A stretch of 64,000 nucleotides of DNA, taken from IMG/VR virus record IMGVR_UViG_3300046171_000202, positions 1,225 to 65,224 of that record. One strand, 5' to 3'. Within the stretch, counting starts at the first letter, position 1, and each line of letters opens with the position of its first letter. Both the position numbers and the translations under genes were made by a program. This document shows, in pieces, positions 1-64,000 of this stretch. The notes under the pieces are model-generated. The model was not told the origin of the DNA. It saw nothing but the letters and a program-made list of their open reading frames with translations, and searched no databases. Source of the stretch: a virus (Duplodnaviria; Caudoviricetes).

Positions 1-1
1 T

Positions 2-181
2 CAATTACCAAATGGGTACTACCAAACAGAGTACAAACACATCGACAATAGTTGGTGCGACGTAACACGCCGAGAGACTATCGAGTCTGCTGAGGCTGCA
101 ATTGATGGTAGCATCGAACACTACACTAAGAAGCTAGATTATCTAGAAGGACCCAAAGTAGTTAAAACATTTGATAAGTAA
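2..181 (+). CDS. Hypothetical protein, 3' part only (…QLPNGYYQTEY…GPKVVKTFDK*)
   Basis: Open frame from the window edge to TAA at 179-181, translated by hand; lies directly upstream of groEL. Confidence 0.7.
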   Translation, partial: QLPNGYYQTEYKHIDNSWCDVTRRETIESAEAAIDGSIEHYTKKLDYLEGPKVVKTFDK

Positions 182-209
182 ACCAAACAAAACAATTTAA
201 TTAAATTTA

Positions 210-1802
210 ATGGAATATAATTTACCAAGTCAGATTGTCAAGAATTTAGATTTTGGCACTGACGCAAAAACGAAAGTTATAAGTGGCGTTGAGAAACTAG
301 CTAAGGCAGTTAAATCAACATTAGGCGCTTCAGGAAAATGTGTCATCTACGAAGATGGCATGGGAAAACCGGTGATCACAAAAGATGGTGTAACCGTTGC
401 GGATAGCGTAGTCTTACATGACCCGGTTGAAAACATAGGTGCCACACTTATTAAGGAAGCCTCTAAAAATACAGTGAAAGAAGCAGGTGACGGTACCACT
501 ACGGCTATCGTCCTTGCTGAATCACTTATCAAAGAGGTAAATAAAGAGCAATATAAGGCATGTTCGATACGAGAGATTAAAAATGGCATCGATACAGGTC
601 TTGCTCAAGCTACAGCAATATTAGAAAACATGAGTGTTAAGGTTAAAAACTCTACACTAGATCACGTTAGTTCTATTAGCTGTAACAATGACAACCAACT
701 TGGCAGCATAATAGCCAAGGCTTATAAAAAAGTTGGCAAAAATGGTGTGGTTTTGATGGAAGAGTCACAAACAGATGAAACATACGTTGATGTAGTTGAC
801 GGTGTGCAAATAGAATCTGGGCTTACATCACCATACTTTGCTACTAATACAGAGAAAAACAGGTGTGAACTTGAAAATCCGGTTATATTGATCGTTTCAA
901 GCAAGATACCTAACCTTAGAAAGATACAAAGTGTACTTGAGTACGTTATAAAGAACAAAAAACCACTACTTTTAGTAGCTGAAGTTGAGCAACAGGTCAA
1001 ATCAGCACTTTTAATGAACAAAGTAAAGGGTAATATTAACGTAAATATCATAGATCCTCCAGGTTTTGGCCCAACTCGCAAAGAAACCATAGATGATCTA
1101 GCTATTTTAACAGGTGCAGAGGTTATAAATGAAGAATTAGGTGATGATTTAGACCTAATACAGCCAGATTCGCTTGGTAAAGCAAAGTTTGTAGTCACAG
1201 ACAGCAAAAATACTGTTATAACTACGCTACCTATTGACGAAAGCTTAGCTGGTAGAATAAAAGAAGTTAAAGATCAGATTAAAACTGAGAAAAATAGCTA
1301 CATAAAGCGCAAACTAGAGCAAAGGTTAGCTATGCTATCAGGATCTGTTGGCGTAATACGCGTAGGAGCAAACTCAAAAGTTGAGTTGAAAGAGAAAAAA
1401 GACAGGGTGGAGGATGCAATATATGCAGTCAAGGCGGCTCTGCAAGAAGGTATAGTACCTGGCGGAGGTGTAGCTCTGATGGACACGGCTTCTGAGCTTG
1501 AAAATATTCATTCAAAGCTAGAAATGAGTGATAACGCAGGTTTAGAGATATTTTGCAACGCAATAAGAGCACCATATAAAACTATATTAGATAATGCTGG
1601 TATAGCTTACGAAACAAAAGGTGATAAAGGTATTGGTTGTAACGTAATAACTGGTGAAAATGTTAATATGATTGATAATGGCATCGTAGATCCTTTATTA
1701 GTTACTAAAACAGCGCTTAAAAATGCAGTGAGTGTTGTTTCTACTATAATTTCTGCAGATTGTGTAATATCTAATATAAGAATACCAAATGCGAGCAGTT
1801 AG
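210..1802 (+). CDS. groEL: Phage-encoded group I chaperonin GroEL (Cpn60)
   Basis: Motifs ITKDGVTVA, AGDGTTTA, GIVPGGG and KDRVEDA; 530 aa; lacks the C-terminal GGM tail. Confidence 0.97.
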   Translation: MEYNLPSQIVKNLDFGTDAKTKVISGVEKLAKAVKSTLGASGKCVIYEDGMGKPVITKDGVTVADSVVLHDPVENIGATLIKEASKNTVKEAGDGTTTAIVLAESLIKEVNKEQYKACSIREIKNGIDTGLAQATAILENMSVKVKNSTLDHVSSISCNNDNQLGSIIAKAYKKVGKNGVVLMEESQTDETYVDVVDGVQIESGLTSPYFATNTEKNRCELENPVILIVSSKIPNLRKIQSVLEYVIKNKKPLLLVAEVEQQVKSALLMNKVKGNINVNIIDPPGFGPTRKETIDDLAILTGAEVINEELGDDLDLIQPDSLGKAKFVVTDSKNTVITTLPIDESLAGRIKEVKDQIKTEKNSYIKRKLEQRLAMLSGSVGVIRVGANSKVELKEKKDRVEDAIYAVKAALQEGIVPGGGVALMDTASELENIHSKLEMSDNAGLEIFCNAIRAPYKTILDNAGIAYETKGDKGIGCNVITGENVNMIDNGIVDPLLVTKTALKNAVSVVSTIISADCVISNIRIPNASS

Positions 1803-2046
1803 TTATTACATGATAGTTAAAACTATCAAAGAGCAAAAGAAGATAGCTGGGCTAGATATTACAGACAGCATCGATAGTGAAAATAGGTATTTAAAAGGAG
1901 AGATCATTAGCAATGGTGATCTAGTACCTGACACGCTAAGCGAAGGAGATATAGTATATTATGATAGGCACGCTGGGCACAGTATAACTAAAAACGATAC
2001 TATATACCAAGTTATTCAGGTCAAAGACGTAGTAATCGTAGAATAA
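1789..2046 (+). CDS. groES: Co-chaperonin GroES-like protein
   Basis: 85 aa, overlaps the groEL end; GEIISNG…EGDIVYY…YQVIQVKDVVIV fits the Cpn10 pattern. Confidence 0.8.
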   Translation: MRAVSYYMIVKTIKEQKKIAGLDITDSIDSENRYLKGEIISNGDLVPDTLSEGDIVYYDRHAGHSITKNDTIYQVIQVKDVVIVE

Positions 2047-2486
2047 TGAGGATTACTGCATCTGACCTAAAACAAATGCAATTATTTAAGTATTACAGGC
2101 TCGTTAGAAAATGGGCCTGTAAAACTTACAATCTAACCGATGCTGAACTAGAGTTGTTAATAGCTTTAGACTGCATTGGCAGATTTACTAGACAAGAATT
2201 TATTGAAGGGACATATACAATGTCTTGGAACAAACAACGGTGGGATAAGCTTAGGCAAGAAGGGTGGATAGAGACATGGAGGCACCGTAACCGCACTACA
2301 ATCAAATACAGCATTTTTAAGACATCATTTAAATGCCAACAGTTAATAAGCAGAATATATAGAATATTGCTGGCTGAAGAAGACTTACCTACTTCTGAAC
2401 GTAGTGTTTTTTTTAAAAACAAATCTTACACAGACAAGGTATTCAACTCAGCCATTGATAGAATGATCAGAGACAAAACACGATAA
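2046..2486 (+). CDS. Hypothetical protein, possible winged-helix (MarR-like) DNA-binding protein
   Basis: YNLTDAELELLIAL…WDKLRQEGWIE resembles a wHTH; translationally coupled to both neighbours. Confidence 0.5.
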   Translation: MRITASDLKQMQLFKYYRLVRKWACKTYNLTDAELELLIALDCIGRFTRQEFIEGTYTMSWNKQRWDKLRQEGWIETWRHRNRTTIKYSIFKTSFKCQQLISRIYRILLAEEDLPTSERSVFFKNKSYTDKVFNSAIDRMIRDKTR

Positions 2487-4057
2487 TGGCAAAACCAATC
2501 ACAAATAAAGTAAAAAACAGCAAAACACCTGTAATTAGAAAAGATCTAGATGGAGGTGTAATTGCTGAAGCAAACAACGATGGATCTATATACGTTGATA
2601 AAAGCGTCAAAAAAGGTTCACCTCTTGAAAAAGAAGCTATTGCGCACGAAAAAGTTCATTTAAACCAAATGAATCGTGGCGATTTAAACTATGACGATAA
2701 TAACGTTTACTGGAAAGGTAAAGCATACCCTAGATCATCTATGAATGAAGGTGCTAAAAACTTACCTTGGGAAAAGGAAGCGTATGATAAAACTAAGCAT
2801 ATGAAAAATAAAAAGAAAAGTGCACCGACTAAAATGTCAGATGCTGATTTAGTATTAAACAACGAACAGACTCATAAAAAGTTTTTTAATACAGGTGAAA
2901 GCTTTAGTGAAGGTTACGGCGGTTCAGAAATGAAAAACGCTACTAAGAAAGACGGGATTTCTCCAAGAGAAGAAAGAGCAAAAGCAAAAATCGATAAGCT
3001 TAAAAATGAAATTGACGAAATAAATGTGCTAGACTCTAAAAGCATAGATACTTCAACTGAACCTAACACGCCAACACGTATAGAGCCGTTAAAAATGAAA
3101 GCAACACCTATAACATTAAAATCTAGAAGAGGGTATAATTCTCCATTAAACTACAATTCTCCACTTAAAGATAACGGTAAGACAACTAAGTCAGAAAGAA
3201 AAGCTGACCCAGAGACTGGCTTAGTTTACGACTACACGTACACTACAACTACCACTAATAAAAATGTAGATAAAGCTTCAGGTCCTTACGATGTAAGCGC
3301 TGTAGGTTATGATGGACCAAAAGACCCTAACATTTACAATGTCCTTGGAAAAGAGATTTCTTCTGGATTTGCTAAAAGAAAGTATGGTTATGAAGGAGAT
3401 GATGTGTATGAGTATGAAAAATTAAAACTTAAAGGGAAAGATAAAGGTAAAGGCGGTGGATCAAACGAGTCGTCATCAGAGACTTCTAGTGAAACCTCGG
3501 AGACTAGAAAGCCAGTTATGGTGACTGACCCTGCTAAACCTGGCAAACTTAATGCAGGTTTCTATACTACTAAAAACATAAGACTAGCTGAAAAACACGA
3601 TAATAAAATAAAGAATGAAAAAATAAGAAAAGCAGGTAGAAAATATGTTAGGAACGCTAAAATGTTTGGCGAGCCTATACTTAATGCTAAAGGTCAAGAA
3701 GTTAAAGGTAAGGATTTAAGAAAATTAAAAAGAAGAGGTATAAATCCTGAAACAGCTAAGCCCTTTGCTGATCAGCAAGAAATGCTTGAATATGACAAAA
3801 AATTTGATAGAACTAATCAAACCTTAATAAACAAAAGAGGGCCTGGCACTCAAAAAACTACTCGACAAATGACTGCAGAAGAGCTTCAAGCTAATAAAGA
3901 TAAAAGAAACTCTAACACACAGGGCCCAGTGAAAAGTGGATATAAATTCTCTTATTTTTCTTCTCCTGATGGCGAGTACAAAACAATTAATTCACCAAAT
4001 AAAATGAAAACACCTTTTAAAATGGGTGGTTTTGGTTCTAAAAAATATAATAACTAA
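2486..4057 (+). CDS. Zincin-like (HExxH) metallopeptidase domain followed by low-complexity, P-x-K-delimited modules
   Basis: AHEKVH at 2642-2659 with downstream PWEKEAY (third-ligand Glu pattern); remainder Lys-rich with APTKM, EPLKM, SPLK, SPNKM and TPFKM. Confidence 0.65.
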   Translation: MAKPITNKVKNSKTPVIRKDLDGGVIAEANNDGSIYVDKSVKKGSPLEKEAIAHEKVHLNQMNRGDLNYDDNNVYWKGKAYPRSSMNEGAKNLPWEKEAYDKTKHMKNKKKSAPTKMSDADLVLNNEQTHKKFFNTGESFSEGYGGSEMKNATKKDGISPREERAKAKIDKLKNEIDEINVLDSKSIDTSTEPNTPTRIEPLKMKATPITLKSRRGYNSPLNYNSPLKDNGKTTKSERKADPETGLVYDYTYTTTTTNKNVDKASGPYDVSAVGYDGPKDPNIYNVLGKEISSGFAKRKYGYEGDDVYEYEKLKLKGKDKGKGGGSNESSSETSSETSETRKPVMVTDPAKPGKLNAGFYTTKNIRLAEKHDNKIKNEKIRKAGRKYVRNAKMFGEPILNAKGQEVKGKDLRKLKRRGINPETAKPFADQQEMLEYDKKFDRTNQTLINKRGPGTQKTTRQMTAEELQANKDKRNSNTQGPVKSGYKFSYFSSPDGEYKTINSPNKMKTPFKMGGFGSKKYNN

Positions 4058-4060
4058 AAA

Positions 4061-4942
4061 ATGAAAGCAACAAACATTTATCAAACGTTAAAAACTAAAG
4101 GATATGGTACTGATGGTACTAAACCTCAACTACCAGGCGTAGGATCTCCTTTAAAAAAATCTCCTTACAAATTTAACGCAGGCTTAAAGAAAGCTGCAGC
4201 TGAAGGTAAGCTAGACAACAACCCTAAGTTCAAAGACGCAGTAGAATCTTCACCGGCCAAGTTAGCTCCAGTTGTAGCGGCTGTAGGTAAGAAACTATTA
4301 GTAGGTGCAGCTAAAAAAATGATAGCTAAGAAAGCAGCTGAGAAATTACAGCAAAAGCAAGGTTCTCCAGCTATGATGAAGGATAATCCTAAAAAGAAAA
4401 AGGCTATTAAAAGTAAAAAGGTTGGTCCTGAAGGTGTTTCATATGGAAAAGTAACAAAGACGCCTAACTATGATAAGCCTACGGGAGTGAAAGCTTCTCC
4501 AGCTAAAAAATACGCAAGCGATGCTCAAAGAAAAGCTGTGCACGCTAGCAAAGCGGAAAAAGCTTCTCCAGCAAAAGTAAAAGATGTTCCTAGTAAAGGC
4601 AAGAAATACTCAGACAAATATAAAAAAGGAGAAGTAAAACACGAAAGTATAACTTACGATCCAGTTAAGAAGACAACTACTAGAATTTTCTCTGACGCTG
4701 ACGTTAAAAAGTATGGAATTAAAAAGAAAGTAGTTTCTAAAGCTAAGGAAAAAACTCCAGCTAAAAAAGCAAGCTGTGGTTCTCCAGTTAAAATGGATTT
4801 AGGTGTTGCTGGTCCAGGTAATCCTAAAAAAGCTATTAGAAAAGCTAAGAGAAAAGCTACTAAAGGTCATAAGGCAGGCGTAAGAGCTTCTAATATTTGC
4901 AAGAGAAGCACTAGAGGAAAAGGCAGTACCTATAGAAACTAA
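4061..4942 (+). CDS. Highly basic protein made of SPxK-delimited peptide cassettes
   Basis: SPLK, SPYK, SPAK x3, SPAM, TPAK and SPVK within 293 aa; Lys/Ala-rich. Confidence 0.7.
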   Translation: MKATNIYQTLKTKGYGTDGTKPQLPGVGSPLKKSPYKFNAGLKKAAAEGKLDNNPKFKDAVESSPAKLAPVVAAVGKKLLVGAAKKMIAKKAAEKLQQKQGSPAMMKDNPKKKKAIKSKKVGPEGVSYGKVTKTPNYDKPTGVKASPAKKYASDAQRKAVHASKAEKASPAKVKDVPSKGKKYSDKYKKGEVKHESITYDPVKKTTTRIFSDADVKKYGIKKKVVSKAKEKTPAKKASCGSPVKMDLGVAGPGNPKKAIRKAKRKATKGHKAGVRASNICKRSTRGKGSTYRN

Positions 4943-4944
4943 CT

Positions 4945-5409
4945 ATGAGTAATAAAAAGAAATTTAAAGACACAAAGGTCGGTAAGTTTCTATCTCAAAA
5001 AGGACCTAGTATAGTAGAAGCAGTGGGCGACGTGCTACCTGATGCTGGTGTACTAGGTTTAGTTAAAAAGCTAATAGAAAAAGAAGATCCGGTAGTTTTA
5101 CCACCTCAAGATAAAGAGACTGCGCTAAAGCTACTAGAACAAGATATGGTGGAAATGCAAGAAGTATCTAAGCGTTGGGTTAGTGATATGCAATCAGATT
5201 CGTGGTTGTCTAAGAACACTAGGCCGATGACTTTAATATTCTTAACTATATCTATGATAATATTAATACTTCTAGATAGCTTTGAAATAAAATTCTCAGT
5301 GGACAAAGGCTGGGTTGATCTTTTAAAGTCTCTTCTTATAACCGTGTATGTTGCTTACTTCGGTTCTAGAGGAGCAGAAAAATATAAAGCAATAAGTAAG
5401 AATGGCTAG
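4945..5409 (+). CDS. Holin-like membrane protein (resembles the 3TM GTA-type holin family)
   Basis: DMQSDSWLSKNTRP followed by hydrophobic helices and the YFGSRGAEK end motif. Confidence 0.6.
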   Translation: MSNKKKFKDTKVGKFLSQKGPSIVEAVGDVLPDAGVLGLVKKLIEKEDPVVLPPQDKETALKLLEQDMVEMQEVSKRWVSDMQSDSWLSKNTRPMTLIFLTISMIILILLDSFEIKFSVDKGWVDLLKSLLITVYVAYFGSRGAEKYKAISKNG

Positions 5410-6109
5410 AATAAATACGTACTCTACAGATACCACTGTACAGAAAGATGATAAATTGCTGGGCTCTAACGCAGGTGGAGCTACAAGAAACTTTAGTATA
5501 GAGGATATAAGTACGTTTCAAGCTAATACAAACGCTACAGGCATAGTAGGTCAAATTCCTTATGTATATCATAACAATAGCTTTGGAGGCAACTCTTCTA
5601 GGCAATCAGGGTCATTAACTACAAACACGAGTAACGCGTCAACTAGCTTTAGCGCCATAACTACAGTTAAGGTTAGTAAGTTTCCATATGGTAATACTTC
5701 TGAAATAGTTTCAGTAATTGAGAGCTTTTTAGATAAAGGTGTTATAATAGCACGTAATGATAACCCTAACGAGTTTGGAGTTTATACTTGCACTGCTGTA
5801 GCACAAGACTCTTCGGAAACAAACTTTTACGATTTAACGTTAACATATAAAAATGGTAACGGCAACATACAAGCAAACGAATTTTATTCAATATTATTAT
5901 ATTCTGGTGCCCAAGACAAAGATCACAGGCACAACCAAACGTCAGCAAGTTCTACTTGGGTTATAAATCATAACTTAAACAAATACCCAAGTGTCACAGC
6001 TTTTGATTCTGCAGGTAGCCAAGCTATTGGCTCTGTAGTGTTTAATAGCAAGAACCAATTGACAATAACTTTTTCCGCTTCGTTTAGCGGTACCGCATAT
6101 GTAAACTAA
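5402..6109 (+). CDS. Putative tail/structural protein
   Basis: Ser/Thr/Asn-rich beta composition; C-terminal [16 protein letters not shown] domain typical of phage tail proteins. Confidence 0.55.
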
Positions 6110-6129
6110 AAATAAAAATAAAAAAAATT

Positions 6130-7350
6130 ATGGCATTAGAATATTACGCTAGTATTGATCTCAACAAGAACGAACTACAAAACGCAGTAGTGCATCCCTT
6201 AGGCTCTGCACCATCTTCACCAGTAGAAGGTCAGATATATTATGACTCTACAGCTGGCGACAAGAAATTATACTTATACAATGGCTCAGCATGGGTTGCT
6301 ATTGGAGAAGCACAAAGCTTTATAGCTGGTGAAGGCATAGACATTGGCACATCTGGCGATGATATTACTATATCAGGTGAAGACGCTACTACATCAAACA
6401 AAGGTATTGCATCATTTGCTACTGCTGATTTTGCTGTAAGCTCAGGAGCTGTAAGCATTAAGACGGGTGGCGTAAGTAACGATCAACTCGCTGGATCAAT
6501 TGCCAACGGCAAACTTGCCAACTCCAGTATTACTATTGGTAATAGTACTATAGCTTTGGGCGGTACAGATACTAGTCTAACCGGTTTAACTGATATAGAT
6601 TTAACTTCAGGCGATAAAACTATATTTGATGGTGTTGGAGCTAACACATTAACAATGGGTGCTTCTAGTACTAGCATAGTAATACCTGGTGATCTTCAAG
6701 TTACAGGAACAATAACTACTAATAACGTAGAAACTATATCTACATCTAATGGTATAGTATTTGAAGGATCTGTAGCTGACGCTAACGAATTAACATTACT
6801 AGCTGGATCTTTAACAGGCGATAGAACTGTAACTTTAGCGGACTTAACAGGACACGTAGCTATATTTGCAGCAGTGCCTACCGCAACGATAACAGCTACT
6901 CCAGCTGAATTAAACTTGCTAGATGGTATTACAACATTAAGTGGATCTAACACTGGTGATGAGCCTGACGCTAGCACCACTACAAAAGGTATTATAGAAA
7001 TAGCTACAAGCGCTGAAGTACAAACTGGTACCGATGCAACTAGAGCTGTTACACCTGATACTCTTGCTGCTAAATCTGTAACTGCGCAAATAGACGTATC
7101 CTCAACAAGTTTTATTTCAAATAAATACGCTGAGATAACTCACAACTTAGGTACAGAAGACGTATTAGTTCAGTTATTTGACGCAACAACAAAGCAAACA
7201 GTTTATGCTGATGTAGCTAGAACAGATAAAGCTGACTCTGCTTCTACTAGCAAAGTAAAAATATCTTTCGGTGTTGTTCCAAGCAACGATGTCGATGTTA
7301 TTATTACTTCAGTTAAAGGAGCTTCAGCTGGTACGGTAGCGTACGCATAA
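6130..7350 (+). CDS. Tail fibre-like protein
   Basis: Fibre repeat motifs [11 protein letters not shown] and [13 protein letters not shown]; C-terminal [16 protein letters not shown] domain. Confidence 0.65.
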
Positions 7351-7366
7351 CAATTAAATACAATTA

Positions 7367-10300
7367 ATGGGAGATATTAAATTTTACTCACCGGTAGATT
7401 TCGACGATACTTCGTCAGGCGTAACAATAGAAGGTGATCTTACGGCTAATAAAGGCGTTGAGTTTACTGGAGGTTCTATTGGTCAAGCAAAGACTGTTCT
7501 ACATACAAACAACGTTCTATATACACGAGGAGGTAGTGGAGGTATGTTCTTGCAGAACGCGGACGGTAGTGATGGTATACTTATATCAAACGATCATATC
7601 AAAGTTGAGACAGGTGGCTTAGAAAGATTACGCATTAATGGCTCAGGCAATGTCGGTATTGGAACCACTAGTCCTCAAACAAAACTACATTTAGCAACAA
7701 CAAGTAGCTCTACGTTAACAATTCAAAATACTACCAACTCAGGCAATGCTACTTTGAATTTTAGAGATGAAGGAGATAATGATCAATTTCAAATATATTA
7801 TGCTCTAGGTGCTAATAGATCGTACAACTTAGTAAACGGTAACGGGTTAACCATATACTCCTCTCAATCATCTTCAGAAATAGCTAGATTTGGTAACGCT
7901 AGTAGCGGGTATACAGATTCTTACTTTACAGGTAACGTCGGTATAGGTACTACTAGTCCTGCGGAGGAGCTAACGGTTTCAGGTGACTCTAATATTACAG
8001 GTAAGCTAGCAGTAGGAGCTTCAGCAGCCCACGGTACGTATCACTTCTATAATCAGCTAACGGCTTATTTTAACGGAGCTGTTACAATAGACGATACGTT
8101 AACCCAAACAGGTGGAGGAAATTCAACATTTTCAGGCAACGTCGGTATAGGGACGACTAGTCCTACACATCTACTTACTTTAGAGACCACAAGTTCTCCA
8201 GGTTTAAAAATAAAAGACACTACACAGGGAGCTACCTTGCTGGCTTTTAGCCAAGATTCCAATTCACATATAGGTACTTACAGTTCACACCCATTGGTTT
8301 TGGATACTAATAGTTCAGAAAGAATGCGTATTACTTCTGCAGGTAACGTTGGTATTGGGACAACCGCGCCCACTAGATTACTAACCTTAGAAAACGATAC
8401 GGGCACAGTAACTAATAATTCACAATTAAGAATTAACAATCAAGGAGATGGCGATGCATACATATATTTATACGCTGGAAGCGATTGGTCATTAGGTGTT
8501 GACAATTCAGATGGTGATAAATTCAAAATAGTCTCTTCTAACGATGTAAGTGACGAAGCTGGCGCTCTAGAAATTGATAGATCAAATAACGCAACTTTTG
8601 CAGGTGATGTAAAAGCAGATACTCATTTTACTTCAAGCGACACAAACGTAACACTTTCAACTAATTCAGACGGTACTGTATTTTTAAGACCAAATGGTAA
8701 AGGGTCTACAACTGCCCAGAGTACTTTTACAACATCTTTAGCGAGTATTGGTACTAATGCAACTTTTGCAGGCAACGTCGGTATTGGATATAATGCTCCT
8801 TATGATATATTACATCTTCATAATTCAACTAATTCAGGTACTCCTGATGCACAGATGAATTTTACAACAGGTGTAACAGGAGCTGCTGATGGTAATGGTT
8901 TTAGAGTTGGTTGGAATGGATCAGTAGCTAATTTATTTTTGTTTGAAAATGCTGATATGCGTTTTGCTACAAACAATAACGAAAAAATGCGTATTACTTC
9001 TGGAGGCAACGTAGGCATTGGAACTACTAGTCCAAGTGAAAAACTGCACGTAGCAGGAGATGTTAAAATAGAAGGAGATCTTCACTTAGAAGGAGATTTA
9101 GATTTTCGTGTTATAAACTCATCAGGATTTGGACAACCGGAAATACGCTTGCCAAACTTTGTAGATACTTTTTGGAGAGCAGATAGAAGATTTACATTAT
9201 CAGTAACAGGAGGACAGTCAGCAGCTGCAGTAGCAAATTTATTTAATGGAAGTTATGGAAACTTAGTTAACTTTGCCGCAAGCTCCACCCACGTTATAAC
9301 TATAAATGTAGCAAATCAATCAGGAGTTAGTGCTAACGGATTTACATATCCTCAAGGTTATATATACTTTTCTTTTTATAGCACTACTAACAATTATGAT
9401 TCTATAAGCGGTAGAGTAAAAGATAAAGATGGTAACTACCATAACATGTCAGGCTTAACAGACATAATCTCTAATAACACTTCTTACAAAGTTATGAGAT
9501 TGACAGTGCCATCTAATAACTATGCAGTAGAATACGAACTTACGCTTGTAACAAATACAAATAACGTAAGATTAGCAGCTATAAACTATGTTTCCACGAG
9601 ACACACTAGTCAAATGGAGCTACCTTACTTGAGCAAAACATTAGACACTAATAGTTTATTTGGCAATGTAGATGTGTTAACAAATGCTTCAGCTGACCAA
9701 AATAGATTAAGTGGTACGGGTAATTCATACTTAGCTGCAAGTACAGGCAACGTCGGTGTTGGTACTACTAGTCCAGGTGCTAAGCTAGACGTAGTTGCTA
9801 GCGATGTAAGTGTAGTTCCTAATGGAAGCAGTTCAGCAGTATTTAGAAGAAATGGTGATAATTATATTTCAATATTAAGTAGCACATCTGGAGAAGGAGG
9901 CGTTTTATTTGGAAATTCATCTGATGCGGTTGATGGTTGGGTAGCATATAAAAATGGCTCAGGCAATCAGTATATGACAATAGGAACTGCTGACACAGAA
10001 AGAATGCGTATCACCTCAGGTGGTAACGTCGGTATCGGCACTACTAATCCAAGTCAAAAACTCCATATAAACGGTGGGGCAATGTATATTACGGATGGTA
10101 CTTATGGAGGTTATATAGGTAAAGGAAGTGATTTAATAACCACTGCTGCAGCAAGCGATCTTGGAGTTAGATCAGAAGCAAATATGGTATTTTCTACAGG
10201 AGGTTACGTTGAAAAAATGCGTATTACCTCTGCTGGTAAAGTCGGGATTGGTACTACTAGTCCTGATACTAAACTTCATGTAGAGCAAGGGTTAGCAACT

Positions 10301-13300
10301 TTAAACACAACTAACTTAGATAATGGAACAGCGGTAGGTTTACATTTAACGTACCCTGACACTTCGTTAACTGGTGGAGAAGGCATAGCTTTGGCTATGG
10401 GTATGAATGGTAGAGGTAGGTCGTACATAGCGAACCTGTCTGCAAGTACAAACAAAGATGCGTCAGATATGCTATTCTACACAGAGAATGGTAATGTTAT
10501 AGGTGAACGAATGCGTATTGATAGTTCTGGAAACGTAGGAATTGGTACAGCTAGTCCGGGTCATTTATTAGAAATAAATGGTACAGGAGATGCATTAAGC
10601 GTTGGTAATGATACTAACACTTTAACTTATATGCGTTTTGCTAACGAAAGAACGATGATTGGCTACTCTGGAGCAAACGCTGTTGTTCAGGGTGGGTTAA
10701 CTAAAGGAATTAGGTTCAACGTAAATAATAATACTTTTAACTCTGGTAATGCTATGGCTATTGATACCAGTGGTAACGTAGGTATTGGTACTACTAGTCC
10801 TGATAACGTATTTCATATAGTAAAAGACCAAGGTGGAGTTGCAAGCGCTTTAAAGTTAGAAAATAAAGCTGGAGCAAACAATAGTGGATTTGACATTGAT
10901 TTCCAACTAGCTTCATCTGGCTTGTCGGCTAAAATAGGAGCTATAAGAACAAATAATCCTGGTGCAGGAGATACTGATTTGTTTTTCTCTACGTCAACTG
11001 ATGGTGCTAACCTTGCAGAACGTATGCGTATCACCCACAACGGTAACGTAGGTATAGGAACAACTAGTCCGGGGGCTAAATTAGAAGTACGAAGTGACGG
11101 CTCGGCTGCTGGTGGGGCGGAAATTAGATTACAGCACGCTAATAACAATACCACTGATGTTGTTTCAACATTAAACTTTGCAAACAATGCGGGCTCTGTT
11201 GCGATGATACAAGGTGGTACAACTGGTGCGAACAATACAGGGTACATTTCTTTCTTTACTGACAATGCAGGTGCATCTTCTGAAAAGATGAGAATACTTG
11301 GCGGCGGTAACGTTGGTATCGGCACGACTAGCCCTGGAGCTAAACTAGATATTAAAGGGGATGGTGCAGACATATTTTTGCAATCAAATGACTTTAAAAT
11401 AGCCCGAATACAGCCAAGAGGTACTGGAGCAAATTTAGATAAAGGATTATTTTCTTTATTTGATGGTTCAACAGAAGACGTTAGAATTGACACTGAAGGA
11501 AGTTCTTGGTTAAACGGCGGCAACGTCGGAATCGGTACAACTAGTCCTAGCCAAAAATTAACCGTAGTTGGTAATACCTATATTTCAAGTGGTCTTTTAC
11601 TTTTGGATAACAATCAAGATATAAGATGGGGTGACGCTGGCGAAAGAATTACAGGGAATAATACTAACGGCTTAGTATTTACCACTAATAACCTTGAAAC
11701 CATGCGTATTAATTCTTCCGGCGACGTAGGAATTGGTACTACTAGTCCTGGGTATAAATTAGAAATTGCTGAAGACACAGATGGTACAGCAGATTTATTA
11801 ATGTTAAGAAACTCTGATTCTACGTATGCTCAAACTTGGGGATTCCAATCAGATACAAATAAAGATTTAGTAATTACAGGTTCAAGTGGTGTTGGCGGAT
11901 TTAAATTTGTTCCAGGATCAAGAGGTGCAACTTTTGCAGGGGATGTTTATATACCTTCAAAGTTAGAGCATACTGGAGATAGTGATACTTTTTTGAATTT
12001 TTCAGATGATACTATAACACTAAGCGCAGGTGGGTCTTCTACAACTTTTTCAGGTAATGGTAACTCAGCTTTTGCAGGGGATGTAACTTTAGCAGATAAC
12101 AAAAAATTAACTTTTGGAGCCGCACCTGACTTTGAGATATATCACAATTCTACAACAAACGTAAACCATATATCTTCACTACTCAGTAGACAATTGTCTA
12201 TAAGTTCAGATACAACAATTTTTTCTGGCAACGTCGGTATCGGGACTACTAGTCCTTCAGTTCCTTTAGATATTTTAGGACAAGATGGAACTACAGATGT
12301 AAGTAGTATAACTTATAATAATTTATTTAGATTTAGAGGAACAGATTCTGGTGGATTATTTTTCTTAGGTAAAACTTCTGACCAAGACCAAGTAATACAA
12401 ACAACTAATAATGATGCTGATTTAATTTTTGGAACTAGAACTGCTAGTGTTAATTATGATAGATTACATATACAAGGAAATACAGGTAACGTAGGTATCG
12501 GTACTACTAGTCCTGCTGCTAAGTTACACGTAGCTGGTTCTTCAGGTGCAATAGGCGGGACAGGTGTTACTTATTTAAACAATGCTGATGATGCCTTTTC
12601 TTTAGTAATTAATAATGCAGGAACTTCAGCACAAAATGACAGAGGAGTATTTGATGCAAGGGTAGGAGGTAGTTCTGTATTTAGAATTAACAATTCAAGC
12701 AACGTTGGTATAGGTACTACTAGTCCAGTTCAAAAATTACACATTAATAATAGTACCGCTTCTTCAGCATCTTACGCTAAATTTAGTAATGCTCAAACAG
12801 GAACTACAACTGCTGATGGATTTGATGTTGGGGTTAACACAGGCGATGATGCTATAATTTGGCAAAGAGAAAATAGTAACTTATTATTTGCTACTAGTAA
12901 TAGTGAAAAAATGCGTATTACAAGTGGTGGCAACGTAGGTATTGGCACTAGTAGTCCTACGTCATACGATGGTGACGCTGATGATTTAGTTGTTGCGACT
13001 TCTGGTAACACTGGAATTTCGTTACGTTCCTCTACCGTTGGTACAGGTAGTATTTTCTTTGCTGACGGAACAACTGGAGCAGAACGGTATCAAGGTGTTC
13101 TAAAATACAACCATTCCAACAATTCAATGGCATTTAGCACTTCTGCTACAGAAAGAATGCGTATTGATTCTTCTGGTAATGTTGGTATTTTAACAACCTC
13201 AATGTTAAACACTGCCACTAATAGAGGCTCACTTACCATAGGAGGAAGTGCTGCTGGAACAATAAATATTGGCAATGGCAGTATTAATTTTGGCATATAC

Positions 13301-13885
13301 GCTACTACCGCTGAATCAAGTATATACAGCTTAGGAGTTATGAAGTTTAGCGTTGGCTCTGGTCTTCCAGAGAGAATGCGCATCACCTCAGCAGGCAACG
13401 TCGGAATCGGTACAACTAGTCCTGCTTATAAATTAGATGTTACTGGAAATAGTACTTCTGGAGTTGTTGCTGTAAGAAATTCAGCCAATGGAAGAGATAC
13501 ATTCCGCTCTGAAAATGCAGCTGGAACAAGAACTTTAAATATAGGAAATGATGGTAGTGGGCACGGCGTTGTATTAGTTAGAAATTCAAGTGGTACAACT
13601 ACTAATTATATAGCTGGTAGTGGCAATTCTTATTTTAACGCAGGCAACGTTGGTATCGGGACTACTAGTCCTGGCGCTAGATTACACGTTAAAGATTCAA
13701 TTAGAATAGATACAGTATCTGCTCCAAACCAAGCACCACAACCACAGACCCAATCACCAACGCAAGCTATAATTAAGAACGCAAGTAGTAACCCTTCATA
13801 TGATTTTTATTTATCAGAACCTGATGAGTGGTTGTTAGTCAACATAAACGGAACGGATTATGTACTACCAGCATACGAAGCATGA
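7367..13885 (+). CDS. Long tail fibre / receptor-binding protein with about 22 GNVGIGTTSP repeats
   Basis: 2172 aa; repeated (ERMRI)xxxGNVGIGTTSPxxKL units separated by variable beta-rich spacers. Confidence 0.85.
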   Translation: MGDIKFYSPVDFDDTSSGVTIEGDLTANKGVEFTGGSIGQAKTVLHTNNVLYTRGGSGGMFLQNADGSDGILISNDHIKVETGGLERLRINGSGNVGIGTTSPQTKLHLATTSSSTLTIQNTTNSGNATLNFRDEGDNDQFQIYYALGANRSYNLVNGNGLTIYSSQSSSEIARFGNASSGYTDSYFTGNVGIGTTSPAEELTVSGDSNITGKLAVGASAAHGTYHFYNQLTAYFNGAVTIDDTLTQTGGGNSTFSGNVGIGTTSPTHLLTLETTSSPGLKIKDTTQGATLLAFSQDSNSHIGTYSSHPLVLDTNSSERMRITSAGNVGIGTTAPTRLLTLENDTGTVTNNSQLRINNQGDGDAYIYLYAGSDWSLGVDNSDGDKFKIVSSNDVSDEAGALEIDRSNNATFAGDVKADTHFTSSDTNVTLSTNSDGTVFLRPNGKGSTTAQSTFTTSLASIGTNATFAGNVGIGYNAPYDILHLHNSTNSGTPDAQMNFTTGVTGAADGNGFRVGWNGSVANLFLFENADMRFATNNNEKMRITSGGNVGIGTTSPSEKLHVAGDVKIEGDLHLEGDLDFRVINSSGFGQPEIRLPNFVDTFWRADRRFTLSVTGGQSAAAVANLFNGSYGNLVNFAASSTHVITINVANQSGVSANGFTYPQGYIYFSFYSTTNNYDSISGRVKDKDGNYHNMSGLTDIISNNTSYKVMRLTVPSNNYAVEYELTLVTNTNNVRLAAINYVSTRHTSQMELPYLSKTLDTNSLFGNVDVLTNASADQNRLSGTGNSYLAASTGNVGVGTTSPGAKLDVVASDVSVVPNGSSSAVFRRNGDNYISILSSTSGEGGVLFGNSSDAVDGWVAYKNGSGNQYMTIGTADTERMRITSGGNVGIGTTNPSQKLHINGGAMYITDGTYGGYIGKGSDLITTAAASDLGVRSEANMVFSTGGYVEKMRITSAGKVGIGTTSPDTKLHVEQGLATLNTTNLDNGTAVGLHLTYPDTSLTGGEGIALAMGMNGRGRSYIANLSASTNKDASDMLFYTENGNVIGERMRIDSSGNVGIGTASPGHLLEINGTGDALSVGNDTNTLTYMRFANERTMIGYSGANAVVQGGLTKGIRFNVNNNTFNSGNAMAIDTSGNVGIGTTSPDNVFHIVKDQGGVASALKLENKAGANNSGFDIDFQLASSGLSAKIGAIRTNNPGAGDTDLFFSTSTDGANLAERMRITHNGNVGIGTTSPGAKLEVRSDGSAAGGAEIRLQHANNNTTDVVSTLNFANNAGSVAMIQGGTTGANNTGYISFFTDNAGASSEKMRILGGGNVGIGTTSPGAKLDIKGDGADIFLQSNDFKIARIQPRGTGANLDKGLFSLFDGSTEDVRIDTEGSSWLNGGNVGIGTTSPSQKLTVVGNTYISSGLLLLDNNQDIRWGDAGERITGNNTNGLVFTTNNLETMRINSSGDVGIGTTSPGYKLEIAEDTDGTADLLMLRNSDSTYAQTWGFQSDTNKDLVITGSSGVGGFKFVPGSRGATFAGDVYIPSKLEHTGDSDTFLNFSDDTITLSAGGSSTTFSGNGNSAFAGDVTLADNKKLTFGAAPDFEIYHNSTTNVNHISSLLSRQLSISSDTTIFSGNVGIGTTSPSVPLDILGQDGTTDVSSITYNNLFRFRGTDSGGLFFLGKTSDQDQVIQTTNNDADLIFGTRTASVNYDRLHIQGNTGNVGIGTTSPAAKLHVAGSSGAIGGTGVTYLNNADDAFSLVINNAGTSAQNDRGVFDARVGGSSVFRINNSSNVGIGTTSPVQKLHINNSTASSASYAKFSNAQTGTTTADGFDVGVNTGDDAIIWQRENSNLLFATSNSEKMRITSGGNVGIGTSSPTSYDGDADDLVVATSGNTGISLRSSTVGTGSIFFADGTTGAERYQGVLKYNHSNNSMAFSTSATERMRIDSSGNVGILTTSMLNTATNRGSLTIGGSAAGTINIGNGSINFGIYATTAESSIYSLGVMKFSVGSGLPERMRITSAGNVGIGTTSPAYKLDVTGNSTSGVVAVRNSANGRDTFRSENAAGTRTLNIGNDGSGHGVVLVRNSSGTTTNYIAGSGNSYFNAGNVGIGTTSPGARLHVKDSIRIDTVSAPNQAPQPQTQSPTQAIIKNASSNPSYDFYLSEPDEWLLVNINGTDYVLPAYEA
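7645..13680 (+). repeat. Dispersed intragenic repeat ggYaaYgtNggNatHggNacNactagtcc encoding GNVGIGTTSP
   Basis: About 22 copies counted by eye in the translation; nucleotide core actagtcc recurs. Confidence 0.85.
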
Positions 13886-14004
13886 TAAAATTAACACCTG
13901 AATTAAGAAAAAAAATAGAAGATCAAGGTAAAAAACTAATACCTATAACTTTAAAACAACTTAGCAAAGCTAAAAAATTAACAAATAAAAACAAAAAAAA
14001 ATGA
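13882..14004 (+). CDS. Small basic protein, 40 aa (MIKLTPELRKKIEDQGKKLIPITLKQLSKAKKLTNKNKKK), not in the ORF track
   Basis: ATGA overlaps with both flanking genes. Confidence 0.6.
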   Translation: MIKLTPELRKKIEDQGKKLIPITLKQLSKAKKLTNKNKKK

Positions 14005-14321
14005 TTAATTACAATTGGAACTGTAAAACAGTAGACGTAAAACCTACAGAAGGAGATTTAAGCAACGTAGTGTACAATGTACATTGGATAGTTGAGGCTT
14101 CAAAAGGTGACATTAGCACAACATCTATAGGCACTAAGCAGATAGAGATAGATGAAGATGTAGACTTTGTAGACTTTGATGATTTAACAAATGCAACAGT
14201 AGTTGGATGGGTTAAAGCAGCTATGGGTGAAGATGAAGTAGATGCTATAGAAGCTGGTTTAGCTGCAGCTATTGCAGAAAAAGAAAACCCTACATCTGTA
14301 ACTATGACCATAGAAGACTAA
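14001..14321 (+). CDS. Acidic tail-fibre-associated protein (possible assembly chaperone)
   Basis: Follows the fibre gene; VVYNVHW…FDDLTNATVVGWVKAAMG pattern common next to marine phage fibres. Confidence 0.55.
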   Translation: MINYNWNCKTVDVKPTEGDLSNVVYNVHWIVEASKGDISTTSIGTKQIEIDEDVDFVDFDDLTNATVVGWVKAAMGEDEVDAIEAGLAAAIAEKENPTSVTMTIED

Positions 14322-14381
14322 TATTAGTAAAAAACGTGAAAATAGCGTAATAATATAGGAGTAAACAAATTAAATTTTATT

Positions 14382-14630
14382 ATGGACTTAAAAATTAAAG
14401 ACGAACAATTAACAAAGCTACAGGCTTTAGTAAATCAGATCAGCCAAACACAAATGGAGCTTGGCCAAGTTGAATCTAGAAAATTTGACTTAATAGCAGC
14501 TATCCCTGCTTTTAGAAAAGAATTAGAAGTTTTTCAAAAAGAGCTTGAAGAAGAGTACGGCAAAGTTACTATTAATGTACAAGACGGAACAATCAAGCAA
14601 GAGGAAGATGGAGCTAATAAGGAAGATTAG
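14382..14630 (+). CDS. Small coiled-coil hypothetical protein
   Basis: 82 aa, heptad pattern, ends ELEEEYGKVTINVQDGTI. Confidence 0.7.
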   Translation: MDLKIKDEQLTKLQALVNQISQTQMELGQVESRKFDLIAAIPAFRKELEVFQKELEEEYGKVTINVQDGTIKQEEDGANKED

Positions 14631-14826
14631 TATAGGTAAAGATTATAAGAACGAAGCAATGCATTACTCCGTAGGCCAAGAGGTTTACGGAGGACATGTA
14701 ATAGATTCGATACTTGAAGAAGATGAAAAGTATAGGATTTACATTACTAAAAATAATGAGGTTTTGCCATGGAAAGACTTTAACAAGAACATGGCTATTG
14801 CAGTTGAATATAATTTAGAATATTAA
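14608..14826 (+). CDS. Hypothetical protein (MELIRKISIGKDYK…); probable start 14608
   Basis: In-frame ATG overlapping the upstream gene end is more plausible than 14545. Confidence 0.65.
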   Translation: MELIRKISIGKDYKNEAMHYSVGQEVYGGHVIDSILEEDEKYRIYITKNNEVLPWKDFNKNMAIAVEYNLEY

Positions 14827-15422
14827 TGCACGGTTGGGATAGTTTTATAGTGTCACCTATTAGATCAAGATATGACAACACTAAGAAAGTTGGCGATGTA
14901 GATCTTATATTAAACACTGAGATATTTACTCATAAGAACGTAAGCAATAACGCTATAGTTGTTGGTTTGCCAAAGAATAAAAAAACTGATATACAAGTTG
15001 GTGATGAGGTTATCATACACCATAATGTATTTAGAAGATGGCATGACGTCAGGGGCAAAGAACAGAACAGTAGAAGTTTTTTTACTGAAGACAAGTACTT
15101 TGTTAGCGACGATCAGTTATACATATATAAACACAACGAAGAATGGAAATCACTAGATGACTATTGCTTTGTAAAACCTATAGCTAACGATGATATGTTT
15201 TCTTTAGAAAAAGAAAAACCATTAGTTGGTATAGTTAAATACTCTAATGATATTTTAGAAAGCGTAGGTATAAAAGTAGGAGATAAGGTAGGGTTTATAC
15301 CTAATAGTGAGTTTGAGTTTATTATAGATGGCGAGCGTGTTTATAGAGTAAGAACAAAAGTAATTACAATTAAATATGAACACGAAGGAGAAGAAAGAGA
15401 GTATAATCCAAGCTGGGTATAA
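14826..15422 (+). CDS. Protein with two GroES-like segments (second co-chaperonin-like gene)
   Basis: IQVGDEVIIHHNV and GIKVGDKVGF…FIIDGERVYRVR both match the Cpn10 VKVGDxV…IDGExY pattern. Confidence 0.55.
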   Translation: MHGWDSFIVSPIRSRYDNTKKVGDVDLILNTEIFTHKNVSNNAIVVGLPKNKKTDIQVGDEVIIHHNVFRRWHDVRGKEQNSRSFFTEDKYFVSDDQLYIYKHNEEWKSLDDYCFVKPIANDDMFSLEKEKPLVGIVKYSNDILESVGIKVGDKVGFIPNSEFEFIIDGERVYRVRTKVITIKYEHEGEEREYNPSWV

Positions 15423-15651
15423 AGCAGTCGAAGAGCTAATTAAAGTAGCGCAAGAAAAAATCATTACAAATACCGAAGATGATGTTTCTGCCGATAGACT
15501 TAAAAACGCTGCTGCTACAAAAAAACTAGCTATATTCGACGCCTTTGAAATATTAAATCGTATTGAAAACGAAAAAGCTGTTTTAGAAAACAAACCTGTA
15601 GAAGATAAATCTGTCGCGTTTAGCGGCTTTGCTGAAAGGAGGAGTAAGTAA
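15376..15651 (+). CDS. Putative terminase small subunit
   Basis: Small helical protein coupled directly to the large terminase start; call is positional. Confidence 0.45.
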   Translation: MNTKEKKESIIQAGYKAVEELIKVAQEKIITNTEDDVSADRLKNAAATKKLAIFDAFEILNRIENEKAVLENKPVEDKSVAFSGFAERRSK

Positions 15652-17855
15652 TGTATCAGCAGAGTTTATATAAAATAGTTGACGATCACGTACCTATTAA
15701 TTCAATAAAAAGATTAAATAAAGCTAAACGTTGGGAATACGGCTACAATAAAGAACACGATATTGTTGTAATAAGTAAGACTGGTAAGATAGGTGAAATA
15801 TACGAAATACAAAACCTAAAAATAGCTTTACCACCAATAAATAACGCTCATAAGTTTAAAAGTGATAAATGGGAGGTGACTCCTTATCCTAAGGAACTCA
15901 ATAGAGTGAAAACTATATTTGACTGGAAAGAACTACCAAACGAATTTAAAAACGAATATATAGATTACATTGAAAGCGAATTTAAGAAAAGAGAAGAGGG
16001 TTTTTGGTTTTACAACAATGGTAAGCCTACTTATATTACTGGTACTCACTATATGTACCTTCAATGGTCAAAGATTGATGTCGGTAACCCAGACTTTAGG
16101 GAAGCCAACAGATTATTCTATATATTTTGGGAGGCATGCAAAGCAGACAAAAGGTCTTATGGAATGTGCTATCTTAAAAATCGTCGATCAGGATTCTCAT
16201 TTATGGCTTCAGGAGAAACTGTTAATCAGGCAACTATTAGTTCAGATGCACGATTCGGAATTTTGTCCAAATCTGGGCCAGACGCCAAGAAGATGTTCAC
16301 AGATAAAGTTGTACCAATATCAGTCAATTATCCATTCTTTTTTAAACCAATACAAGACGGAATGGACAGACCAAAGACCGAGCTCGCATACAGAGTCCCC
16401 GCTTCTAAACTTACAAGACGGAACATTACTAGCACCGACAAACCTGAGGAACTCGATGGATTGGATACAACCATAGATTGGAAGAATACTGGTGATAACA
16501 GTTATGATGGTGAAAAATTAAGATTGTTAGTGCACGATGAAAGTGGCAAATGGGATAAACCAAATAACATACTTAATAACTGGCGAGTTACAAAAACTTG
16601 TCTTAGATTAGGTAGTAGAGTTATTGGTAAATGCATGATGGGATCTACTAGTAACGCGCTAGACAAAGGTGGTAACGAATTTAAAAAACTTTATTATGAT
16701 TCAGATGTTACAAAACGAAACAGAAATGGACAGACAAATTCGGGCCTCTATTCTTTGTTCATACCTATGGAATGGAACTACGAGGGATTCATTGATTCTT
16801 ATGGACTACCTGTGTTCGAAACACCTGAACAAGAGGTTGTTGACCCACAAGGAGATTTAATAGACGTAGGCGTACTTAGCCATTGGCAAAATGAAGCAGA
16901 AGGCTTAAAGTCTGATCAAGATGCTTTAAACGAGTTTTATAGACAGTTTCCTAGAACTGAAGAACACGCCTTTAGAGATGAAACTAAAAATAGTATATTT
17001 AATTTAACTAAAATATACGAGCAGATAGATTACAACGAAGAAACTGTTGATCTTAATGTCGGTAACTTTCAATGGTTAAATGGAGTTAAAGATACTAAGG
17101 TAATGTTTTTACCAAATCAAAAAGGTAGATTCAAAGTGAACTGGGTACCACCGATACATATTCAAAACAAGATGGTGTTGAAGAACGGTGTAAAACATCC
17201 TGGCAACGAGCATATGGGCGCTTTTGGTTGTGACTCTTACGATATATCAGGTACAGTAGATGGCAGAGGATCTAAAGGATCTTTACATGGACTTACAAAG
17301 TTTAGTATGGAAGATGCGCCAGCAAATGAGTTCTTTTTAGAATACATAGCAAGGCCTCAGACAGCTGAAATGTTCTTTGAAGACGTTTTAATGGCGTTAG
17401 TTTTTTATGGAATGCCACTACTCGCAGAGAATAACAAGCCAAGATTACTTTATTATTTAAAAAGAAGAGGCTACAGAGGATTTTCAATGAATAGACCTGA
17501 TAAAGTATGGAACAAACTATCTGTTGCTGAAAGAGAAGTTGGTGGAATGCCAAACTCAAGTGAAGACATAAAGCAAGCTCATGCAGCTGCAATAGAAATG
17601 TATATCAACGATCACGTTGGCGAAACAAGCCAAGGATTTGGTTCTATGCCTTTTAATGAAACGTTAAATGATTGGGCTAAGTTTGATATAACAAGAAGAA
17701 CCAAGTTTGATGCTACAATAAGCTCTGGTCTAGCTATAATGGCTTGCAACAGGCATTTGTATTCACCAAGACAAAATATAGAGAAACAAAAAATTAACTT
17801 AACTATAGCCAGGTATAAAAATAAAGGCTACAATTCAAAACTAATAGAAAGATAA
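15651..17855 (+). CDS. terL: Terminase large subunit
   Basis: Walker A-like KNRRSGFS, Walker B LLVHDESGKW, STSN motif, nuclease-domain FGCDSYD and late FDATISSGLA; precedes portal. Confidence 0.9.
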   Translation: MYQQSLYKIVDDHVPINSIKRLNKAKRWEYGYNKEHDIVVISKTGKIGEIYEIQNLKIALPPINNAHKFKSDKWEVTPYPKELNRVKTIFDWKELPNEFKNEYIDYIESEFKKREEGFWFYNNGKPTYITGTHYMYLQWSKIDVGNPDFREANRLFYIFWEACKADKRSYGMCYLKNRRSGFSFMASGETVNQATISSDARFGILSKSGPDAKKMFTDKVVPISVNYPFFFKPIQDGMDRPKTELAYRVPASKLTRRNITSTDKPEELDGLDTTIDWKNTGDNSYDGEKLRLLVHDESGKWDKPNNILNNWRVTKTCLRLGSRVIGKCMMGSTSNALDKGGNEFKKLYYDSDVTKRNRNGQTNSGLYSLFIPMEWNYEGFIDSYGLPVFETPEQEVVDPQGDLIDVGVLSHWQNEAEGLKSDQDALNEFYRQFPRTEEHAFRDETKNSIFNLTKIYEQIDYNEETVDLNVGNFQWLNGVKDTKVMFLPNQKGRFKVNWVPPIHIQNKMVLKNGVKHPGNEHMGAFGCDSYDISGTVDGRGSKGSLHGLTKFSMEDAPANEFFLEYIARPQTAEMFFEDVLMALVFYGMPLLAENNKPRLLYYLKRRGYRGFSMNRPDKVWNKLSVAEREVGGMPNSSEDIKQAHAAAIEMYINDHVGETSQGFGSMPFNETLNDWAKFDITRRTKFDATISSGLAIMACNRHLYSPRQNIEKQKINLTIARYKNKGYNSKLIER

Positions 17856-17856
17856 T

Positions 17857-20283
17857 ATGGCTGAGTCAGTTACATCACATTATTTTCCTAGTCAAGTTGT
17901 TAGTGATATAGAGAAAAGCTCGAAAGAGTATGGACTTAAAATAGGTAAAGCTATTGAGTACGAGTGGTTCAAAAGAGACACTGGTACAAATAGGTTTGCA
18001 AGTAATCAAAACAACTTTCATAAGCTACGCTTATACGCTAGAGGAGAACAAGCAATACAAAAGTACAAAGATGAGTTGTCAATAAATGGCGACTTAAGCT
18101 ATTTAAACTTAGACTGGAAGCCAGTACCTATTATACCTAAATTCGTTGATATAGTTGTTAACGGAATATCAGAAAGAACTTTCGATATAAAAGCATATTC
18201 GCAAGATCCATATGGAGTTTCTAAAAGAACTAAATATATGGAAAATATACTTGCTGATATGAAAACTAGAGATTTAAATAATTTCGTTCAAGAAGAGTTC
18301 GGCATGTCTATATCATCTACACCGCCAGATCAACTTCCTGACACGGAAGAAGAGCTTCAGCTACATATGCAGCTAAACTACAAACAAGCTGTAGAAATAG
18401 CGGAGGAACAAGCTATTAACACTATACTAGAAGGCAATAGGTACGAGCTAATAAAGAAAAGAGTTAACTACGATTTAACAGTGTTAGGCATCGGTGCCGT
18501 CAAAAATACTTTTACAAAATCCGAAGGAGTTAAAGTAGAGTATGTAGATCCAGCAAATATAGTTTATTCATACACTGAGTCACCATACTTTGACGACATA
18601 TATTACATAGGTGAAATAAAAACAGTACCTATCAATGAGCTTAAAAAAGAGTTTCCTGATCTTACTAACGAAGATCTAGAAAAGATGAGCAAACAAGGTT
18701 ATCAGTCTACTGGTTTTTATAATAGAAGTTTAGCTGAGTCTACTAACTTAGATAGAAACCAAGTTCAAGTCTTGTATTTCAACTTTAAGACTTTTGCTAA
18801 CGAGGTATACAAAGTAAAAGAAACTTCTACAGGAGCTAGTAAAGTAATAATTAAAGACGATCAGTTTAATCCACCTAACGAATTATTAGAAGAAAGATTT
18901 GGCAAAATGGCTAGACAAATTGAAGTGCTTTACGAAGGAGCTTTAGTTTTAGGTACTAGTCAATTATTAAAGTGGGAGTTAGCTAAAAACATGATGAGAC
19001 CTAAAAGTGATTACACTAAGGTCAAAATGAATTACTCAGTAGTTGCTCCTAGGATGTATAAAGGTAAGATTGAGTCGTTGGTCAGTAGAATAACTACTTT
19101 TGCTGACATGATACAAATAACTCACCTCAAGCTTCAGCAGGTTATGTCTAGGATGGTGCCGGATGGTATCTACGTAGATGCTGACGGCTTGGCTGAAATA
19201 GATTTAGGTAACGGAACAAATTATAATCCGCAAGAAGCTTTAAACATGTTCTTCCAGACAGGTAGTATAATTGGTAGATCTATGACTGCTGATGGAGATA
19301 TGAATCCAGGTAAAGTGCCTATTCAAGAGATACAGAGCGGCTCAGGAGGAGCTAAATTAACTTCACTGATACAAACATATAACTACTACCTACAAATGAT
19401 CAGAGATGTCACCGGATTGAACGAGGCGCGTGATGGTAGTACCCCAGATAAAAATGCCTTAGTAGGTATACAAAAAATGGCAGCAGCAAATTCAAACACT
19501 GCTACTAGGCATATACTACAAAGCGGCTTATTCTTAACAGCTGAGCTTGCAGAGTGTATATCTCTAAGAATATCTGATATTATAGAGTACTCTCCAACAA
19601 GAGATGCTTTCATACAAAAGATAGGTGGTCACAATGTAGCCACACTAAAAGAGATGGGTGATTTACATTTGTATGATTTTGGTATATTTATAGAACTAGC
19701 GCCCGATGAAGAGCAAAAACAAATGCTTGAAAACAATATTCAAGTAGCATTATCTAGAAATGGCATAGAGCTAGAAGATGCCATTGATGTTAGAGAAATT
19801 AAAAATGTAAAGCTCGCGAATCAAGTATTAAAAATACGAAGAAAAAAGAAAGCAGAACAAGATCAACTTATACAGCAACAAAACATACAAGCTCAAGCGC
19901 AAGCAAATGCACAAGCCCAACAGGTAGCTGCTCAAGCTGAAATGCAAAAAAATCAAGCAATGGCTCAGACTACAATTCAAGTAGATCAAAGCAAGATGCA
20001 GATGGAAATGCAGAAAATGCAGCAAGAAGCTATGCTTAAGAAAGAGCTCATGAATCACGAGTTTCAGTTAAACATGCAAATTAAGCAAATGGAGACTGAA
20101 ATACTAAAAGAGCGTGAAAAGCAAAAAGAAGATCGTAAAGATGAAAGAACTAAAATTCAAGCTACACAACAGTCTGAATTAATAGATCAAAGAAAAAAAG
20201 AAAGTCCACCTAAAAACTTCGAGTCATCGGGTAATGATATAATGGGTGGCGGTTTTGGATTAAATGCTTTTGATCCAAGATAA
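17857..20283 (+). CDS. Portal protein
   Basis: 808 aa after terL; PIIPKFVDIVVNG motif and Gln-rich coiled-coil C-terminus typical of podovirus/crAss-like portals. Confidence 0.85.
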   Translation: MAESVTSHYFPSQVVSDIEKSSKEYGLKIGKAIEYEWFKRDTGTNRFASNQNNFHKLRLYARGEQAIQKYKDELSINGDLSYLNLDWKPVPIIPKFVDIVVNGISERTFDIKAYSQDPYGVSKRTKYMENILADMKTRDLNNFVQEEFGMSISSTPPDQLPDTEEELQLHMQLNYKQAVEIAEEQAINTILEGNRYELIKKRVNYDLTVLGIGAVKNTFTKSEGVKVEYVDPANIVYSYTESPYFDDIYYIGEIKTVPINELKKEFPDLTNEDLEKMSKQGYQSTGFYNRSLAESTNLDRNQVQVLYFNFKTFANEVYKVKETSTGASKVIIKDDQFNPPNELLEERFGKMARQIEVLYEGALVLGTSQLLKWELAKNMMRPKSDYTKVKMNYSVVAPRMYKGKIESLVSRITTFADMIQITHLKLQQVMSRMVPDGIYVDADGLAEIDLGNGTNYNPQEALNMFFQTGSIIGRSMTADGDMNPGKVPIQEIQSGSGGAKLTSLIQTYNYYLQMIRDVTGLNEARDGSTPDKNALVGIQKMAAANSNTATRHILQSGLFLTAELAECISLRISDIIEYSPTRDAFIQKIGGHNVATLKEMGDLHLYDFGIFIELAPDEEQKQMLENNIQVALSRNGIELEDAIDVREIKNVKLANQVLKIRRKKKAEQDQLIQQQNIQAQAQANAQAQQVAAQAEMQKNQAMAQTTIQVDQSKMQMEMQKMQQEAMLKKELMNHEFQLNMQIKQMETEILKEREKQKEDRKDERTKIQATQQSELIDQRKKESPPKNFESSGNDIMGGGFGLNAFDPR

Positions 20284-20314
20284 CTACAATTGTACAATTT
20301 TATAATATTTTATT

Positions 20315-21523
20315 ATGGCTAAAAAAAAGAAAGTCGAAGCGGTCGAAGAGATCGTTGACGTAAAACAAGAAGAGGTTGTTGAAGAAACGCCTCAAGCAGA
20401 GGAACCTAAAGTAAAGAACGAAGTTCTTGAAGACGGTACAGTTAAAGTAGACTTAAGACAAAGCAACGAAGTTGAATCGAACGAAGATGCTGATGTTACC
20501 AAAGTTGAAATACCAGCGCCTGAAATAGAGGAACCTGTAGAAGAGATAGCAGAGCAAACTACGGAAGAACCTGTAGAAGATGCTGTTGAAGAAATTGCTT
20601 TAGAAGAAGTTACAGAGATAGCTGACAAGCTAGAAGAAAACATCGAAGAAGCTATTGAAAAAGCAGAAGAGCAAGGAACTCAACTTCCAGAAAAAATTCA
20701 AAAAGTCATTGACTTTATGGACGAGACTGGAGGAACTTTAGAAGATTATGTTGAATTAAATAAAGATTACTCAAAAATGAGTGATAATGATTTACTAAAG
20801 GAGTACTTCAAACAAACTAAACCTCATTTAACTGACGAAGAAAGATCTTTTGTAATGGAAGATTTGTATTCATACGACGAGGAACTCGACGAAGAGCGAG
20901 ATATAAAAAGAAAGAAACTAGCATTAAAAGAGCAAGTTGCAAATGCTAAAAACCACCTAGACGGGTTAAAGTCTAAATACTACGATGAAATCAAAGCAGG
21001 TTCTAGATTAAACCCTGAACAACAGAAAGCTATAGATTTCTTCAATCGATACAACAAAAATCAGACAGTAACTGAAGAGAACGCCAAGTTCTTTAAGAAA
21101 AAGACTAATGAAGTTTTTTCTAATGAATTCAAAGGTTTTGAATACAAAGTAGGAGATAAAAGATTTAGACTTAATGTTAAAGATACAGATAGCGTTAAGA
21201 GCAGCCAAATGGACATTGGAAATTTTGTAAATAAGTTTCTCAACAAAGAGACAAACAAGATGGAAGATGCTAAAGGTTATCACAAGTCTTTGTTTACTGC
21301 AATGAATCCGGATGTAGTAGCTAATCATTTCTACCAACAAGGTAAAGCTGATGCGCTAAAAGAAAGTATGTCAAAGGCAAAGAATGTCGACATGTCACCA
21401 AGAGGTACTTTATCTAGCGAAAGCTCTCCTAACAGCATGAAAGTTCGAGCTATTACTGGTGAGTCATCTTCTGATTTTAAAATTAAAATTGGTCAAAACA
21501 GACCAGCAAACAGAATTACTTAA
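20315..21523 (+). CDS. Putative capsid scaffolding protein
   Basis: Very acidic (Glu-rich) N-terminus, helical; lies between portal and major capsid. Confidence 0.65.
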   Translation: MAKKKKVEAVEEIVDVKQEEVVEETPQAEEPKVKNEVLEDGTVKVDLRQSNEVESNEDADVTKVEIPAPEIEEPVEEIAEQTTEEPVEDAVEEIALEEVTEIADKLEENIEEAIEKAEEQGTQLPEKIQKVIDFMDETGGTLEDYVELNKDYSKMSDNDLLKEYFKQTKPHLTDEERSFVMEDLYSYDEELDEERDIKRKKLALKEQVANAKNHLDGLKSKYYDEIKAGSRLNPEQQKAIDFFNRYNKNQTVTEENAKFFKKKTNEVFSNEFKGFEYKVGDKRFRLNVKDTDSVKSSQMDIGNFVNKFLNKETNKMEDAKGYHKSLFTAMNPDVVANHFYQQGKADALKESMSKAKNVDMSPRGTLSSESSPNSMKVRAITGESSSDFKIKIGQNRPANRIT

Positions 21524-21550
21524 ACTTTTAAAATTTAAAAAAACAAAATT

Positions 21551-23020
21551 ATGGCTTTAGCAGGAACTGGTGCTGAGTTAAATCACATAACTCCGCGCCC
21601 AACAAAATCCCTATGGGGAGACAATTACCTTTCTTTTGACTCAGCGTCAGGAGGAGGAACATTTGCAGCTCAATTCTTACCAGAAATCTACGAGAAAGAA
21701 GTTGAAAGATACGGAAAGCGTACAATCAACGGATTCTTGAGAATGGTTGGAGCTGAGATGCCTTTAGCTTCAGATCAAGTTATTTGGTCAGAGCAAGGAA
21801 GATTACACGTTGCATATGACGACGCTCTTTCAGGAGAAGCAGTAAACGTATTAGACGCAAGCGCTAACACTGTTACTGTTCCAAGTGGACACTTAATTAA
21901 AAACCACGACACTATTATCATTGCTCACGAAAGCAACACTGATAAAGTGTTAAAATGTATCGTTGTTGATAATGCTACAGCGGCTACAACTATCACTGTT
22001 GCACCTTATACTCAAGCTGCATTAGATACTGGTAGTGTGTTCGCTGACGGAGACAACGTTAAGTTATTCGTATACGGTACTGAGTACAAAAAAGGATCTT
22101 CTGGAATCACAGGTTCTATCGATGCTTCTTTCACTCAGTTCTCAAATCGACCAGTTATCATGCGTGACAGATACCAAGTTAATGGTTCTGATACTGCTCA
22201 AATCGGTTGGGTTGAAGTAACTACTGAGAATGGTGCTTCTGGATACTTATGGTACATGAAGTCTGAGCACGAAGCTCGTCTACGTTTTGAAGACCAAATC
22301 GAAATGATGATGGTTGAAGGTGAAAAAGCTGCTGCTACTTTCGCTGGAACTGGAAACTTCGCTATCCAAGGTACTGAAGGTTTATTTGCTGCTGTAACTT
22401 CAAGAGGTATCGTTTACAACGACACTGATTTTGATACAGTTAACACATCTGGTACAACTAACCAAGTAGCTGCAGGAGCACACACTGGTCTTGATACTTT
22501 TGATACTATATTACAAGAGCTTGACAAGCAAGGTGCTATCGAGGAAAACATGATGTTCTTAAATAGAGCTACAACTCTAGAGATCGACAAAATGTTAGCT
22601 GCTCAAAACAACTACGGTGTTGGTGGTACTTCTTACGGGGTGTTTAACAACTCTGAAGACATGGCTCTTAACTTAGGTTTCTCTGGTTTCAGACGAGGTT
22701 CTTACGACTTCTACAAGTCTGACTGGAAATACTTAAACGATGCTACTACTCGAGGATTAATCGGAGACATCGAAGGTATTATGGTACCAGCTGGTACTTC
22801 TACCGTTTACGATCAGTCTTTAGGTAAGAACATCTCTAGACCTTTCTTGCACGTTCGTTACCGAGCTTCTGAAGCTGATGACCGAAGAATGAAATCTTGG
22901 ATCACTGGATCTGTAGGTGGAAACTTCACATCTGACGCTGATGAGATGGTAGTAAACTTCTTGTCAGAAAGATGTCTATGTGTACAAGCTGCGAACAACT
23001 TCGTATTGTTCAAATCATAA
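21551..23020 (+). CDS. Major capsid protein
   Basis: 489 aa; QFLPEIYEKEVERYG and GFSGFRRGSYDFYK; visibly biased high-expression codon use (ttc, aac, atc); followed by a strong hairpin. Confidence 0.85.
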   Translation: MALAGTGAELNHITPRPTKSLWGDNYLSFDSASGGGTFAAQFLPEIYEKEVERYGKRTINGFLRMVGAEMPLASDQVIWSEQGRLHVAYDDALSGEAVNVLDASANTVTVPSGHLIKNHDTIIIAHESNTDKVLKCIVVDNATAATTITVAPYTQAALDTGSVFADGDNVKLFVYGTEYKKGSSGITGSIDASFTQFSNRPVIMRDRYQVNGSDTAQIGWVEVTTENGASGYLWYMKSEHEARLRFEDQIEMMMVEGEKAAATFAGTGNFAIQGTEGLFAAVTSRGIVYNDTDFDTVNTSGTTNQVAAGAHTGLDTFDTILQELDKQGAIEENMMFLNRATTLEIDKMLAAQNNYGVGGTSYGVFNNSEDMALNLGFSGFRRGSYDFYKSDWKYLNDATTRGLIGDIEGIMVPAGTSTVYDQSLGKNISRPFLHVRYRASEADDRRMKSWITGSVGGNFTSDADEMVVNFLSERCLCVQAANNFVLFKS

Positions 23021-23031
23021 CAACAATTAAT

Positions 23032-23073
23032 GTAAATAATTACCCTCGTTTTAATAACGGGGGTAATATTTAC
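23032..23073 (+). terminator. Stem-loop after the major capsid gene (probable intrinsic terminator)
   Basis: GTAAATAATTACCCTCGTT-ttaat-AACGGGGGTAATATTTAC followed by a T-rich run. Confidence 0.7.
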
Positions 23074-23102
23074 TCTTTAAAACTTTTAAATTATATTATA
23101 TC

Positions 23103-23858
23103 ATGGAATTTACAAAACCCAAAGATTGGGAAATCAAAGATAGAGTTTATATACTCAAAGAAGGAATGTCACCAGTAGCTGCAACTATAGCTTCTAGACA
23201 TTCAAGAAGAAAACCATTAATGTGGTTTGATGAAAAAAAAGGTTATCAAAGAGAGCTTAGGTACGCCACTAATCATCCATCTCCATTTGTAGATGAACAA
23301 AAAGGCACAGCTACATTGGGTCATATTGTTTTTAGAAATGGACAGCTGACTGTATCTAAAGAAAATCAAGCGTTGCAATTGCTACTTTCAGTTTATCACC
23401 CAAGACTAAACTCACTTTACAAAGAGTTTGCTCCTGAAAAGATAGCTGATAATCAAGTTGATTGGATAGAGCTAGAAATAGCGGCACTAAACTTAGCGCA
23501 AAGCTTAGATGTTGATGCAGCAGAAGCTATACTAAGAGTAGAGCAAGGCTCTAAAGTGTCTAAGATGAGTTCTAAGGAAATAAAAAGAGATTTACTAGTA
23601 TATGCTAGAAATAATCCTCAAGCTTTCATAGAATTAGCCGAAGACGATAATGTTCAACTAAGAAACATTGGAGTTAAAGCTGTTGAGGCAAACATTATAA
23701 AACTAGCTGACAACAACAGGGTGTTTAAGTGGGCTAGTAACGGTAGAAAATTATTCACCGTACCATTTGAAGAACAACCCTACTCTGCATTAGCCGCGTG
23801 GTTTAAAACAGACGAAGGTGTTGAAGTATTCAATGCTATTGAAAAGAAACTAAATTAA
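23103..23858 (+). CDS. Hypothetical protein of the head module
   Basis: 251-aa ORF downstream of the capsid gene. Confidence 0.7.
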   Translation: MEFTKPKDWEIKDRVYILKEGMSPVAATIASRHSRRKPLMWFDEKKGYQRELRYATNHPSPFVDEQKGTATLGHIVFRNGQLTVSKENQALQLLLSVYHPRLNSLYKEFAPEKIADNQVDWIELEIAALNLAQSLDVDAAEAILRVEQGSKVSKMSSKEIKRDLLVYARNNPQAFIELAEDDNVQLRNIGVKAVEANIIKLADNNRVFKWASNGRKLFTVPFEEQPYSALAAWFKTDEGVEVFNAIEKKLN

Positions 23859-23873
23859 TAGTCACTTATAGGA

Positions 23874-23899
23874 TGTGGTCATCTGTATAGGTGGCCACA
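23874..23899 (+). other. Intergenic RNA hairpin without a U-tract (processing/stability element or weak terminator)
   Basis: TGTGGTCATCT-gtat-AGGTGGCCACA, 11 bp with two G-U pairs on the + strand. Confidence 0.5.
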
Positions 23900-23918
23900 A
23901 ACTATATAAAAAGAAATT

Positions 23919-24617
23919 ATGGCAGTAAATATAAATACAGTTTATCTAAGAGTTTTAGCTATAGCCAATAAAGAGCAAAGAGGCTATATAACTCCGCAAG
24001 AGTTTAACACGCTCGCAAATCAAGCTCAATTAGATATATTCGAGCAGTATTTTTATGATCTTAATCAGTTTTTAAGATTACCAGGTAATGATACTATTCA
24101 TTCTGATGCTGTCGATATGCTCGAAGAAAAGATAGGCATATTCGAAGTGTACAACTCACCTATAGGCACAGGTACACTTTCAGAACTTAATGTACATAAG
24201 CTTGGCGCTGTGTATCATCAAGAAACTATAAATGGTGTTCAAACCAAAGTAGAGGCTGAAAAGCTAAATCCTAATGAATTAAGGTATTATATAAATTCAC
24301 CACTAACTGCTCCAACAGTTAAAAGACCTATATTCATAGTTCAACAAGATCAAATCACCGTTCTTCCGGCAGATGCAGATAATTTAAGCATGAATTATAT
24401 TAAAAAACCAGCAGACGTTTACTGGGGTTATACTATAATTAATGATGAAGCTTTATACAATCCATCTACATCTATTAATTTCCAACTGCACGCTTCTGAA
24501 GAAACTGAGTTGGTTTTAAAAATATTATCTTTAGCTGGAGTAGTTATAAGAGATCCACAGCTGTATCAAATAGCAGCTACAGAAGACGCTAAAAATATTC
24601 AACAAGAAAAACAATAA
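23919..24617 (+). CDS. Putative head-tail adaptor/ring protein
   Basis: ANKEQRGYITPQEFN N-terminus; position in the structural operon. Confidence 0.6.
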   Translation: MAVNINTVYLRVLAIANKEQRGYITPQEFNTLANQAQLDIFEQYFYDLNQFLRLPGNDTIHSDAVDMLEEKIGIFEVYNSPIGTGTLSELNVHKLGAVYHQETINGVQTKVEAEKLNPNELRYYINSPLTAPTVKRPIFIVQQDQITVLPADADNLSMNYIKKPADVYWGYTIINDEALYNPSTSINFQLHASEETELVLKILSLAGVVIRDPQLYQIAATEDAKNIQQEKQ

Positions 24618-24620
24618 AAA

Positions 24621-25703
24621 ATGGCATTATTTAAGGGAACACAGCAACAATACTACGATAATAGTAAGACGTTTACAGGTAATGGATCTACTACTGCTTA
24701 TGTATTAGGCTTTAGCCCTGCGCCAACTTTAGAATCAGACATCGAAGTATTTGTTGATGGTACAGAGCAAAATAGCAACACATATGTTTATTCGTCAGGA
24801 ACACTTACTTTTGACACTGCGCCAGCTAATGGTGCTTTAATACTAGTAAGACAATTAAACAACGAAAATCAGCTAGGTAATTATCAATACATAAGCATAG
24901 ATGATTTAGCAAACAACTTTAGAGTCGCTTACGTAGGCGAAGGCAAAATAATATCTAAGGTAAAAATACCAGACATAAACTTCCATATACAAAGAGCAAT
25001 ACAAGAGTTTAGCTACGATACATTAAAGTCTGAAAAGTCTCAAGAATTAGAACTACCACCATCTTTAAAAATAAAGCTACCGCATGACTATGTTAACTAC
25101 GTACAATTTTCTTGGAAAGATGCAGCTGGTATAGAAAGAATAATATATCCAGCTAGAAAAACTAGCAATCCAACTGCAATACTTCAAGACGCAGATTATA
25201 AGTACATTTTTGACAACGATAACACTTTGTTAAAGTCTTTCGAGTCTGAAACATGGAAAGATTTTAAAGCCAACTCTGATAACGATAACACAGTAGAAAA
25301 TGTTAGTGGTCCAGATGTTGATGCTACGCTTGCAGAAGGTAGAAGATATGGCTTGATGCCTGAGCATGCTCAATTTAATGGCTTATTTTTTATAGACAAT
25401 AACAGAGGTTATGTGTTCTTTAGCTCTGATTTAAGCGGCAAGATCATAACTATAAAATACATAAGTGATAACTTGGGTACAGAAGATGAGATGAAAGTGC
25501 ACAAGTTTGCAGAAGAAGCTATTTACAAATATGTTGCACATGCTATATTAGCCGCTAGAGTAAACACTCCAGAATATGTAGTAGCTAGATTTAAGAAAGA
25601 AAGAAGAGCTGCTATAAGACAGGCTAAATTAAGATTATCTAATCTGAAAATAGAAGAGATAAATCTTATAATGAAAAATAAATCTAAAATAATTAAACAT
25701 TAA
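24621..25703 (+). CDS. Putative tail ring/structural protein
   Basis: N-terminal FTGNGSTTAY…FDTAPANG beta domain; LPHDYVNYV motif. Confidence 0.6.
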   Translation: MALFKGTQQQYYDNSKTFTGNGSTTAYVLGFSPAPTLESDIEVFVDGTEQNSNTYVYSSGTLTFDTAPANGALILVRQLNNENQLGNYQYISIDDLANNFRVAYVGEGKIISKVKIPDINFHIQRAIQEFSYDTLKSEKSQELELPPSLKIKLPHDYVNYVQFSWKDAAGIERIIYPARKTSNPTAILQDADYKYIFDNDNTLLKSFESETWKDFKANSDNDNTVENVSGPDVDATLAEGRRYGLMPEHAQFNGLFFIDNNRGYVFFSSDLSGKIITIKYISDNLGTEDEMKVHKFAEEAIYKYVAHAILAARVNTPEYVVARFKKERRAAIRQAKLRLSNLKIEEINLIMKNKSKIIKH

Positions 25704-25706
25704 TAC

Positions 25707-28700
25707 ATGCCAGAGTTAAAAAGAACATTCAGTGGAGGTAAAATGAATAAAGACCTCGACGAAAGATTAGTTCCTAATGGTCAATATAGAGACGCACTAA
25801 ACGTTCAAGTTTCAACTTCAGAAGGGTCTGATGTTGGATCGTTGCAAAATATACTAGGTAATAAATTACCTTACGGCAATAGTATTGCATCTAATTTAGG
25901 TAGCAACGCTTTTTGTGTTGGCGCTATAAGAAGGGACGAAACTGAATGTATATACTGGTTCGTTGAAAGTCAAACTAAAAGTTTAATTGTAGAGTATAAT
26001 CAAGAGACTAATAGTGTAGAGCCAGTACTTGTAGATACTAATAGAATACTTAATTTTAGTAGAAATAATTTAATAACTGGAATAGAGATATTAGATGATT
26101 TTTTAATATGGACAGATAATAATACAGAGCCTAAGAGAATAAAAATTACTGATTGGAAAACATATACTAACAATACCTGGACTCACACGCAAGTAGATGG
26201 AGCTGATTTTAAAGAAGAACATTGTACTGTTATAAAAAAGGGTCCATTAAGCGCACCTAGATTAAAAATGGCTAACACAACTAGGGATGGCGCAATATCT
26301 GGTACTCTTTATAATAAATCTTTTACATATCTAGACACTGACACGGACAGCTGGGAGCCACTGCCTACAGGAGAATATACAGATCAAAATGGTGATGGAA
26401 CTGCTGACTCTGCTCTAAATCGTCCGCTACCTAATCCAGTCGATAGTGAAATAATAATATCTGGAACTACACCTGATTTTAGAGAAGGCGATAAAGTAAA
26501 GATAACACTTTTGACAGCTGATGAAAACGAAGCAGACGAAGACTCTGCGATAATAGCTTCTATAGTAGAAACTTATGAAGCTTATCCAAAAATATTCAAA
26601 ATAAATATAGACTCTATAAGTGAAAACATAGAAGAAAATGTACAAAACTGGAAAGTAGAGTTGATACAAAAACCAGCTTTGTTTGAAACTAAATTTGTTA
26701 GATTTGCTTATAGATATAAATATAAAGATGGCGAATACTCTACTATATCTCCGTTTAGTGAAGTAGCTTTCATAGGCGACGATTTTGATTACGATCCTAA
26801 AAAAGGATATAATTTAGGTATGGTTAATCAGCTTAGAAAGCTAGAAATAGTTAACTGGGCTTATGAAGTTCCTTTTGGTGTTACTGAAGTTGATATACTT
26901 TACAAAGATTCTGTCAGTAATAATATATATGTAGTAAAAAGTGTTAAAGCTACTGATCCCGAGTATTCTGAGTCATCAGCATATCCAGATTTTTACGAAG
27001 GAAGACTTGAAATAGATTCAGAGCTAATATACAAAGTAATACCTTCTAATCAAATACTTAGACCTTTCGATAATGTACCTAAAAAAGCTAAAGCTTTAGC
27101 AGTTTCAGGTAACAGATTATTATTCGGTAACTACATAGAAAACTACAATATAAAGGAGAATATCAATGATGTAAATGATATCTCTATTAAATTCGCTTTA
27201 GACGCTAGAAGCAACTCATCTACAGTTGGACAGCCTAGAAAATCTTTAAAATCTCAAAGAACATACCAAATAGGAGTTGTGTATAGAGACAAGTACGGAA
27301 GAGAAACGCCTGTATTGACAGATACTAGTGGATCAATAAAGCTAAATAAAGGTTTTGCACCTAATAGAAACTTTCTAACAGCTAGAATAAAAAGCCCTAT
27401 ACCTCACTGGGCAGAAACGTATAAGTATTATATAAAAGAAACTTCACAACCTTATTATAATCTAGCTATGGATAGGCATTATCCTGCTGAAGATGGTAAC
27501 GTGTGGTTGTCATTCCCATCGTCTGAAAGAAATAAGGTACAAGAAGATACATTTATTATCCTAAAAAAGAAACACGACAAAGATGACTTTGTTGAAGAAG
27601 AAGCTAAATATAAAATACTAGCAATAGAAAACGAAGCACCTGACTTTATAAAAGAAGAAAATGTGTCTAAAGGCAAGCTTAATAGACAAAACGCTAGCGG
27701 CAGCGGTAATGGATCTATATTTGCTAGTAGTGGCGGTTGGCCAGCTGAAGATGGTGGATACATAGATATAAAAGCTGCAGACTGGCAAACTATATATGGA
27801 GGTTCAGGAGATGAAAGAGCTACAGCTGTACCAGTGCATCAGCTAAATGATTTAACTTTAGTGCTGTCCGATGGCAGAAACGAAACTAAACATTACGAAA
27901 TAGCTAACATACAGTATAAGCCTGAGTTACAGCCTGCGGCTTACAGAGTAAATTTTGAAAAGAAACTAGAGTCGCAAGACGTTGCTTTTATAGGTTTGTT
28001 TGATGCGAATGCTACTGATCTATCTATACAGATTTTTCAAAAAACAATAAAAAGAAAACCAGAGTTTCAAGGAAGATTTTTTGTTAAAATACAAAGAGAT
28101 TCTACTCTAGAAAACGCTATACTTATAAAGCAAAACGACGAAGAATACAAAGTTGTAAATTCTCAGCCTATATATGGTATGCCTAGAAAAAACAACGATG
28201 GAAATTTTTGGGCAAAAACAGATAAAGGTAATTACCCTGGAATAAATCCTCCTGATAAAAATAAAGCAGTATTAAGCGCAGGTTGGTTTTTCTGTTACAA
28301 CTTGTACCACGACGCTCAATGGGGAGGTGGACCTATGAAAGAAAATGGAAAAATATGGAGAGGTGGTAGAGCGGACAGACCATCTGACATGTGGAAAGCG
28401 CCTGGATTTGGTGTTAATACTGGGTGGGATGTGATAGAAATAGCATTTCATTATTTTGGTGGTTTCGATAAGGGTGCAAGATGGGGAGTATGGAATCAAT
28501 TTGGAACAGAAGAAACTAGAGCTCAAGCGTCTATGAAAAACGTGCTAGAGACTATAGGCATGAAATTTAGATTTACAGATGATCCTAAAAAAGACGAAAA
28601 TATATACACTATAACTAATTGGAGTAGGACAAACATATTAGCTTATGACGACGCAAAGCTTAAAAAAAATAGAGGCAAAACCGCTACCGGCAGAATAGTT

Positions 28701-30110
28701 AAATGGACGCTGAAACTAGACAAGCCTATAGCGTGGTCACCTGCTGAAAACGGCCATACCTCTAAAGGAAGCTCTACAAACATGGAGTTTTTAAAAGATT
28801 TCTATTCAGAAGATACTTTTACGTCTAGTAATCCAGCTATATGGGAGACAGAGCCAAAGGAAGTTGCAGAACTAGACATATATTACGAAGCAGGTAGTGC
28901 TAGAGGTAAAACTGGACATGGCGTGCTAAATACGTTGTCGTATTCAAATTGTTTTACTTTTGGCAACGGTGTTGAATCAGATAGAATTAGAGATGATTTT
29001 AATGCACCTATTATAGGTAAAGGTGTTAGAGCGTCTACGGTTTTAGAAGATCAATATAAAGAAGTAAATAAAAAATCAGATATTATATATTCTGGTATTT
29101 ATAACTCAACATCTGGCGTAAATAATCTAAACCAATTCATACAAGCGGAGCAAATAACAAAAGCTATAAACCCTTCATACGGAGCAATACAGCTAATGGA
29201 GTTTAGGTTAGGTGATCTAGATGTTTACTTAGAAGACAATGTAGTCAAGGTGCTAGCAGATAGAGACGCTTTGTTTAATGCAGATGGTAGTAAAAATGTA
29301 GTATCAAGCACAAATGTTCTTGGTTCAATACAACCTTACGCGGGTGATTATGGTATAAGTAAAAATCCAGAGTCATATGCTAGATACGGAAACAGAGCTT
29401 ATTTCTCAGATAAAAATAGAGGTGTAATACTTAGGTTGTCAGGTAATGGTTTAACACCAATATCTAACTATGGTATGGATGACTACTTTAGAGATAAGCT
29501 AGCTACTGCTCAAAGAGTAATTGGTAGTTATGATGAAAACAAAGACGAGTACAACTTAACTATAACTAAACAAACAGATTCTAGTGATTACAACGAAACT
29601 ATTTCGTTTAAAGAAGATGTTAATGGTTGGAATACAAGAAAAAGCTTTATAAAAGAAAACGGCTTATCATTAAACAACATATACTACACGTTTAAAAATG
29701 GTGAAATATGGTCACATAATAATGAGACTAGAAATAACTTTTATGGCGTTCAATACAACTCATCTGTTAAATTTATATTTAACGATGCACCTGGATCTGT
29801 AAAATCTTTTAAAACTTTAAACTACGAAGGTACTCAAGCTAGAGTTTTTGTTGATAATCCAGACTCAGATAATAAGTTTTACAATAGACTAGCTAAAAAC
29901 GGTTGGTGGGTTAGCTCTATAGAGTCTGACTTACAAAGCGGTCAAGTTAAAACGTTTAAAAACAAAGAAGGCAAGTGGTTTTATAATATACTAGGAACTG
30001 AAACTACTGACTTAAATCTAGATACGAAAGAGTATTCAGTACAAGGTTTAGGGTATATAAGCGCAATAACAGGATCTGCTGGTAACCAAATAGAAATAAT
30101 AGTACAATAA
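25707..30110 (+). CDS. Tail tube/nozzle (stabilisation-type) protein
   Basis: 1467 aa; N-terminal GKMNKDLDERLVPNGQYRDALN and C-terminal FKNKEGKWF, as in P22 gp10-like/crAss-like muzzle proteins. Confidence 0.7.
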   Translation: MPELKRTFSGGKMNKDLDERLVPNGQYRDALNVQVSTSEGSDVGSLQNILGNKLPYGNSIASNLGSNAFCVGAIRRDETECIYWFVESQTKSLIVEYNQETNSVEPVLVDTNRILNFSRNNLITGIEILDDFLIWTDNNTEPKRIKITDWKTYTNNTWTHTQVDGADFKEEHCTVIKKGPLSAPRLKMANTTRDGAISGTLYNKSFTYLDTDTDSWEPLPTGEYTDQNGDGTADSALNRPLPNPVDSEIIISGTTPDFREGDKVKITLLTADENEADEDSAIIASIVETYEAYPKIFKINIDSISENIEENVQNWKVELIQKPALFETKFVRFAYRYKYKDGEYSTISPFSEVAFIGDDFDYDPKKGYNLGMVNQLRKLEIVNWAYEVPFGVTEVDILYKDSVSNNIYVVKSVKATDPEYSESSAYPDFYEGRLEIDSELIYKVIPSNQILRPFDNVPKKAKALAVSGNRLLFGNYIENYNIKENINDVNDISIKFALDARSNSSTVGQPRKSLKSQRTYQIGVVYRDKYGRETPVLTDTSGSIKLNKGFAPNRNFLTARIKSPIPHWAETYKYYIKETSQPYYNLAMDRHYPAEDGNVWLSFPSSERNKVQEDTFIILKKKHDKDDFVEEEAKYKILAIENEAPDFIKEENVSKGKLNRQNASGSGNGSIFASSGGWPAEDGGYIDIKAADWQTIYGGSGDERATAVPVHQLNDLTLVLSDGRNETKHYEIANIQYKPELQPAAYRVNFEKKLESQDVAFIGLFDANATDLSIQIFQKTIKRKPEFQGRFFVKIQRDSTLENAILIKQNDEEYKVVNSQPIYGMPRKNNDGNFWAKTDKGNYPGINPPDKNKAVLSAGWFFCYNLYHDAQWGGGPMKENGKIWRGGRADRPSDMWKAPGFGVNTGWDVIEIAFHYFGGFDKGARWGVWNQFGTEETRAQASMKNVLETIGMKFRFTDDPKKDENIYTITNWSRTNILAYDDAKLKKNRGKTATGRIVKWTLKLDKPIAWSPAENGHTSKGSSTNMEFLKDFYSEDTFTSSNPAIWETEPKEVAELDIYYEAGSARGKTGHGVLNTLSYSNCFTFGNGVESDRIRDDFNAPIIGKGVRASTVLEDQYKEVNKKSDIIYSGIYNSTSGVNNLNQFIQAEQITKAINPSYGAIQLMEFRLGDLDVYLEDNVVKVLADRDALFNADGSKNVVSSTNVLGSIQPYAGDYGISKNPESYARYGNRAYFSDKNRGVILRLSGNGLTPISNYGMDDYFRDKLATAQRVIGSYDENKDEYNLTITKQTDSSDYNETISFKEDVNGWNTRKSFIKENGLSLNNIYYTFKNGEIWSHNNETRNNFYGVQYNSSVKFIFNDAPGSVKSFKTLNYEGTQARVFVDNPDSDNKFYNRLAKNGWWVSSIESDLQSGQVKTFKNKEGKWFYNILGTETTDLNLDTKEYSVQGLGYISAITGSAGNQIEIIVQ

Positions 30111-30113
30111 AAT

Positions 30114-32591
30114 ATGGCATTAATAAATTGCAGCATGGAAAAGCGGACGGTTATAGTGACCTCCGGACAGAACAATGTAACTAGTGTTACATTAGAAATA
30201 ATACCTGACTCAGGTTATGTTGTGGCAGCTAGAGACTTTGTTGCTGGTGCTAACCCTAATACAGACGCAATAAACAGTATAACTTTATCAAATAGTGCTA
30301 GCTCAGGTGGTCCACAAAATGATGGATCTTACACTACTGGTAATAAAGTAATAGTTACAGTAGACTTTAAAAACGACTATGCTCCTACGGCGGACGTAGT
30401 GCTAGATATTGATCCTGCTGGAGAAGCAACTGCAGCACACTTAGTGCCAGTAAAACTTCAAGGTACATTTGCAATACCAGCCTCGCCGAGTAAAGTTACT
30501 TTTGCAGCATCTAATATATTAGATTTTGCATCGTCTGGTTCTACTACAGATTTTTACGCATATGACAACCCCGGTGATTTAGTTACTATAATGGTCATGA
30601 CTATAGCCGCAACAACTAATGATTTTATAGATGAAGACGCTACTATAGTTATAACTAACTCATCTGACTCTACCGCAGATCAAGACTACCAGATAGACAG
30701 AGTAAGCACTTTCGATAGCTCTAATAGGTTAACACAAGTAGTTTATACTGTAAAAGCTGTTTTACCAAAAGTTAGTAGAAGCAATGATTTAATAACTTTT
30801 ACAGGAGCTGGTGCGGATATTCCAGGTCTAGATAAAAAGATATATGGATACAGAATGAATACTGGAAATGCTGGCTTAGAAGGCATAAACAGGCGTTTAG
30901 AAATTTTTGGCGATATTGGTGCTCAATTTAGAATAAAAATGCAGAGAGGAACTTTGTCTGGTAATACTTATACTACTGATACTAACAATGGTGTATATGT
31001 ATTTGACAACTCTAAAACAACCATAGCTGATATTTTTCTACCTAGCACTTCTACCGTAACTTATCCATCCGAAATAAACTCTAGCGGAAACTACATAGCT
31101 TCAACAAATCCTTACACTTTAGATGCTACAGGTTTATTTTTTAAAAATATACTAATACCTGTTGATGCAGAAGACAAAGTGTATAGATTCACTATAACGC
31201 CAGAGACGGGCACTACTGTAGATGCTTCTGCTCCTGATATAAATACTATACCTGATCCAGACGTAATAACTTTTGATATTACTAGAAATGGTGATGCATT
31301 TTTTTCAGCAACAAAAAACACTGCTAGAACTACAACTAATACTATAGAATACTTTGACCATTTAGATATTTCTAAAGGTAGCACAGAGCCAAGAGGTAAA
31401 AAGAATTCATCGCCAACGCCCCCGTCTGATGAGTACGGATATGACATAGTAGTAACAGATACTGGCAGTCAAAACTTCCATTTGCCTAACCAAGCTAATA
31501 GCTTTGTTTTAAGCGATTTAAATTATACTAAAACTTTAAATTCAGGTAGAATAATAGACCCTAAAATTACTGCCGAGCTTAGAGCTACTGCAGACGGATT
31601 TAATGCTGGCTCTATAAGAGCTAATGGTGAAAACAGTCATGCGCATGCGGAGTCTCACGAAACAGATACAGCAATAGTTTTAACTTTTGATCAAAGAGAA
31701 GCATTAACAAATAAAACTAGTTTTAACGCCTCTAGCTTTAGAAGTTCGTTTACCGTCAGCGGAACGTCTGAATTTTTTAAAATAAAGTTTTTTACAACAG
31801 ATGCAACACCTGTATATAAAAGTCAAACTATAGAAATATCATCTACATTTTATGTTTCTGGTGATGTTGATAACGATGGCACTGTAAATCAACAAAATAC
31901 TACAACGTTGACTGCGCCTGCCGTAGATAGAACAAAGCTATATTTAGCAGCTAGGGATTTAACTATACAAGATTTTGGTGCTGGTAATATAACTTTTAGG
32001 CATGATTTAGACACTTTTGCGTTTACATCCGCTCAAACCTCTGTTACAACTCTAGATATATCTTTTAACATAGCTGAGCTTGTAAGAAAATTTGTAAACT
32101 CTATATCTAGAGGAGTTGGTTATACTTCTGATATAGGATATTCAATATCTAGAGAAGTGCTTAACTTTTCAGGCGGTGGATACAGCAAGCAGAATATAAC
32201 TACTGACACTTCCCATGTTAAGTACACTATAACTGGAGCTTTTTTAAACGCGCAAGATGGCTTGCCTTTAAATTATAATACTAGCAACTACCAACTACTT
32301 GTTCTTCCTAGATCAAACGACTCTATATTTGACAATGTACAACTAAGCGTATCTGCGGCACCTTCATTGACACTAGATCAAGGGTCTACCGTAAATAGAT
32401 CTTTAGGTTTGTCTACGTTTTCTATATTAATAGAATTCGACCAAGGCGACATTAGTAGCATGAGCGCTTCTCAGTCTTATGTTTTTAATGCTGACATAAT
32501 ACATAGGTTTAGTAACACCTATCAAAGTATAGGTGACGTAGAAGACTCACTAGGAAATTTAGCAGGATCACCAGGACTACAAACTTATTAA
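30114..32591 (+). CDS. Putative structural protein (beta-rich)
   Basis: 825 aa, Thr/Ser/Asp-rich, within the tail module. Confidence 0.55.
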   Translation: MALINCSMEKRTVIVTSGQNNVTSVTLEIIPDSGYVVAARDFVAGANPNTDAINSITLSNSASSGGPQNDGSYTTGNKVIVTVDFKNDYAPTADVVLDIDPAGEATAAHLVPVKLQGTFAIPASPSKVTFAASNILDFASSGSTTDFYAYDNPGDLVTIMVMTIAATTNDFIDEDATIVITNSSDSTADQDYQIDRVSTFDSSNRLTQVVYTVKAVLPKVSRSNDLITFTGAGADIPGLDKKIYGYRMNTGNAGLEGINRRLEIFGDIGAQFRIKMQRGTLSGNTYTTDTNNGVYVFDNSKTTIADIFLPSTSTVTYPSEINSSGNYIASTNPYTLDATGLFFKNILIPVDAEDKVYRFTITPETGTTVDASAPDINTIPDPDVITFDITRNGDAFFSATKNTARTTTNTIEYFDHLDISKGSTEPRGKKNSSPTPPSDEYGYDIVVTDTGSQNFHLPNQANSFVLSDLNYTKTLNSGRIIDPKITAELRATADGFNAGSIRANGENSHAHAESHETDTAIVLTFDQREALTNKTSFNASSFRSSFTVSGTSEFFKIKFFTTDATPVYKSQTIEISSTFYVSGDVDNDGTVNQQNTTTLTAPAVDRTKLYLAARDLTIQDFGAGNITFRHDLDTFAFTSAQTSVTTLDISFNIAELVRKFVNSISRGVGYTSDIGYSISREVLNFSGGGYSKQNITTDTSHVKYTITGAFLNAQDGLPLNYNTSNYQLLVLPRSNDSIFDNVQLSVSAAPSLTLDQGSTVNRSLGLSTFSILIEFDQGDISSMSASQSYVFNADIIHRFSNTYQSIGDVEDSLGNLAGSPGLQTY

Positions 32592-32595
32592 TAAT

Positions 32596-32967
32596 ATGCC
32601 AAGTATAACATTTACATTAACTCATCCATTAAATCAAGCGATACAGCAAGGAACTACTGATGTAGCTTACTATGCTGATACCAGCACTTACACCTTTTCT
32701 GACTCTAGCACTGTGGACTATGCTGATACTTTTGTCAGATTAGGTGTTATAACAGCTGTAAACTACGCAGCAAAACAAATAACTTGTGATGTGGCTAGTA
32801 ATACCGTACTGCCCGCATCTAATGATTTCTTGTTTTTTAGTAAAGACAATAGAGCTAATATGACTAGTTTGCTAGGGTATTATGCAGAAGTAGAAGTGCA
32901 GAATAATTCTACGGATAAAGCAGAAATATTTGCTATGGGATCTGAGATATTTGAAAGTAGTAAATAA
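32596..32967 (+). CDS. Putative tail protein
   Basis: FLFFSKDNRANMTSLLGYYAEV…EIFAMGSEIFESSK C-terminal motif. Confidence 0.55.
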   Translation: MPSITFTLTHPLNQAIQQGTTDVAYYADTSTYTFSDSSTVDYADTFVRLGVITAVNYAAKQITCDVASNTVLPASNDFLFFSKDNRANMTSLLGYYAEVEVQNNSTDKAEIFAMGSEIFESSK

Positions 32968-32994
32968 TGTGTAACTATAAGATAATAAACTAAA

Positions 32995-33684
32995 ATGAAG
33001 AAAAATTCACCATTAAAAGCAATATCACCTACTTTAGATCCATCTTTAGTAGGATCACAAGCGGGCAACATCGTTGGAGGTACGATGAGTATAATAAGTG
33101 GTATACACGGAAGTAAAGCAAGAAAAGCAGAAGAGAGAGCTGCTCAGCAAGAGTTTAATCAATACAAAGCTCGGCTAGAGTCTCGCGACACTTCAAATCC
33201 TTACGCCAATATGGAAAATGTGTATGAAGATCTAACTGTTAACACACAAGCAGCGGACTTTGCAGCTCAACAGCAAGCCCAAGGACAAGCTAACATAATG
33301 GATCAAATGAGTGGAGCAGCTGGCGGTAGCGGTATAGCTGCGTTAGCTCAAGCTATGGCGGGTCAACAATCAATAAATGCGCAAAGAGCTTCTGCAGACA
33401 TAGGACAGCAAGAAAGACAAAATCTTATGGCAGAAAGATCTGCAGCCGGCCAATTGCAGCAAATAGAAAGAAAAGGAGAAATGATGTCTAGAGAAATGGA
33501 AAATCAAAAAGTAAATACATTACTAGGCATGTCGCAGGGTAGGCTTGGAGCAGCAAAGCTAGCTAGAGAACAAGCAAAACAAGCTATAATGAGTGGTGTA
33601 GGTCAATTAGCAGGAGGCGTTCAAAATGTAGCTATGCAAGACATGGGCTTTACTTCTGGAACGGAAGGATTAGTTAATCAATAA
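32995..33684 (+). CDS. Putative internal virion (ejected) protein with N-terminal MKKNSPLK
   Basis: Gln/Ala/Gly-rich helical protein like podovirus core proteins; SPLK at residues 5-8. Confidence 0.55.
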   Translation: MKKNSPLKAISPTLDPSLVGSQAGNIVGGTMSIISGIHGSKARKAEERAAQQEFNQYKARLESRDTSNPYANMENVYEDLTVNTQAADFAAQQQAQGQANIMDQMSGAAGGSGIAALAQAMAGQQSINAQRASADIGQQERQNLMAERSAAGQLQQIERKGEMMSREMENQKVNTLLGMSQGRLGAAKLAREQAKQAIMSGVGQLAGGVQNVAMQDMGFTSGTEGLVNQ

Positions 33685-33695
33685 ATTAAATAAAG

Positions 33696-34841
33696 ATGAG
33701 CACAGATAGACAGTTAATACAAAATGCACAGGAAAACATACTTTATGGTAGGTTTTTAGATATTGGTGCGGCTTTTAATAAAGGTCTTTTAATGGCTACT
33801 AGAGGAGGCACTACGCCAACAACAAATCCTGTAGGTGCTGTTAAGAACAATTACGAAAACCAACTTGAAACATACTTAAACGCGCTTCCAGCTGGGGTTG
33901 ATTTGGCATCTATACCAGATACTTACAAAAATAATATACAAAACTTTTTATTCAATAAAAAACAAGAGTATGTAAACTTAGCTAACCAAATAAACGAATA
34001 CGAGGTTGGTAGCGAAACTTACTTGCGAATGAAAGACGATATGAATAACATAAGATCTTCTTTTGTTAATCTGTCTAACCAAATGAAAAGCTACGGTGAG
34101 CAAAAAAAGCTTCTAATAGAAGATATACAGAAGCAAGTTCCTTCTTTATACGCGGATAATCAGGCTAACGTAAACTTACTTAGAGGCGTTTTTAACGAAG
34201 AATATGCTATGGTTATAGACGATTTTGGAAACGTGGGCTTTGAAGGAGATGACATAACTACCATGTTGAATGATTTACCTCAATATACTAATAAAGACTA
34301 CACCATAGCGGGAGCCATGTTAAAGCAAGCGGAGGCTGTTTATAAAAATGGTACTGTTTTAAAAAAGGGTGGATTTATGTATAATAAGTTTAAAAACGAT
34401 TTAGTATTAGGCATAGATCAAGGTGGAGTAAATAGACTCATGTCTATAATACATGATGGCTTAATAGGTGATGTTAAAATGATAGACGACCCTTATATAG
34501 AACAGCAAGTTGATCTATATAAAAATGGCCAATTAAGCTTTCAAGGACTTAGAGACTTAGTTGTAGATAATTATATGAATGTTTTAGTAGAAACATCAAG
34601 AACTGGATATAGAGTTAAGAAAGGACCTGGTGCATCTGGTAGAAGTAGAAATGTTAATAAAGGAGACTTACAACTTACAGATAGACAAAAAACTATAATA
34701 GCTGAAATGAAAGCTGATGGTGTTAGCGATGATGATTTGATAGCTTGGCTAAAAAGTGACCAAGAAGGGAAAGTTCGTTTTTTAAGTTCAGATCCAATAC
34801 CAGGCGTTAGAGATCCGTACGCAAAATATAAACAAAAATAG
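33696..34841 (+). CDS. Putative internal virion protein
   Basis: 381 aa, between two core-like genes. Confidence 0.55.
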   Translation: MSTDRQLIQNAQENILYGRFLDIGAAFNKGLLMATRGGTTPTTNPVGAVKNNYENQLETYLNALPAGVDLASIPDTYKNNIQNFLFNKKQEYVNLANQINEYEVGSETYLRMKDDMNNIRSSFVNLSNQMKSYGEQKKLLIEDIQKQVPSLYADNQANVNLLRGVFNEEYAMVIDDFGNVGFEGDDITTMLNDLPQYTNKDYTIAGAMLKQAEAVYKNGTVLKKGGFMYNKFKNDLVLGIDQGGVNRLMSIIHDGLIGDVKMIDDPYIEQQVDLYKNGQLSFQGLRDLVVDNYMNVLVETSRTGYRVKKGPGASGRSRNVNKGDLQLTDRQKTIIAEMKADGVSDDDLIAWLKSDQEGKVRFLSSDPIPGVRDPYAKYKQK

Positions 34842-34858
34842 AAAATAATTTAATAAAT

Positions 34859-37800
34859 ATGTTTGAAACAGAAGACGGTGTAATTGATTTTAACAGTCTT
34901 AGCGAAATGGAGCAACTTGCTTTTAAAGCAAAGTATCCTAATGCTAAAGAAATAAGCGCTGCCCCTACAGGTGAAGACGAAACTACGAGCTACGATCAAT
35001 CTCTTCTAAACGCAATAAGATCCGTAGGTTCAAGCGAAGGAAAGTATGACAAATATAGAGAAAAAGGAATTGTTAGAAAACCAGAAGATGTAGAGTTGAC
35101 GAAATATGTAGGGCATGTTTCTTTAATGGATGCAGGGTCTACTAGACCTAGGCAGATAATTAAAAAAGAAGTATTAAGTAAAGAATATACAGCAGATATA
35201 GAAGTAGAGCTTGAAGATGGATCTAAGATATATTTAACGCCTAATGAAGTTAATGATCCCGATATAAATCCAACTTTAAATAGTAAAGAATCTGAAATTA
35301 AAAACAAATACTATTTAGAAGACGGAACGACAAATAGAGATATATTTAACAAAAAAACGCAAACAAAAGTCATATCTAGACCTAACTTCGAAGGTAGCAC
35401 TAGGATTGAATCAACAATAAAAGAAGAGGAAGTAACACCTTACGAGGAAGAAATTAAAGATACATATAATTTACTAAAAGAACTAGGTAAAGGTAGCGAT
35501 AAAATTCCAGAGAAATACAGAGATTGGGAAGGTGAAAATCCGCCTATAGAGTTGGTTCAAGACTATGTTGCAGACTTAAAATACAGGCAAGAAATAGCAA
35601 AAGCTAGAAAAGAAGAATATGACAAAGCTGTTTCAACTTTCACTAAAGACGAGCAAGAAGCTACTAGAATACAAGTAGAGAAAAGAAAAGAGAGAGCTGA
35701 ATCATTTTTAGATAAACCTGAAATAAAAGATCTTAACATTAGATTAGAGTCATACCAAAATGACCCTAGATATATTCAAAATTTAAAAATAGCAAAAAAA
35801 TTTGAAAACGGTGAAACTTTAACTCAAGGTGAAATCAAACAATACCAAAACAACGCTGTAGAATTAAACGAGATAGATAGCAAAATACACGAAGACTATG
35901 AAAAATATAGTCTAGCTATAGAAGAAGTTTCTGATTCAGCTGAAGAGTTAGACCTTCTGAAAAGAGATTATAGTTTGCTAAATAAATTTGGTTTTAATGC
36001 AGCCTCTACATTGAGTGGTCTTAGTTTTGGTTTATTAGAATATTTAGCTCCACTAAGTGGCATGCCAGGGTCTAACGAGATAATGGAGCAAATGTCTATA
36101 AAAAGAAGAAAAGAGTTAGAAGAGGCAAGAGAAAAATATAGACCTGATGTTGCCTTTGAAGATGCCTTTAGTAGCTTAGACAACTTTGGTAGATTTATAA
36201 CAGAAGAAACAGGAAGACAGTTACCTATATTCGCATTGATAGCAGCTTCCGGTGGAGCAGCTACCGCCCTTGGCGCAACATCTTTAGGTGCTGGCGCTGT
36301 TTCAGGTATAACTCTAGGCACTATGAGTGCTGGCCAGCAAATAGGTGACATGACATATGAAGAATTTTTAAGTAAGTACAACGATATAAAGGCTTATGGT
36401 AGAAATTTAGAATATAATGATAAAGAGTATAGCGACTTAAATAAGTTTTTAGTAGGAACAGGGTTTGGTGCAGCAGAAGGTTTACTTGGTGCAGCGCCTA
36501 CATTTATTCTAGGTAGTAGATTTTTCAATAACGCTACTAAGTCTTTTATAAAAGCAGGTGAAAAAGGATTGTTGGCTAAAATACCTACCACTACTTTTCA
36601 AAAAGCTTTAAACTTTGGTAAGCCGTTCGCTAAAGAATTTGTCATAGGATCAGCTGAAGAGGCTATAACTGAGGGTTTAACTACTTTAACGCAAAACATA
36701 ATAACTAGAAACTCTAATATATTTGAAGGAGTAGGTCACGCAGCTTTCTCAGGTGGTTTTTTCGGAGGTGCATTAGGAGGCGGAAGTGTAGCTATGGGGT
36801 CAGCTTTAAGCATGTCTATGAATACTGCTGAAAGAGCTCAAATACAAGATCTTTTAAATCAAAAGCAAGACATACTAAAACAATTATCATCTTTAGATGG
36901 TAGAACAAAAGGTGCTTTAGCTTTAAAAAACAGGGCCGAAAGTATAGAAAAAGAAATATCAGACAAAATGTTGACAGCTGAAAAAGCTTGGTTGTCTAAA
37001 ATGAGTAAACCAAACTTTGAAGCTTATACTAAAACCCTAGACGCACAAGCTAGACTAAGACAACAAGCGTTTGATATAAAGAACGACGAAACACTTAGTA
37101 AGGCAGAAAAGAAAAAAGAAATTGATTTGCTTGCAATAGATTACCAAGTATTACAAGGACAAATAGAAGCATTTAGAAACCCATTAGATTATGCTAACAA
37201 GTATCATCTTTTAAAGACAACTGACGAAGCTAGATATAACGAAATAAACAAAGAAGCATCAGATAAACTAAGCTCTGAAGGCGTAGATCTAACTAAAGAA
37301 AAAATAGATAAAGAAGCTTACGAAATATATCTAAACCAAGAATTAGAATCGTCTAAGAAATCAGCTAATAAAGCTTTGAAAAACTTAAAATTAAAGCACA
37401 ATAAATTTAATTTTAAAACAGAAAAAGATGCGATAGCTGAAGCTAATAAAATATTAAAACAAGAAAATCTAGACGACTTAACTAAGTCTTTTTGGAAAGA
37501 TGTTATAAATAACCCAGGAAGAATAAATGGTCAAGCAGCTAATATAAACGGAACGTACACATATATAACTATAGATGAAACTGCTTTAAAAAATGAAAGA
37601 TCAGGCACTGCAACGCATGAAGTTGGTCACATAGTTTTTTGGGATTTATTAAGAAGGGCAAGGGAAGAAGGTGGAAAGTCTGACATTGCGTTAGATTTTG
37701 ATTCTATGGCTAAAGATATTGAAAAATATTTAAAAGCTACACACCCTGAAATACACGCTGAAATGTTTGGCAAGCGAGATATAACTCAAAGAGTTGAAGA

Positions 37801-40800
37801 AGCTGACGGAGTTTTAGATTCTGAAGAAATAGTTATGGGCTTTGTTGAGCGTATAGGTAGAATAGATAAAAATAAAAAAGTAACGCAAACATTTTTATAT
37901 AGACTTGGTCAAATATTTAACACAAAAGGCAATATTCCTACAGATCTATCTACGCAGCCAGCTATAGTAAGCTTTATATCTAGCTTGGCAGAAAAAATAA
38001 AAGATGGTACCTTAAGCAAAGAGCAATTAGATGTAGCAGCTAAAAGTGATATATTCAAAAGTTTAGTTGTTAAAGAAAAAGCTAAAGGTACTGAAGATAT
38101 AAAAGCAAAGCCAGAAACTAAAAAATCTTTAAGTATACTAAATACTATAAATAACTTAGTACCTAAAGACGTAAAAACAAAAGCAGAGTTTCAAGGAGCT
38201 AAAGTATTTAACCCAATATACGAAGCAACACAACCTGGAGGCGCCATATATAACTACGTTAACTCTAGGGCTTTATCTAGAGAAGAAGCAGAGCTAATGC
38301 TTGAAGGAATAGTTGATAGATTGATAAACTACGACCCAGCAGCTGTTAGAAAAACTAAAAGCGGTGAACCAATCACCTTTGGCGAGTTTATATTTGCTAA
38401 TACTAGATTTAGTAAGCTAGATGCTAAAAAACAATTAGCCATAGAATCTGAAAGACGAGCTGAAAGCTTAGACACAGAAGAAGCTAGACAAGTTGCAGAG
38501 CCAGTAGCTGAAACTACAACAACTGAAGCTCCAAGAGTTGAATACCAAAATTTAGTAGAAGCTAGCGTGTTGCCAGCTGATATGGTAGCAAAAGTAAAAG
38601 ACAAAATACTGCTTATAACTAAAACGCTTAAATCTCGCATCGATGCAGCAGTATCTATAAATAAGACTGTAACACCTTTAATGTCTGAGATTAAGAAAGA
38701 GATAGGTAAGCAAGCTGATATTGAGTTTAAGAAAATGCTAGGTGCTAAACGCGGTGGAGAACTTAGAAACAACTTCTTAAAACTTAAAAAGCCTATACTT
38801 GAAAACATGACCACAACTTGGCTTATGCAAGGTATGCCTTTTGCTATTCAAAAGTCTGTTGATGGTAAGTTTACTTCTGACTGGGAGGGTAAAAAAATAG
38901 ATCGTGAAAGCGTTGGTACTGATAAGGCAGGTAGAACTTCAGGCGCTCAGCTGGTTAGAAGACTACCTAATGCTGCTAATAAAATTACTGACGAGCAGTT
39001 TTTAACTTACATGTTTAAAGGCGATGAAGTTATTAGGGGCAGAAAAGAAGCATTGGCTAAAGCGTTGGCCGAAGAATATGCTTTTGATACATATGGTCAA
39101 GAACTTTTAAATCCTAGTAGCGAAATAAGAAAAGCTTTTGAAGAAAACCAAGAAAGATTGGGCACTGTTTTAGCGGACAATTTTGTTCAAGAGTTCAACA
39201 AGCAGTCAGAGAGAGGTAATATAAAGAGATCTGTGTCAAGACTGTATGATGCCGCTAAGAATGATGCTACTATAATAGACAATTTTATTGAAGGAATAAA
39301 CACAGAAACATTTATAAATAGATTAGTAGCTGAAGATGGTGATTTGTTTAGAGCTATAGTGGGCCATTTTGAAGAAAACGAAATAGCCAATTTAGATGGA
39401 ACTAAATTAAAACGCATAGCTGATCAAATAAGTAGTAATGCTTTATTTAATAACTATCAATTCCAAATAAAAAGTAGAGATAAAAAAAATGTAGCTATAG
39501 ACTTATCTTTAGACATTACTAGAGAAATAATTTCTCCTATAGAATATAAAGATATTTTTGCTCAAGCAGGTATTGAAAGAAAGTTTGATCTTAAAAATCT
39601 AGATCTTATTAATGAAGCTAGGTTAGCTTCTAAAAAGCTTTTTGATTTTTTAGGAGAAGATGACTTTATAAGAGGTTGGTATGATGGTCTTCAAAAACCA
39701 GGAGGCTTAGCCGGATTCGTGCCTAAAAAACAGCCTAAAGGCTTAATATTGACACTAGATGAAGTAGAGTTAAGACCAAAAGGAAAATCAAGCAGAAACG
39801 GTAAGTATGCTAACACCGCTGATATAGATAACGCTTTAGGTATACTGACTACTAAAGGTAAGAAAAGACCAGTAGACCAATCCAGAAAAAATTGGTTTCC
39901 AGGAGACGCTTTTAACAGGCTTGACAACGAAGGTAAGATAAACTTTGTAAAAGATCTATATAAAGAAGGCGCAAAAGATAAAGAAATATATTTAAAATCG
40001 TTAGATTTTTTGGCTAATTCAGTGAAAGACGGTAGTATATCGCTAGCCGCTGCAGAGGCTTTGATAATAGGTCAGTTTGCTGACATGAACGGAGTAGGCA
40101 AAGCAATGGCTTCGCCTAGATTCGTGCCAGTTAAAAACGATGGAACAATAGCCACTATTGAAGAGCTTGCTGAAATGGGGTTGGCTTTTGACAAAGATAA
40201 ATTAGTACTCGAACATGTCATTACAGCTAAGACGATGGCAACTAATAGTGTAAAGTATATTATTAATAAAGACGCTAATGTTTTGAAAGATATAAAAACA
40301 CTTTTAAAAGATTATGATACAGCTATTTTGCCCGATAAACTAGATAAGATATTAAGAGAAAGAGGTACTCAAGAAAAAATGGGTATAGGTTATAGACCTG
40401 GAGATCCAATATTTGATGTTAGATATAAAGATTTAGGCATCATGTTTCTTGATGTTAAGACTGGAAATTTTGTAGGTTCTTTGTTTTCTAAAACTAATCC
40501 AGAAAATGCTAATAAAAATAGTAACTTAGACAAAGCTTTTAAAAACGCAGCCAAAAGATCTTACTCTAAAAATCCAAAAGGTATAAGTGTTTATGACTTT
40601 GATGATACATTAGCGTTTAGTAAAAGTCAGATCATAGTTAAAAAGGATGGTAAAACATTTAAAATAAACGCAGCACAGTTTGCTAAGCAAGGCGAAACAT
40701 TATTAGCCGAAGGAGCTGAATTTGATTTCAGTGAATTTAACAAGGTGGTTAAAGGTCAGCCCGGACCACTAATTCCAAGAATACAAAAAGCAATAGATAA

Positions 40801-43267
40801 ATTTGGTAACAAAAATATATTTATTCTAACTGCTAGACCAGTCGCTTCGGAAAGTGCTATACACGCGTTTATGAAAGGCTTAGGTATAGATATTCCACGC
40901 GCTAACATAACAGGACTTGCTAACAGTACAGCTCAAGCAAAGGCTGATTGGATGGTTGGCAAAGTTGCTGAAGGTTTTAACGACTTCTATTTCGTTGATG
41001 ACGCTATTAAAAATGTTCAAGCAGTTAAAGATGTTCTAGAGACTTTCGATGTTAAAAGCAAAGTTCAACAAGCTATAGCTCAAAGAAAGCGTAGTATGTC
41101 TTCTGATTTAAACGAAATGGTTGAGCGTAACAAAGGTGTTAGGGCTGAAACTACTTACTCCAAGGTATTAGCTAGAAAGAAAGGTGCTAAGAAAGGTAAG
41201 TTTAAGTTCTTTGTTCCTTATTCAGCTGAAGACTTTAAGGGTCTAACGTCATACACTCTAGCAGGTAAAGGTAAACAAGGAGAAGCTGATCAAAGATTTT
41301 TTGACCAAAACTTAATACTACCTTATACTAAAGGTATTGCGGCTATGGAAGGTGCTACTCAAGCGTTGAAAAATGATTATAAAAACTTACTTAATATGTT
41401 TGGTCTTAAAAAACAATTGCCTAGAAAAATAGGTGATACAGACTTTACTACAGACCAAGCCGTAAGAGTTTATTTGTGGGATAAACAAGGTTTTGAAATA
41501 CCTAATATATCTCAGCGTGACCAAAACAAGCTAAGTAGTCTTGTATCTAAAGACCCTGACTTAGTTGGCTTTGCAGAAGGTTTAATGGCTGTATCTAAAA
41601 AAGATCAGTGGGTTAATCCAAAAGATCATTGGGATGTTGGTAGTATACTAAAAGATCTTAATGATATAACTGACAACGTTAACAGAAAAGAGTATCTAGC
41701 CGAGTTTATCGAGAACGTTGATGAAATGTTCGATAAAACAACTTTAAATAAGTTAGAGGCTATTTATGGCACTAACTATGTAGATGCTTTACAAGACTCA
41801 ATACGTAGAATGAAGTCTGGTAGCAACACACCAAGGTCAGCTGGTAAGATAGAAAGAAAATGGTTGAACTGGGTAAATAACTCTGTAGGTACAATAATGT
41901 TCTTTAACAGAAGATCAGCGTTGCTTCAAATGTTATCATTCACTAACTTTATAAACTGGAGTGATAATAATCCTGCTAAGGCAGCTTTAGCTTTTAGTAA
42001 TCAGCCTTTATATTGGAAAAAGTGGGTTGAAATATTTAACTCTGATAAATTAAAAGAAAGACGTGGTGGTTTAAAATCAGATATACAAGAATCTGAAATA
42101 GCTAACCAAGCTAAGAACTCTAAAGATAAAGCTGCTGCAGTAGTTTCATATTTACTTAAGATAGGTTTTACACCAACGCAAGTAGCGGATAGTTTTGCTA
42201 TTGCAACTGGTGGTGCTACATTCTTAATAAATAGAACTAAGAAATACGAAAAGCAAGGGCTTTCAAAGAAAGAAGCTGAAGCAAAAGCATTTGAGGACTT
42301 CGGTAGAATATCAGATGAGACACAACAGTCTGGTGACCCAATGCTTATATCGCAGCAACAGTCTAGTCACTTAGGTCGTTTAATATTGGCTTTCCAAAAT
42401 ACACCTATGCAATACACTAGGTTAATGAAAAAAGCTGGTAAAGACATAATAAATAGAAGAGGTAGCGACGTAGAGAACTTAAGTAAAATAGCTTACTATG
42501 GCTTTGTACAAAACTTAATATTCTCTTCTTTGCAGTCTGCTTTATTTGCATTAATACCTGGTTTTGATGATGAAGAAGAAGACGATGCCAAACTTGAAGA
42601 TAAAGCTATAAGAACTGCAAACAGCATGGTTGACACTATATTAAGAGGCAGTGGGCTAGCTGGTGCAGTAGTATCTACACTTAAAAACGCTATAATGCGT
42701 TATAAGAAGGAAGATAAAAAAGCACAAGAAAGATATGGAGGAGGTGATCAAACCTATACTATGTTGGAACTTGCAAACATATCTCCACCAATAGGATCTA
42801 AGCTTAGAAAAATATATTCTGCAATACAAACTAAAAAGTTTAATCAAGCGGTTATAGATGAAATGGGTTACGATTTAACAGTTTTTGGTAGGTTTAATCC
42901 TTCACCTAACTACGAAATAATAGCAAATATAACTTCTGCTGTAGGAAACCTACCGTTAGATAGATTACTATCAGAGATTAAATCTATTAATGAAGCTTTT
43001 GATAGCAGAAATACGTCATACCAAAGGTTAGCTTTAGCTTTAGGTTGGAGAACTTGGGATGTTAATGTTAAAAACGAAGAGCAAGATTTAATTAAATCTG
43101 TAGCTAAAGCAAGAAAAAAAGAAGCTTCTAAACAAAAAGCTAAAGACAAAAGAAAAGCAAAAAGTTTAGATAAAAAAATAAAAAAAGAAGAAGAAAAAAA
43201 GAAAGCGATAAAAGATAAAAAAAACCCTGATTACGAGTTGCTAAAAATAATTAGATCAATAAATTAG
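34859..43267 (+). CDS. Giant (2802 aa) multidomain internal virion/polyvalent protein with membrane-like segments, a HExxH zincin motif and a HAD-like domain
   Basis: Gly/Ala hydrophobic stretches around 36200-36800; HEVGH at 37616-37630; HAD motifs VYDFDDT (DFDDT at 40595-40609), ILTAR and FVDD. Confidence 0.7.
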   Translation: MFETEDGVIDFNSLSEMEQLAFKAKYPNAKEISAAPTGEDETTSYDQSLLNAIRSVGSSEGKYDKYREKGIVRKPEDVELTKYVGHVSLMDAGSTRPRQIIKKEVLSKEYTADIEVELEDGSKIYLTPNEVNDPDINPTLNSKESEIKNKYYLEDGTTNRDIFNKKTQTKVISRPNFEGSTRIESTIKEEEVTPYEEEIKDTYNLLKELGKGSDKIPEKYRDWEGENPPIELVQDYVADLKYRQEIAKARKEEYDKAVSTFTKDEQEATRIQVEKRKERAESFLDKPEIKDLNIRLESYQNDPRYIQNLKIAKKFENGETLTQGEIKQYQNNAVELNEIDSKIHEDYEKYSLAIEEVSDSAEELDLLKRDYSLLNKFGFNAASTLSGLSFGLLEYLAPLSGMPGSNEIMEQMSIKRRKELEEAREKYRPDVAFEDAFSSLDNFGRFITEETGRQLPIFALIAASGGAATALGATSLGAGAVSGITLGTMSAGQQIGDMTYEEFLSKYNDIKAYGRNLEYNDKEYSDLNKFLVGTGFGAAEGLLGAAPTFILGSRFFNNATKSFIKAGEKGLLAKIPTTTFQKALNFGKPFAKEFVIGSAEEAITEGLTTLTQNIITRNSNIFEGVGHAAFSGGFFGGALGGGSVAMGSALSMSMNTAERAQIQDLLNQKQDILKQLSSLDGRTKGALALKNRAESIEKEISDKMLTAEKAWLSKMSKPNFEAYTKTLDAQARLRQQAFDIKNDETLSKAEKKKEIDLLAIDYQVLQGQIEAFRNPLDYANKYHLLKTTDEARYNEINKEASDKLSSEGVDLTKEKIDKEAYEIYLNQELESSKKSANKALKNLKLKHNKFNFKTEKDAIAEANKILKQENLDDLTKSFWKDVINNPGRINGQAANINGTYTYITIDETALKNERSGTATHEVGHIVFWDLLRRAREEGGKSDIALDFDSMAKDIEKYLKATHPEIHAEMFGKRDITQRVEEADGVLDSEEIVMGFVERIGRIDKNKKVTQTFLYRLGQIFNTKGNIPTDLSTQPAIVSFISSLAEKIKDGTLSKEQLDVAAKSDIFKSLVVKEKAKGTEDIKAKPETKKSLSILNTINNLVPKDVKTKAEFQGAKVFNPIYEATQPGGAIYNYVNSRALSREEAELMLEGIVDRLINYDPAAVRKTKSGEPITFGEFIFANTRFSKLDAKKQLAIESERRAESLDTEEARQVAEPVAETTTTEAPRVEYQNLVEASVLPADMVAKVKDKILLITKTLKSRIDAAVSINKTVTPLMSEIKKEIGKQADIEFKKMLGAKRGGELRNNFLKLKKPILENMTTTWLMQGMPFAIQKSVDGKFTSDWEGKKIDRESVGTDKAGRTSGAQLVRRLPNAANKITDEQFLTYMFKGDEVIRGRKEALAKALAEEYAFDTYGQELLNPSSEIRKAFEENQERLGTVLADNFVQEFNKQSERGNIKRSVSRLYDAAKNDATIIDNFIEGINTETFINRLVAEDGDLFRAIVGHFEENEIANLDGTKLKRIADQISSNALFNNYQFQIKSRDKKNVAIDLSLDITREIISPIEYKDIFAQAGIERKFDLKNLDLINEARLASKKLFDFLGEDDFIRGWYDGLQKPGGLAGFVPKKQPKGLILTLDEVELRPKGKSSRNGKYANTADIDNALGILTTKGKKRPVDQSRKNWFPGDAFNRLDNEGKINFVKDLYKEGAKDKEIYLKSLDFLANSVKDGSISLAAAEALIIGQFADMNGVGKAMASPRFVPVKNDGTIATIEELAEMGLAFDKDKLVLEHVITAKTMATNSVKYIINKDANVLKDIKTLLKDYDTAILPDKLDKILRERGTQEKMGIGYRPGDPIFDVRYKDLGIMFLDVKTGNFVGSLFSKTNPENANKNSNLDKAFKNAAKRSYSKNPKGISVYDFDDTLAFSKSQIIVKKDGKTFKINAAQFAKQGETLLAEGAEFDFSEFNKVVKGQPGPLIPRIQKAIDKFGNKNIFILTARPVASESAIHAFMKGLGIDIPRANITGLANSTAQAKADWMVGKVAEGFNDFYFVDDAIKNVQAVKDVLETFDVKSKVQQAIAQRKRSMSSDLNEMVERNKGVRAETTYSKVLARKKGAKKGKFKFFVPYSAEDFKGLTSYTLAGKGKQGEADQRFFDQNLILPYTKGIAAMEGATQALKNDYKNLLNMFGLKKQLPRKIGDTDFTTDQAVRVYLWDKQGFEIPNISQRDQNKLSSLVSKDPDLVGFAEGLMAVSKKDQWVNPKDHWDVGSILKDLNDITDNVNRKEYLAEFIENVDEMFDKTTLNKLEAIYGTNYVDALQDSIRRMKSGSNTPRSAGKIERKWLNWVNNSVGTIMFFNRRSALLQMLSFTNFINWSDNNPAKAALAFSNQPLYWKKWVEIFNSDKLKERRGGLKSDIQESEIANQAKNSKDKAAAVVSYLLKIGFTPTQVADSFAIATGGATFLINRTKKYEKQGLSKKEAEAKAFEDFGRISDETQQSGDPMLISQQQSSHLGRLILAFQNTPMQYTRLMKKAGKDIINRRGSDVENLSKIAYYGFVQNLIFSSLQSALFALIPGFDDEEEDDAKLEDKAIRTANSMVDTILRGSGLAGAVVSTLKNAIMRYKKEDKKAQERYGGGDQTYTMLELANISPPIGSKLRKIYSAIQTKKFNQAVIDEMGYDLTVFGRFNPSPNYEIIANITSAVGNLPLDRLLSEIKSINEAFDSRNTSYQRLALALGWRTWDVNVKNEEQDLIKSVAKARKKEASKQKAKDKRKAKSLDKKIKKEEEKKKAIKDKKNPDYELLKIIRSIN

Positions 43268-43317
43268 ATTTTAAATCAAACAAGTGATCTTACTAAGTAT
43301 ATACCTTATTTAAAAAA

Positions 43318-43467
43318 ATGACAAAAATTATCGCCATCCTTTTATTATTATTCTCTATGATACTTCTAGCTTCTTGCAAAAGAAAACCTTATGACTTAAA
43401 ACCTTATAGCATAAGTAGGAATATAGATTCAGCGTACTTAGATACGCTTTATAACGATACATTATGA
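43318..43467 (+). CDS. Small lipoprotein, 49 aa (MTKIIAILLLLFSMILLAS-CKRKPY…), possible o-spanin; not in the ORF track
   Basis: Signal peptide plus lipobox LLAS|C; ATGA overlap with the endolysin start. Confidence 0.6.
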   Translation: MTKIIAILLLLFSMILLASCKRKPYDLKPYSISRNIDSAYLDTLYNDTL

Positions 43468-43874
43468 GAGATATAAATAAAATAATAATACATTGCTCTG
43501 CAACTAGAGAAGGCCAAGCGTTTAGTGTTGACACCATAAAACAATGGCATTTAAATAGAGGGTGGTCGGATGTAGGCTATCATTATGTTGTTCACTTAGA
43601 TGGTAGTATATCTTACGGCAGAGACATAAACAAACGAGGCGCTCATACTAAAGGGCACAATACAGGTTCAATAGGTATATGCTATATCGGAGGCGTTGAG
43701 GATGATGGCAAAACACCTAAAGATACTAGAACACCTGAGCAAAAAGAAAGTTTATTAGAATTAATTAAAGTATTAAAAAAGTTAAACTCTAGCGCTGTAG
43801 TTCATGGCCATAGGGACTTTGCTGCAAAAGCATGCCCTAGCTTCGATGCTACAACTGAATATAAAGACATATGA
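43464..43874 (+). CDS. Endolysin, N-acetylmuramoyl-L-alanine amidase (T7 gp3.5-like, Amidase_2)
   Basis: IIIHCSAT, GWSDVGYHY, GAHTKGHN, SIGICYIGG and HRDFAAKACPSF zinc-amidase motifs. Confidence 0.93.
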   Translation: MRDINKIIIHCSATREGQAFSVDTIKQWHLNRGWSDVGYHYVVHLDGSISYGRDINKRGAHTKGHNTGSIGICYIGGVEDDGKTPKDTRTPEQKESLLELIKVLKKLNSSAVVHGHRDFAAKACPSFDATTEYKDI

Positions 43875-44281
43875 GATTTCAAGGATCAACTGGATATAAG
43901 CAATCAAATAACCCATTTACAAGCTCTTGCGGATGTATAGGCAAATGTAATTGTGGAGACAACTGTAGTTGTGGTATGTGCACTAAGTGTTCGCCATTAA
44001 AAAAAGCTGATCCGCGAAGAACTATAGGTAGAGGTAAAAACTTTAACAAAGCTAATCCTACTGGAACAGGTGCTGCTGCAGGTGGTGGCATGACTCAGAA
44101 AGGAGTAGATGAATATAAAAGAAATAATCCTGGTAGTAAGCTGAAAACAGCTGTAACTACTAAGCCAAGTAAATTAAAAAAGGGTAGCAAGGCTGCCAAA
44201 AGAAGAAAATCATTCTGTGCAAGATCAAAAGGCTGGACTGGAGAAAGAGGTCGAGCAGCTAGACGCAGATGGAACTGTTAA
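43871..44281 (+). CDS. Basic protein: Cys-rich leader, SPLK, then GGMTQKGV…RRKSFCARS…RRRWNC domain
   Basis: Translation; the C-terminal motif type is common in marine phage basic proteins. Confidence 0.7.
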   Translation: MRFQGSTGYKQSNNPFTSSCGCIGKCNCGDNCSCGMCTKCSPLKKADPRRTIGRGKNFNKANPTGTGAAAGGGMTQKGVDEYKRNNPGSKLKTAVTTKPSKLKKGSKAAKRRKSFCARSKGWTGERGRAARRRWNC

Positions 44282-44291
44282 TAATAAAACT

Positions 44292-44492
44292 ATGAATATT
44301 TATCAGAAATTAAAAGAAAGTGGTTATAATACTGATGGAGTATCTTCGCCATTAAAAGCAGCTATAAGTCCAGCTTGTAAAACTGCGGCTAAAAAGAAAT
44401 TTGACGTATGGCCAAGCGCTTACGCTTCCGGATGGGGTGTGAGATGTACAAAAGCTGGCGGACCTGGTAAAATGGGTAAAAAGAAGAGTTAA
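44292..44492 (+). CDS. Small basic protein (MNIYQKLKESGYNTDGVSSPLK…VWPSAYASG…); probable start 44292
   Basis: A-rich start context; leader shared with gene 4061; WPSAYASG motif. Confidence 0.7.
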   Translation: MNIYQKLKESGYNTDGVSSPLKAAISPACKTAAKKKFDVWPSAYASGWGVRCTKAGGPGKMGKKKS

Positions 44493-44496
44493 TGCC

Positions 44497-44811
44497 ATGA
44501 ATGAAATTACACAAATAATAATTACTGTAATAACAGTGTTGGGATCAGCATCGATATGGAAGTTTCTAGAAGCTAGATTAAAGGCTAAATACGAAACAAA
44601 GAAGATAAGACTACAAAATAACGACGGAGTGCAATATAGAGACGATTTGAAGAATAGAGTTAGAAACCTAGAGTCACTACTTGCGTCAAGCGCAAATGAG
44701 AAAGAGGAGTTAAGAGAGACCGTGCTCGAGCTAACCGAAGAAGTGTCTGCGCTACGTATCAAGGTTGAGTTCCTTGAAAAAGAAAACAAAAGACTTAAAG
44801 CTAAGGTATGA
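44497..44811 (+). CDS. N-terminal transmembrane helix plus coiled coil (holin or i-spanin candidate)
   Basis: IIITVITVLGSASIWKFL followed by long heptad repeats; near the endolysin. Confidence 0.55.
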   Translation: MNEITQIIITVITVLGSASIWKFLEARLKAKYETKKIRLQNNDGVQYRDDLKNRVRNLESLLASSANEKEELRETVLELTEEVSALRIKVEFLEKENKRLKAKV

Positions 44812-45104
44812 ACAAAAAAGTAAACTGGTTTATAGATATGAAACATAACTCACCTTTAAAAAAACAAAAAGGTGGAGGAACTACCAAGACTTGTTTACCA
44901 GCTTCTAAAATAAAAAGCATGAGCTCGGCAGAGAGACAAAAGCTAGTTAACGCTAAAAAATCTGCAGGATCAAAAGGAAAATATAGAAGATCATCTAAGA
45001 CTAACGTTAAAGGAGCTCGTAAGAAAGGAGCTACACTTAGGGATTGGTTTGAAAAGGAAGATTGGAGAAGAGTAGATGATCCAAGTAAGAAATGCGGAGA
45101 GTAA
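44808..45104 (+). CDS. Small basic protein (…HNSPLKKQKGGG…CLPASK…LRDWFEKEDW…KKCGE)
   Basis: Translation; SPLK follows a short leader. Confidence 0.7.
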   Translation: MNKKVNWFIDMKHNSPLKKQKGGGTTKTCLPASKIKSMSSAERQKLVNAKKSAGSKGKYRRSSKTNVKGARKKGATLRDWFEKEDWRRVDDPSKKCGE

Positions 45105-45105
45105 T

Positions 45106-45351
45106 ATGTCAGAAATGAATAACTTTTTACAAAAAAATTGGTCAATAGTGGTTTGGCTAGTCGCTGCTGTGTTTGCAGCAGGTAGTATATATGCAGAGTT
45201 TACTACTATAAAATCTGATCTAATATCTGTCAGAGGTAGATTAGATAAAAAAATAACCGTGATAGACGGTTTAGAAAAAAGAATAATCAACTTAGAAAAA
45301 GAAGTTGAATATGAAAAAGGATATTTACAAGGAAAAAAAGAGGGTAACTAA
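45106..45351 (+). CDS. Membrane-anchored coiled-coil protein (lysis-associated candidate); probable start 45106
   Basis: WSIVVWLVAAVFAAGSIYA hydrophobic helix followed by a coiled coil. Confidence 0.55.
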   Translation: MSEMNNFLQKNWSIVVWLVAAVFAAGSIYAEFTTIKSDLISVRGRLDKKITVIDGLEKRIINLEKEVEYEKGYLQGKKEGN

Positions 45352-45372
45352 AAGCTACCCTCTTTTCTTTTT
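45333..45372. terminator. Bidirectional intrinsic terminator where the two genome arms converge
   Basis: AAAAAAAGAGGGTA-actaaaagc-TACCCTCTTTTCTTTTT: stem flanked by an A-run and a T-run between convergent genes. Confidence 0.85.
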
Positions 45373-47069
45373 TAGCCATCACAAGCCATACAGTCTTCAC
45401 TTAGTGCTTTCTGAGCTATGTCACCACGCAGCACAGATTCAGTGCGCATGTAGTATAATGTTTTAATTCCACGTTTCCAAGCTTCCATATGGACTTTATT
45501 TATCCATTTTGGTGTAGCTTCTTTTGGAAAAGCTAAATTCAAACTAACACCTTGATCTATAAACTGCTGTCTTATTCCAGCTTGCTTTACTAGTTCTAGT
45601 TGGTTTATCTCTTTAAATGTTTTATAAACATCTTTTTCTTCATCTGTTAAGAAATCTAAGTCTTGTACAGAACCTCCATCTTCTAGTATTTTATTCCAAA
45701 CATCTTTATTATTCTTACCTTTTTTACGTAACAACTTTTCTAATGTTGGATTCTTTCTAATGAAAGTACCTTTGGCAGACTGCTCTGTAAATACATTAGC
45801 AGCCCAAGGTTCAATACCAGGTGATACATTACCTGATAGCTTAGAGTTACTGACTGTTGGTGCTACAGCACGTAAGTGCGTATTGCGCAAACCAGTGCCG
45901 GCACACCAAAGTGGTTCACCATAAAGCTCAGCTAAATCCATACTAGCTCTTGTAGATTCAACCATCATAGTTGAGAATATTCTACGAGTTTCAAACTGTG
46001 CAGGCAGGCTTTCAAACGGTATATTATTTTCTTGTAAATAAGTATGCCAACCTAAAACGCCTAATCCTAATGCTCTACCTTTCTCAGCAGATCTAACTGC
46101 ATTTTCAAAACCGATCTTACCTTTTGCTTTCTGTATAAACTCTTCAAGTACTCCGTCTAAAAACCATATAGCATCGTATACTATATTGGTATCTTTCCAT
46201 TCGTTATACTTAGCTAAGTTTAAAGAAGACAAGCAGCACACAAAGCTATGTGACTCATCTGTATGTAACGTAATCTCGCTACATATATTAGTCATATGAA
46301 CTTTTAATCCGTTTTCTTTATATGCTTCTGGATTTGCTTTGTTTGTATTTCCTTTAAAGAGGATATACGGCTCGCCAGTTGCTTTTCGTTTTCTAATAAG
46401 TTTACTCCACTTAGTTCTAGCTTCTGGATCTCCGAGTTCAAGCTTTCGCATAAACTTGTCACCAACAACTGCGCATTGATGTAAGTTAAGGCTTTGTCTG
46501 TTAACATCCCCTTTAGGTTCTCGTATCTCAAGCCACTCTTCAAAATCTGCGTGGTCAATGTTAATGTTGACTGAAGCAGCTCCTCTTCGAACTGCTCCTT
46601 GGTTTGTAGCAAGGATTGTAGAATCATAGATCTTGCAGAAAGGGACAACTCCGTCTGATGTTCCATTTTGTTTTATTTTACTTCCGGCAGGTCTAATCAT
46701 ATTAACTCCGATACCAACTCCGCCGCCGTGTTTCGCGAGTAGCATCATCTCTAAATTTTTATTTCCTATATCATATATACTATCACCAACATCAATACCA
46801 AAACAACTGATCGGTAGACCACGTTCTGTGCCCGTGTTAGACAGCACTGGAGACGCTAGACAAAGCCAACCCTTCCATATATACTCATAAAATGTTTCGG
46901 TGAGTTCTGGACGTCCTAAACGCATTCCAACAGTCTTACAAACTCTCATGTAAGCATCAGCTGGGCTTTCACCAGGTAGCAAGTACTGGCCACCTATAGT
47001 TTTCTTATATACTTCGTTGTCACCCCAGTCAGGGTAATCAACGCCTTTTTTCCATTCTTTATTCCACAT
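45372..47069 (-). CDS. nrdA: Ribonucleotide reductase class Ia alpha subunit (short, no ATP cone)
   Basis: PISCF, GGGVG, TNICSEI, VCCLSSLN, AVAPTVSNS, KTLYY and C-terminal CMACDG. Confidence 0.95.
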   Translation of the reverse strand: MWNKEWKKGVDYPDWGDNEVYKKTIGGQYLLPGESPADAYMRVCKTVGMRLGRPELTETFYEYIWKGWLCLASPVLSNTGTERGLPISCFGIDVGDSIYDIGNKNLEMMLLAKHGGGVGIGVNMIRPAGSKIKQNGTSDGVVPFCKIYDSTILATNQGAVRRGAASVNINIDHADFEEWLEIREPKGDVNRQSLNLHQCAVVGDKFMRKLELGDPEARTKWSKLIRKRKATGEPYILFKGNTNKANPEAYKENGLKVHMTNICSEITLHTDESHSFVCCLSSLNLAKYNEWKDTNIVYDAIWFLDGVLEEFIQKAKGKIGFENAVRSAEKGRALGLGVLGWHTYLQENNIPFESLPAQFETRRIFSTMMVESTRASMDLAELYGEPLWCAGTGLRNTHLRAVAPTVSNSKLSGNVSPGIEPWAANVFTEQSAKGTFIRKNPTLEKLLRKKGKNNKDVWNKILEDGGSVQDLDFLTDEEKDVYKTFKEINQLELVKQAGIRQQFIDQGVSLNLAFPKEATPKWINKVHMEAWKRGIKTLYYMRTESVLRGDIAQKALSEDCMACDG

Positions 47070-47075
47070 AATTAA

Positions 47076-48036
47076 TTACCATATATCTTCAAAATCTTCA
47101 CCTTCATTAGCTTTAGAATAATCTGTAGGTCTCATAGCAAAAAAGTCTGTATGAGTGACACCACCTGTTAAGTGGTAGAACCAATCAAGGTTGTCTGCAG
47201 CTTCTTGCGAATAAGTAAATGTTGGATCGTAACCTAGTTCTTGTAGTTTTTCGTTAGCTCTTTTTCTAACAAACTGCTTTAAGTCTTCAGACTTTAGGTT
47301 TTCTATATCACCCATCTCAAACATTTTATCTATATATTTCTCTTCAAGCTCAACCATTGTTTCCGCTGCCTTATGTATATCATCTTGGCACTCATCTCTA
47401 AGAGTAGGTATTTCATCGCACATGTGATTAAATAACTTACAACCCATACGTGAATGTAAGCTTTCGTCTCTTACAGACCATTTCATTTGCTGGCCAATAC
47501 CTTTTAGTAGGTTGCGAAGTTGAAAGCTGTATAGCACTGCAAAAGCAGAGTACAACGAAACGCCTTCTGCAAACGCACTGAATATAGCTAGCGACTTACC
47601 AATACCTACAGGATCATTACCATCGTATGCTACTAAGTTTTCAAATCGTTCAGCTGTTGCTGGCTCGTGTAAAAATGCTTCAAAGTCTTCAAGCCCTAGA
47701 GTTTCGATTAAGGTAACTATAAGCTACAGCGTGTATTGTTTCTTGCGATCCAAACATCATAGCCATTTGCTGTATTTCGTGCTTAGGAAACCAACCAACA
47801 ACTTTTTGCGTCCAATAGTCAGACACAGCACATTCAGTCTGAGCAAAACCCAGCAGGATATTTCCCACTAGGTTTTTCTCTTTATCAGTTAGTTTTTCGT
47901 TCCAGTCTTTTACATCACCCGACATAGGTATTTCTGTATGTAACCAAAACGCTTGAGCTTGTTTCAACCAACCCTCAGTATAATACTCAGGGTACTCAAA
48001 TGGTTTGTATGCAATTCTTTCTTTAAATAAACTCAT
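47076..48036 (-). CDS. nrdB: Ribonucleotide reductase beta subunit, with one apparent +1 frameshift at about 47706
   Basis: QAFWLHTE, QETIHAVAY, AEGVSLYS, RDESLH and TDFF; removing one base restores YLNETLGLEDFEAFLHEP. Confidence 0.9.
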
Positions 48037-48167
48037 CTACCTTGTCCTCTGTATTTTTTTATATAATGTTTACTGTTTTTACTTCTTGATGTTTTAGTTT
48101 TTGCGTGAACACCAGGTCTTTTTGTTTTTGTTTTCTTTAAATAAGAAGATACTACTAATCTAGCCAT
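48033..48167 (-). CDS. Small very basic peptide ending KKYRGQGR (44 aa)
   Basis: Hand translation; ATGA overlap with the nrdB start. Confidence 0.65.
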   Translation of the reverse strand: MARLVVSSYLKKTKTKRPGVHAKTKTSRSKNSKHYIKKYRGQGR

Positions 48168-48321
48168 TTTCTTCGTCTTCTTCTATATTGTGATATACTT
48201 CTAAAGCTAGATCGATAAAAGGTACGTAAGCTACGTGCGTTGTTTTATCTTCTGATTCGTAAGATCTAAATCCTACTAATATTCCAGGGTATAACCCTAT
48301 ACTTAAACTCCAATTTTTCAT
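48160..48321 (-). CDS. Hypothetical protein, 53 aa (MKNWSLSIGLYPGILVGFRSY…)
   Basis: Hand translation; overlaps neighbours in operon fashion. Confidence 0.6.
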   Translation of the reverse strand: MKNWSLSIGLYPGILVGFRSYESEDKTTHVAYVPFIDLALEVYHNIEEDEENG

Positions 48322-48479
48322 ATGTTATATTTTTTACATTGTTCTATTAATTCATTCCATTTTATATAGCCGTGCGTATCCCATTTCCATTTTATCCATC
48401 GATCAAGTTGACGCTCGGCATATTTCTCTCTAGCTAGCTGTTTTTGCTGCTCAGTATTAAGTTTATTGTTTCGTCGCAT
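48318..48479 (-). CDS. Hypothetical protein, 53 aa (MRRNNKLN…WIKWKWDTHGYIKW…)
   Basis: Hand translation; fills the gap, ATGA coupling downstream. Confidence 0.5.
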   Translation of the reverse strand: MRRNNKLNTEQQKQLAREKYAERQLDRWIKWKWDTHGYIKWNELIEQCKKYNI

Positions 48480-48889
48480 TCTTTTTGATTCTGAGGTTTA
48501 TACAAAGTACAAGGTCCTATCTTGCTGCTTGCTATTAAACTCTTAAACATTTTCCATCTAAGTGGAAAAGATTCATTTGCTCTACCTTTGCATTCTATTA
48601 TAAAGCCTTTACCTATAAAATCTGGAGTATACTTAATATTTAAAACCTTTTTATTACCTCTGTTTTTATATTCTCCTTTTCCATTGCCACATCTTTCGTA
48701 GCACTCAAAAGGAAAATTAAAAGCTTCAACAAGTTCAAATGTTTCTCCTTCATATAAGGCATGTATGTTAGCTTCTTTTAAAGCTTTGTACATATACTTT
48801 TCTAAACCAGATGCAAAGGTTATCCCGTCATAACTAGTCTTTTTAGCTCTGACAGGACCTTTACTTTTTCTTTTATAAGACTTCTTCAT
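48434..48889 (-). CDS. PD-(D/E)xK endonuclease, T7 endonuclease I-like (resolvase candidate)
   Basis: FASGLE…YTPDF…IIECKG motif. Confidence 0.75.
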   Translation of the reverse strand: MKKSYKRKSKGPVRAKKTSYDGITFASGLEKYMYKALKEANIHALYEGETFELVEAFNFPFECYERCGNGKGEYKNRGNKKVLNIKYTPDFIGKGFIIECKGRANESFPLRWKMFKSLIASSKIGPCTLYKPQNQKECDETINLILSSKNS

Positions 48890-49151
48890 TTTTATCTTCA
48901 GTAAGTCTTGCTAGCATTGCATCTTCGATCTCGTCTCGTAAACAATGCCTTGCTGACTCTAAGTACAATATTGCATCCATTAATTCTTCCTGTACATCAA
49001 CAATAAATGCACCAAGATCTTTTTCTCTGTTTACAACTTCTTGCATCATAGACTGACCATATTTTTTCATACCAAACTCGCTACGTTCGTCGATCTTTTT
49101 AATTATTTTCTGTACAATAGGGTCTTCAGTTTTTATTCTATAATCTTTCAT
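48873..49151 (-). CDS. Small all-alpha NTP-pyrophosphohydrolase-like protein
   Basis: RSEFGMKKYG…QEELMDAILYLE acidic helix motif. Confidence 0.5.
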   Translation of the reverse strand: MKDYRIKTEDPIVQKIIKKIDERSEFGMKKYGQSMMQEVVNREKDLGAFIVDVQEELMDAILYLESARHCLRDEIEDAMLARLTEDKNEEVL

Positions 49152-49152
49152 A

Positions 49153-49956
49153 TTAGTTGTCTTTTACAAATGTTCCGTTAATCATTTTACCTGTTCGTTT
49201 ACTTATCACGTTGTATGCTGACTTAATGCATGACTCGATAGTAACTCCTCTTTGATGTGCTAGGTTAGTTAACACAACTACCATATCGCCAATAGCATCT
49301 ACAACTTCTGGTTGATCATTGTTTAGCAATGCTTTACCAAGCTCACCAAACTCCTCAGCAAGTTTTATATACTGCGTTTTTGTATCGCCTTTATCGTATA
49401 TACCTTTATCTTGAGCCCATTGTCTTATTAGACCAAAGTAGTATTTGTCTTTATCGGGCTCTTGTACTACGTAAGTACCATTGCTTGAACTGGGAATCCA
49501 TCCTGACTTAGGATCTTTATTTTGAAACATATTCCAATATGCTTTGTTATATATGTAACATCTCTCGGTATTGAACATGGATGTTTTTGCATTATCTACT
49601 ATCCATGGTATTGTTTGTTCGTTTATTTTAAACTGGCCAAACTCCGTCTGCCATTTCTTACCTATGTTGTCCATGAGCCTGCCTTTTAGTTTATTAACAG
49701 GACATGGGAATGTCGAGGTTTGTTCTGTTGCGTTTATTTTCATTTTATTAAATAAGTTTTTATAAGGTTGCAAGTCTTTACGATAGCCATAAGACTGTTG
49801 AAGTTCTAACTCCAAGTCTGATATATAATCTATATCTTCTGACTGGTCTAGAACTTCGTACTCTCCCTCCTTGTAGCCTTGCACAAGGGTAACTCTGGTA
49901 TCAAGATCACGTGTTACACCGATCTTTTTACCAGGAATGTGATATAAATAGTACAT
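49153..49956 (-). CDS. Fusion: GIY-YIG-like N-terminus plus MazG-like NTP pyrophosphohydrolase C-terminus
   Basis: MYYLYHIPGKKIGVT at the N-terminus; KLAEEFGELGKAL…DAIGDMVVVLTNLA at the C-terminus. Confidence 0.7.
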   Translation of the reverse strand: MYYLYHIPGKKIGVTRDLDTRVTLVQGYKEGEYEVLDQSEDIDYISDLELELQQSYGYRKDLQPYKNLFNKMKINATEQTSTFPCPVNKLKGRLMDNIGKKWQTEFGQFKINEQTIPWIVDNAKTSMFNTERCYIYNKAYWNMFQNKDPKSGWIPSSSNGTYVVQEPDKDKYYFGLIRQWAQDKGIYDKGDTKTQYIKLAEEFGELGKALLNNDQPEVVDAIGDMVVVLTNLAHQRGVTIESCIKSAYNVISKRTGKMINGTFVKDN

Positions 49957-50597
49957 TAAATTTTATCGTTATATAAATGTAGGTTATGTGCATGATGATA
50001 ATACCAACCTACTGGTATGTTTAATTTTTCTGCAATCATTTTTTGTAACATGCTAAATTGGTATTGGTCATTGCAGAAACCATACCATAAGTCGTTAGAT
50101 CGCATATATACAGACATATTGAGCTTGTCATCTATAATCGTAAACTGAACTGCATAAGTACACGGTGTATCGTGCTTATATGTGTCGTGTTCTTTAGCGT
50201 CGTATATAGATATAGCTGCTTGTCTAGTATTCTTGTTAGATTTTAATAAACCTATAACGTGATCTATTTGATTATTTCGCTGCCATTGGTAACCGTAATT
50301 ACTATTTACATTACCTTCAGCGTTTGCCATACGTTTCCATATAGCTGGTACTTTGCCATATATATCACCTAGCTTTTTAATACTAGGATCACCAGACAAA
50401 TACCATTGCCATTCAGCGTCAGCATATTCTTTGTTCCATTTTCTGAAACCTGATTTTATTTTATTGTTAACAGGGTTAGCTATATGAAAACCTACATTAA
50501 ATAAAGCTTTAGTGCCGTCAAAATCAGCGCCAGTGTCTTTTATCTTAATGTAAAAGTAATCAAAAGCTTCGCTTGCATTTTTAAACTTTGTTCGCAT
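49956..50597 (-). CDS. Thymidylate-synthase-fold enzyme with dCMP hydroxymethylase (T4 gp42)-type signature; probable start 50597
   Basis: PAIW…GNVNSNYG, catalytic PCT, MRSNDLWYGFCND and NLHLY. Confidence 0.8.
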   Translation of the reverse strand: MRTKFKNASEAFDYFYIKIKDTGADFDGTKALFNVGFHIANPVNNKIKSGFRKWNKEYADAEWQWYLSGDPSIKKLGDIYGKVPAIWKRMANAEGNVNSNYGYQWQRNNQIDHVIGLLKSNKNTRQAAISIYDAKEHDTYKHDTPCTYAVQFTIIDDKLNMSVYMRSNDLWYGFCNDQYQFSMLQKMIAEKLNIPVGWYYHHAHNLHLYNDKI

Positions 50598-50847
50598 ATT
50601 TATTATAATAGTATTTTGTATATTCTGCTGCTTTCTGTTTTGCATCGTAGTAGTTGTAGGCTTCGTCTGTTTGACCAACTAGCTTTCTGCTAGGATATCT
50701 TCCAGTCTCTACAAGTACTCTATATAATCTAGATCGCCAAGCTATTTCTCTGGTTGTTATACATATATTATTTCTAACACACCACATCCAAGCTTGCATC
50801 TCTTCTTCGTTCATCGCATAATGCTTTTGTTGCTTTTTTACTCCCAT
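50581..50847 (-). CDS. Hypothetical protein
   Basis: 88-aa ORF coupled between the helicase and the TS-like gene. Confidence 0.6.
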   Translation of the reverse strand: MGVKKQQKHYAMNEEEMQAWMWCVRNNICITTREIAWRSRLYRVLVETGRYPSRKLVGQTDEAYNYYDAKQKAAEYTKYYYNKYANKV

Positions 50848-52543
50848 GGAAGATCATCTTGCTTTATAGATGTTTCAGGTACAAATCTACCTGATGCCCT
50901 ATCCCAAGTAAAATGAGCTTCAGCTCCGTTCTCACCAAGGTTTTGAAACTTAACCTTAAGTACTTTAACTTTAGTAGTACCTGCATCGTAATCTCTATGA
51001 ACTAATAAGCCGTGATAACTAGCATCGTACCATTCGCCACCACCTTTAATATTATACATTGTTGGCTCTTGTATCTTGCCGTCTTGGCCTTTCATCATTT
51101 TAGTTGGATGAGCTACTATGAAAACTAAACAGTCATACTTTTTAGCAAATGTTTCGATCTTCATTAAGTAATCCATAGTATAACGATTAACATCATCTGT
51201 CTTAGCGTTTATATCTCTTACCTTATTATAAGGATCGATCACTAAGCATTTAATACCTTTACGTTTTACTAATTCAGCACCTTTGCGTAATACTGAGTCT
51301 AAATCGTATTTATCCATGTCTATAAAATAGAAATGATCGTTAACGTGCTCAGCAACTTCGTTCCATTTAGGCTCCGCCAATATCTCCGACGTTTGGCATA
51401 TCACCCCATACTTTACGCATAAGCTTATGAGCATGTAAATATGTAGGTTGATTTTCAGGACTTGCAAAAGCTGTTTTCCATCCGTATTGTTGGTTATAGC
51501 CGACTACCATTTGGTCTACAAAGTCTGACTTACCTGAACTAGGTATACCTGTTACAGTTATAAACTGCTTAGTATACGTAGAAAATATTTCGTCAAAATT
51601 AGGTAGACCAACTTGGAAACCGGGTTTAAAACCATTTTTAACAAAGTCAGTTATCTCGCCTTCTATATCTTTAAACGTAGTTACGTTTTCCAAAGGATAA
51701 GGTCTAGCTTTAGCTATTGACTCAGCCAACTTATCTTTACCGTGTTTAAGTAAGTATTCGTTAGCATCTTTACAGTCGTCGAAGTCCTACTATAAAGCAG
51801 GTTTCAGCTCCTAGCCTACGTACAAGTTCGGCTTGAAGCATTTGACCTGGTTCGTCTTTATCTATAGCTAGAAGTATTCTTTCTTTATCTTCGAAATAAT
51901 CAATACAATTATCTAAGTAATCTAGATTATTATTAGTTAGCGTTGCACCGTTAGGTACCGAGACTACATTTTTAATACCAGCTTCGTGAAAAGCTAGCAC
52001 GTCCATCTCGCCTTCAGTTACAACGCAACTGTCATACCCTATTATACTGTTGATATTGTAGAATACTTTTTCAGCTCCTTTGTATAGTTTAAAGTTTTTG
52101 CGACCATCTCTGTATTTAACATTGATTAGCTGATCGCCCATCATATAGTTGAACTGTATTGTGTTTTCTGTTTTACCTGTTTGCGGCATATACTCAGGAC
52201 CTTGACCAACGTGCAGTTGATCTAATGTTTCTTGAGATATACCTCTTGTTTCAAACCATTGTGTTACTTTGTCTTTAACTGGTAAATACTTAGTAACTTC
52301 AGGTCTAACATAAACACGCTCGCTAGCTCCTTTCCTTTGATACGTATGTAGCTGGAAAGAAGTGCTACAGTTATGGCAAGTACCGAGACCACGTTCCCAA
52401 TCATATGAAGCACATTTTGCTTTTTTATTTGCGGGCTTTCTAGTGTGCGAGCAAAGAGGGCATACACCCTGACTTTTCCCAGATTCTAGACCGTATTGAT
52501 TGAACTGGTCAATCGTAAACCCATTGATCTCTGTTATTTGCAT
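50838..52543 (-). CDS. Primase-helicase (T7 gp4/Twinkle-like), with two apparent +1 frameshifts at about 51787 and 51369
   Basis: Zn finger CPLC…CHNC, TOPRIM TEGEMD and DKD, CKDANEYL after correction, Walker A GIPSSGKS, LVIDPYN, IVAHPTK and KVKFQNLG. Confidence 0.9.
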
Positions 52544-52560
52544 TTAATTTAATTGAATTG

Positions 52561-52653
52561 TTAATACTCTAGTTCTCTACAGTCTGGACATATACTGCAA
52601 GAATCAAACTCTTCCTGCAGCATATCTTGTCCACACATTTCGCATAGCGGCAT
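52561..52653 (-). CDS. Tiny zinc-ribbon peptide (MPLCEMCGQDMLQEEFDSCSICPDCRELEY)
   Basis: Two CxxC pairs; start overlaps the SSB stop. Confidence 0.55.
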   Translation of the reverse strand: MPLCEMCGQDMLQEEFDSCSICPDCRELEY

Positions 52654-52964
52654 TAGAACGGTAGGTCATCTTCGACCTTCTGAGTTACGACATTGCCTTG
52701 CGCTGCCATACCATCTTTAGGTGCAGGATTAACATTATCTCCGTTCGACCATACAACTTTAACATTGCCTAAATAAACCTTTTCAGTCTTTGCCTCTCGT
52801 TCCTCTTTAGTCTGTTGTACAGATACAGGACCTTGATTACCAAACTGATCTAGCTCATCATTTAACGTTATAGTTATAGGTAGGTATTTACCTTTTTTAC
52901 CGTTTATGATCTTATCTTTTGGTATTTTAGTAAGATCAATGCTTGTTGCTATTATACTTGCCAT
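52653..52964 (-). CDS. ssb: Single-stranded DNA-binding protein
   Basis: Small OB-like protein with acidic tail EDDLPF, next to the primase-helicase. Confidence 0.7.
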   Translation of the reverse strand: MASIIATSIDLTKIPKDKIINGKKGKYLPITITLNDELDQFGNQGPVSVQQTKEEREAKTEKVYLGNVKVVWSNGDNVNPAPKDGMAAQGNVVTQKVEDDLPF

Positions 52965-52965
52965 A

Positions 52966-53160
52966 TTAGTAAGCTTTTAATTGATTAAACATTCTTGTTA
53001 ACTGGTCTTTAGTAGCGCCAGTATTTCTTCTTAAATTATCTACAGCTTTGACGTGCGTCTGATTTGTGTAGAAGTTGTCTTCGCTAGTTAGCATTCCTGT
53101 AACTGAGCACACCCTGGTTGGTGTCTTTCTGGTTCTGGTTTTTCTGGTTGTTTTTCTCAT
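52966..53160 (-). CDS. Hypothetical basic protein
   Basis: 64-aa ORF preceded by a copy of the promoter motif. Confidence 0.6.
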   Translation of the reverse strand: MRKTTRKTRTRKTPTRVCSVTGMLTSEDNFYTNQTHVKAVDNLRRNTGATKDQLTRMFNQLKAY

Positions 53161-53178
53161 AAATTATTAATTTAAATT

Positions 53179-53210
53179 ATTATCTTAAGGTTATCGTATT
53201 TGTTTTGTAA
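53179..53210 (-). promoter_or_regulatory. Promoter-like motif copy 1 (TTACA-N6-ATACGA-N9-GATAAT)
   Basis: Plus strand attatc-ttaaggtta-tcgtat-ttgttt-tgtaa. Confidence 0.75.
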
Positions 53211-53211
53211 A

Positions 53212-53943
53212 TCAAAGAGTTTTGTTTATAAAGTACTGCGTGCTATCAAAGTTGTCAGTATTATAAAATAACTCATATGCTTCAGTGGCTTTTCTAACCT
53301 TTTCAATGCCACGTTCTATAAACTCCGGAGAGCAATCAAACAAACCTATTTGATGAGTATTTTTATCTATTGCAATAAATATAAGCTCATAACCAAATAG
53401 CTTGCTGTAAATGTATGCTTGGCTATCGTAGTTGTATTTCCAAGCTGATCTTTTAAACGAATCTATATCGTTGGTAGTTTTTAGATCAATAATCAGTTTT
53501 TCACTGTGGTTTATTATATCTGCCTTACCTTTCCATTTGTATCCGTCTAATTCTGTAATGCCAGGTTCTTCATATATTACGTCTCCTTTTCGTATGAGAT
53601 CTCTACATATATCATTTGACATTATCTTGTCTGATAGTAGTTCTATATTGTCGACCTCTTGTTGTAGAAGACATAGTTCACCTCCTGACATCTCTTTATA
53701 AGCCTTTGTATTTCTAGATGAAGATTGTATCACTTTGTATTTCTTAAGCTTATGCGGCTCGAGTATTGCAGTGTGAAAATAACCTCCAACTAGAAACGCT
53801 GGTGAAGGCTTACTAGGTTGCCCTAGTGCTAAAGGATTTTTAAGTAACGTTCCAATATCGCTATTACTTAAGTATTGTTTACCAAACTTTCCGTAATAAT
53901 GTTCATCTTCACGTAGTTTTTCTATTGCTTGTTTTTTATCCAT
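53212..53943 (-). CDS. RecE/exonuclease VIII-like PD-(D/E)xK exonuclease
   Basis: LSNSDI, GGYFHTAILEP, KGKADII, IIDLKTT and YDSQAYIY. Confidence 0.8.
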   Translation of the reverse strand: MDKKQAIEKLREDEHYYGKFGKQYLSNSDIGTLLKNPLALGQPSKPSPAFLVGGYFHTAILEPHKLKKYKVIQSSSRNTKAYKEMSGGELCLLQQEVDNIELLSDKIMSNDICRDLIRKGDVIYEEPGITELDGYKWKGKADIINHSEKLIIDLKTTNDIDSFKRSAWKYNYDSQAYIYSKLFGYELIFIAIDKNTHQIGLFDCSPEFIERGIEKVRKATEAYELFYNTDNFDSTQYFINKTL

Positions 53944-54480
53944 TTATAATGTTGTTAGTGCTTTCTCAACCTCAGCACTTAATTTGTATTTCGCCTTGAT
54001 AGCGTCAAGCTTGCCACCGCTTTTAACATAAGCTTTAGCTTTTGCAAACGCAGGATCTTTTACAGATGTTAGCGTACTTGCAGCGCCTTTACCGTGCGTG
54101 TTAGCAGCGTCACTGTCTTGAGTGTCATCAATTAAAAATAAGTTACCTAACGCATATTTTTTAGCATAACTCGAGGCTGATCCAAACTGTTGAGGAGTTT
54201 GCATACCTTTCTGATTAAGATCAACACCTACAATGGCGGTTGCGTGTATAGCACTTTTGCCGTCATTTACTGATGCTGTAGTCTTTAATACAGGCATAGG
54301 ACTATCAGCTATTAATTCTTCATTAATTGTAACTGTTACGCCTAGCTCCTTTAAAAAGGGTTTTGTTGCTTCGAGAATGTCTTCGGCACTGCGAAAGTGG
54401 TATTTGCCGAATGAGTTGAACCTAGATTTTTTAGATTTAAATCTGGTTTGGATTTCTGTTAATTTGTCGTTTAACGTCAT
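53944..54480 (-). CDS. ERF-family ssDNA annealing protein
   Basis: NSFGKYHFRSAEDILEA and QQFGSASSYAKKYALGNLFLIDD. Confidence 0.85.
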   Translation of the reverse strand: MTLNDKLTEIQTRFKSKKSRFNSFGKYHFRSAEDILEATKPFLKELGVTVTINEELIADSPMPVLKTTASVNDGKSAIHATAIVGVDLNQKGMQTPQQFGSASSYAKKYALGNLFLIDDTQDSDAANTHGKGAASTLTSVKDPAFAKAKAYVKSGGKLDAIKAKYKLSAEVEKALTTL

Positions 54481-54539
54481 AGGTATGTTGGTTTGATATT
54501 ATTATAATTACACATTTATTTTATTATTTAACATTTAAC

Positions 54540-55296
54540 TCAAAGATAATCAAGCACTTGCGAGTGATCTACGTTCTCTATTAATCGTTCAACAGCTTGC
54601 TTTTTTAACTGTGAAACCCTAACATATGCGCTAGTACCTTTTATCTGTAGTTTTTCAGCTATTTGCTTAGCACTGTGCTTATCACAGTCTAAACCGTAGC
54701 TTAATCTTAGTACTTCATATTCTTTGTGGTTTAAATGCTTTTTAAGTAAACCGATCAAATAAACATTAAGTAATTCTTTATTATACGGCTCTGACTGATC
54801 TGCAATTTGGTATGCCATATTCTCATCGTTATTAGGCTTTGCATCTATACTTAAGAATATACTATTAAAAAACATCTCAACCATTTGCCTGTTCTTTGCC
54901 GAAGTCTTTTCGTATTTCATTAAGCTTGTGTTCTGGTATACGTATATTACCTCTGTTTATATCTACAGCTCTTCGTATTGCACCTTTAATTCGTTTGCTT
55001 AAAAAAGACTTATAGTTTTTTCTATGTCATCTGATTCACATAGCTTTTCCCAGTCGATCCTGTCAACAGCTGCTACTAAACCTACTGATCCTTCTTGTAT
55101 TAGATCAGTTAATGCTTAATACGCCAGATGCTTGCTGAGATGTAGAAAACTTACGTGCTAGATTTTCTACCAAAGGTAAGAACTTTACTATAAGTTCATC
55201 TCTAGTTAGCATCGCGTAATCTATTTCATCGTCAGGCATAGATCTATTAAGATCTTGTTTGTACTTTATATAGTTACTTACGTTATAGCTCTTCAT
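54540..55296 (-). CDS. Sigma-70-family RNA polymerase sigma factor, with three apparent frameshifts (about 55107, 55010, 54894)
   Basis: Reconstructed LPLVENLARKF…DLIQEGSVGLVAAVDR (region 2), RIKGAIRRAVD…IRIPEH, and region-4 HTH EYEVLRLSYGL…SAKQIAEKL…RVSQLKKQAVERL. Confidence 0.8.
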
Positions 55297-55900
55297 TTAA
55301 TATTTGTTTTTCTTTTTTTAGTGTTTCGCACATATGGCGATATATAGTTCTCTGTGTTACGTTTAACGCTTTGGCTAGTTTATTTGTTGTAATCTTCTGA
55401 CCTTCATCGTTTATATCTAACATGCATTGGTATAATATAGTTTTATCTAATTTATTTCTACCAATTAATTTACCTACGATACTAAGCTTATCACTTAAAC
55501 TAAGTCCCCAAGCGGCAGGTTTAAATATTACTTTCCTTAATTTGTTTACTGGTGGATCGATACCCTGATCAAATACATCTTGTATCATTTTATCTAATAC
55601 TTTACTTTTAATAAAAAAGGTTACAAAACCGTTTTCTTTATTAGCAATAAATTTATATATAGATCTTAAAAAATCTTCGTTCTCTCCCTCATTTAAGAAT
55701 TGTAACACTAAAAAATGCCACTTAAGTGACCTGTATGTAGTAATTTTAGCTTTACTAGCAAATAAAGTATAACACTGATGAGTACCATTGTTATAGTACA
55801 TGTATAGATCGGTCTCTTGGCTGGGTTGATCCGACCAAGGATTACATCTAGTAATCACACGTCTATCGTGCAGCCATTTTATTTTTCTATCATGTGACAT
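55283..55900 (-). CDS. Hypothetical protein with C-terminal helix-turn-helix
   Basis: ITTNKLAKALNVTQRTIYRHM. Confidence 0.65.
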   Translation of the reverse strand: MSHDRKIKWLHDRRVITRCNPWSDQPSQETDLYMYYNNGTHQCYTLFASKAKITTYRSLKWHFLVLQFLNEGENEDFLRSIYKFIANKENGFVTFFIKSKVLDKMIQDVFDQGIDPPVNKLRKVIFKPAAWGLSLSDKLSIVGKLIGRNKLDKTILYQCMLDINDEGQKITTNKLAKALNVTQRTIYRHMCETLKKEKQILNEEL

Positions 55901-55956
55901 TAGCTAGTTACTTATTAATCCTTATAGGCTATTGTCATAGCCGTGTTATATTTACT

Positions 55957-56094
55957 TTATTTTTTTGTTTTATTTTTCTTTGTTTTAGTTACTTTTTTAA
56001 CTTCGTTTACATATGCAGCATCTTCTAATGCGGCAACTAATCCATTAAAAAAATTACTTATTCCTTTAAATAATTTTATTATAATCTCCTTCAT
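55957..56094 (-). CDS. Small protein, 45 aa, with basic tail (MKEIIIKLFKGISNFFNG…KKNKTKK)
   Basis: Hand translation; fills the gap in the operon. Confidence 0.5.
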   Translation of the reverse strand: MKEIIIKLFKGISNFFNGLVAALEDAAYVNEVKKVTKTKKNKTKK

Positions 56095-56545
56095 AAATTT
56101 TCTCATTTTTGTTTGCTACTGTGTGTTTCTCAGCAATATAGTATCTCCAGTAGGCCTTTATACTACACGCGCTTTTGTATTCATCTGGCATTGCTTGAGG
56201 AGGCTGCTTAAAGTCTGACGTAGTCATGCCCATAGGAGGCCATTTAAGAGCATCTCTGCATTTAGTTATTGTTAAATGTGTTTTGCCATATCTGAACGTA
56301 TATTCATCTCCTAAAGCCATCATATGTTGGTATAACCAATTGTAATGCTTAGTATTAGAACGAGTCCAGATGGTGCTTGGATGGTTAATGTGGCTTACTT
56401 TGTATGGAACGTTGTCACCATTGCCATGAAAATGATGCGCCGAGCATAGCATTTGAGCTGACTCAAGAACCATTTTAACAACGTGTTTGTTGTACTGTAA
56501 CCTAGCAGCCGTATCTGGATCTGCGTCTAAATAAAATATGTTCAT
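56066..56545 (-). CDS. Pyrimidine-dimer DNA glycosylase (DenV/endonuclease V-like) family protein
   Basis: MNIFYLD…KHVVKMVLESAQML…HINHPSTIW…EYTFRYGKTH. Confidence 0.75.
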   Translation of the reverse strand: MNIFYLDADPDTAARLQYNKHVVKMVLESAQMLCSAHHFHGNGDNVPYKVSHINHPSTIWTRSNTKHYNWLYQHMMALGDEYTFRYGKTHLTITKCRDALKWPPMGMTTSDFKQPPQAMPDEYKSACSIKAYWRYYIAEKHTVANKNEKIYEGDYNKII

Positions 56546-57054
56546 GTATTTGTTATCTTTTGTTCTTCGTATTTGTTTTGTAAATGTGGTTTAACTTTGT
56601 GCCAATATTTTAATGTAGCTTTCTTTTTGTCTCCTCGAGGACCGCCATTCCATCTTCTTGATACGATCTCTGCGTACTCCATAAATGTAACATACTCGCA
56701 GCATATATATTGCTCTGCTATAATGTTAAACATCTGTATAGATTTTGCTCTGCTGTAACGATCTTGTAATGAGTATCTTACGTTTGACTTATGCTTGCGT
56801 AATATTCTATTAACTTCTCTTACGCATATAGGTTGTATCTGTAAACAGCCTACGGCTTTACCTCGATCACCGATCGCAGAGTCATTACCTCTACTTTCTA
56901 CAAAAATTATTGCATCGATTAAATCTTCCCATGATGGCTCGATCGTTACTTTTACTTGCTCTGTGGTCGGAGCAGATCTGTGTATAGCATTACTCGTGTT
57001 GCTCTTCGGCATCACTAAGCTTACTGCTATAGTTGCTATTAATAATTTGTTCAT
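56542..57054 (-). CDS. Signal-peptide-bearing lysozyme-like / lytic transglycosylase protein
   Basis: N-terminal hydrophobic signal; AIIFVES…AVGCLQI…WNGGP. Confidence 0.7.
   Translation of the reverse strand: MNKLLIATIAVSLVMPKSNTSNAIHRSAPTTEQVKVTIEPSWEDLIDAIIFVESRGNDSAIGDRGKAVGCLQIQPICVREVNRILRKHKSNVRYSLQDRYSRAKSIQMFNIIAEQYICCEYVTFMEYAEIVSRRWNGGPRGDKKKATLKYWHKVKPHLQNKYEEQKITNT
56552..56583 (-). promoter_or_regulatory. Promoter-like motif copy 2
   Basis: gttatc-ttttgttct-tcgtat-ttgttt-tgtaa; 6 nt before ATG 56545. Confidence 0.75.
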
Positions 57055-57272
57055 AAGTTTGCTTCTTTAACGAAGTAGTTGAATACTTCTGGTATATGTT
57101 TCTTGTAATACGGCTGTGTATCCATACACCAGTCCATTAGTTTTTCTCTACTTGTAAATTTTTCGTTTAGTGTTGGTATGTTAGGATTTTGTATCATTCT
57201 AAACATAGGGTTTAGCTCATCAATAAAATTTCCAACTGTCCAGCCTTCGTATATGTGTTTATCTCTATTCAT
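57051..57272 (-). CDS. Hypothetical protein (MNRDKHIYEGWTV…); probable start 57272
   Basis: In-frame ATG overlapping the ligase end. Confidence 0.6.
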   Translation of the reverse strand: MNRDKHIYEGWTVGNFIDELNPMFRMIQNPNIPTLNEKFTSREKLMDWCMDTQPYYKKHIPEVFNYFVKEANL

Positions 57273-58102
57273 AATTTCTAATACATTTAAATAGTGGGTG
57301 TCTGTAGCTATTAGCTTTAGTTCTTTGAAAATAAGTAAAGGTAGCACGCTTGCCAATAAAAGAATCTACATTCTTGAGCATTGTTTTAAGATCCTTGTAC
57401 GAGTAGCCCTTGCCCGGAGGACAGCCGAACACTATCCCGTCGTCATCTTGCATAATGAACTTGCCAAGCGTGCCAGTCCGTTTACCTTTACCAGTAACAT
57501 AATCGATGATAGTAGCTTCGGTGTCGCTGAAGTCTTTGAACTTCATTAGATCGTAAGATCTACCGTGCTTGTATATACCATCGCCATTTCTTATAATTGA
57601 GCCTTCGTAGCCGAGTGATAGAAACTCTTCATGCTGAACTCTAGCGTAATTGTAGCTATCAACTAGTAATGCAGGAACGTGCTTGATTTGTGCATCGTAG
57701 AAACCTGCGTTTACAAGTAACTGCATACGTGCTTGATAGTTGTCATACATAACACCATCGAAAGTAATCATATACGTGAAACTGTACTAGATGCTGAGCA
57801 TCTAGCCTGTCTTCATCTGTAGGCTTTTGCTTGCGTACTAGTGATATGATCTTTTCGAAGTCGTGCTTTAGCTTGTGATTGTAAAGCTCGCCATCGAGTA
57901 CTATATCTGGTTGTTCAGCAAAGAAAGGCTTGAGTGCCATTTCAATGTGACGCACGTTCATGAACTGCTTGCCGTTGCGTGAGAATGCACCGTCTTTCGT
58001 GAATAAGCAGCGAACGCCGTCGAGCTTTGCTTGAATGTAAACTGGTCTTGTAAAGTCGATACGTGAGTTATCGAACTTGTGTGCTAACATGGCTTTTTTC
58101 AT
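57265..58102 (-). CDS. ATP-dependent DNA ligase, with one apparent +1 frameshift at about 57760
   Basis: KLDGVRC (motif I), LDGELY, FHVYD, EGSIIRN, LMKFK and a C-terminal OB domain. Confidence 0.88.
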
Positions 58103-58115
58103 TTTGTTTTATATT

Positions 58116-58147
58116 ATTATCCTTCTTGTGTCGTATTTGTTTTGTAA
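58116..58147 (-). promoter_or_regulatory. Promoter-like motif copy 3
   Basis: attatc-cttcttgtg-tcgtat-ttgttt-tgtaa; upstream of the ligase. Confidence 0.75.
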
Positions 58148-58581
58148 TTTTTATCGTACTGTTGTAGAGCTTTTTCTGGTTTGCCTACAAATATAACAGT
58201 TCTAGTTGAAACTTTATATATAGACATATAAGTGTCATGACCTTCTTTAGGGTATAAAGTATATATGTACTCAGCCCAACCGATCTCGTTATCTATTGGG
58301 TGCAGATACATTTGACCTGCTCGATCTTTAAATTTAGCTATGAACTGAGCTGCAAAGCAACCTGCTCCATTAGCTATCTCATTAAGATTTTTGTTATTAC
58401 CTAAGCCATTAATGATCTTTATATCTTTTAACCACTCTGCGTACTCAACAGCCATATACTCTGGATAACCATCGTACTGTTGGTATATGTTAACTAACGC
58501 TAACTCAGCTCTAGTATGACCTTCACTGTAAGACAAACCTTCTTGTCTTGGTATTATTCTTGTTAAACTTCTTGTACCCAT
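58117..58581 (-). CDS. Phage hypothetical protein (MGTRS…YQQYDGYP)
   Basis: 154-aa ORF with the MGTRS/DGYP motif type common in phage early regions. Confidence 0.7.
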   Translation of the reverse strand: MGTRSLTRIIPRQEGLSYSEGHTRAELALVNIYQQYDGYPEYMAVEYAEWLKDIKIINGLGNNKNLNEIANGAGCFAAQFIAKFKDRAGQMYLHPIDNEIGWAEYIYTLYPKEGHDTYMSIYKVSTRTVIFVGKPEKALQQYDKNYKTNTTQEG

Positions 58582-58991
58582 TATATTTTAATTATTTTTA
58601 TTCCTGATTCTTTCATAAGATCAAGCCCTTCGGTTGATCCTTCATAAACTTCTTTGTATACTACCTTAACTATGCCTGCTTGTATTATTAGCTTGCTGCA
58701 ATCTTTACAAGGAGACAACGTGCAGTACAATGTAGATCCGCTTGAGCTGTTAGTAGATTTAGCTACTTTGACTATAGCGTTAGACTCTGCGTGCAGTACA
58801 GACCATTTTGTCTTGTTACCTTCTTCGCAAGTATTACAGAAGCCAGAAGGTGTACCGTTATAACCAAAGGATAATATATTATTATCTTTAACTATAATGG
58901 CACCAACCTTCTTTCTACTGCATTTACTTAGCTGGCTAACTTCACCAGCTATGTTCATATACACTATGTCAAGTTCTTTAATATTAGGCAT
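58581..58991 (-). CDS. dCMP deaminase
   Basis: KVGAIIV, GYNGTPSG, HAESNAI and SPCKDC zinc motifs. Confidence 0.92.
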   Translation of the reverse strand: MPNIKELDIVYMNIAGEVSQLSKCSRKKVGAIIVKDNNILSFGYNGTPSGFCNTCEEGNKTKWSVLHAESNAIVKVAKSTNSSSGSTLYCTLSPCKDCSKLIIQAGIVKVVYKEVYEGSTEGLDLMKESGIKIIKI

Positions 58992-59448
58992 TGATCACTA
59001 CGTCGTTTTGAAGTACCCAACCTTCAGCAAGTAATTCATCTTGCATTTCTTCTACTTTTTCATCAAAGTAATCTTCATATACTTCTGATATTACATCTTG
59101 AAAAGTATAGTTTTCATCTTCTAGCTCTGAGAAATATATCTTAGCACCATCTTTGATCGCGTGAGGCATTTCATCTAGCCAACCATTTTCGTAGTAGTAT
59201 ACATCTTCGGCAATATTAATTTGATTACCATCGCCATATGCGCATACGTGCACGTCATAGCCATCAGCTGTTGATTCTATATAGAACCATCTAGTACAAC
59301 TATTATCCCACATAGATACTATTTCAGCATCCCAGTGGTTTAGTACTACTTTAAGCTTGTCTTCGTGATCTGTATCATGCGGTTGAGTGATACCTTTTTC
59401 TTCTAGTTTTTCCCATAGAACTTCTTCTATTATAATTTTATTTGACAT
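58984..59448 (-). CDS. Acidic hypothetical early protein
   Basis: 154 aa, strongly Asp/Glu-rich; preceded by the promoter motif. Confidence 0.7.
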   Translation of the reverse strand: MSNKIIIEEVLWEKLEEKGITQPHDTDHEDKLKVVLNHWDAEIVSMWDNSCTRWFYIESTADGYDVHVCAYGDGNQINIAEDVYYYENGWLDEMPHAIKDGAKIYFSELEDENYTFQDVISEVYEDYFDEKVEEMQDELLAEGWVLQNDVVINA

Positions 59449-59454
59449 ATTGTT

Positions 59455-59486
59455 ATTATCTTACTTGTTTCGTATTGTGTTTGTAA
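59455..59486 (-). promoter_or_regulatory. Promoter-like motif copy 4
   Basis: attatc-ttacttgtt-tcgtat-tgtgtt-tgtaa; 6 nt before ATG 59448. Confidence 0.75.
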
Positions 59487-59487
59487 A

Positions 59488-59727
59488 TTAATCTAGTAGT
59501 ACCATATATGCTTCAGGGTTAGCTTTTCTAAACCAGTCGCAACCTTTTTGTACTATTGTCCAGTTTTGAGTCATGTTTGCACCCATAATTAGGTCATACA
59601 TAGCTGCTTCATCTGCGCTACAGTCATAACTATCGCCTGAAAACGGGTTAGTGATCGTTTCGCCTTCAGAGTATTTGATACCATCAAACCACTCCGGTAA
59701 TTCTACTTTTTCTTTTGTTTTACTCAT
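59488..59727 (-). CDS. Hypothetical early protein (…NPFSG…WFRKANPEAYMVLLD)
   Basis: ORF track; coupled to the upstream gene. Confidence 0.7.
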   Translation of the reverse strand: MSKTKEKVELPEWFDGIKYSEGETITNPFSGDSYDCSADEAAMYDLIMGANMTQNWTIVQKGCDWFRKANPEAYMVLLD

Positions 59728-59987
59728 AATGTATCTATTTTTAAATCGTTATCTTCTAAGAATAAATTACCACCCCACCTAATATCATACACATCAGTTT
59801 CATACATATCTATACTACTGAATAAGTATATAGAATAAATGGTAGACATTTTAAGATCTTGATACAACATAGCTTCATCTAGTTCTTTGTAGATAAGGTT
59901 AATACAGAAATCATACTCTGGTTTTTCTTTTTCTAATGCTGCTTTAACTTCTGGTCGAAGTCTTTGTAATAAGGTAATTCTTTTCAT
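59724..59987 (-). CDS. Hypothetical early protein
   Basis: ORF track; preceded by the promoter motif. Confidence 0.65.
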   Translation of the reverse strand: MKRITLLQRLRPEVKAALEKEKPEYDFCINLIYKELDEAMLYQDLKMSTIYSIYLFSSIDMYETDVYDIRWGGNLFLEDNDLKIDTL

Positions 59988-60011
59988 ATATTTTTATTTA
60001 ATTTTATACTT

Positions 60012-60043
60012 AATATCCTACTGTCATCGTATTTGTTTTGTAA
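60012..60043 (-). promoter_or_regulatory. Promoter-like motif copy 5
   Basis: aatatc-ctactgtca-tcgtat-ttgttt-tgtaa; abuts the 3' end of the tRNA-like element. Confidence 0.72.
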
Positions 60044-60044
60044 A

Positions 60045-60222
60045 TTGTAGGCGCGGCAGGAATCGAACCTGCCTACCATAGCTTTATTACTTACCTACAT
60101 AGCTTCATTGCCTGCTGGTCGGGTGTCATCACTATGACAGATAAGTAAACCTTCATCGAGCCGTTTATTGCACCTCGTCAGGATCACGCCTTTAATCGCT
60201 ATTTAAAATCCACTTGCGCCTA
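60045..60222 (-). ncRNA. tRNA-like/tmRNA-like structured RNA, about 178 nt
   Basis: 5' TAGGCGC pairs with 3' GCGCCTA; canonical T-arm GGCAGG-TTCGATT-CCTGCC; long internal helix; intergenic. Confidence 0.6.
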
Positions 60223-60287
60223 TATACCCAGTCATTTGCCACCTTTGCTCGTCGCCGCGGTTTGTTATTTATTCGCTGGGTGTGTCT

Positions 60288-60446
60288 TTAGCTTATTAAG
60301 CTTTGTAGTTTTTCTACAGATAACTTGATCAGCTCTTGTCTTTTTTCGTGTGGTAGATCGTCCATCTGCCAATCCACCGTGTCTAGTAGCAGCTCTTGCA
60401 TGTGTATAGCAACGCCGCTAGCAATATCTTCAATTTTCTTCTGCAT
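60288..60446 (-). CDS. Hypothetical protein, 52 aa (MQKKIEDIASGVAIHMQELL…)
   Basis: Hand translation. Confidence 0.55.
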   Translation of the reverse strand: MQKKIEDIASGVAIHMQELLLDTVDWQMDDLPHEKRQELIKLSVEKLQSLIS

Positions 60447-60558
60447 CTCTTTCTTCTCTGATTAATAGTTCTTCAATTTCACACCATAGCATATCATATA
60501 TTTGATCTTTGCTATAGTGTTCTTTTAATTTTGTGTAGGCTAATTCCCACGGTGACAT
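60430..60558 (-). CDS. Hypothetical protein, 42 aa (MSPWELAYTKLKEHY…)
   Basis: Hand translation; operon packing. Confidence 0.5.
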   Translation of the reverse strand: MSPWELAYTKLKEHYSKDQIYDMLWCEIEELLIREERDAEEN

Positions 60559-60562
60559 AATT

Positions 60563-60754
60563 CTACTCATAATTTCCATACATTACTATTGGTTTTTCTG
60601 TTAACATATACTCTACGTACATTATTTTATGACCTGCTTGCTCTATAAAGTCTTCTATCTTGCCCATCGATGTGTTATAGTTGTACCTATAGCACTTACC
60701 GTCGTCGAAGTCGAGTATGAAGAGGTATGTTTTTTTATTAAATATATTTTCCAT
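60563..60754 (-). CDS. Hypothetical early protein
   Basis: ORF track; ATG 6 nt from the promoter motif. Confidence 0.65.
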   Translation of the reverse strand: MENIFNKKTYLFILDFDDGKCYRYNYNTSMGKIEDFIEQAGHKIMYVEYMLTEKPIVMYGNYE

Positions 60755-60760
60755 GTTATT

Positions 60761-60792
60761 ATTATCGATTGCTATTCGTATTATTTTTGTAA
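60761..60792 (-). promoter_or_regulatory. Promoter-like motif copy 6
   Basis: attatc-gattgctat-tcgtat-tatttt-tgtaa; 6 nt before ATG 60754. Confidence 0.75.
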
Positions 60793-61157
60793 TTTCTCAA
60801 GTAGAAGTCTAACATATACTTCATACGTGCAAGTGGACTTAGTATTAACTCACGCTCCCAACACATAGATCTTCTAGTTGATAAACTACCGTCATTACTC
60901 ATTACAGTCCACCTAGTTTCTTTCAAGTACTTCTTGTTTAGTTGATACCATCTACTTGTTGGAGATACTTTTCTTACATAACCTGACTTAAAGCAAGCGA
61001 TGCGCTGGCCTGTTGGCATAAGAAATGATCTTGTACCATTATTACGCTGGCGAGTTGTAGTTACTTCTTGTATACCATATACTATTTCCATTGACTTTGC
61101 GAAAGCATCTTCCACCTTGTGGCGATCTTCGAATTTTATGTTATTATAATTATACAT
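60762..61157 (-). CDS. Hypothetical early protein
   Basis: 131-aa ORF. Confidence 0.7.
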   Translation of the reverse strand: MYNYNNIKFEDRHKVEDAFAKSMEIVYGIQEVTTTRQRNNGTRSFLMPTGQRIACFKSGYVRKVSPTSRWYQLNKKYLKETRWTVMSNDGSLSTRRSMCWERELILSPLARMKYMLDFYLRNYKNNTNSNR

Positions 61158-61326
61158 AAGTGTTACCGTTTATTGTGTACCATTGAGAGTACGAGTTATA
61201 CTTCTTGTCTGCATAGTAGTAAGTTGTGTCTACTTTGTTTACAATTTTGTTCTCACCTTCGGTATCTATAGCTATCTTTGTAGCTACGCCGAAGTCATTT
61301 ACTTCTAGTGTTTTAATTTTTTTCAT
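61150..61326 (-). CDS. Hypothetical protein, 58 aa (MKKIKTLEVNDFG…)
   Basis: Hand translation; overlaps the downstream start. Confidence 0.55.
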   Translation of the reverse strand: MKKIKTLEVNDFGVATKIAIDTEGENKIVNKVDTTYYYADKKYNSYSQWYTINGNTYV

Positions 61327-61343
61327 ATAGTGTATTTATTTAA

Positions 61344-61562
61344 TTATCTTAAGCATGTTCCATAACCTTTGCGCCTTGCAGCTTTATTAATACTATCTGC
61401 TTGTGACTTTGGCATAAACTGAAAGTTATTACCTGTTTTGTGGTTAGTGATCGGCACTGCGCCATAAGGTTCAGTTGTACTACACTTGACACAAGTTTTG
61501 TACGATAGTTTTATTCTGACTGGGTGGATTGGACCACCACATTTGCAAAGTTGTATATTCAT
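61344..61562 (-). CDS. Zinc-finger protein (CKCG…IHPVR…CVKC; DksA/TraR-finger-like)
   Basis: C-x-C…R…C-x2-C spacing; ATG 6 nt from the promoter motif. Confidence 0.6.
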   Translation of the reverse strand: MNIQLCKCGGPIHPVRIKLSYKTCVKCSTTEPYGAVPITNHKTGNNFQFMPKSQADSINKAARRKGYGTCLR

Positions 61563-61568
61563 GTTATT

Positions 61569-61600
61569 ATTATCTTATAGTGTTCGTATTTGTATTGTAA
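61569..61600 (-). promoter_or_regulatory. Promoter-like motif copy 7
   Basis: attatc-ttatagtgt-tcgtat-ttgtat-tgtaa; 6 nt before ATG 61562. Confidence 0.75.
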
Positions 61601-61603
61601 ATT

Positions 61604-61789
61604 CTAATACATTTCTCTTATCCACGATGGTATTTCGCTTGATGATGCGATCTCTACACGATCATCATAGAAGTTTAAGAAGGCTTCTTCATTTACTACG
61701 ATCGATTGACCTGTTTCTTTGACATGTACTACATCAAATATTGACGCGTGGAAAAATTCTGGTGTTGCTTTTTTAATGTTCTTCTGCAT
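61604..61789 (-). CDS. Hypothetical early protein
   Basis: ORF track. Confidence 0.6.
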   Translation of the reverse strand: MQKNIKKATPEFFHASIFDVVHVKETGQSIVVNEEAFLNFYDDRVEIASSSEIPSWIREMY

Positions 61790-61899
61790 AATTTACTTTT
61801 ACTTTATTAATTTCTTTTGTTATTCTTGCTACGAGTTGTATTTCTTCTGCGTCGAGTGCTTGCTCTCTTAGCGTTTCAAGCGCCCATATTATTAGTGTT

Positions 61900-62163
61900 T
61901 TATCCATATATTCTACCTTCTTGTGCTATTGAAAACTTAATTGAGTCGCCTGATACTGATCGAGCGCCAGCATACACAGTTTTTTCTGTCAACCTTTCTA
62001 CTTCAGTTATGAAGTCATATTGAGTGTAGCCAGCACCTTCGGGTACAGCTATGTTAAAACTTGTTATACCTCTCTTAGCGCAGTCTTTTGCTACATTTAT
62101 AGCTGCATTTACTTTTGTTAGCATTGCTTTTTCTATTGATTGTTTACTTACTATTATCTTCAT
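61900..62163 (-). CDS. Hypothetical early protein
   Basis: ORF track. Confidence 0.6.
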   Translation of the reverse strand: MKIIVSKQSIEKAMLTKVNAAINVAKDCAKRGITSFNIAVPEGAGYTQYDFITEVERLTEKTVYAGARSVSGDSIKFSIAQEGRIYG

Positions 62164-62323
62164 TTTGTTCTTGTTCTTTAATATACATGTTAGTTAATTC
62201 TAGTATTGCAAAGATCGCTATCACTGCAAATATATAACCTATTCCTTTGTAGCCTAGCGTGAAGAAACCTACAGATTCTACGCTACCTAATATTGCTAAT
62301 ACTTTTAATATTGTTTTCTTCAT
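62144..62323 (-). CDS. Small membrane protein, 59 aa
   Basis: Hand translation MKKTILKVLAILG…GYIFAVIAIFAILEL; two hydrophobic segments. Confidence 0.5.
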   Translation of the reverse strand: MKKTILKVLAILGSVESVGFFTLGYKGIGYIFAVIAIFAILELTNMYIKEQEQNEDNSK

Positions 62324-62444
62324 AATTATCTTACTATTATTGTATACATGGCGAATACGAGCGCTGTTATTATTGATAGTGTTACTACTCGCTGCGTGTA
62401 TAGCATTACTTTACTTAATTTTGTGTGTGAATGTTTCTGCATAA

Positions 62445-62600
62445 TTACTTTCTTCCTTTACCTACTATTTTATAATTAGTGTACTTGTCTTCCATATTTT
62501 TGTATACTTTGACTATATCGAGTATACCTTCTTCGTTCTTTCGATACATTAGAGTGTATGGGTGGTTAGTTTTGTTCCAGTGTGGTATTCTTCTGTTCAT
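62445..62600 (-). CDS. Hypothetical protein, 51 aa (MNRRIPHWNK…)
   Basis: Hand translation; downstream of the promoter motif copy at 62613. Confidence 0.5.
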   Translation of the reverse strand: MNRRIPHWNKTNHPYTLMYRKNEEGILDIVKVYKNMEDKYTNYKIVGKGRK

Positions 62601-62612
62601 ATTTGTATTATT

Positions 62613-62644
62613 ATTATCTTATAGTGTTCGTATTTATTTTGTAT
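62613..62644 (-). promoter_or_regulatory. Promoter-like motif copy 8
   Basis: attatc-ttatagtgt-tcgtat-ttattt-tgtat. Confidence 0.72.
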
Positions 62645-63105
62645 TTTCTTTAGATAGATCTACTCCACGAGAGAAGTATTTTTCAGTTCCATCTTTGTAC
62701 TTGTATAAGCGATCAAAGTTTTGTGTTGCTTCATTGAAGCGTAGTATAGTTATAAATTCTTTTTTCATATTATTTATTATTATTTATTAGTGTCAATGAA
62801 GCGTTGTAGTATTATTTCTATCGTTACTTGATCGTGGAATGGAAGATCACCTGAAGTTAAGTTATGTTCTTCACATATTGAATTGAAGTCGATATAATTT
62901 AATAGTTCTTTTTTCATATTATTTAGTATTTCTTGCTTTATTTATTAGTTCTTGTACTTGCTCGCGAGTTAGTTCACCAGCCATTTGCTTCAGTATTACT
63001 TGAGTGAAGTCAATTGTTTCTTTTCCGTTATTTAATATTACTTGCATAGTTATTTATATTTTAAGTTAAGTTTAATGTTTTAAGATTTAGAGTTTCCAGT
63101 CTACA

Positions 63106-63342
63106 CTATACAACTTCTGCATCACGTAGTGGAGTTGGTACTGAAGTACTAGAAGTATAGCTTTTGTACTTTTCCCAGCAGTTCATTGCTTCGAGTTTAT
63201 CTTTCATGATAGCGAATGCTTTATCGTGATTGTACTCAAATGTTTTACCATTTTTGAATTCTACTTTGATTGTAGTGTTTTTACCGATTAGTGATTTTCT
63301 GATAACGAATCTTTTTGAAGTGATTGAATTTTGATTTGACAT
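63106..63342 (-). CDS. Hypothetical early protein
   Basis: ORF track; preceded by the promoter motif and an A-rich leader. Confidence 0.7.
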   Translation of the reverse strand: MSNQNSITSKRFVIRKSLIGKNTTIKVEFKNGKTFEYNHDKAFAIMKDKLEAMNCWEKYKSYTSSTSVPTPLRDAEVV

Positions 63343-63392
63343 AATTTTATTTTATTTTAAGTGTTAATGTTTATTTGTTTAGTTGTATTAGT

Positions 63393-63424
63393 ATTATCCA
63401 GTTTGTTTCGTATTTAGTTTGTAA
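63393..63424 (-). promoter_or_regulatory. Promoter-like motif copy 9
   Basis: attatc-cagtttgtt-tcgtat-ttagtt-tgtaa. Confidence 0.75.
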
Positions 63425-63470
63425 AAGTACTAGTTTTGTTTTTGTATTGTTTTGTTGTTAGTAGTATTGC

Positions 63471-63713
63471 TCACACTCTCTCTTCTTCTAGTTTACATAA
63501 GTATGCAGAACGTAAATGGAATAAGTGTTCAAGATCTTTTGTAAGTAGTTGATATGTTACTCCATTGTTGAAAGCATTTTGTATGTACTTTTCTATGAAT
63601 GGATCGACTGATCCGTCAGCTGGAGATGGTGCATGTTCGTAGAATAAATCTGCTGCATAATCTGTCAGTGTTTCTAAGTACTCGTCGTAAGTTAATGTGT
63701 TTATGTTATTCAT
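63471..63713 (-). CDS. Hypothetical early protein
   Basis: ORF track; ATG 6 nt from the promoter motif. Confidence 0.65.
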   Translation of the reverse strand: MNNINTLTYDEYLETLTDYAADLFYEHAPSPADGSVDPFIEKYIQNAFNNGVTYQLLTKDLEHLFHLRSAYLCKLEEERV

Positions 63714-63719
63714 GTTATT

Positions 63720-63751
63720 ATTATCTTTAATGTTTCGTATTTACTTTGTAA
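63720..63751 (-). promoter_or_regulatory. Promoter-like motif copy 10
   Basis: attatc-tttaatgtt-tcgtat-ttactt-tgtaa; 6 nt before ATG 63713. Confidence 0.75.
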
Positions 63752-63788
63752 TATCTTTTGTTATTATTTGTAGTTGTTATTCATATAT

Positions 63789-63820
63789 ATTATCTATATC
63801 GTCTCGTATTAAGTATGTAA
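63789..63820 (-). promoter_or_regulatory. Promoter-like motif copy 11
   Basis: attatc-tatatcgtc-tcgtat-taagta-tgtaa; tandem with copy 10. Confidence 0.72.
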
Positions 63821-64000
63821 GTGCTATACATATATTGTCAAATAAAAGTCTGAAATATCTACAGCGAGTGCAAGATCAGGTTAAGGATGAGGGTAGGGGA
63901 TCGGGCCGGGTAACGCCAAAAAATTATCTGGAACGGATATAAATAGGGTGGGGCTGGTAATAAAAAATGGTTTTTACTTTGCGATGCGGCCGGCGAGGTG

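Follow-up and report, generated by a model that had tools for sequence, protein, structure and literature searches.

A predicted dCMP hydroxymethylase of the T4 gp42 kind and its MazG-domain partner in a tailed-phage genome

The window analysed here, a stretch of 64,000 nucleotides from the 65,224-bp viral record IMGVR_UViG_3300046171_000202 (positions 1,225 to 65,224), carries three neighbouring genes on its minus strand: a thymidylate synthase (TS) homologue of 213 aa (49956..50597), a three-part protein of 267 aa (49153..49956) and a conserved helical protein of 92 aa (48873..49151). A dCMP deaminase gene lies on the same strand at 58581..58991. The frame of the TS homologue is open as far as 50678 (ORF 49956..50678), and a start at 50597 agrees with the lengths of its relatives (213-218 aa). 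Two independent public assemblies span the gene without indels, and RNA-library contigs also cover it (X16, 49922-51155, 78 differences), transcription not being demonstrated by such contigs. A megablast search gave no near-identical DNA among annotated phages.

Profile matches identify the product of 49956-50597 as a TS homologue. The ORF matches PF00303 (Thymidylat_synt) with E 2.2e-26 (93 bits against the Pfam cut-off of 24.3), and the catalytic Cys146 and Arg166/Ser167 are aligned in it. The best of its 119 PDB matches is T4 dCMP hydroxymethylase (dCH; 1b49, E 4.9e-19), followed by the CMP hydroxymethylase MilA (E 8e-18) and only then by TS. By tblastn, the protein is ~35% identical to homologues in T4-like phages across ~82% of its length. 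The closest annotated phage is Bacteroides phage BF486P2, at 45% identity, and a TS homologue is present in neither of the two nearest annotated phage records by terminase (MW202828, Flavobacterium phage elemoE_6-9C).

The active-site residues are of particular interest. The Asp codon at 50067-50069 (GAC, within GFCND) aligns with N177 of E. coli ThyA and D179 of T4 gp42, the corresponding ThyA stretch being RSCDVFLGLPFN; an initial annotation of this DNA had placed an Asp where dUMP enzymes have Asn177, the replacement associated with cytosine specificity, and the alignment bears this out. The T4 motifs which it had cited are also genuine, as HMMER pairs 'vpaiw...gnvnsnyg' and 'mrsndlwygfcnd' of the query with 'tpkiw...geinsnyg' and 'mrsndvvfgfrnd' of T4. 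The other diagnostic codons encode an Asp three residues before the catalytic Cys (50169-50171, the position of ThyA L143 and T4 D145), the Cys itself (50160-50162) and the Asp169 equivalent (50091-50093). The query is identical to T4 gp42 at the Ser and Tyr of NSNYG, Asp(-3), Cys146, Thr147, Asp169 and Asp177, corresponding to Ser94/Tyr96, Asp145, Cys148, Asp171 and Asp179 in the T4 structures (1b49/1b5e/6a9a), with which it shares the TS fold. The query has both an acidic residue at -3 from the Cys (HDTPC) and a Ser at -2 from the catalytic Tyr (NSNYG), the combination that we took, as Asp/Glu(-3) with Ser, to mark water activation after PMC6400193. The same paper describes activation of the substrate water by T4 Asp145, the failure of T4 D145N to yield 5hm-dCMP, and the lack in dCH of the TS C-terminal tail, which seals the site for hydride transfer. 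This tail is missing from the query as well, only 4 residues lying beyond Tyr209, compared with 28 in T4 gp42, 55 in ThyA and a range of 55-67 over ThyA, td and the homologue of phage Xp12 (T4 td, split by an intron, was omitted from the alignments). At 213 aa, as against the 246 aa of T4 gp42, the query is shorter than every characterised member of the family. It retains the folate-side residues Glu58, Trp80 and Asp169; Arg127 is replaced by Gln, and the Arg21 equivalent is unaligned, departures that bear on the binding of cofactor and phosphate. The residue at -3 is Leu in E. coli ThyA and RB69 td and Asn in the Xp12 homologue, and Asp is also found in the SPO1, ViI and phiW-14 homologues, which were labelled dUMP hydroxymethylases by our own analysis.

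Asp177 by itself would also be compatible with a dCMP methylase, which would make 5-methyl-dCMP and lead to phage DNA with 5mC as in Xanthomonas phage Xp12. Indeed, N177D/N229D mutants of TS methylate dCMP (cited in PMC8670742), and the Xp12 homologue also has Asp177. This homologue is presumably the 5mC methylase; PMC7653180, which accompanies the Xp12 genome, defers the pathway. In the Xp12 protein, however, the -3 residue is Asn, position 147 is Pro and the tail is 61 residues long, and it is at the -3 residue and the tail, linked in PMC6400193 to water activation and to the sealed hydride-transfer site, that the query departs from methylating enzymes. Because the query has Asp(-3) and lacks the C-terminal tail, and the Xp12 5mC homologue differs at both, its residues point to hydroxymethylation and not methylation, and we regard a dCMP methylase as quite improbable.

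A different reaction at C5 of dCMP, whether flavin-dependent hydroxylation (to 5-hydroxy-dCMP) or the attachment of a group not yet described, deserves consideration, given that TS homologues have recently been found with unexpected chemistry (PMC13326640) and that the very short C-terminus of the query is unlike that of any tested enzyme. RB69 gp48 and DLP3 gp80, described in that work (NAR 2026), are, like the query, short members of the TS family that have Asp177 and an acidic residue at -3. The 5-hydroxy-dCMP synthases bear D169N and bind flavin, whereas the query has Asp at this position (RSND) where RB69 gp48 has the diagnostic Asn in the same alignment, and falls in a separate clade; with its folate-side residues also in place, the query is probably not a 5-hydroxy-dCMP synthase. 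Neither does it resemble MilA in the residues that matter for the sugar. MilA shares Asp177 and hydroxymethylase activity, and its similarity to the query is near that of T4 dCH, but its preference for ribose has been attributed to Ala176 and Lys133, and the query has Ser167 and Arg126 at these positions (RSND/TRQ, as against RAND/SKR in MilA), suggesting a deoxyribose-type enzyme. An ordinary dUMP TS appears very unlikely because Asn177 is replaced and the score with the NCBIfam TS equivalogs is 74 bits, where 327 is the cut-off; canonical ThyA moreover has Leu143, His147 and a C-terminal tail, whereas the query has Asp and Thr at these two positions and a short C-terminus. Taken as one alternative, other chemistry on dCMP or an ordinary TS seems to us highly improbable.

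The distribution of the gene agrees with the residues. In a quick-search tree of 128 rows rooted on ThyA, in which T4 gp42 and RB69 gp48 have long branches, the query falls in a clade of 26 rows (SH-aLRT 99) that is united with the T4 gp42-containing clade in a clade of 94 rows (SH-aLRT 96); RB69 gp48 and the dUMP enzymes are placed outside the latter. Relatives of the TS homologue are borne by 491 IMG/VR stretches. The distant loci were collected with two distant proteins as queries, an alignment-based scan having recovered the close clade a second time. The set D(-3)/D169/D177 is present at all 80 close loci and at 159 of 160 distant ones. The pairing with a MazG gene is equally persistent among close relatives, adjoining the TS homologue in 80/80 loci, and an ORF with a MazG domain lies within 3 kb of it in 135 of the 160 distant loci.

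The start of the 267-aa gene overlaps the stop of the TS homologue (TAATG). Its protein matches PF01503 (5e-6, 27.2 bits versus a cut-off of 21.3), PF03819 and phrog_715 (5e-30), and its C-terminal part (aa 165-267, about 49156-49464) is a MazG nucleotide pyrophosphohydrolase domain with the four-helix fold and the EExxE...E..D metal-binding motif of that family. In an AF2 model (pLDDT 81), this fold is matched in VIA by 1vmg, 7yh5 and 3cra (Z 9.7, 9.7 and 9.5; 1vmg with rmsd 2.2 over 82 residues), and the dCTPase DCTPP1/RS21-C6 and the MazG of S-2L (7ody, Z 9.1) are also among the matches. Within EExGE...DAIGD, residues E201, E202, E205, D220 and D224 are invariant over 18 sequences and E217 is nearly so. 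The initial annotation had seen two NTP-pyrophosphohydrolase-like genes after the TS homologue; the 267-aa ORF is one of them, and the 92-aa ORF, which gave no profile or fold match to a MazG family, could not be confirmed as the other. The N-terminus (aa 1-60, about 49777-49956) has a beta-beta-alpha-beta-alpha topology with invariant Y3, Y5, G13, R21 and E49, and the atlas leads to T5orf172/MUG113 (scores 0.97 and 0.94), suggesting a GIY-YIG-like domain, with no match in Pfam (E up to 1) or PDB profile searches. A middle domain of no recognised fold separates these two parts. Foldseek and VIA searches with the whole model gave rows confined to residues 160-267, the N-terminal and middle parts being barely probed by them.

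We propose that the 49956-50597 product, like T4 gp42, is a 5hm-dCMP synthase acting as a folate-dependent dCMP hydroxymethylase, and that its translationally coupled 267-aa neighbour, a predicted dCTPase, supplies the MazG-type pyrophosphatase. The latter would convert dCTP to dCMP, both feeding the hydroxymethylase and excluding unmodified dCTP from replication. Phosphorylation of 5hm-dCMP and its incorporation into the phage DNA as 5-hydroxymethylcytosine (5hmC) would follow, and the modified base may guard against host restriction. We give this T4-like route a probability of roughly 60%. Anti-restriction pathways of this type are already known; the phage group, marine and of flavobacterial type, would be new. 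Of the two possibilities raised by the initial annotation, modified cytosine or an alternative dTMP route, the first is made likely by the pairing of a dCMP-type (Asp177) TS homologue with an NTP pyrophosphatase. T4 likewise pairs gp42 with an all-alpha NTP pyrophosphatase, gp56, and its genome also has a dCMP deaminase. Unlike gp56, which matches PF08761 (dUTPase_2, a family of the same all-alpha NTP-PPase superfamily as MazG), the pyrophosphatase of this phage combines a MazG/PRA-PH-type domain with an apparently GIY-YIG-like one and lies directly adjacent to its partner. Counting against the proposed dCTPase role, a BLASTP comparison of the 267-aa protein with gp56 was not significant (E 0.62) and similar small MazG proteins are widespread in phages (1195 records). 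In S-2L, a small MazG-fold pyrophosphatase (MazZ) is likewise found beside an enzyme making a non-canonical dNMP (PurZ), presumably an analogous case of a MazG-like enzyme next to a nucleotide-modifying one, although in a purine pathway.

Contigs selected for modified cytosine provide an independent parallel. In the MetaGPA study of sewage and coastal water (eLife 2021, PMC8670742), no domain was associated more strongly than PF00303 with viral contigs bearing modified cytosine, Asp177 occurs mostly in modified contigs, and PF00303 co-occurs with PF01503 (PRA-PH), PF00383 and PF14437. The phage studied here resembles these contigs in its coastal/marine origin and in its domain set, PF00303 with Asp177 and a residue other than His at 147 along with PF01503, PF00383 and PF14437, and the PF01503 of that co-occurrence is the same Pfam match as on the 267-aa protein.

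What the genome does not appear to encode also bears on the pathway. The whole 65,224-bp record (CheckV 100%) contains a single PF00303 match, and six-frame searches of it for ThyX, Pol A, Pol B and thymidylate kinase were all negative. The thymidylate-kinase family PF02223 was without a match, and a scan for an N-terminal Walker-A kinase candidate returned only a helicase and incidental sites in structural proteins, an amidase and ERF. Pfam and PHROG scans of the ORFs gave no glycosyltransferase. These results uphold the earlier report that no ThyA/ThyX, dNMP kinase, glycosyltransferase or DNA polymerase is visible. A difference from the MetaGPA contigs is that no carbamoyltransferase was found here, and nothing points to the 5-carbamoyloxymethylcytosine branch, which looks to be present in BF486P2, with its carbamoyltransferase, AAA_28 P-loop protein and second TS paralogue. 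From T4 the phage differs in having no detected gp1-type kinase, glucosyltransferases, td or polymerase of its own; together with the 213-aa enzyme, this lack of a detected kinase, glycosyltransferase or DNA polymerase is what is unusual about the system. T4 requires its kinase gp1. In PMC13326640, a synthase expressed in E. coli without its cognate kinase led to trace incorporation only of the modified base. These observations could be accommodated if the pair of enzymes served to manipulate nucleotide pools, draining dCTP/dCMP into a dead-end nucleotide and, for instance, starving host replication or defence, the phage DNA remaining canonical for want of a 5hm-dCMP kinase. Such a function is nevertheless unlikely: the phage itself needs dCTP for a genome of 35% G+C, it encodes a ribonucleotide reductase, which makes more dNTPs, and among contigs whose DNA cytosines are modified, TS homologues with Asp177 are over-represented (PMC8670742). 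If 5hm-dCMP is instead destined for the phage DNA, as we favour, host kinases would phosphorylate it and the host polymerase would incorporate it, the later steps depending on the host since no phage polymerase or glycosyltransferase was detected.

The dCMP deaminase reported at 58581 is genuine (PF00383, E 1.2e-24; phrog_174, 3e-52), and it appears to be an accessory gene. It is present at 4 of the 80 close loci, all of which have the TS-MazG pair, and at the 21 loci where both genes flanking its slot could be found, the gap between them ranges over 20-2079 nt, with a deaminase inside it in 2. The deaminase is outside the conserved TS-MazG module. The initial annotation had suggested that it might be coupled to the TS homologue, modified dCMP being deaminated to dTMP (from 5m-dCMP) or to 5hm-dUMP (from hm-dCMP), with ThyA-independent thymidylate or 5hmU DNA as the outcome. 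Some dCMP deaminases do accept 5-substituted dCMP, the window has the deaminase and neither ThyA nor ThyX was found, and 54 of the 160 distant loci have a deaminase no more than 3 kb from the TS homologue, mostly directly upstream. This co-occurrence also fits ordinary T4 logic, dCMP being shared between hydroxymethylation and dUMP supply; T4 itself possesses both gp42 and a dCMP deaminase and is not known to couple them in this way. Moreover, 76 of the 80 close relatives keep TS-MazG without a deaminase, the dTMP version requires the methylase chemistry that the residues disfavour, and MetaGPA, which selects modified cytosine in DNA, saw TS, PRA-PH and deaminase domains together (PMC8670742). 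Since the deaminase is found in only 4/80 close relatives, the alternative dTMP route is unsupported, and we consider deaminase coupling in either form exceedingly improbable. Where present, the deaminase would most simply raise the dUMP/dTTP supply for a genome of 65% A+T.

T4 EndoII is a GIY-YIG nuclease which attacks cytosine DNA, and it can be imagined that the 267-aa fusion would unite the roles of EndoII and gp56 in one polypeptide. A more specific and rather doubtful proposal is that an abundant marine clade of ~60-70 kb flavobacterial-type podoviruses replaces its cytosine with 5hmC using only two dedicated phage genes, for the minimal 213-aa hydroxymethylase and the GIY-YIG-like/MazG fusion, host kinases and polymerase doing the rest without a kinase, polymerase or sugar transferase from the phage. 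Word searches of open-access texts gave no paper in which Cellulophaga, Flavobacterium or Polaribacter phages are connected with a hydroxymethylase or dCMP enzyme. If the virions do contain 5hmC, widespread marine phages of Flavobacteriia would have restriction-resistant DNA, which would affect enzyme-based library preparation, methylation calling and studies of host defence, and two phage genes together with host enzymes would be seen to suffice for pre-replicative replacement of cytosine. T4 supplies the textbook example of such a pathway, and the domain association has already been published with MetaGPA; the gain would be in range and in a minimal gene set, not in a new principle.

Finally, the 92-aa protein encoded downstream of the 267-aa gene gave no match in Pfam (E up to 1) or NCBIfam, PHROGs of unknown function only, viral hypotheticals only in the atlas, and chance rows with E above 1 in a PDB profile search. 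Its low-confidence model (pLDDT 71) produced one Foldseek row (E 7.5) and, VIA-wide, only coiled coils or long helices (Z up to 5.7). Neither MazG nor DUF6378 could be assigned, hhalign giving a probability of 0.8% with the 267-aa MazG protein and of 2.2% with DUF6378. The gene is nonetheless conserved in place, following the 267-aa gene in 61 of the 67 loci with enough downstream sequence, and residues R23, S24, G27, K30, Y31, G32, E55, E56, D59 and Y63 of its product are invariant.

The predicted dCMP hydroxymethylase, a homologue of thymidylate synthase (TS), is encoded by the minus-strand ORF 49956..50678 (Pfam Thymidylat_synt, E 2.2e-26); the length of its relatives (213-218 aa) agrees with a start at 50597, and contigs from two independent public runs span the gene without indels. 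An ordinary TS is made very unlikely by the NCBIfam TS equivalog models, which gave 74 bits against cut-offs of at least 327. The initial annotation had noted an aspartic acid (GAC, 50067-50069) in the place of ThyA Asn177 and a motif likeness to T4 gp42, the T4 dCMP hydroxymethylase. Both observations hold, as the residue aligns with E. coli ThyA Asn177 (whose numbering we follow) and T4 gp42 Asp179, and HMMER reproduces the motif likeness in its alignment with the structure of the T4 enzyme. This structure tops 119 PDB matches (E 4.9e-19); MilA comes next (8.4e-18), and the highest-ranking true TS has E 2.1e-16. Judged from the alignment, Asp177 indicates a cytosine substrate.

To what chemistry this substrate would be committed was read from published diagnostic positions, compared in alignments with reference enzymes taken from named records: E. 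coli ThyA, RB69 td, T4 gp42, RB69 gp48 and the homologues of SPO1, Vi01, phiW-14 and Xp12. Three positions ahead of the catalytic cysteine, the query shares Asp with T4 gp42 and with the SPO1, Vi01 and phiW-14 homologues (presumed dUMP hydroxymethylases, a label assigned by our own analysis); RB69 gp48 carries Glu there, ThyA and td carry Leu, and Xp12, a 5mC phage, has a homologue with Asn. In a study of the T4 enzyme (PMC6400193), the residue at this position (Asp145) is reported to activate the substrate water in the ternary complex, and D145N to yield no 5hm-dCMP; Ser94 is conserved in the family, and the enzyme is described there as being without the C-terminal tail by which TS seals its site for hydride transfer. 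The query motif NSNYG supplies the Ser94 equivalent, and 4 residues follow Tyr209 in the query, 28 in T4 gp42 and 55-67 in ThyA, td and Xp12. The -3 Asp and the missing tail argue for hydroxymethylation over methylation, and we put the probability that the reaction is dCMP hydroxymethylation at about 0.7-0.75. Two further chemistries are argued against. Asn169, given in PMC13326640 as diagnostic of flavin-dependent 5-hydroxy-dCMP synthases, is Asp169 in the query; MilA, a ribose (CMP) type, carries Ala176 and Lys133, where the query has Ser and Arg, pointing to a deoxyribose type.

A quick maximum-likelihood tree (128 rows, ThyA root) placed the query in a 26-row clade with an SH-aLRT of 99. 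T4 gp42 belongs to the sister group of this clade, and the two together lie within a 94-row clade (96) that leaves RB69 gp48 and the dUMP enzymes outside. Since the gp42 and gp48 branches are long and the tree search was short, this backs the hydroxymethylase reading as supporting, not decisive, evidence. A word-indexed search returned 8000 matches, the best 120 of them 68-97% identical and several on 60-65 kb contigs; an exhaustive search gave 8206 representatives (E up to 0.001), and a relative is encoded on 491 IMG/VR stretches. Among the matches listed, Asp169 and Asp177 are present in 116/116 representatives of at least 190 aa, Cys aligns at 146 in 115 of these, and Asp stands at -3 in 112 of the 115. 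The triple D(-3)/D169/D177 is found at 80/80 of the best ("close") loci and at 159/160 more distant ones.

The start of the next gene (49153..49956, minus strand, 267 aa) overlaps the TS homologue stop codon (TAATG). The C-terminal 100 residues of its product are a MazG domain (PF01503, 5e-6; phrog_715, 5e-30) with an EExGE...DAIGD motif invariant in the alignment; the AF2 model (pLDDT 81) matches 1vmg (VIA Z 9.7), and further VIA matches include the dCTPases DCTPP1/RS21-C6 and S-2L MazG. Residues 1-60 show a beta-beta-alpha-beta-alpha topology, in which two Tyr, one Gly, one Arg and one Glu are invariant. Pfam and PDB profile searches returned nothing for this N-terminus, and a language-model atlas pointed to the T5orf172/MUG113 families; we tentatively read the domain as GIY-YIG-like. 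The gene directly follows the TS homologue at 80/80 close loci (67/67 with at least 3 kb of downstream sequence), being full length at 71 and reduced to the MazG part at 5, with the remainder cut by contig ends. At the distant loci, many of them short, so that counts are lower bounds, at least 135/160 have a MazG-domain ORF no more than 3 kb from the TS homologue; in 114 it takes its usual form, a separate protein of about 101 aa, and in 21 the fused one (families named from one representative per BLAST cluster). Of the two pyrophosphohydrolase-like genes originally proposed, the 267-aa gene is thus upheld; the 92-aa gene (48873..49151, minus strand), present in 61/67 loci and with a distinct invariant motif, is not, as sequence-family, profile and fold comparisons gave no support for MazG likeness or no verdict.

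The dCMP deaminase noted at 58581 was confirmed (58581-58991; PF00383, 1e-24). Among 21 loci with both flanking genes, the gap between these measures 20-2079 nt and holds assorted small ORFs, with the deaminase in 2. Since the deaminase is rare in close loci and its gap variable, TS-MazG is the conserved unit and the deaminase an accessory. The slot itself, between two 154-aa genes of unassigned function (58117-59448), is a hot spot of variable cargo among the close relatives: the deaminase here and in L017 and L018, and at other loci small ORFs, one of them encoding a 104-aa protein that may resemble DUF1599/Nmad1. At least 54/160 distant loci have a deaminase no more than 3 kb from the TS homologue. 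T4 has both the gp42 hydroxymethylase and a dCMP deaminase; the co-occurrence fits that arrangement and calls for no deamination of a modified nucleotide. In the MetaGPA study (PMC8670742), TS, PRA-PH and deaminase domains co-occur in cytosine-modified contigs. Between modified cytosine and the alternative dTMP route, both initially offered, the hydroxymethyl signature favours the former; the latter is argued against by the deaminase's presence in only 4/80 close loci, and the methylase chemistry it needs by the diagnostic residues and missing tail.

With hydroxymethylation as the favoured reaction, the MazG domain would hydrolyse dCTP to dCMP, the TS homologue would convert this to 5hm-dCMP, and 5hmC would enter the phage DNA. 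This T4-type logic is the best supported mechanism and, taken whole, a moderately probable one. Six-frame family searches detected neither Pol A nor Pol B, and neither ThyX nor a thymidylate kinase; ORF scans showed no glycosyltransferase, and a Walker-A scan gave only the helicase as a convincing motif outside the structural genes, in keeping with the absences first noted. Phosphorylation and incorporation of 5hm-dCMP, if made, would therefore depend on host enzymes. T4 needs the gp1 kinase. As the 5hoC study reports, only traces of the modified base appear without the cognate kinase (PMC13326640). For these two reasons host dependence is the weakest link. The pathway type is already known, and the link of these domains to modified cytosine was shown experimentally at the metagenome level by MetaGPA (PMC8670742), so what is new here is another member, noteworthy for its minimal enzyme, its GIY-YIG-like/MazG fusion and what looks like dependence on a host kinase and polymerase.

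The closest annotated phage homologue (45% identity) is in Bacteroides phage BF486P2, whose 3653-9681 region, mostly annotated hypothetical, encodes a carbamoyltransferase, an AAA_28 P-loop protein, TS paralogue A, a dUTPase and TS paralogue B. This cluster looks like the 5-carbamoyloxymethylcytosine branch described by the MetaGPA study (PMC8670742); none of its extra genes (second TS paralogue, AAA_28, dUTPase, carbamoyltransferase) was found in the present phage. The 160 distant loci also carry, no more than 3 kb from the TS homologue, DUF6378 (92), the PLP-dependent enzyme PALP (55), a SAM methyltransferase (38) and a pair of roughly 300-aa proteins without assigned function (40 and 39), all lower bounds; these recurrent neighbours suggest further, possibly hypermodifying, branches on the same enzyme.

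The virus record (65,224 bp), of which the window covers bases 1225-65224, is complete by CheckV rating. On the plus-strand half are genes for GroEL/GroES-like chaperonins, terminase, portal and virion proteins, together with a crAss-type muzzle-protein domain and two giant proteins; from about 44 kb the minus strand carries a replication and nucleotide-metabolism module with ribonucleotide reductase, DUF1064 resolvase, the TS homologue, 267-aa and 92-aa genes, primase-helicase, ERF, PDDEXK exonuclease, ligase and dCMP deaminase. The terminase is nearest to that of an uncultured freshwater podovirus (63%), then to those of Flavobacterium, Cellulophaga, Tenacibaculum and Maribacter phages (45% in the Flavobacterium matches listed, all below 60%), which makes a flavobacterial host likely. 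The GroEL-like chaperonin (530 aa) shares about 42% identity with the GroEL of phages and bacteria; its neighbour is a Cpn10-like protein, and a second GroES-like PHROG match is also encoded (210-2046 and 14826-15422). A 1467-aa virion protein (25707-30110) has the crAss-virus muzzle-protein C-terminal domain (PF25729, 4e-12), the 2172-aa ORF (7367-13885) matches tail-fibre PHROGs, and the 2802-aa ORF (34859-43267) had zero family matches in ORF scans. Frameshifts split the ribonucleotide reductase small subunit (47076-48036), the primase-helicase (50838-52543, three pieces) and the DNA ligase (57265-58102). Relatives have single open frames (63/63 for the reductase subunit, 61/61 and 66/68 for the primase-helicase, 39/40 for the ligase), and independent-run contigs have one base fewer at 47706/47712, 51371/51372 and 51786/51788; the frameshifts probably stem from erroneous single-base insertions in the record and not from biology. 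Finally, a 159-aa protein (56066-56545) gives a strong PHROG match labelled "DNA binding protein" (1e-47) and a weak, below-cut-off match to pyrimidine-dimer DNA glycosylase (PF03013, 3e-4), and may be of interest in a phage with predicted modified cytosine.

Follow-up and report, generated by a model that had tools for sequence, protein, structure and literature searches.

A repeated three-box element as a candidate phage-specific promoter class in a clade of marine Flavobacteriaceae phages

Several phages encode their own sigma factors, among them gp28 and gp34 of SPO1, gp55 of T4 and gp36 of phiEco32, and the promoters that these factors serve are not read by the primary sigma of the host. 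In a classical sigma-70 promoter transcription begins at a purine 6-8 nt past the -10 hexamer. At the pho box, bound by PhoB, and at the T4 middle promoters, which use the MotA box and AsiA, the place of the -35 box is taken by a tandem binder; a site of the pho-box type has two 7-bp direct repeats with a 4-bp spacer, placed about 10 bp ahead of the -10 hexamer and bound by a winged-helix response regulator. The promoter of an N4-type virion polymerase is a short hairpin with a stem of 5-7 bp and a small loop. In crAss-like phages the virion polymerase is described, in the available part of one report, as a giant virion protein with a DFDxD catalytic motif, and for the crAss-like Cellulophaga phage phi14:2 the same part describes an extended tripartite motif at the middle promoters and no motif shared by the early transcripts (bioRxiv 10.1101/2020.03.07.982082). 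The PeSL cassettes of T4-type phages are presented, in the accessible portions of the sources, as small variable gene cassettes flanked by repeated early promoters (PMC2839356, PMC4122927).

Here, we propose that the element TTACA-N6-ATACGA-N9-GATAAT, 32 bases long with three boxes, may form a phage-specific promoter class in an abundant marine Flavobacteria phage, heading the transcription units of its leftward arm, where it stands ahead of early-type and DNA-metabolism genes. The window (the whole stretch of DNA analysed, 64,000 nucleotides) belongs to a podophage of Flavobacteriaceae of about 64.5 kb, with a crAss-like head module and no recognisable virion RNA polymerase. An earlier note on this DNA had listed eleven copies, and all are present on the minus strand, 8 exact and 3 with one mismatch, with ATACGA and the 6- and 9-nt spacers unchanged in 11 of 11, as had been claimed. 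Shuffling the sequence 100 times never produced the exact pattern. When up to 3 mismatches are allowed the count rises to 13, where 0.41 +/- 0.57 would be expected (largest 2); the 13 comprise the 8 exact copies, the 3 one-mismatch copies and two extras. One extra is a degenerate, motif-like site with 2 mismatches inside a plus-strand ORF (44578..44609, +); the other, with 3 mismatches at 54958 (-), falls in the part of the phage sigma gene that encodes region 2.4 and was rejected as a copy. In an unbiased de novo count of all 6-mer/gap/6-mer dyads, ATACGA-9-GATAAT is the top spaced dyad of the genome with 11 occurrences, 7 overlapping or reverse-complement versions of it ranking equal. Two further copies lie on the contig within the 1224 nt preceding the window; because the contig ends overlap (head 441-684 against tail 64982-65224, 83% identity), these are diverged counterparts of the copies at 63789 and 63720, and the number of distinct copies is therefore 11.

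The copy nearest the divergent control region (63789..63820, exact) has no ORF of at least 35 aa directly after it and is followed 69 nt on by the second (63720..63751, exact), from which the ATG of an 80-aa ORF (63471-63713) lies exactly 6 nt past GATAAT. The third (63393..63424, exact) precedes a 78-aa ORF with its ATG 50 nt past GATAAT, and the fourth (62613..62644, one mismatch, ATACA) an ATG at 12 nt. The distance is exactly 6 nt again at the fifth (61569..61600, exact), at the sixth (60761..60792, exact; within the 3' end of ORF 60762-61157), at the eighth (59455..59486, exact; 154-aa ORF) and at the tenth (56552..56583, one mismatch, GATAAC; within ORF 56542-57054), the last being the closest motif copy upstream of an operon of a helix-turn-helix (HTH) protein and a sigma factor. 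The seventh (60012..60043, one mismatch, GATATT) directly follows a tRNA-like 3' end, with an ATG 24 nt past the box; the ninth (58116..58147, exact), within the 3' end of ORF 58117-58581, heads the DNA ligase gene, whose ATG is 13 nt on; and the eleventh (53179..53210, exact), directly past the stop of an exonuclease gene and 18 nt before an ATG, heads a block of small ORFs and primase-helicase. Thus 10 of the 11 copies lie 6-50 nt ahead of an ORF start on their own strand, exactly 6 nt in 5 of 11. That some copies are embedded in the 3' ends of upstream genes, as noted earlier, holds for 3 of 11 (58116, 60761 and 56552, wholly inside), and in 2 of these 3 the TAA within GATAAT is the stop codon of the upstream ORF. 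The arm begins with small early-type ORFs and continues with nucleotide-metabolism, recombination and replication genes; the label "early genes" in the earlier note comes from gene content only.

The motif runs throughout a large uncultured phage clade. Records of 30 relatives hold 169 copies at no more than 1 mismatch, on a single strand within each record, with 0 matches to a reversed-pattern control. Among the listed one-mismatch copies of relatives, most mismatches affect the first T of TTACA or ATACGA and few affect GATAAT, which is the most invariant box and agrees with TATAAT at 5 of 6 bases, including the A2 and T6 of a classical sigma-70 -10 box. With the first T of TTACA as position 0, position 38 (7 nt past GATAAT) is a purine in 181 of 190 unique viral-contig copies (A 94, G 87) and in 11 of 11 window copies (10 A, 1 G), and G is scarce at most of its neighbours (0-7 of 190 at positions 36, 37 and 39). 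The first ATG opening at least 30 codons lies exactly 6 nt past GATAAT in 42 of 193 copies, the next commonest distance accounting for 11. As the ATG then falls exactly at the conserved purine, many of the mRNAs would be leaderless.

Might the motif be something other than a promoter, an operator for a phage DNA-binding protein, or merely a recombination, packaging or entry signal? We think this very improbable. A pair of direct repeats at an 11-bp interval commonly marks a site of tandem protein binding, the indels seen among relatives have motif copies at their boundaries, and MW202828 has a perfect 16-bp palindrome in the analogous position. Such a role, however, does not sit well with the strict co-orientation of motif and genes, with a purine at a fixed distance and an ATG peak at one exact offset, with a TATAAT-like box as the best conserved part, or with the lack of any other promoter-like element ahead of these genes; generic sigma-70 and host-type patterns are not enriched. 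The promoter reading of the earlier note is thus strongly supported computationally, by orientation, position, the -10-like box, the purine, the ATG peak and clade-wide conservation; the RNA data covered were assembled contigs, which cannot reveal transcription starts.

The two contrasts drawn in the earlier note, with the Bacteroidota primary promoter and with the sigma-70 spacing, are both borne out. The gap between TTTACA and GATAAT is 21 nt in every copy, not the 16-18 of sigma-70 spacing, and a generic sigma-70 scan of the genome found no enrichment (60 sites against 46 +/- 6.9), picking up some motif copies only via the non-conserved TAAGAT. The Bacteroidota sigma-A promoter has a -7 element TAnnTTTG, with T-12, A-11, T-8, T-7, T-6 and G-5 nearly invariant and the start 4-5 nt past the element, according to the available part of its description (PMC6847099). 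Aligned to that numbering the motif reads G-12 A-11 T-10 A-9 A-8 T-7 A-6 T-5, and so lacks T-12, T-8, T-6 and G-5 of the Flavobacterium element as the same partial source gives it. In the phage genome, TAnnTTTG sites are not positioned ahead of genes, and the host-type pattern TTG-N17-21-TAnnTTTG is not enriched (13 matches against 8 in the control).

In light of these features, how might the motif be read? We suggest that GATAAT (positions 26-31) works as the -10 hexamer at -12 to -7, that the conserved purine at position 38 would be the transcription start, giving a leaderless mRNA where the ATG begins there, and that the 18-bp stretch TTACAAA-N4-ATACGAA (-38 to -21) may substitute for the -35 box. 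This upstream part, at the usual -35 location, consists of two 7-bp direct repeats with starts 11 bp apart, one helical turn. It shares with the pho box and the T4 middle promoters two 7-bp repeats with 4 bp between them, ending 8-9 bp before the -10, and the want of a usable -35; it differs in lacking any identified PhoB- or MotA-like protein, its candidate binder being a virus-only HTH protein. The host primary sigma would be unable to read such a promoter, and the reader could be host core RNA polymerase with the clade's own sigma-70-family factor. Start site, reader, timing and source of the first sigma are the elements of this model that we infer. That host core polymerase with the phage sigma reads the motif is the reading we favour and, in our judgement, an evenly balanced proposition.

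The candidate reader is encoded by a sigma-70-family gene (54540..55296, -) that is frameshifted in the window's own copy (at least 2 frameshifts); intact orthologs in relatives have 243-263 aa. The phage sigma scores 56.1 bits against TIGR02937 (cut-off 42.9) and also passes Pfam r2 and r4, and its residues 11-140 align with regions 1.2-2.4 of RpoD/SigA chains, which form the part of a sigma factor that recognises -10 boxes of the TATAAT type. Of 20 motif records, 18 encode an intact ortholog (16 of 17 when completeness is at least 90%); of 5 isolated relatives lacking the motif, 0 encode one, and no sigma-70-family gene in any of these 5 exceeds the cut-off. The co-occurrence is at clade level and hence counts as one evolutionary event, not many. 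The base immediately 5' of GATAAT is lineage-specific and tracks the sigma clades only in part, and no clean residue rule linking it to the sigma was found. In the relative G013 a motif copy lies exactly 38 nt ahead of the sigma ATG. Like the promoter classes of SPO1 gp28/gp34, T4 gp55 (late) and phiEco32 gp36, the motif is phage-specific, information-rich and repeated, in a genome with its own sigma-70-family gene; unlike them, it heads the first, early-type genes rather than middle or late ones, has three boxes with a 21-nt outer gap, and has a reader that is so far a candidate.

Immediately upstream of the sigma gene, in every case, is the gene of a 205-aa protein with a C-terminal helix-turn-helix (55283..55900, -), of a family found only in viruses. 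This HTH protein might act as a co-factor at the two direct repeats: co-transcribed with the sigma, it may assist the sigma by binding them. A second conserved element, which we call P_A (55898..55938, -), reads TGACA-N2-AGCCTAT ... TAAGTAAC ... AGCTAATGTCA and closes with the ATG of the HTH gene; its conservation extends to at least 13 relatives. It is the only other conserved element ahead of the sigma gene, and it too looks unlike host promoters. Motif copies lie upstream of the sigma gene itself, so a motif that depended on this sigma would need a bootstrap, and the first sigma molecules could come from read-through, from P_A or from the virion. Equally natural is the opposite wiring, with the motif read at time zero by another factor and the sigma reading P_A or late promoters. 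In the nearest sigma-less relative the early genes are headed by another repeated element, so such elements do not require a phage sigma.

One form of the opposite wiring is that a host factor reads the motif from the onset of infection, either an alternative or ECF sigma of Flavobacteriaceae or the host polymerase with a host activator on the repeats, leaving the phage sigma for later promoters such as P_A. This would give a natural early-to-late cascade with no bootstrap problem, and bacterial genome assemblies do contain a stricter 20-base form of the motif, at 62 loci, several of which precede host genes on large Flavobacteriaceae contigs, with exact copies ahead of conserved host genes in several chromosomes of the family. 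At seven loci, in 6 genomes, the gene that follows encodes a 460-aa membrane protein with a similar or identical N-terminus; small secreted proteins follow at others, and by our own estimate fewer than 1 chance match is expected for the genomes of that family. Yet the gene of the 460-aa protein is an accessory one, carried by 7 of 61 genomes of the genus, and of its orthologs chosen regardless of the motif 0 of 5 carry it at up to 3 mismatches. Copies are rare, 1-2 in each of 5 motif-bearing host genomes, and degenerate host copies (up to 3 mismatches) show no excess (103 against 77 in the control), so that no host regulon is seen. In the host genome G031 an ECF sigma gene lies divergently to the motif gene and is faced by a 3-mismatch copy, but 8 other motif-bearing host genomes contain no close ortholog of that sigma (best 31-40% identity, none shown beside a motif). 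ECF promoters have AAC at -35 and CGT at -10 with about 16-17 nt between; the motif spacing is at odds with this layout (AAC-N16/17-CGT), and by inspection its logo shows no AAC/CG pair of conserved bases at the right spacing. A search of 5 hosts at E <= 0.01 recovered no homolog of the phage sigma. On balance we consider a host reader unlikely.

Another option is that an injected, unrecognised phage RNA polymerase uses the motif as a T7-like promoter, starting at the G of GATAAT and leaving a fixed 12-nt leader instead of a leaderless mRNA. The invariant AATACGA, 9-nt gap and invariant G repeat the heptamer and spacing of T7 RNA polymerase promoters, which are likewise linear and unstructured. 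AATACGA-N9-G occurs in T7 13 times forward and 0 times in reverse (control 1), 12 of the 13 with the conserved promoter core, and in one match the G at 5848 is the annotated coordinate of promoter phi1.1A. CACTATA occurs in the spacer of two window copies (one being 61569), although the spacer resembles that of T7 weakly and one base out of register. The motif departs from T7 in its extra upstream TTACA box and in placing its strongest conservation, GATAAT, downstream of a T7-type start, which also leaves the purine at position 38 unexplained. Nor is there a T7-like polymerase gene: PF00940 polymerase is absent from 4 complete clade genomes (G000, G007, G013 and G019), against E 1e-109 for the T7 positive control. 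The folding energies of the 11 copies as single-stranded DNA range from 0 to -1.5 kcal/mol (z -0.28 to +1.21), which sets the copies apart from N4-type hairpins. In favour of an injected polymerase, hairpin-type repeats stand ahead of the early genes of the nearest sigma-less relative.

Judged from sequence, the only candidate for the injected enzyme would be a putative virion protein, a 2802-aa ORF (34859..43267, +) that closes the virion-gene module, in the position that the virion polymerase occupies in crAss-like phages. Its clade-specific conserved core of 851 aa (residues 1050-1900), the supposed enzyme, has 35-47% identity among distant homologs and many invariant charged residues. Against this, the ORF has no DxDxD motif, in contrast to crAss-like virion polymerases, shows no similarity to phi14:2 gp65, gp66 and gp67 by BLASTP (E >= 0.03), and its profile matched no solved polymerase and gave a probability of 0.3% in an hhalign comparison with T7 polymerase. 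We therefore regard an injected polymerase as a doubtful reader, and rate slightly lower still the fuller version in which the 851-aa core is a new kind of polymerase, with T7-like core recognition and no detectable T7, N4 or crAss similarity, and the rare exact copies at accessory host genes fire only on entry of the phage transcription machinery. Among the three readers offered in the earlier note, then, the phage sigma gains from its co-occurrence with the motif, whereas no host regulon was seen and the injected polymerase finds no sequence support. Phage phi14:2, as far as its partial description goes, is alike in its tripartite motif, its Flavobacteriia host and its related head module; the sequences upstream of its g070, g075, g108 and g110, however, are host-type (TTG ... 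TAnnTTTG), and the present motif has no copy there at up to 2 mismatches, the best being one site with 3.

The earlier note had also proposed that the copies serve as recombination joints, and comparison with relatives lends this suggestive support, indels and homology breaks coinciding with motif copies. As in the PeSL cassettes, going by the accessible portions of those sources, the endpoints of insertions, deletions and replacements that separate close relatives fall at the repeats, here at a handful of breakpoints; unlike what those portions describe, no terminator-like site or stem-loop stands beside any of the 11 copies. In this small sample, homology with relatives breaks at 60787-60792, the 5' edge of the copy at 60761, and at 59446, and the joints 62603>62922 and 62781>63734 contain motif sequence. 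A 258-nt cassette immediately upstream of the copy at 62613 is absent from the relative G007, whose indel, again in a small sample, starts 6 nt from that copy.

Here, we find that TTACA-N6-ATACGA-N9-GATAAT is a real, clade-wide and phage-specific promoter-like element with frequent, predicted leaderless starts. The earlier note had called it a novel promoter; what stands is the element itself with its unusual three-box layout, while its reader and its start are proposed from sequence. All eleven copies claimed for the window are present, eight of them exact (all on the - strand) and three with one mismatch. The exact motif was absent from 100/100 shuffles of the window, and at up to 3 mismatches the window holds 13 sites against an expected 0.41 +/- 0.57. 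In a blind count of all spaced 6-mer dyads, no dyad of the genome outnumbered ATACGA-9-GATAAT, which occurs 11 times and shares first place only with its own overlapping or reverse-complement versions. Three copies lie wholly within the 3' end of the upstream ORF, as expected from the claim that some are embedded in upstream genes. Of two weaker sites, the one at 54958 (-), with 3 mismatches, lies within the phage sigma coding sequence and is not a copy; the one at 44578-44609 (+), with 2 mismatches, falls in a + strand ORF towards the end of the rightward arm, and may be a weak internal promoter or a chance match.

All eleven copies lie in the leftward arm of the genome and are most closely packed at its start. 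A divergent control region separates this arm, which begins with many small ORFs, then dCMP deaminase, ligase, a helix-turn-helix (HTH) protein and a sigma factor, and continues with Erf, exonuclease, primase-helicase, thymidylate synthase, MazG and ribonucleotide reductase, from a rightward arm carrying GroEL, tail fibre, terminase, portal, head protein, a crAss-type muzzle domain and a 2802-aa ORF. The window covers nearly all of the source viral contig (65,224 nt), whose ends overlap at 83% identity (head 441-684 against window 63758-64000), giving a unit length of ~64.5 kb and accounting for two further diverged motif copies just before the window. The ends of the viral relative G007 wrap likewise, over ~6.9 kb, which suggests that both genomes are circularly permuted and assembled from mixed strains. 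Terminase comparison places podophages of Flavobacterium, Cellulophaga, Tenacibaculum and Maribacter (32-45% identity) as the nearest relatives in culture and gives the uncultured MW202828 as the best match (63%). These comparisons turned up no cultured member of the clade itself, and no close DNA relatives were found among 50,697 phage records.

Where might transcription start? Numbering the first T of TTACA as 0, the consensus of 190 unique viral-contig copies extends to [A/T][A/T]TTACAAAcTAAATACGA ... tG GATAATATAAAT R. Since the search fixed the three boxes in this set, the informative evidence comes from the remaining positions and from one-mismatch copies, in which changes fall mostly at the first T of TTACA and within ATACGA, and GATAAT is seldom altered. 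A purine occupies position 38, 7 nt past GATAAT, in 181/190 copies (A 94, G 87) and in 11/11 window copies, and G is scarce at positions 36, 37 and 39 (0-7/190 copies). By sequence, GATAAT has the look of a -10 hexamer (-12 to -7) and this purine that of the start site after it. The first ATG opening at least 30 codons falls exactly at position 38 in 42/193 copies, against 11 for the next commonest offset, and 14/193 have no such ATG within 120 nt; in the window, 5/11 copies have an ATG at position 38 and 10/11 an ORF start within 6-50 nt. A predicted start at the position-38 ATG implies many leaderless mRNAs, which would be unusual for Flavobacterium, where the available part of one study gives leaders >10 nt for 87% of mapped transcripts (PMC6847099). 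Many of the non-leaderless viral-contig copies read GATAAT-ATAAAT-GTAAC, in which an ATG and the TAA directly after it, within positions 36-42, form a start-stop pair where the transcript is predicted to begin. Six RNA-library runs share 12-17% of words, and the four runs examined consist of assembled contigs only, from relatives 90-95% alike, and give no information on starts, strands or levels; where a contig stops at a motif edge, this was not counted as a start, since it may be an assembly break at the repeat.

The element matches neither the primary promoter of its hosts nor a classical sigma70 promoter, in keeping with the earlier note. It lacks the T-12, T-8, T-6 and G-5 of the Flavobacterium sigma-A element, as this is described in the portion of PMC6847099 consulted, and its 21-nt gap excludes a classical sigma70 -35/-10 pair. 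Neither the host-type promoter pattern nor a generic sigma-70 scan gave enrichment in the phage genome, and as a contrast between sigma-less relatives and the motif clade the host-type pattern was uninformative, with enrichment in 0/5 genomes tested. The place expected for a -35 box is instead occupied by two 7-bp direct repeats, TTACAAA and ATACGAA, whose starts are 11 bp apart and which span -38 to -21. No hairpin can form at any of the 11 window copies.

A scan of viral contigs gave at least 174 motif loci, and in 30 records chosen from its matches, 17 of them at least 90% complete (52-71 kb), there are 169 copies at up to 1 mismatch, from 1 to 22 in each record and always on one strand; the reversed-pattern control gave 0 matches in the same records. 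No copy within 2 mismatches was found in five isolated or deposited relatives (MW202828, elemoE, phi13:2, phi38:1 and Gundel). The base just 5' of GATAAT (-13) varies by lineage between G, T, C and A; an assignment of this base to sigma residues was rejected, as no residue rule emerged and, of the four classes, T and C are monophyletic and A and G are not. MW202828, the nearest sigma-less relative, has neither motif nor sigma gene and carries in its early-type gene region (L303-L305, 43.7-55.2 kb) 14 copies of a perfect 16-bp palindrome, GTGTCGTTAACGACAC, 11 of them followed ~17-40 nt later by an ATG. Each lineage of this phage group thus appears to use an early-gene signal of its own.

In light of this distribution, what might read the motif? 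The best-supported reading is that host core polymerase with the phage sigma, perhaps with the HTH protein bound at the repeats, would do so. It is favoured by the co-occurrence of sigma and motif, the regions found in the sigma protein, its HTH neighbour and a motif copy in the viral relative G013. The motif clade encodes a sigma-70-family protein, frameshifted in the window and intact (243-263 aa) in 18/20 motif records, including 16/17 near-complete ones. In G010, the single near-complete record with no sigma match, all three listed motif copies are no more than 6 kb from a contig end, and its sigma gene may therefore lie off the contig. In the five motif-less relatives there was no sigma ortholog (0/5), nor any sigma-family gene over the cut-off (0/5). 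The co-occurrence, however, amounts to a single clade-level event. The G007 ortholog passes TIGR02937 and Pfam regions 2 and 4, and an alignment with the primary sigma factors of solved holoenzymes pairs its residues 11-140 with their regions 1.2-2.4. Metagenomes hold at least 8000 sigma homologs, and for the best 120 listed the contigs are all ~70 kb or shorter. A virus-only gene for the 205-aa HTH protein lies directly 5' of the sigma gene in about 13/19 relatives, and in G013 a motif copy stands exactly 38 nt before the sigma ATG.

Since the sigma gene lies downstream of motif copies, the first sigma molecules would need another source. A second conserved element, P_A, stands at window 55898-55938 (-), its end formed by the ATG of the HTH gene ahead of sigma. 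Its sequence, TGACA-N2-AGCCTAT ... TAAGTAAC ... AGC(C)TA-TGTCA, is kept in at least 13 relatives, and promoter, operator and RNA structure are all conceivable roles for it. Another copy, with 94% conservation in G007, heads the rightward arm at contig position 731 (+), ahead of the window; a third, weak copy lies at 14336-14374 (+). P_A as a late promoter was rejected, the 14336 copy fitting a pattern written post hoc and not being clearly kept in distant relatives.

An injected polymerase would be the source of a different reading, in which the motif is a T7-like promoter and the 2802-aa ORF (34859-43267, +) the candidate enzyme. The motif's invariant AATACGA, 9-nt gap and invariant G are the core of the T7 polymerase promoter: AATACGA-N9-G matches the forward strand of T7 13 times, one match having its G at 5848, the annotated coordinate of promoter phi1.1A, and two window copies carry CACTATA in the spacer. 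Against this, a PF00940 polymerase is absent from four complete clade genomes, with the T7 control detected, and the 2802-aa ORF showed no polymerase signature in any sequence test, whether of the crAss type or of any solved polymerase. Within the ORF, an 851-aa core is strongly conserved and specific to the clade, and neither ORF nor core had a tblastn match in the 50,697 phage records; a protein atlas match at 0.75 is meaningless. It carries an HEVGH metalloprotease motif at ~residue 919 and a DxDxT HAD-like motif at ~residue 1913, and its homologs swap in Zeta-toxin, LysM and other modules.

A host factor might also read the motif, and copies in bacterial chromosomes keep this option alive. 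Such copies also prompt the question whether hosts borrow a phage promoter. Of the 62 loci that a stricter 20-base motif gave in bacterial assemblies, many belong to short phage fragments that had been binned into MAGs, and a 117-kb contig, whose two identical copies are spaced by 62.6 kb, resembles a phage concatemer. Several others are on large Flavobacteriaceae contigs, ahead of host genes. In 6 genomes, seven loci stand ahead of a 460-aa membrane protein whose N-termini are similar or identical, and other copies precede small secreted proteins; exact copies at such accessory membrane or secreted genes, often beside MORN-repeat proteins, include those at L297 (G031:C6, 6251-8650), L265/L270 (G033:C2) and L266 (G034:C9). 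We read these host copies as sporadic captures and not as a host regulon. The motif-bearing hosts examined have 1-2 copies per genome, degenerate copies are not in excess (103 vs 77 in the control), and no homolog of the phage sigma was found in them at E <= 0.01. Defence-gene models gave no match to the host genes behind the copies. The 460-aa gene is itself accessory (7/61 genomes), and the motif precedes 0/5 of its orthologs found without regard to the motif. In the host genome G031, an ECF sigma gene diverges from the motif gene and has a 3-mismatch copy facing it; this sigma was rejected as a reader of general reach, since 8 other motif-bearing hosts have no close ortholog.

The earlier note had further suggested that the copies are recombination joints, and homology breaks and indels at copies 62613 and 60761 are suggestive of this, in a small sample. 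G007 is collinear with the window at ~87% identity, and its indels cluster in the promoter-dense stretch, one starting at a distance of 6 nt from copy 62613. In contigs of other relatives homology is lost at 59446 and again at 60787-60792, which is the 5' edge of copy 60761, and at joints 62603>62922 and 62781>63734 the inserted letters are motif sequence. The likeness is to the promoter-bounded shuffling of T4-type phages, as far as the sections consulted describe it (PMC2839356, PMC4122927), whose cassettes, unlike the copies here, have stem-loops.

In the full-text literature on the boxes, phage sigma factors and early promoters of marine Bacteroidetes phages, we found no description of the motif. 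For the crAss-like phage phi14:2, which has no motif copy, the part of the report available states that no early promoter could be defined, and the "tripartite" middle promoters it describes are host-type, unlike the motif (bioRxiv 10.1101/2020.03.07.982082). Transcription in Bacteroidota phages is little understood, and an abundant marine clade now supplies a promoter class that is sharply defined and easy to test, together with a candidate cognate sigma and a candidate accessory DNA-binding protein. If our reading is correct, there would be many natural leaderless mRNAs in Bacteroidota, a phylum without Shine-Dalgarno sequences, and promoter-bounded cassette exchange would extend beyond the T4 group. 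The motif would also serve as a sequence tag for annotating the early regions of these phages in metagenomes, and it would give a portable promoter/sigma pair for Flavobacteriia, where E. coli promoters fail according to the excerpted text of PMC6847099.

Four - strand genes of the window are split: sigma (54540-55296), DNA ligase (57265-58102), the RNR small subunit (47076-48036) and primase-helicase (50838-52543). At 57760/57761, where the two ligase ORFs overlap, one base is missing in the relatives' contigs from all four RNA-library runs, so the ligase break looks like an assembly or strain indel. Scans of the window for tRNA and Rfam families gave no match at threshold. Immediately ahead of motif copy 60012, a stretch of ~170 nt at 60048-60215 (-) is closed by an acceptor-like stem and has a perfect T-arm, GGTTCGATTCC, at its 3' end; ARAGORN gave no match, the Rfam tRNA model scored 16.3 bits (E 0.99), and the fold has a z-score of -1.8. 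In one RNA library contig depth peaks over this stretch, which may be a tmRNA-like or tRNA-like RNA.
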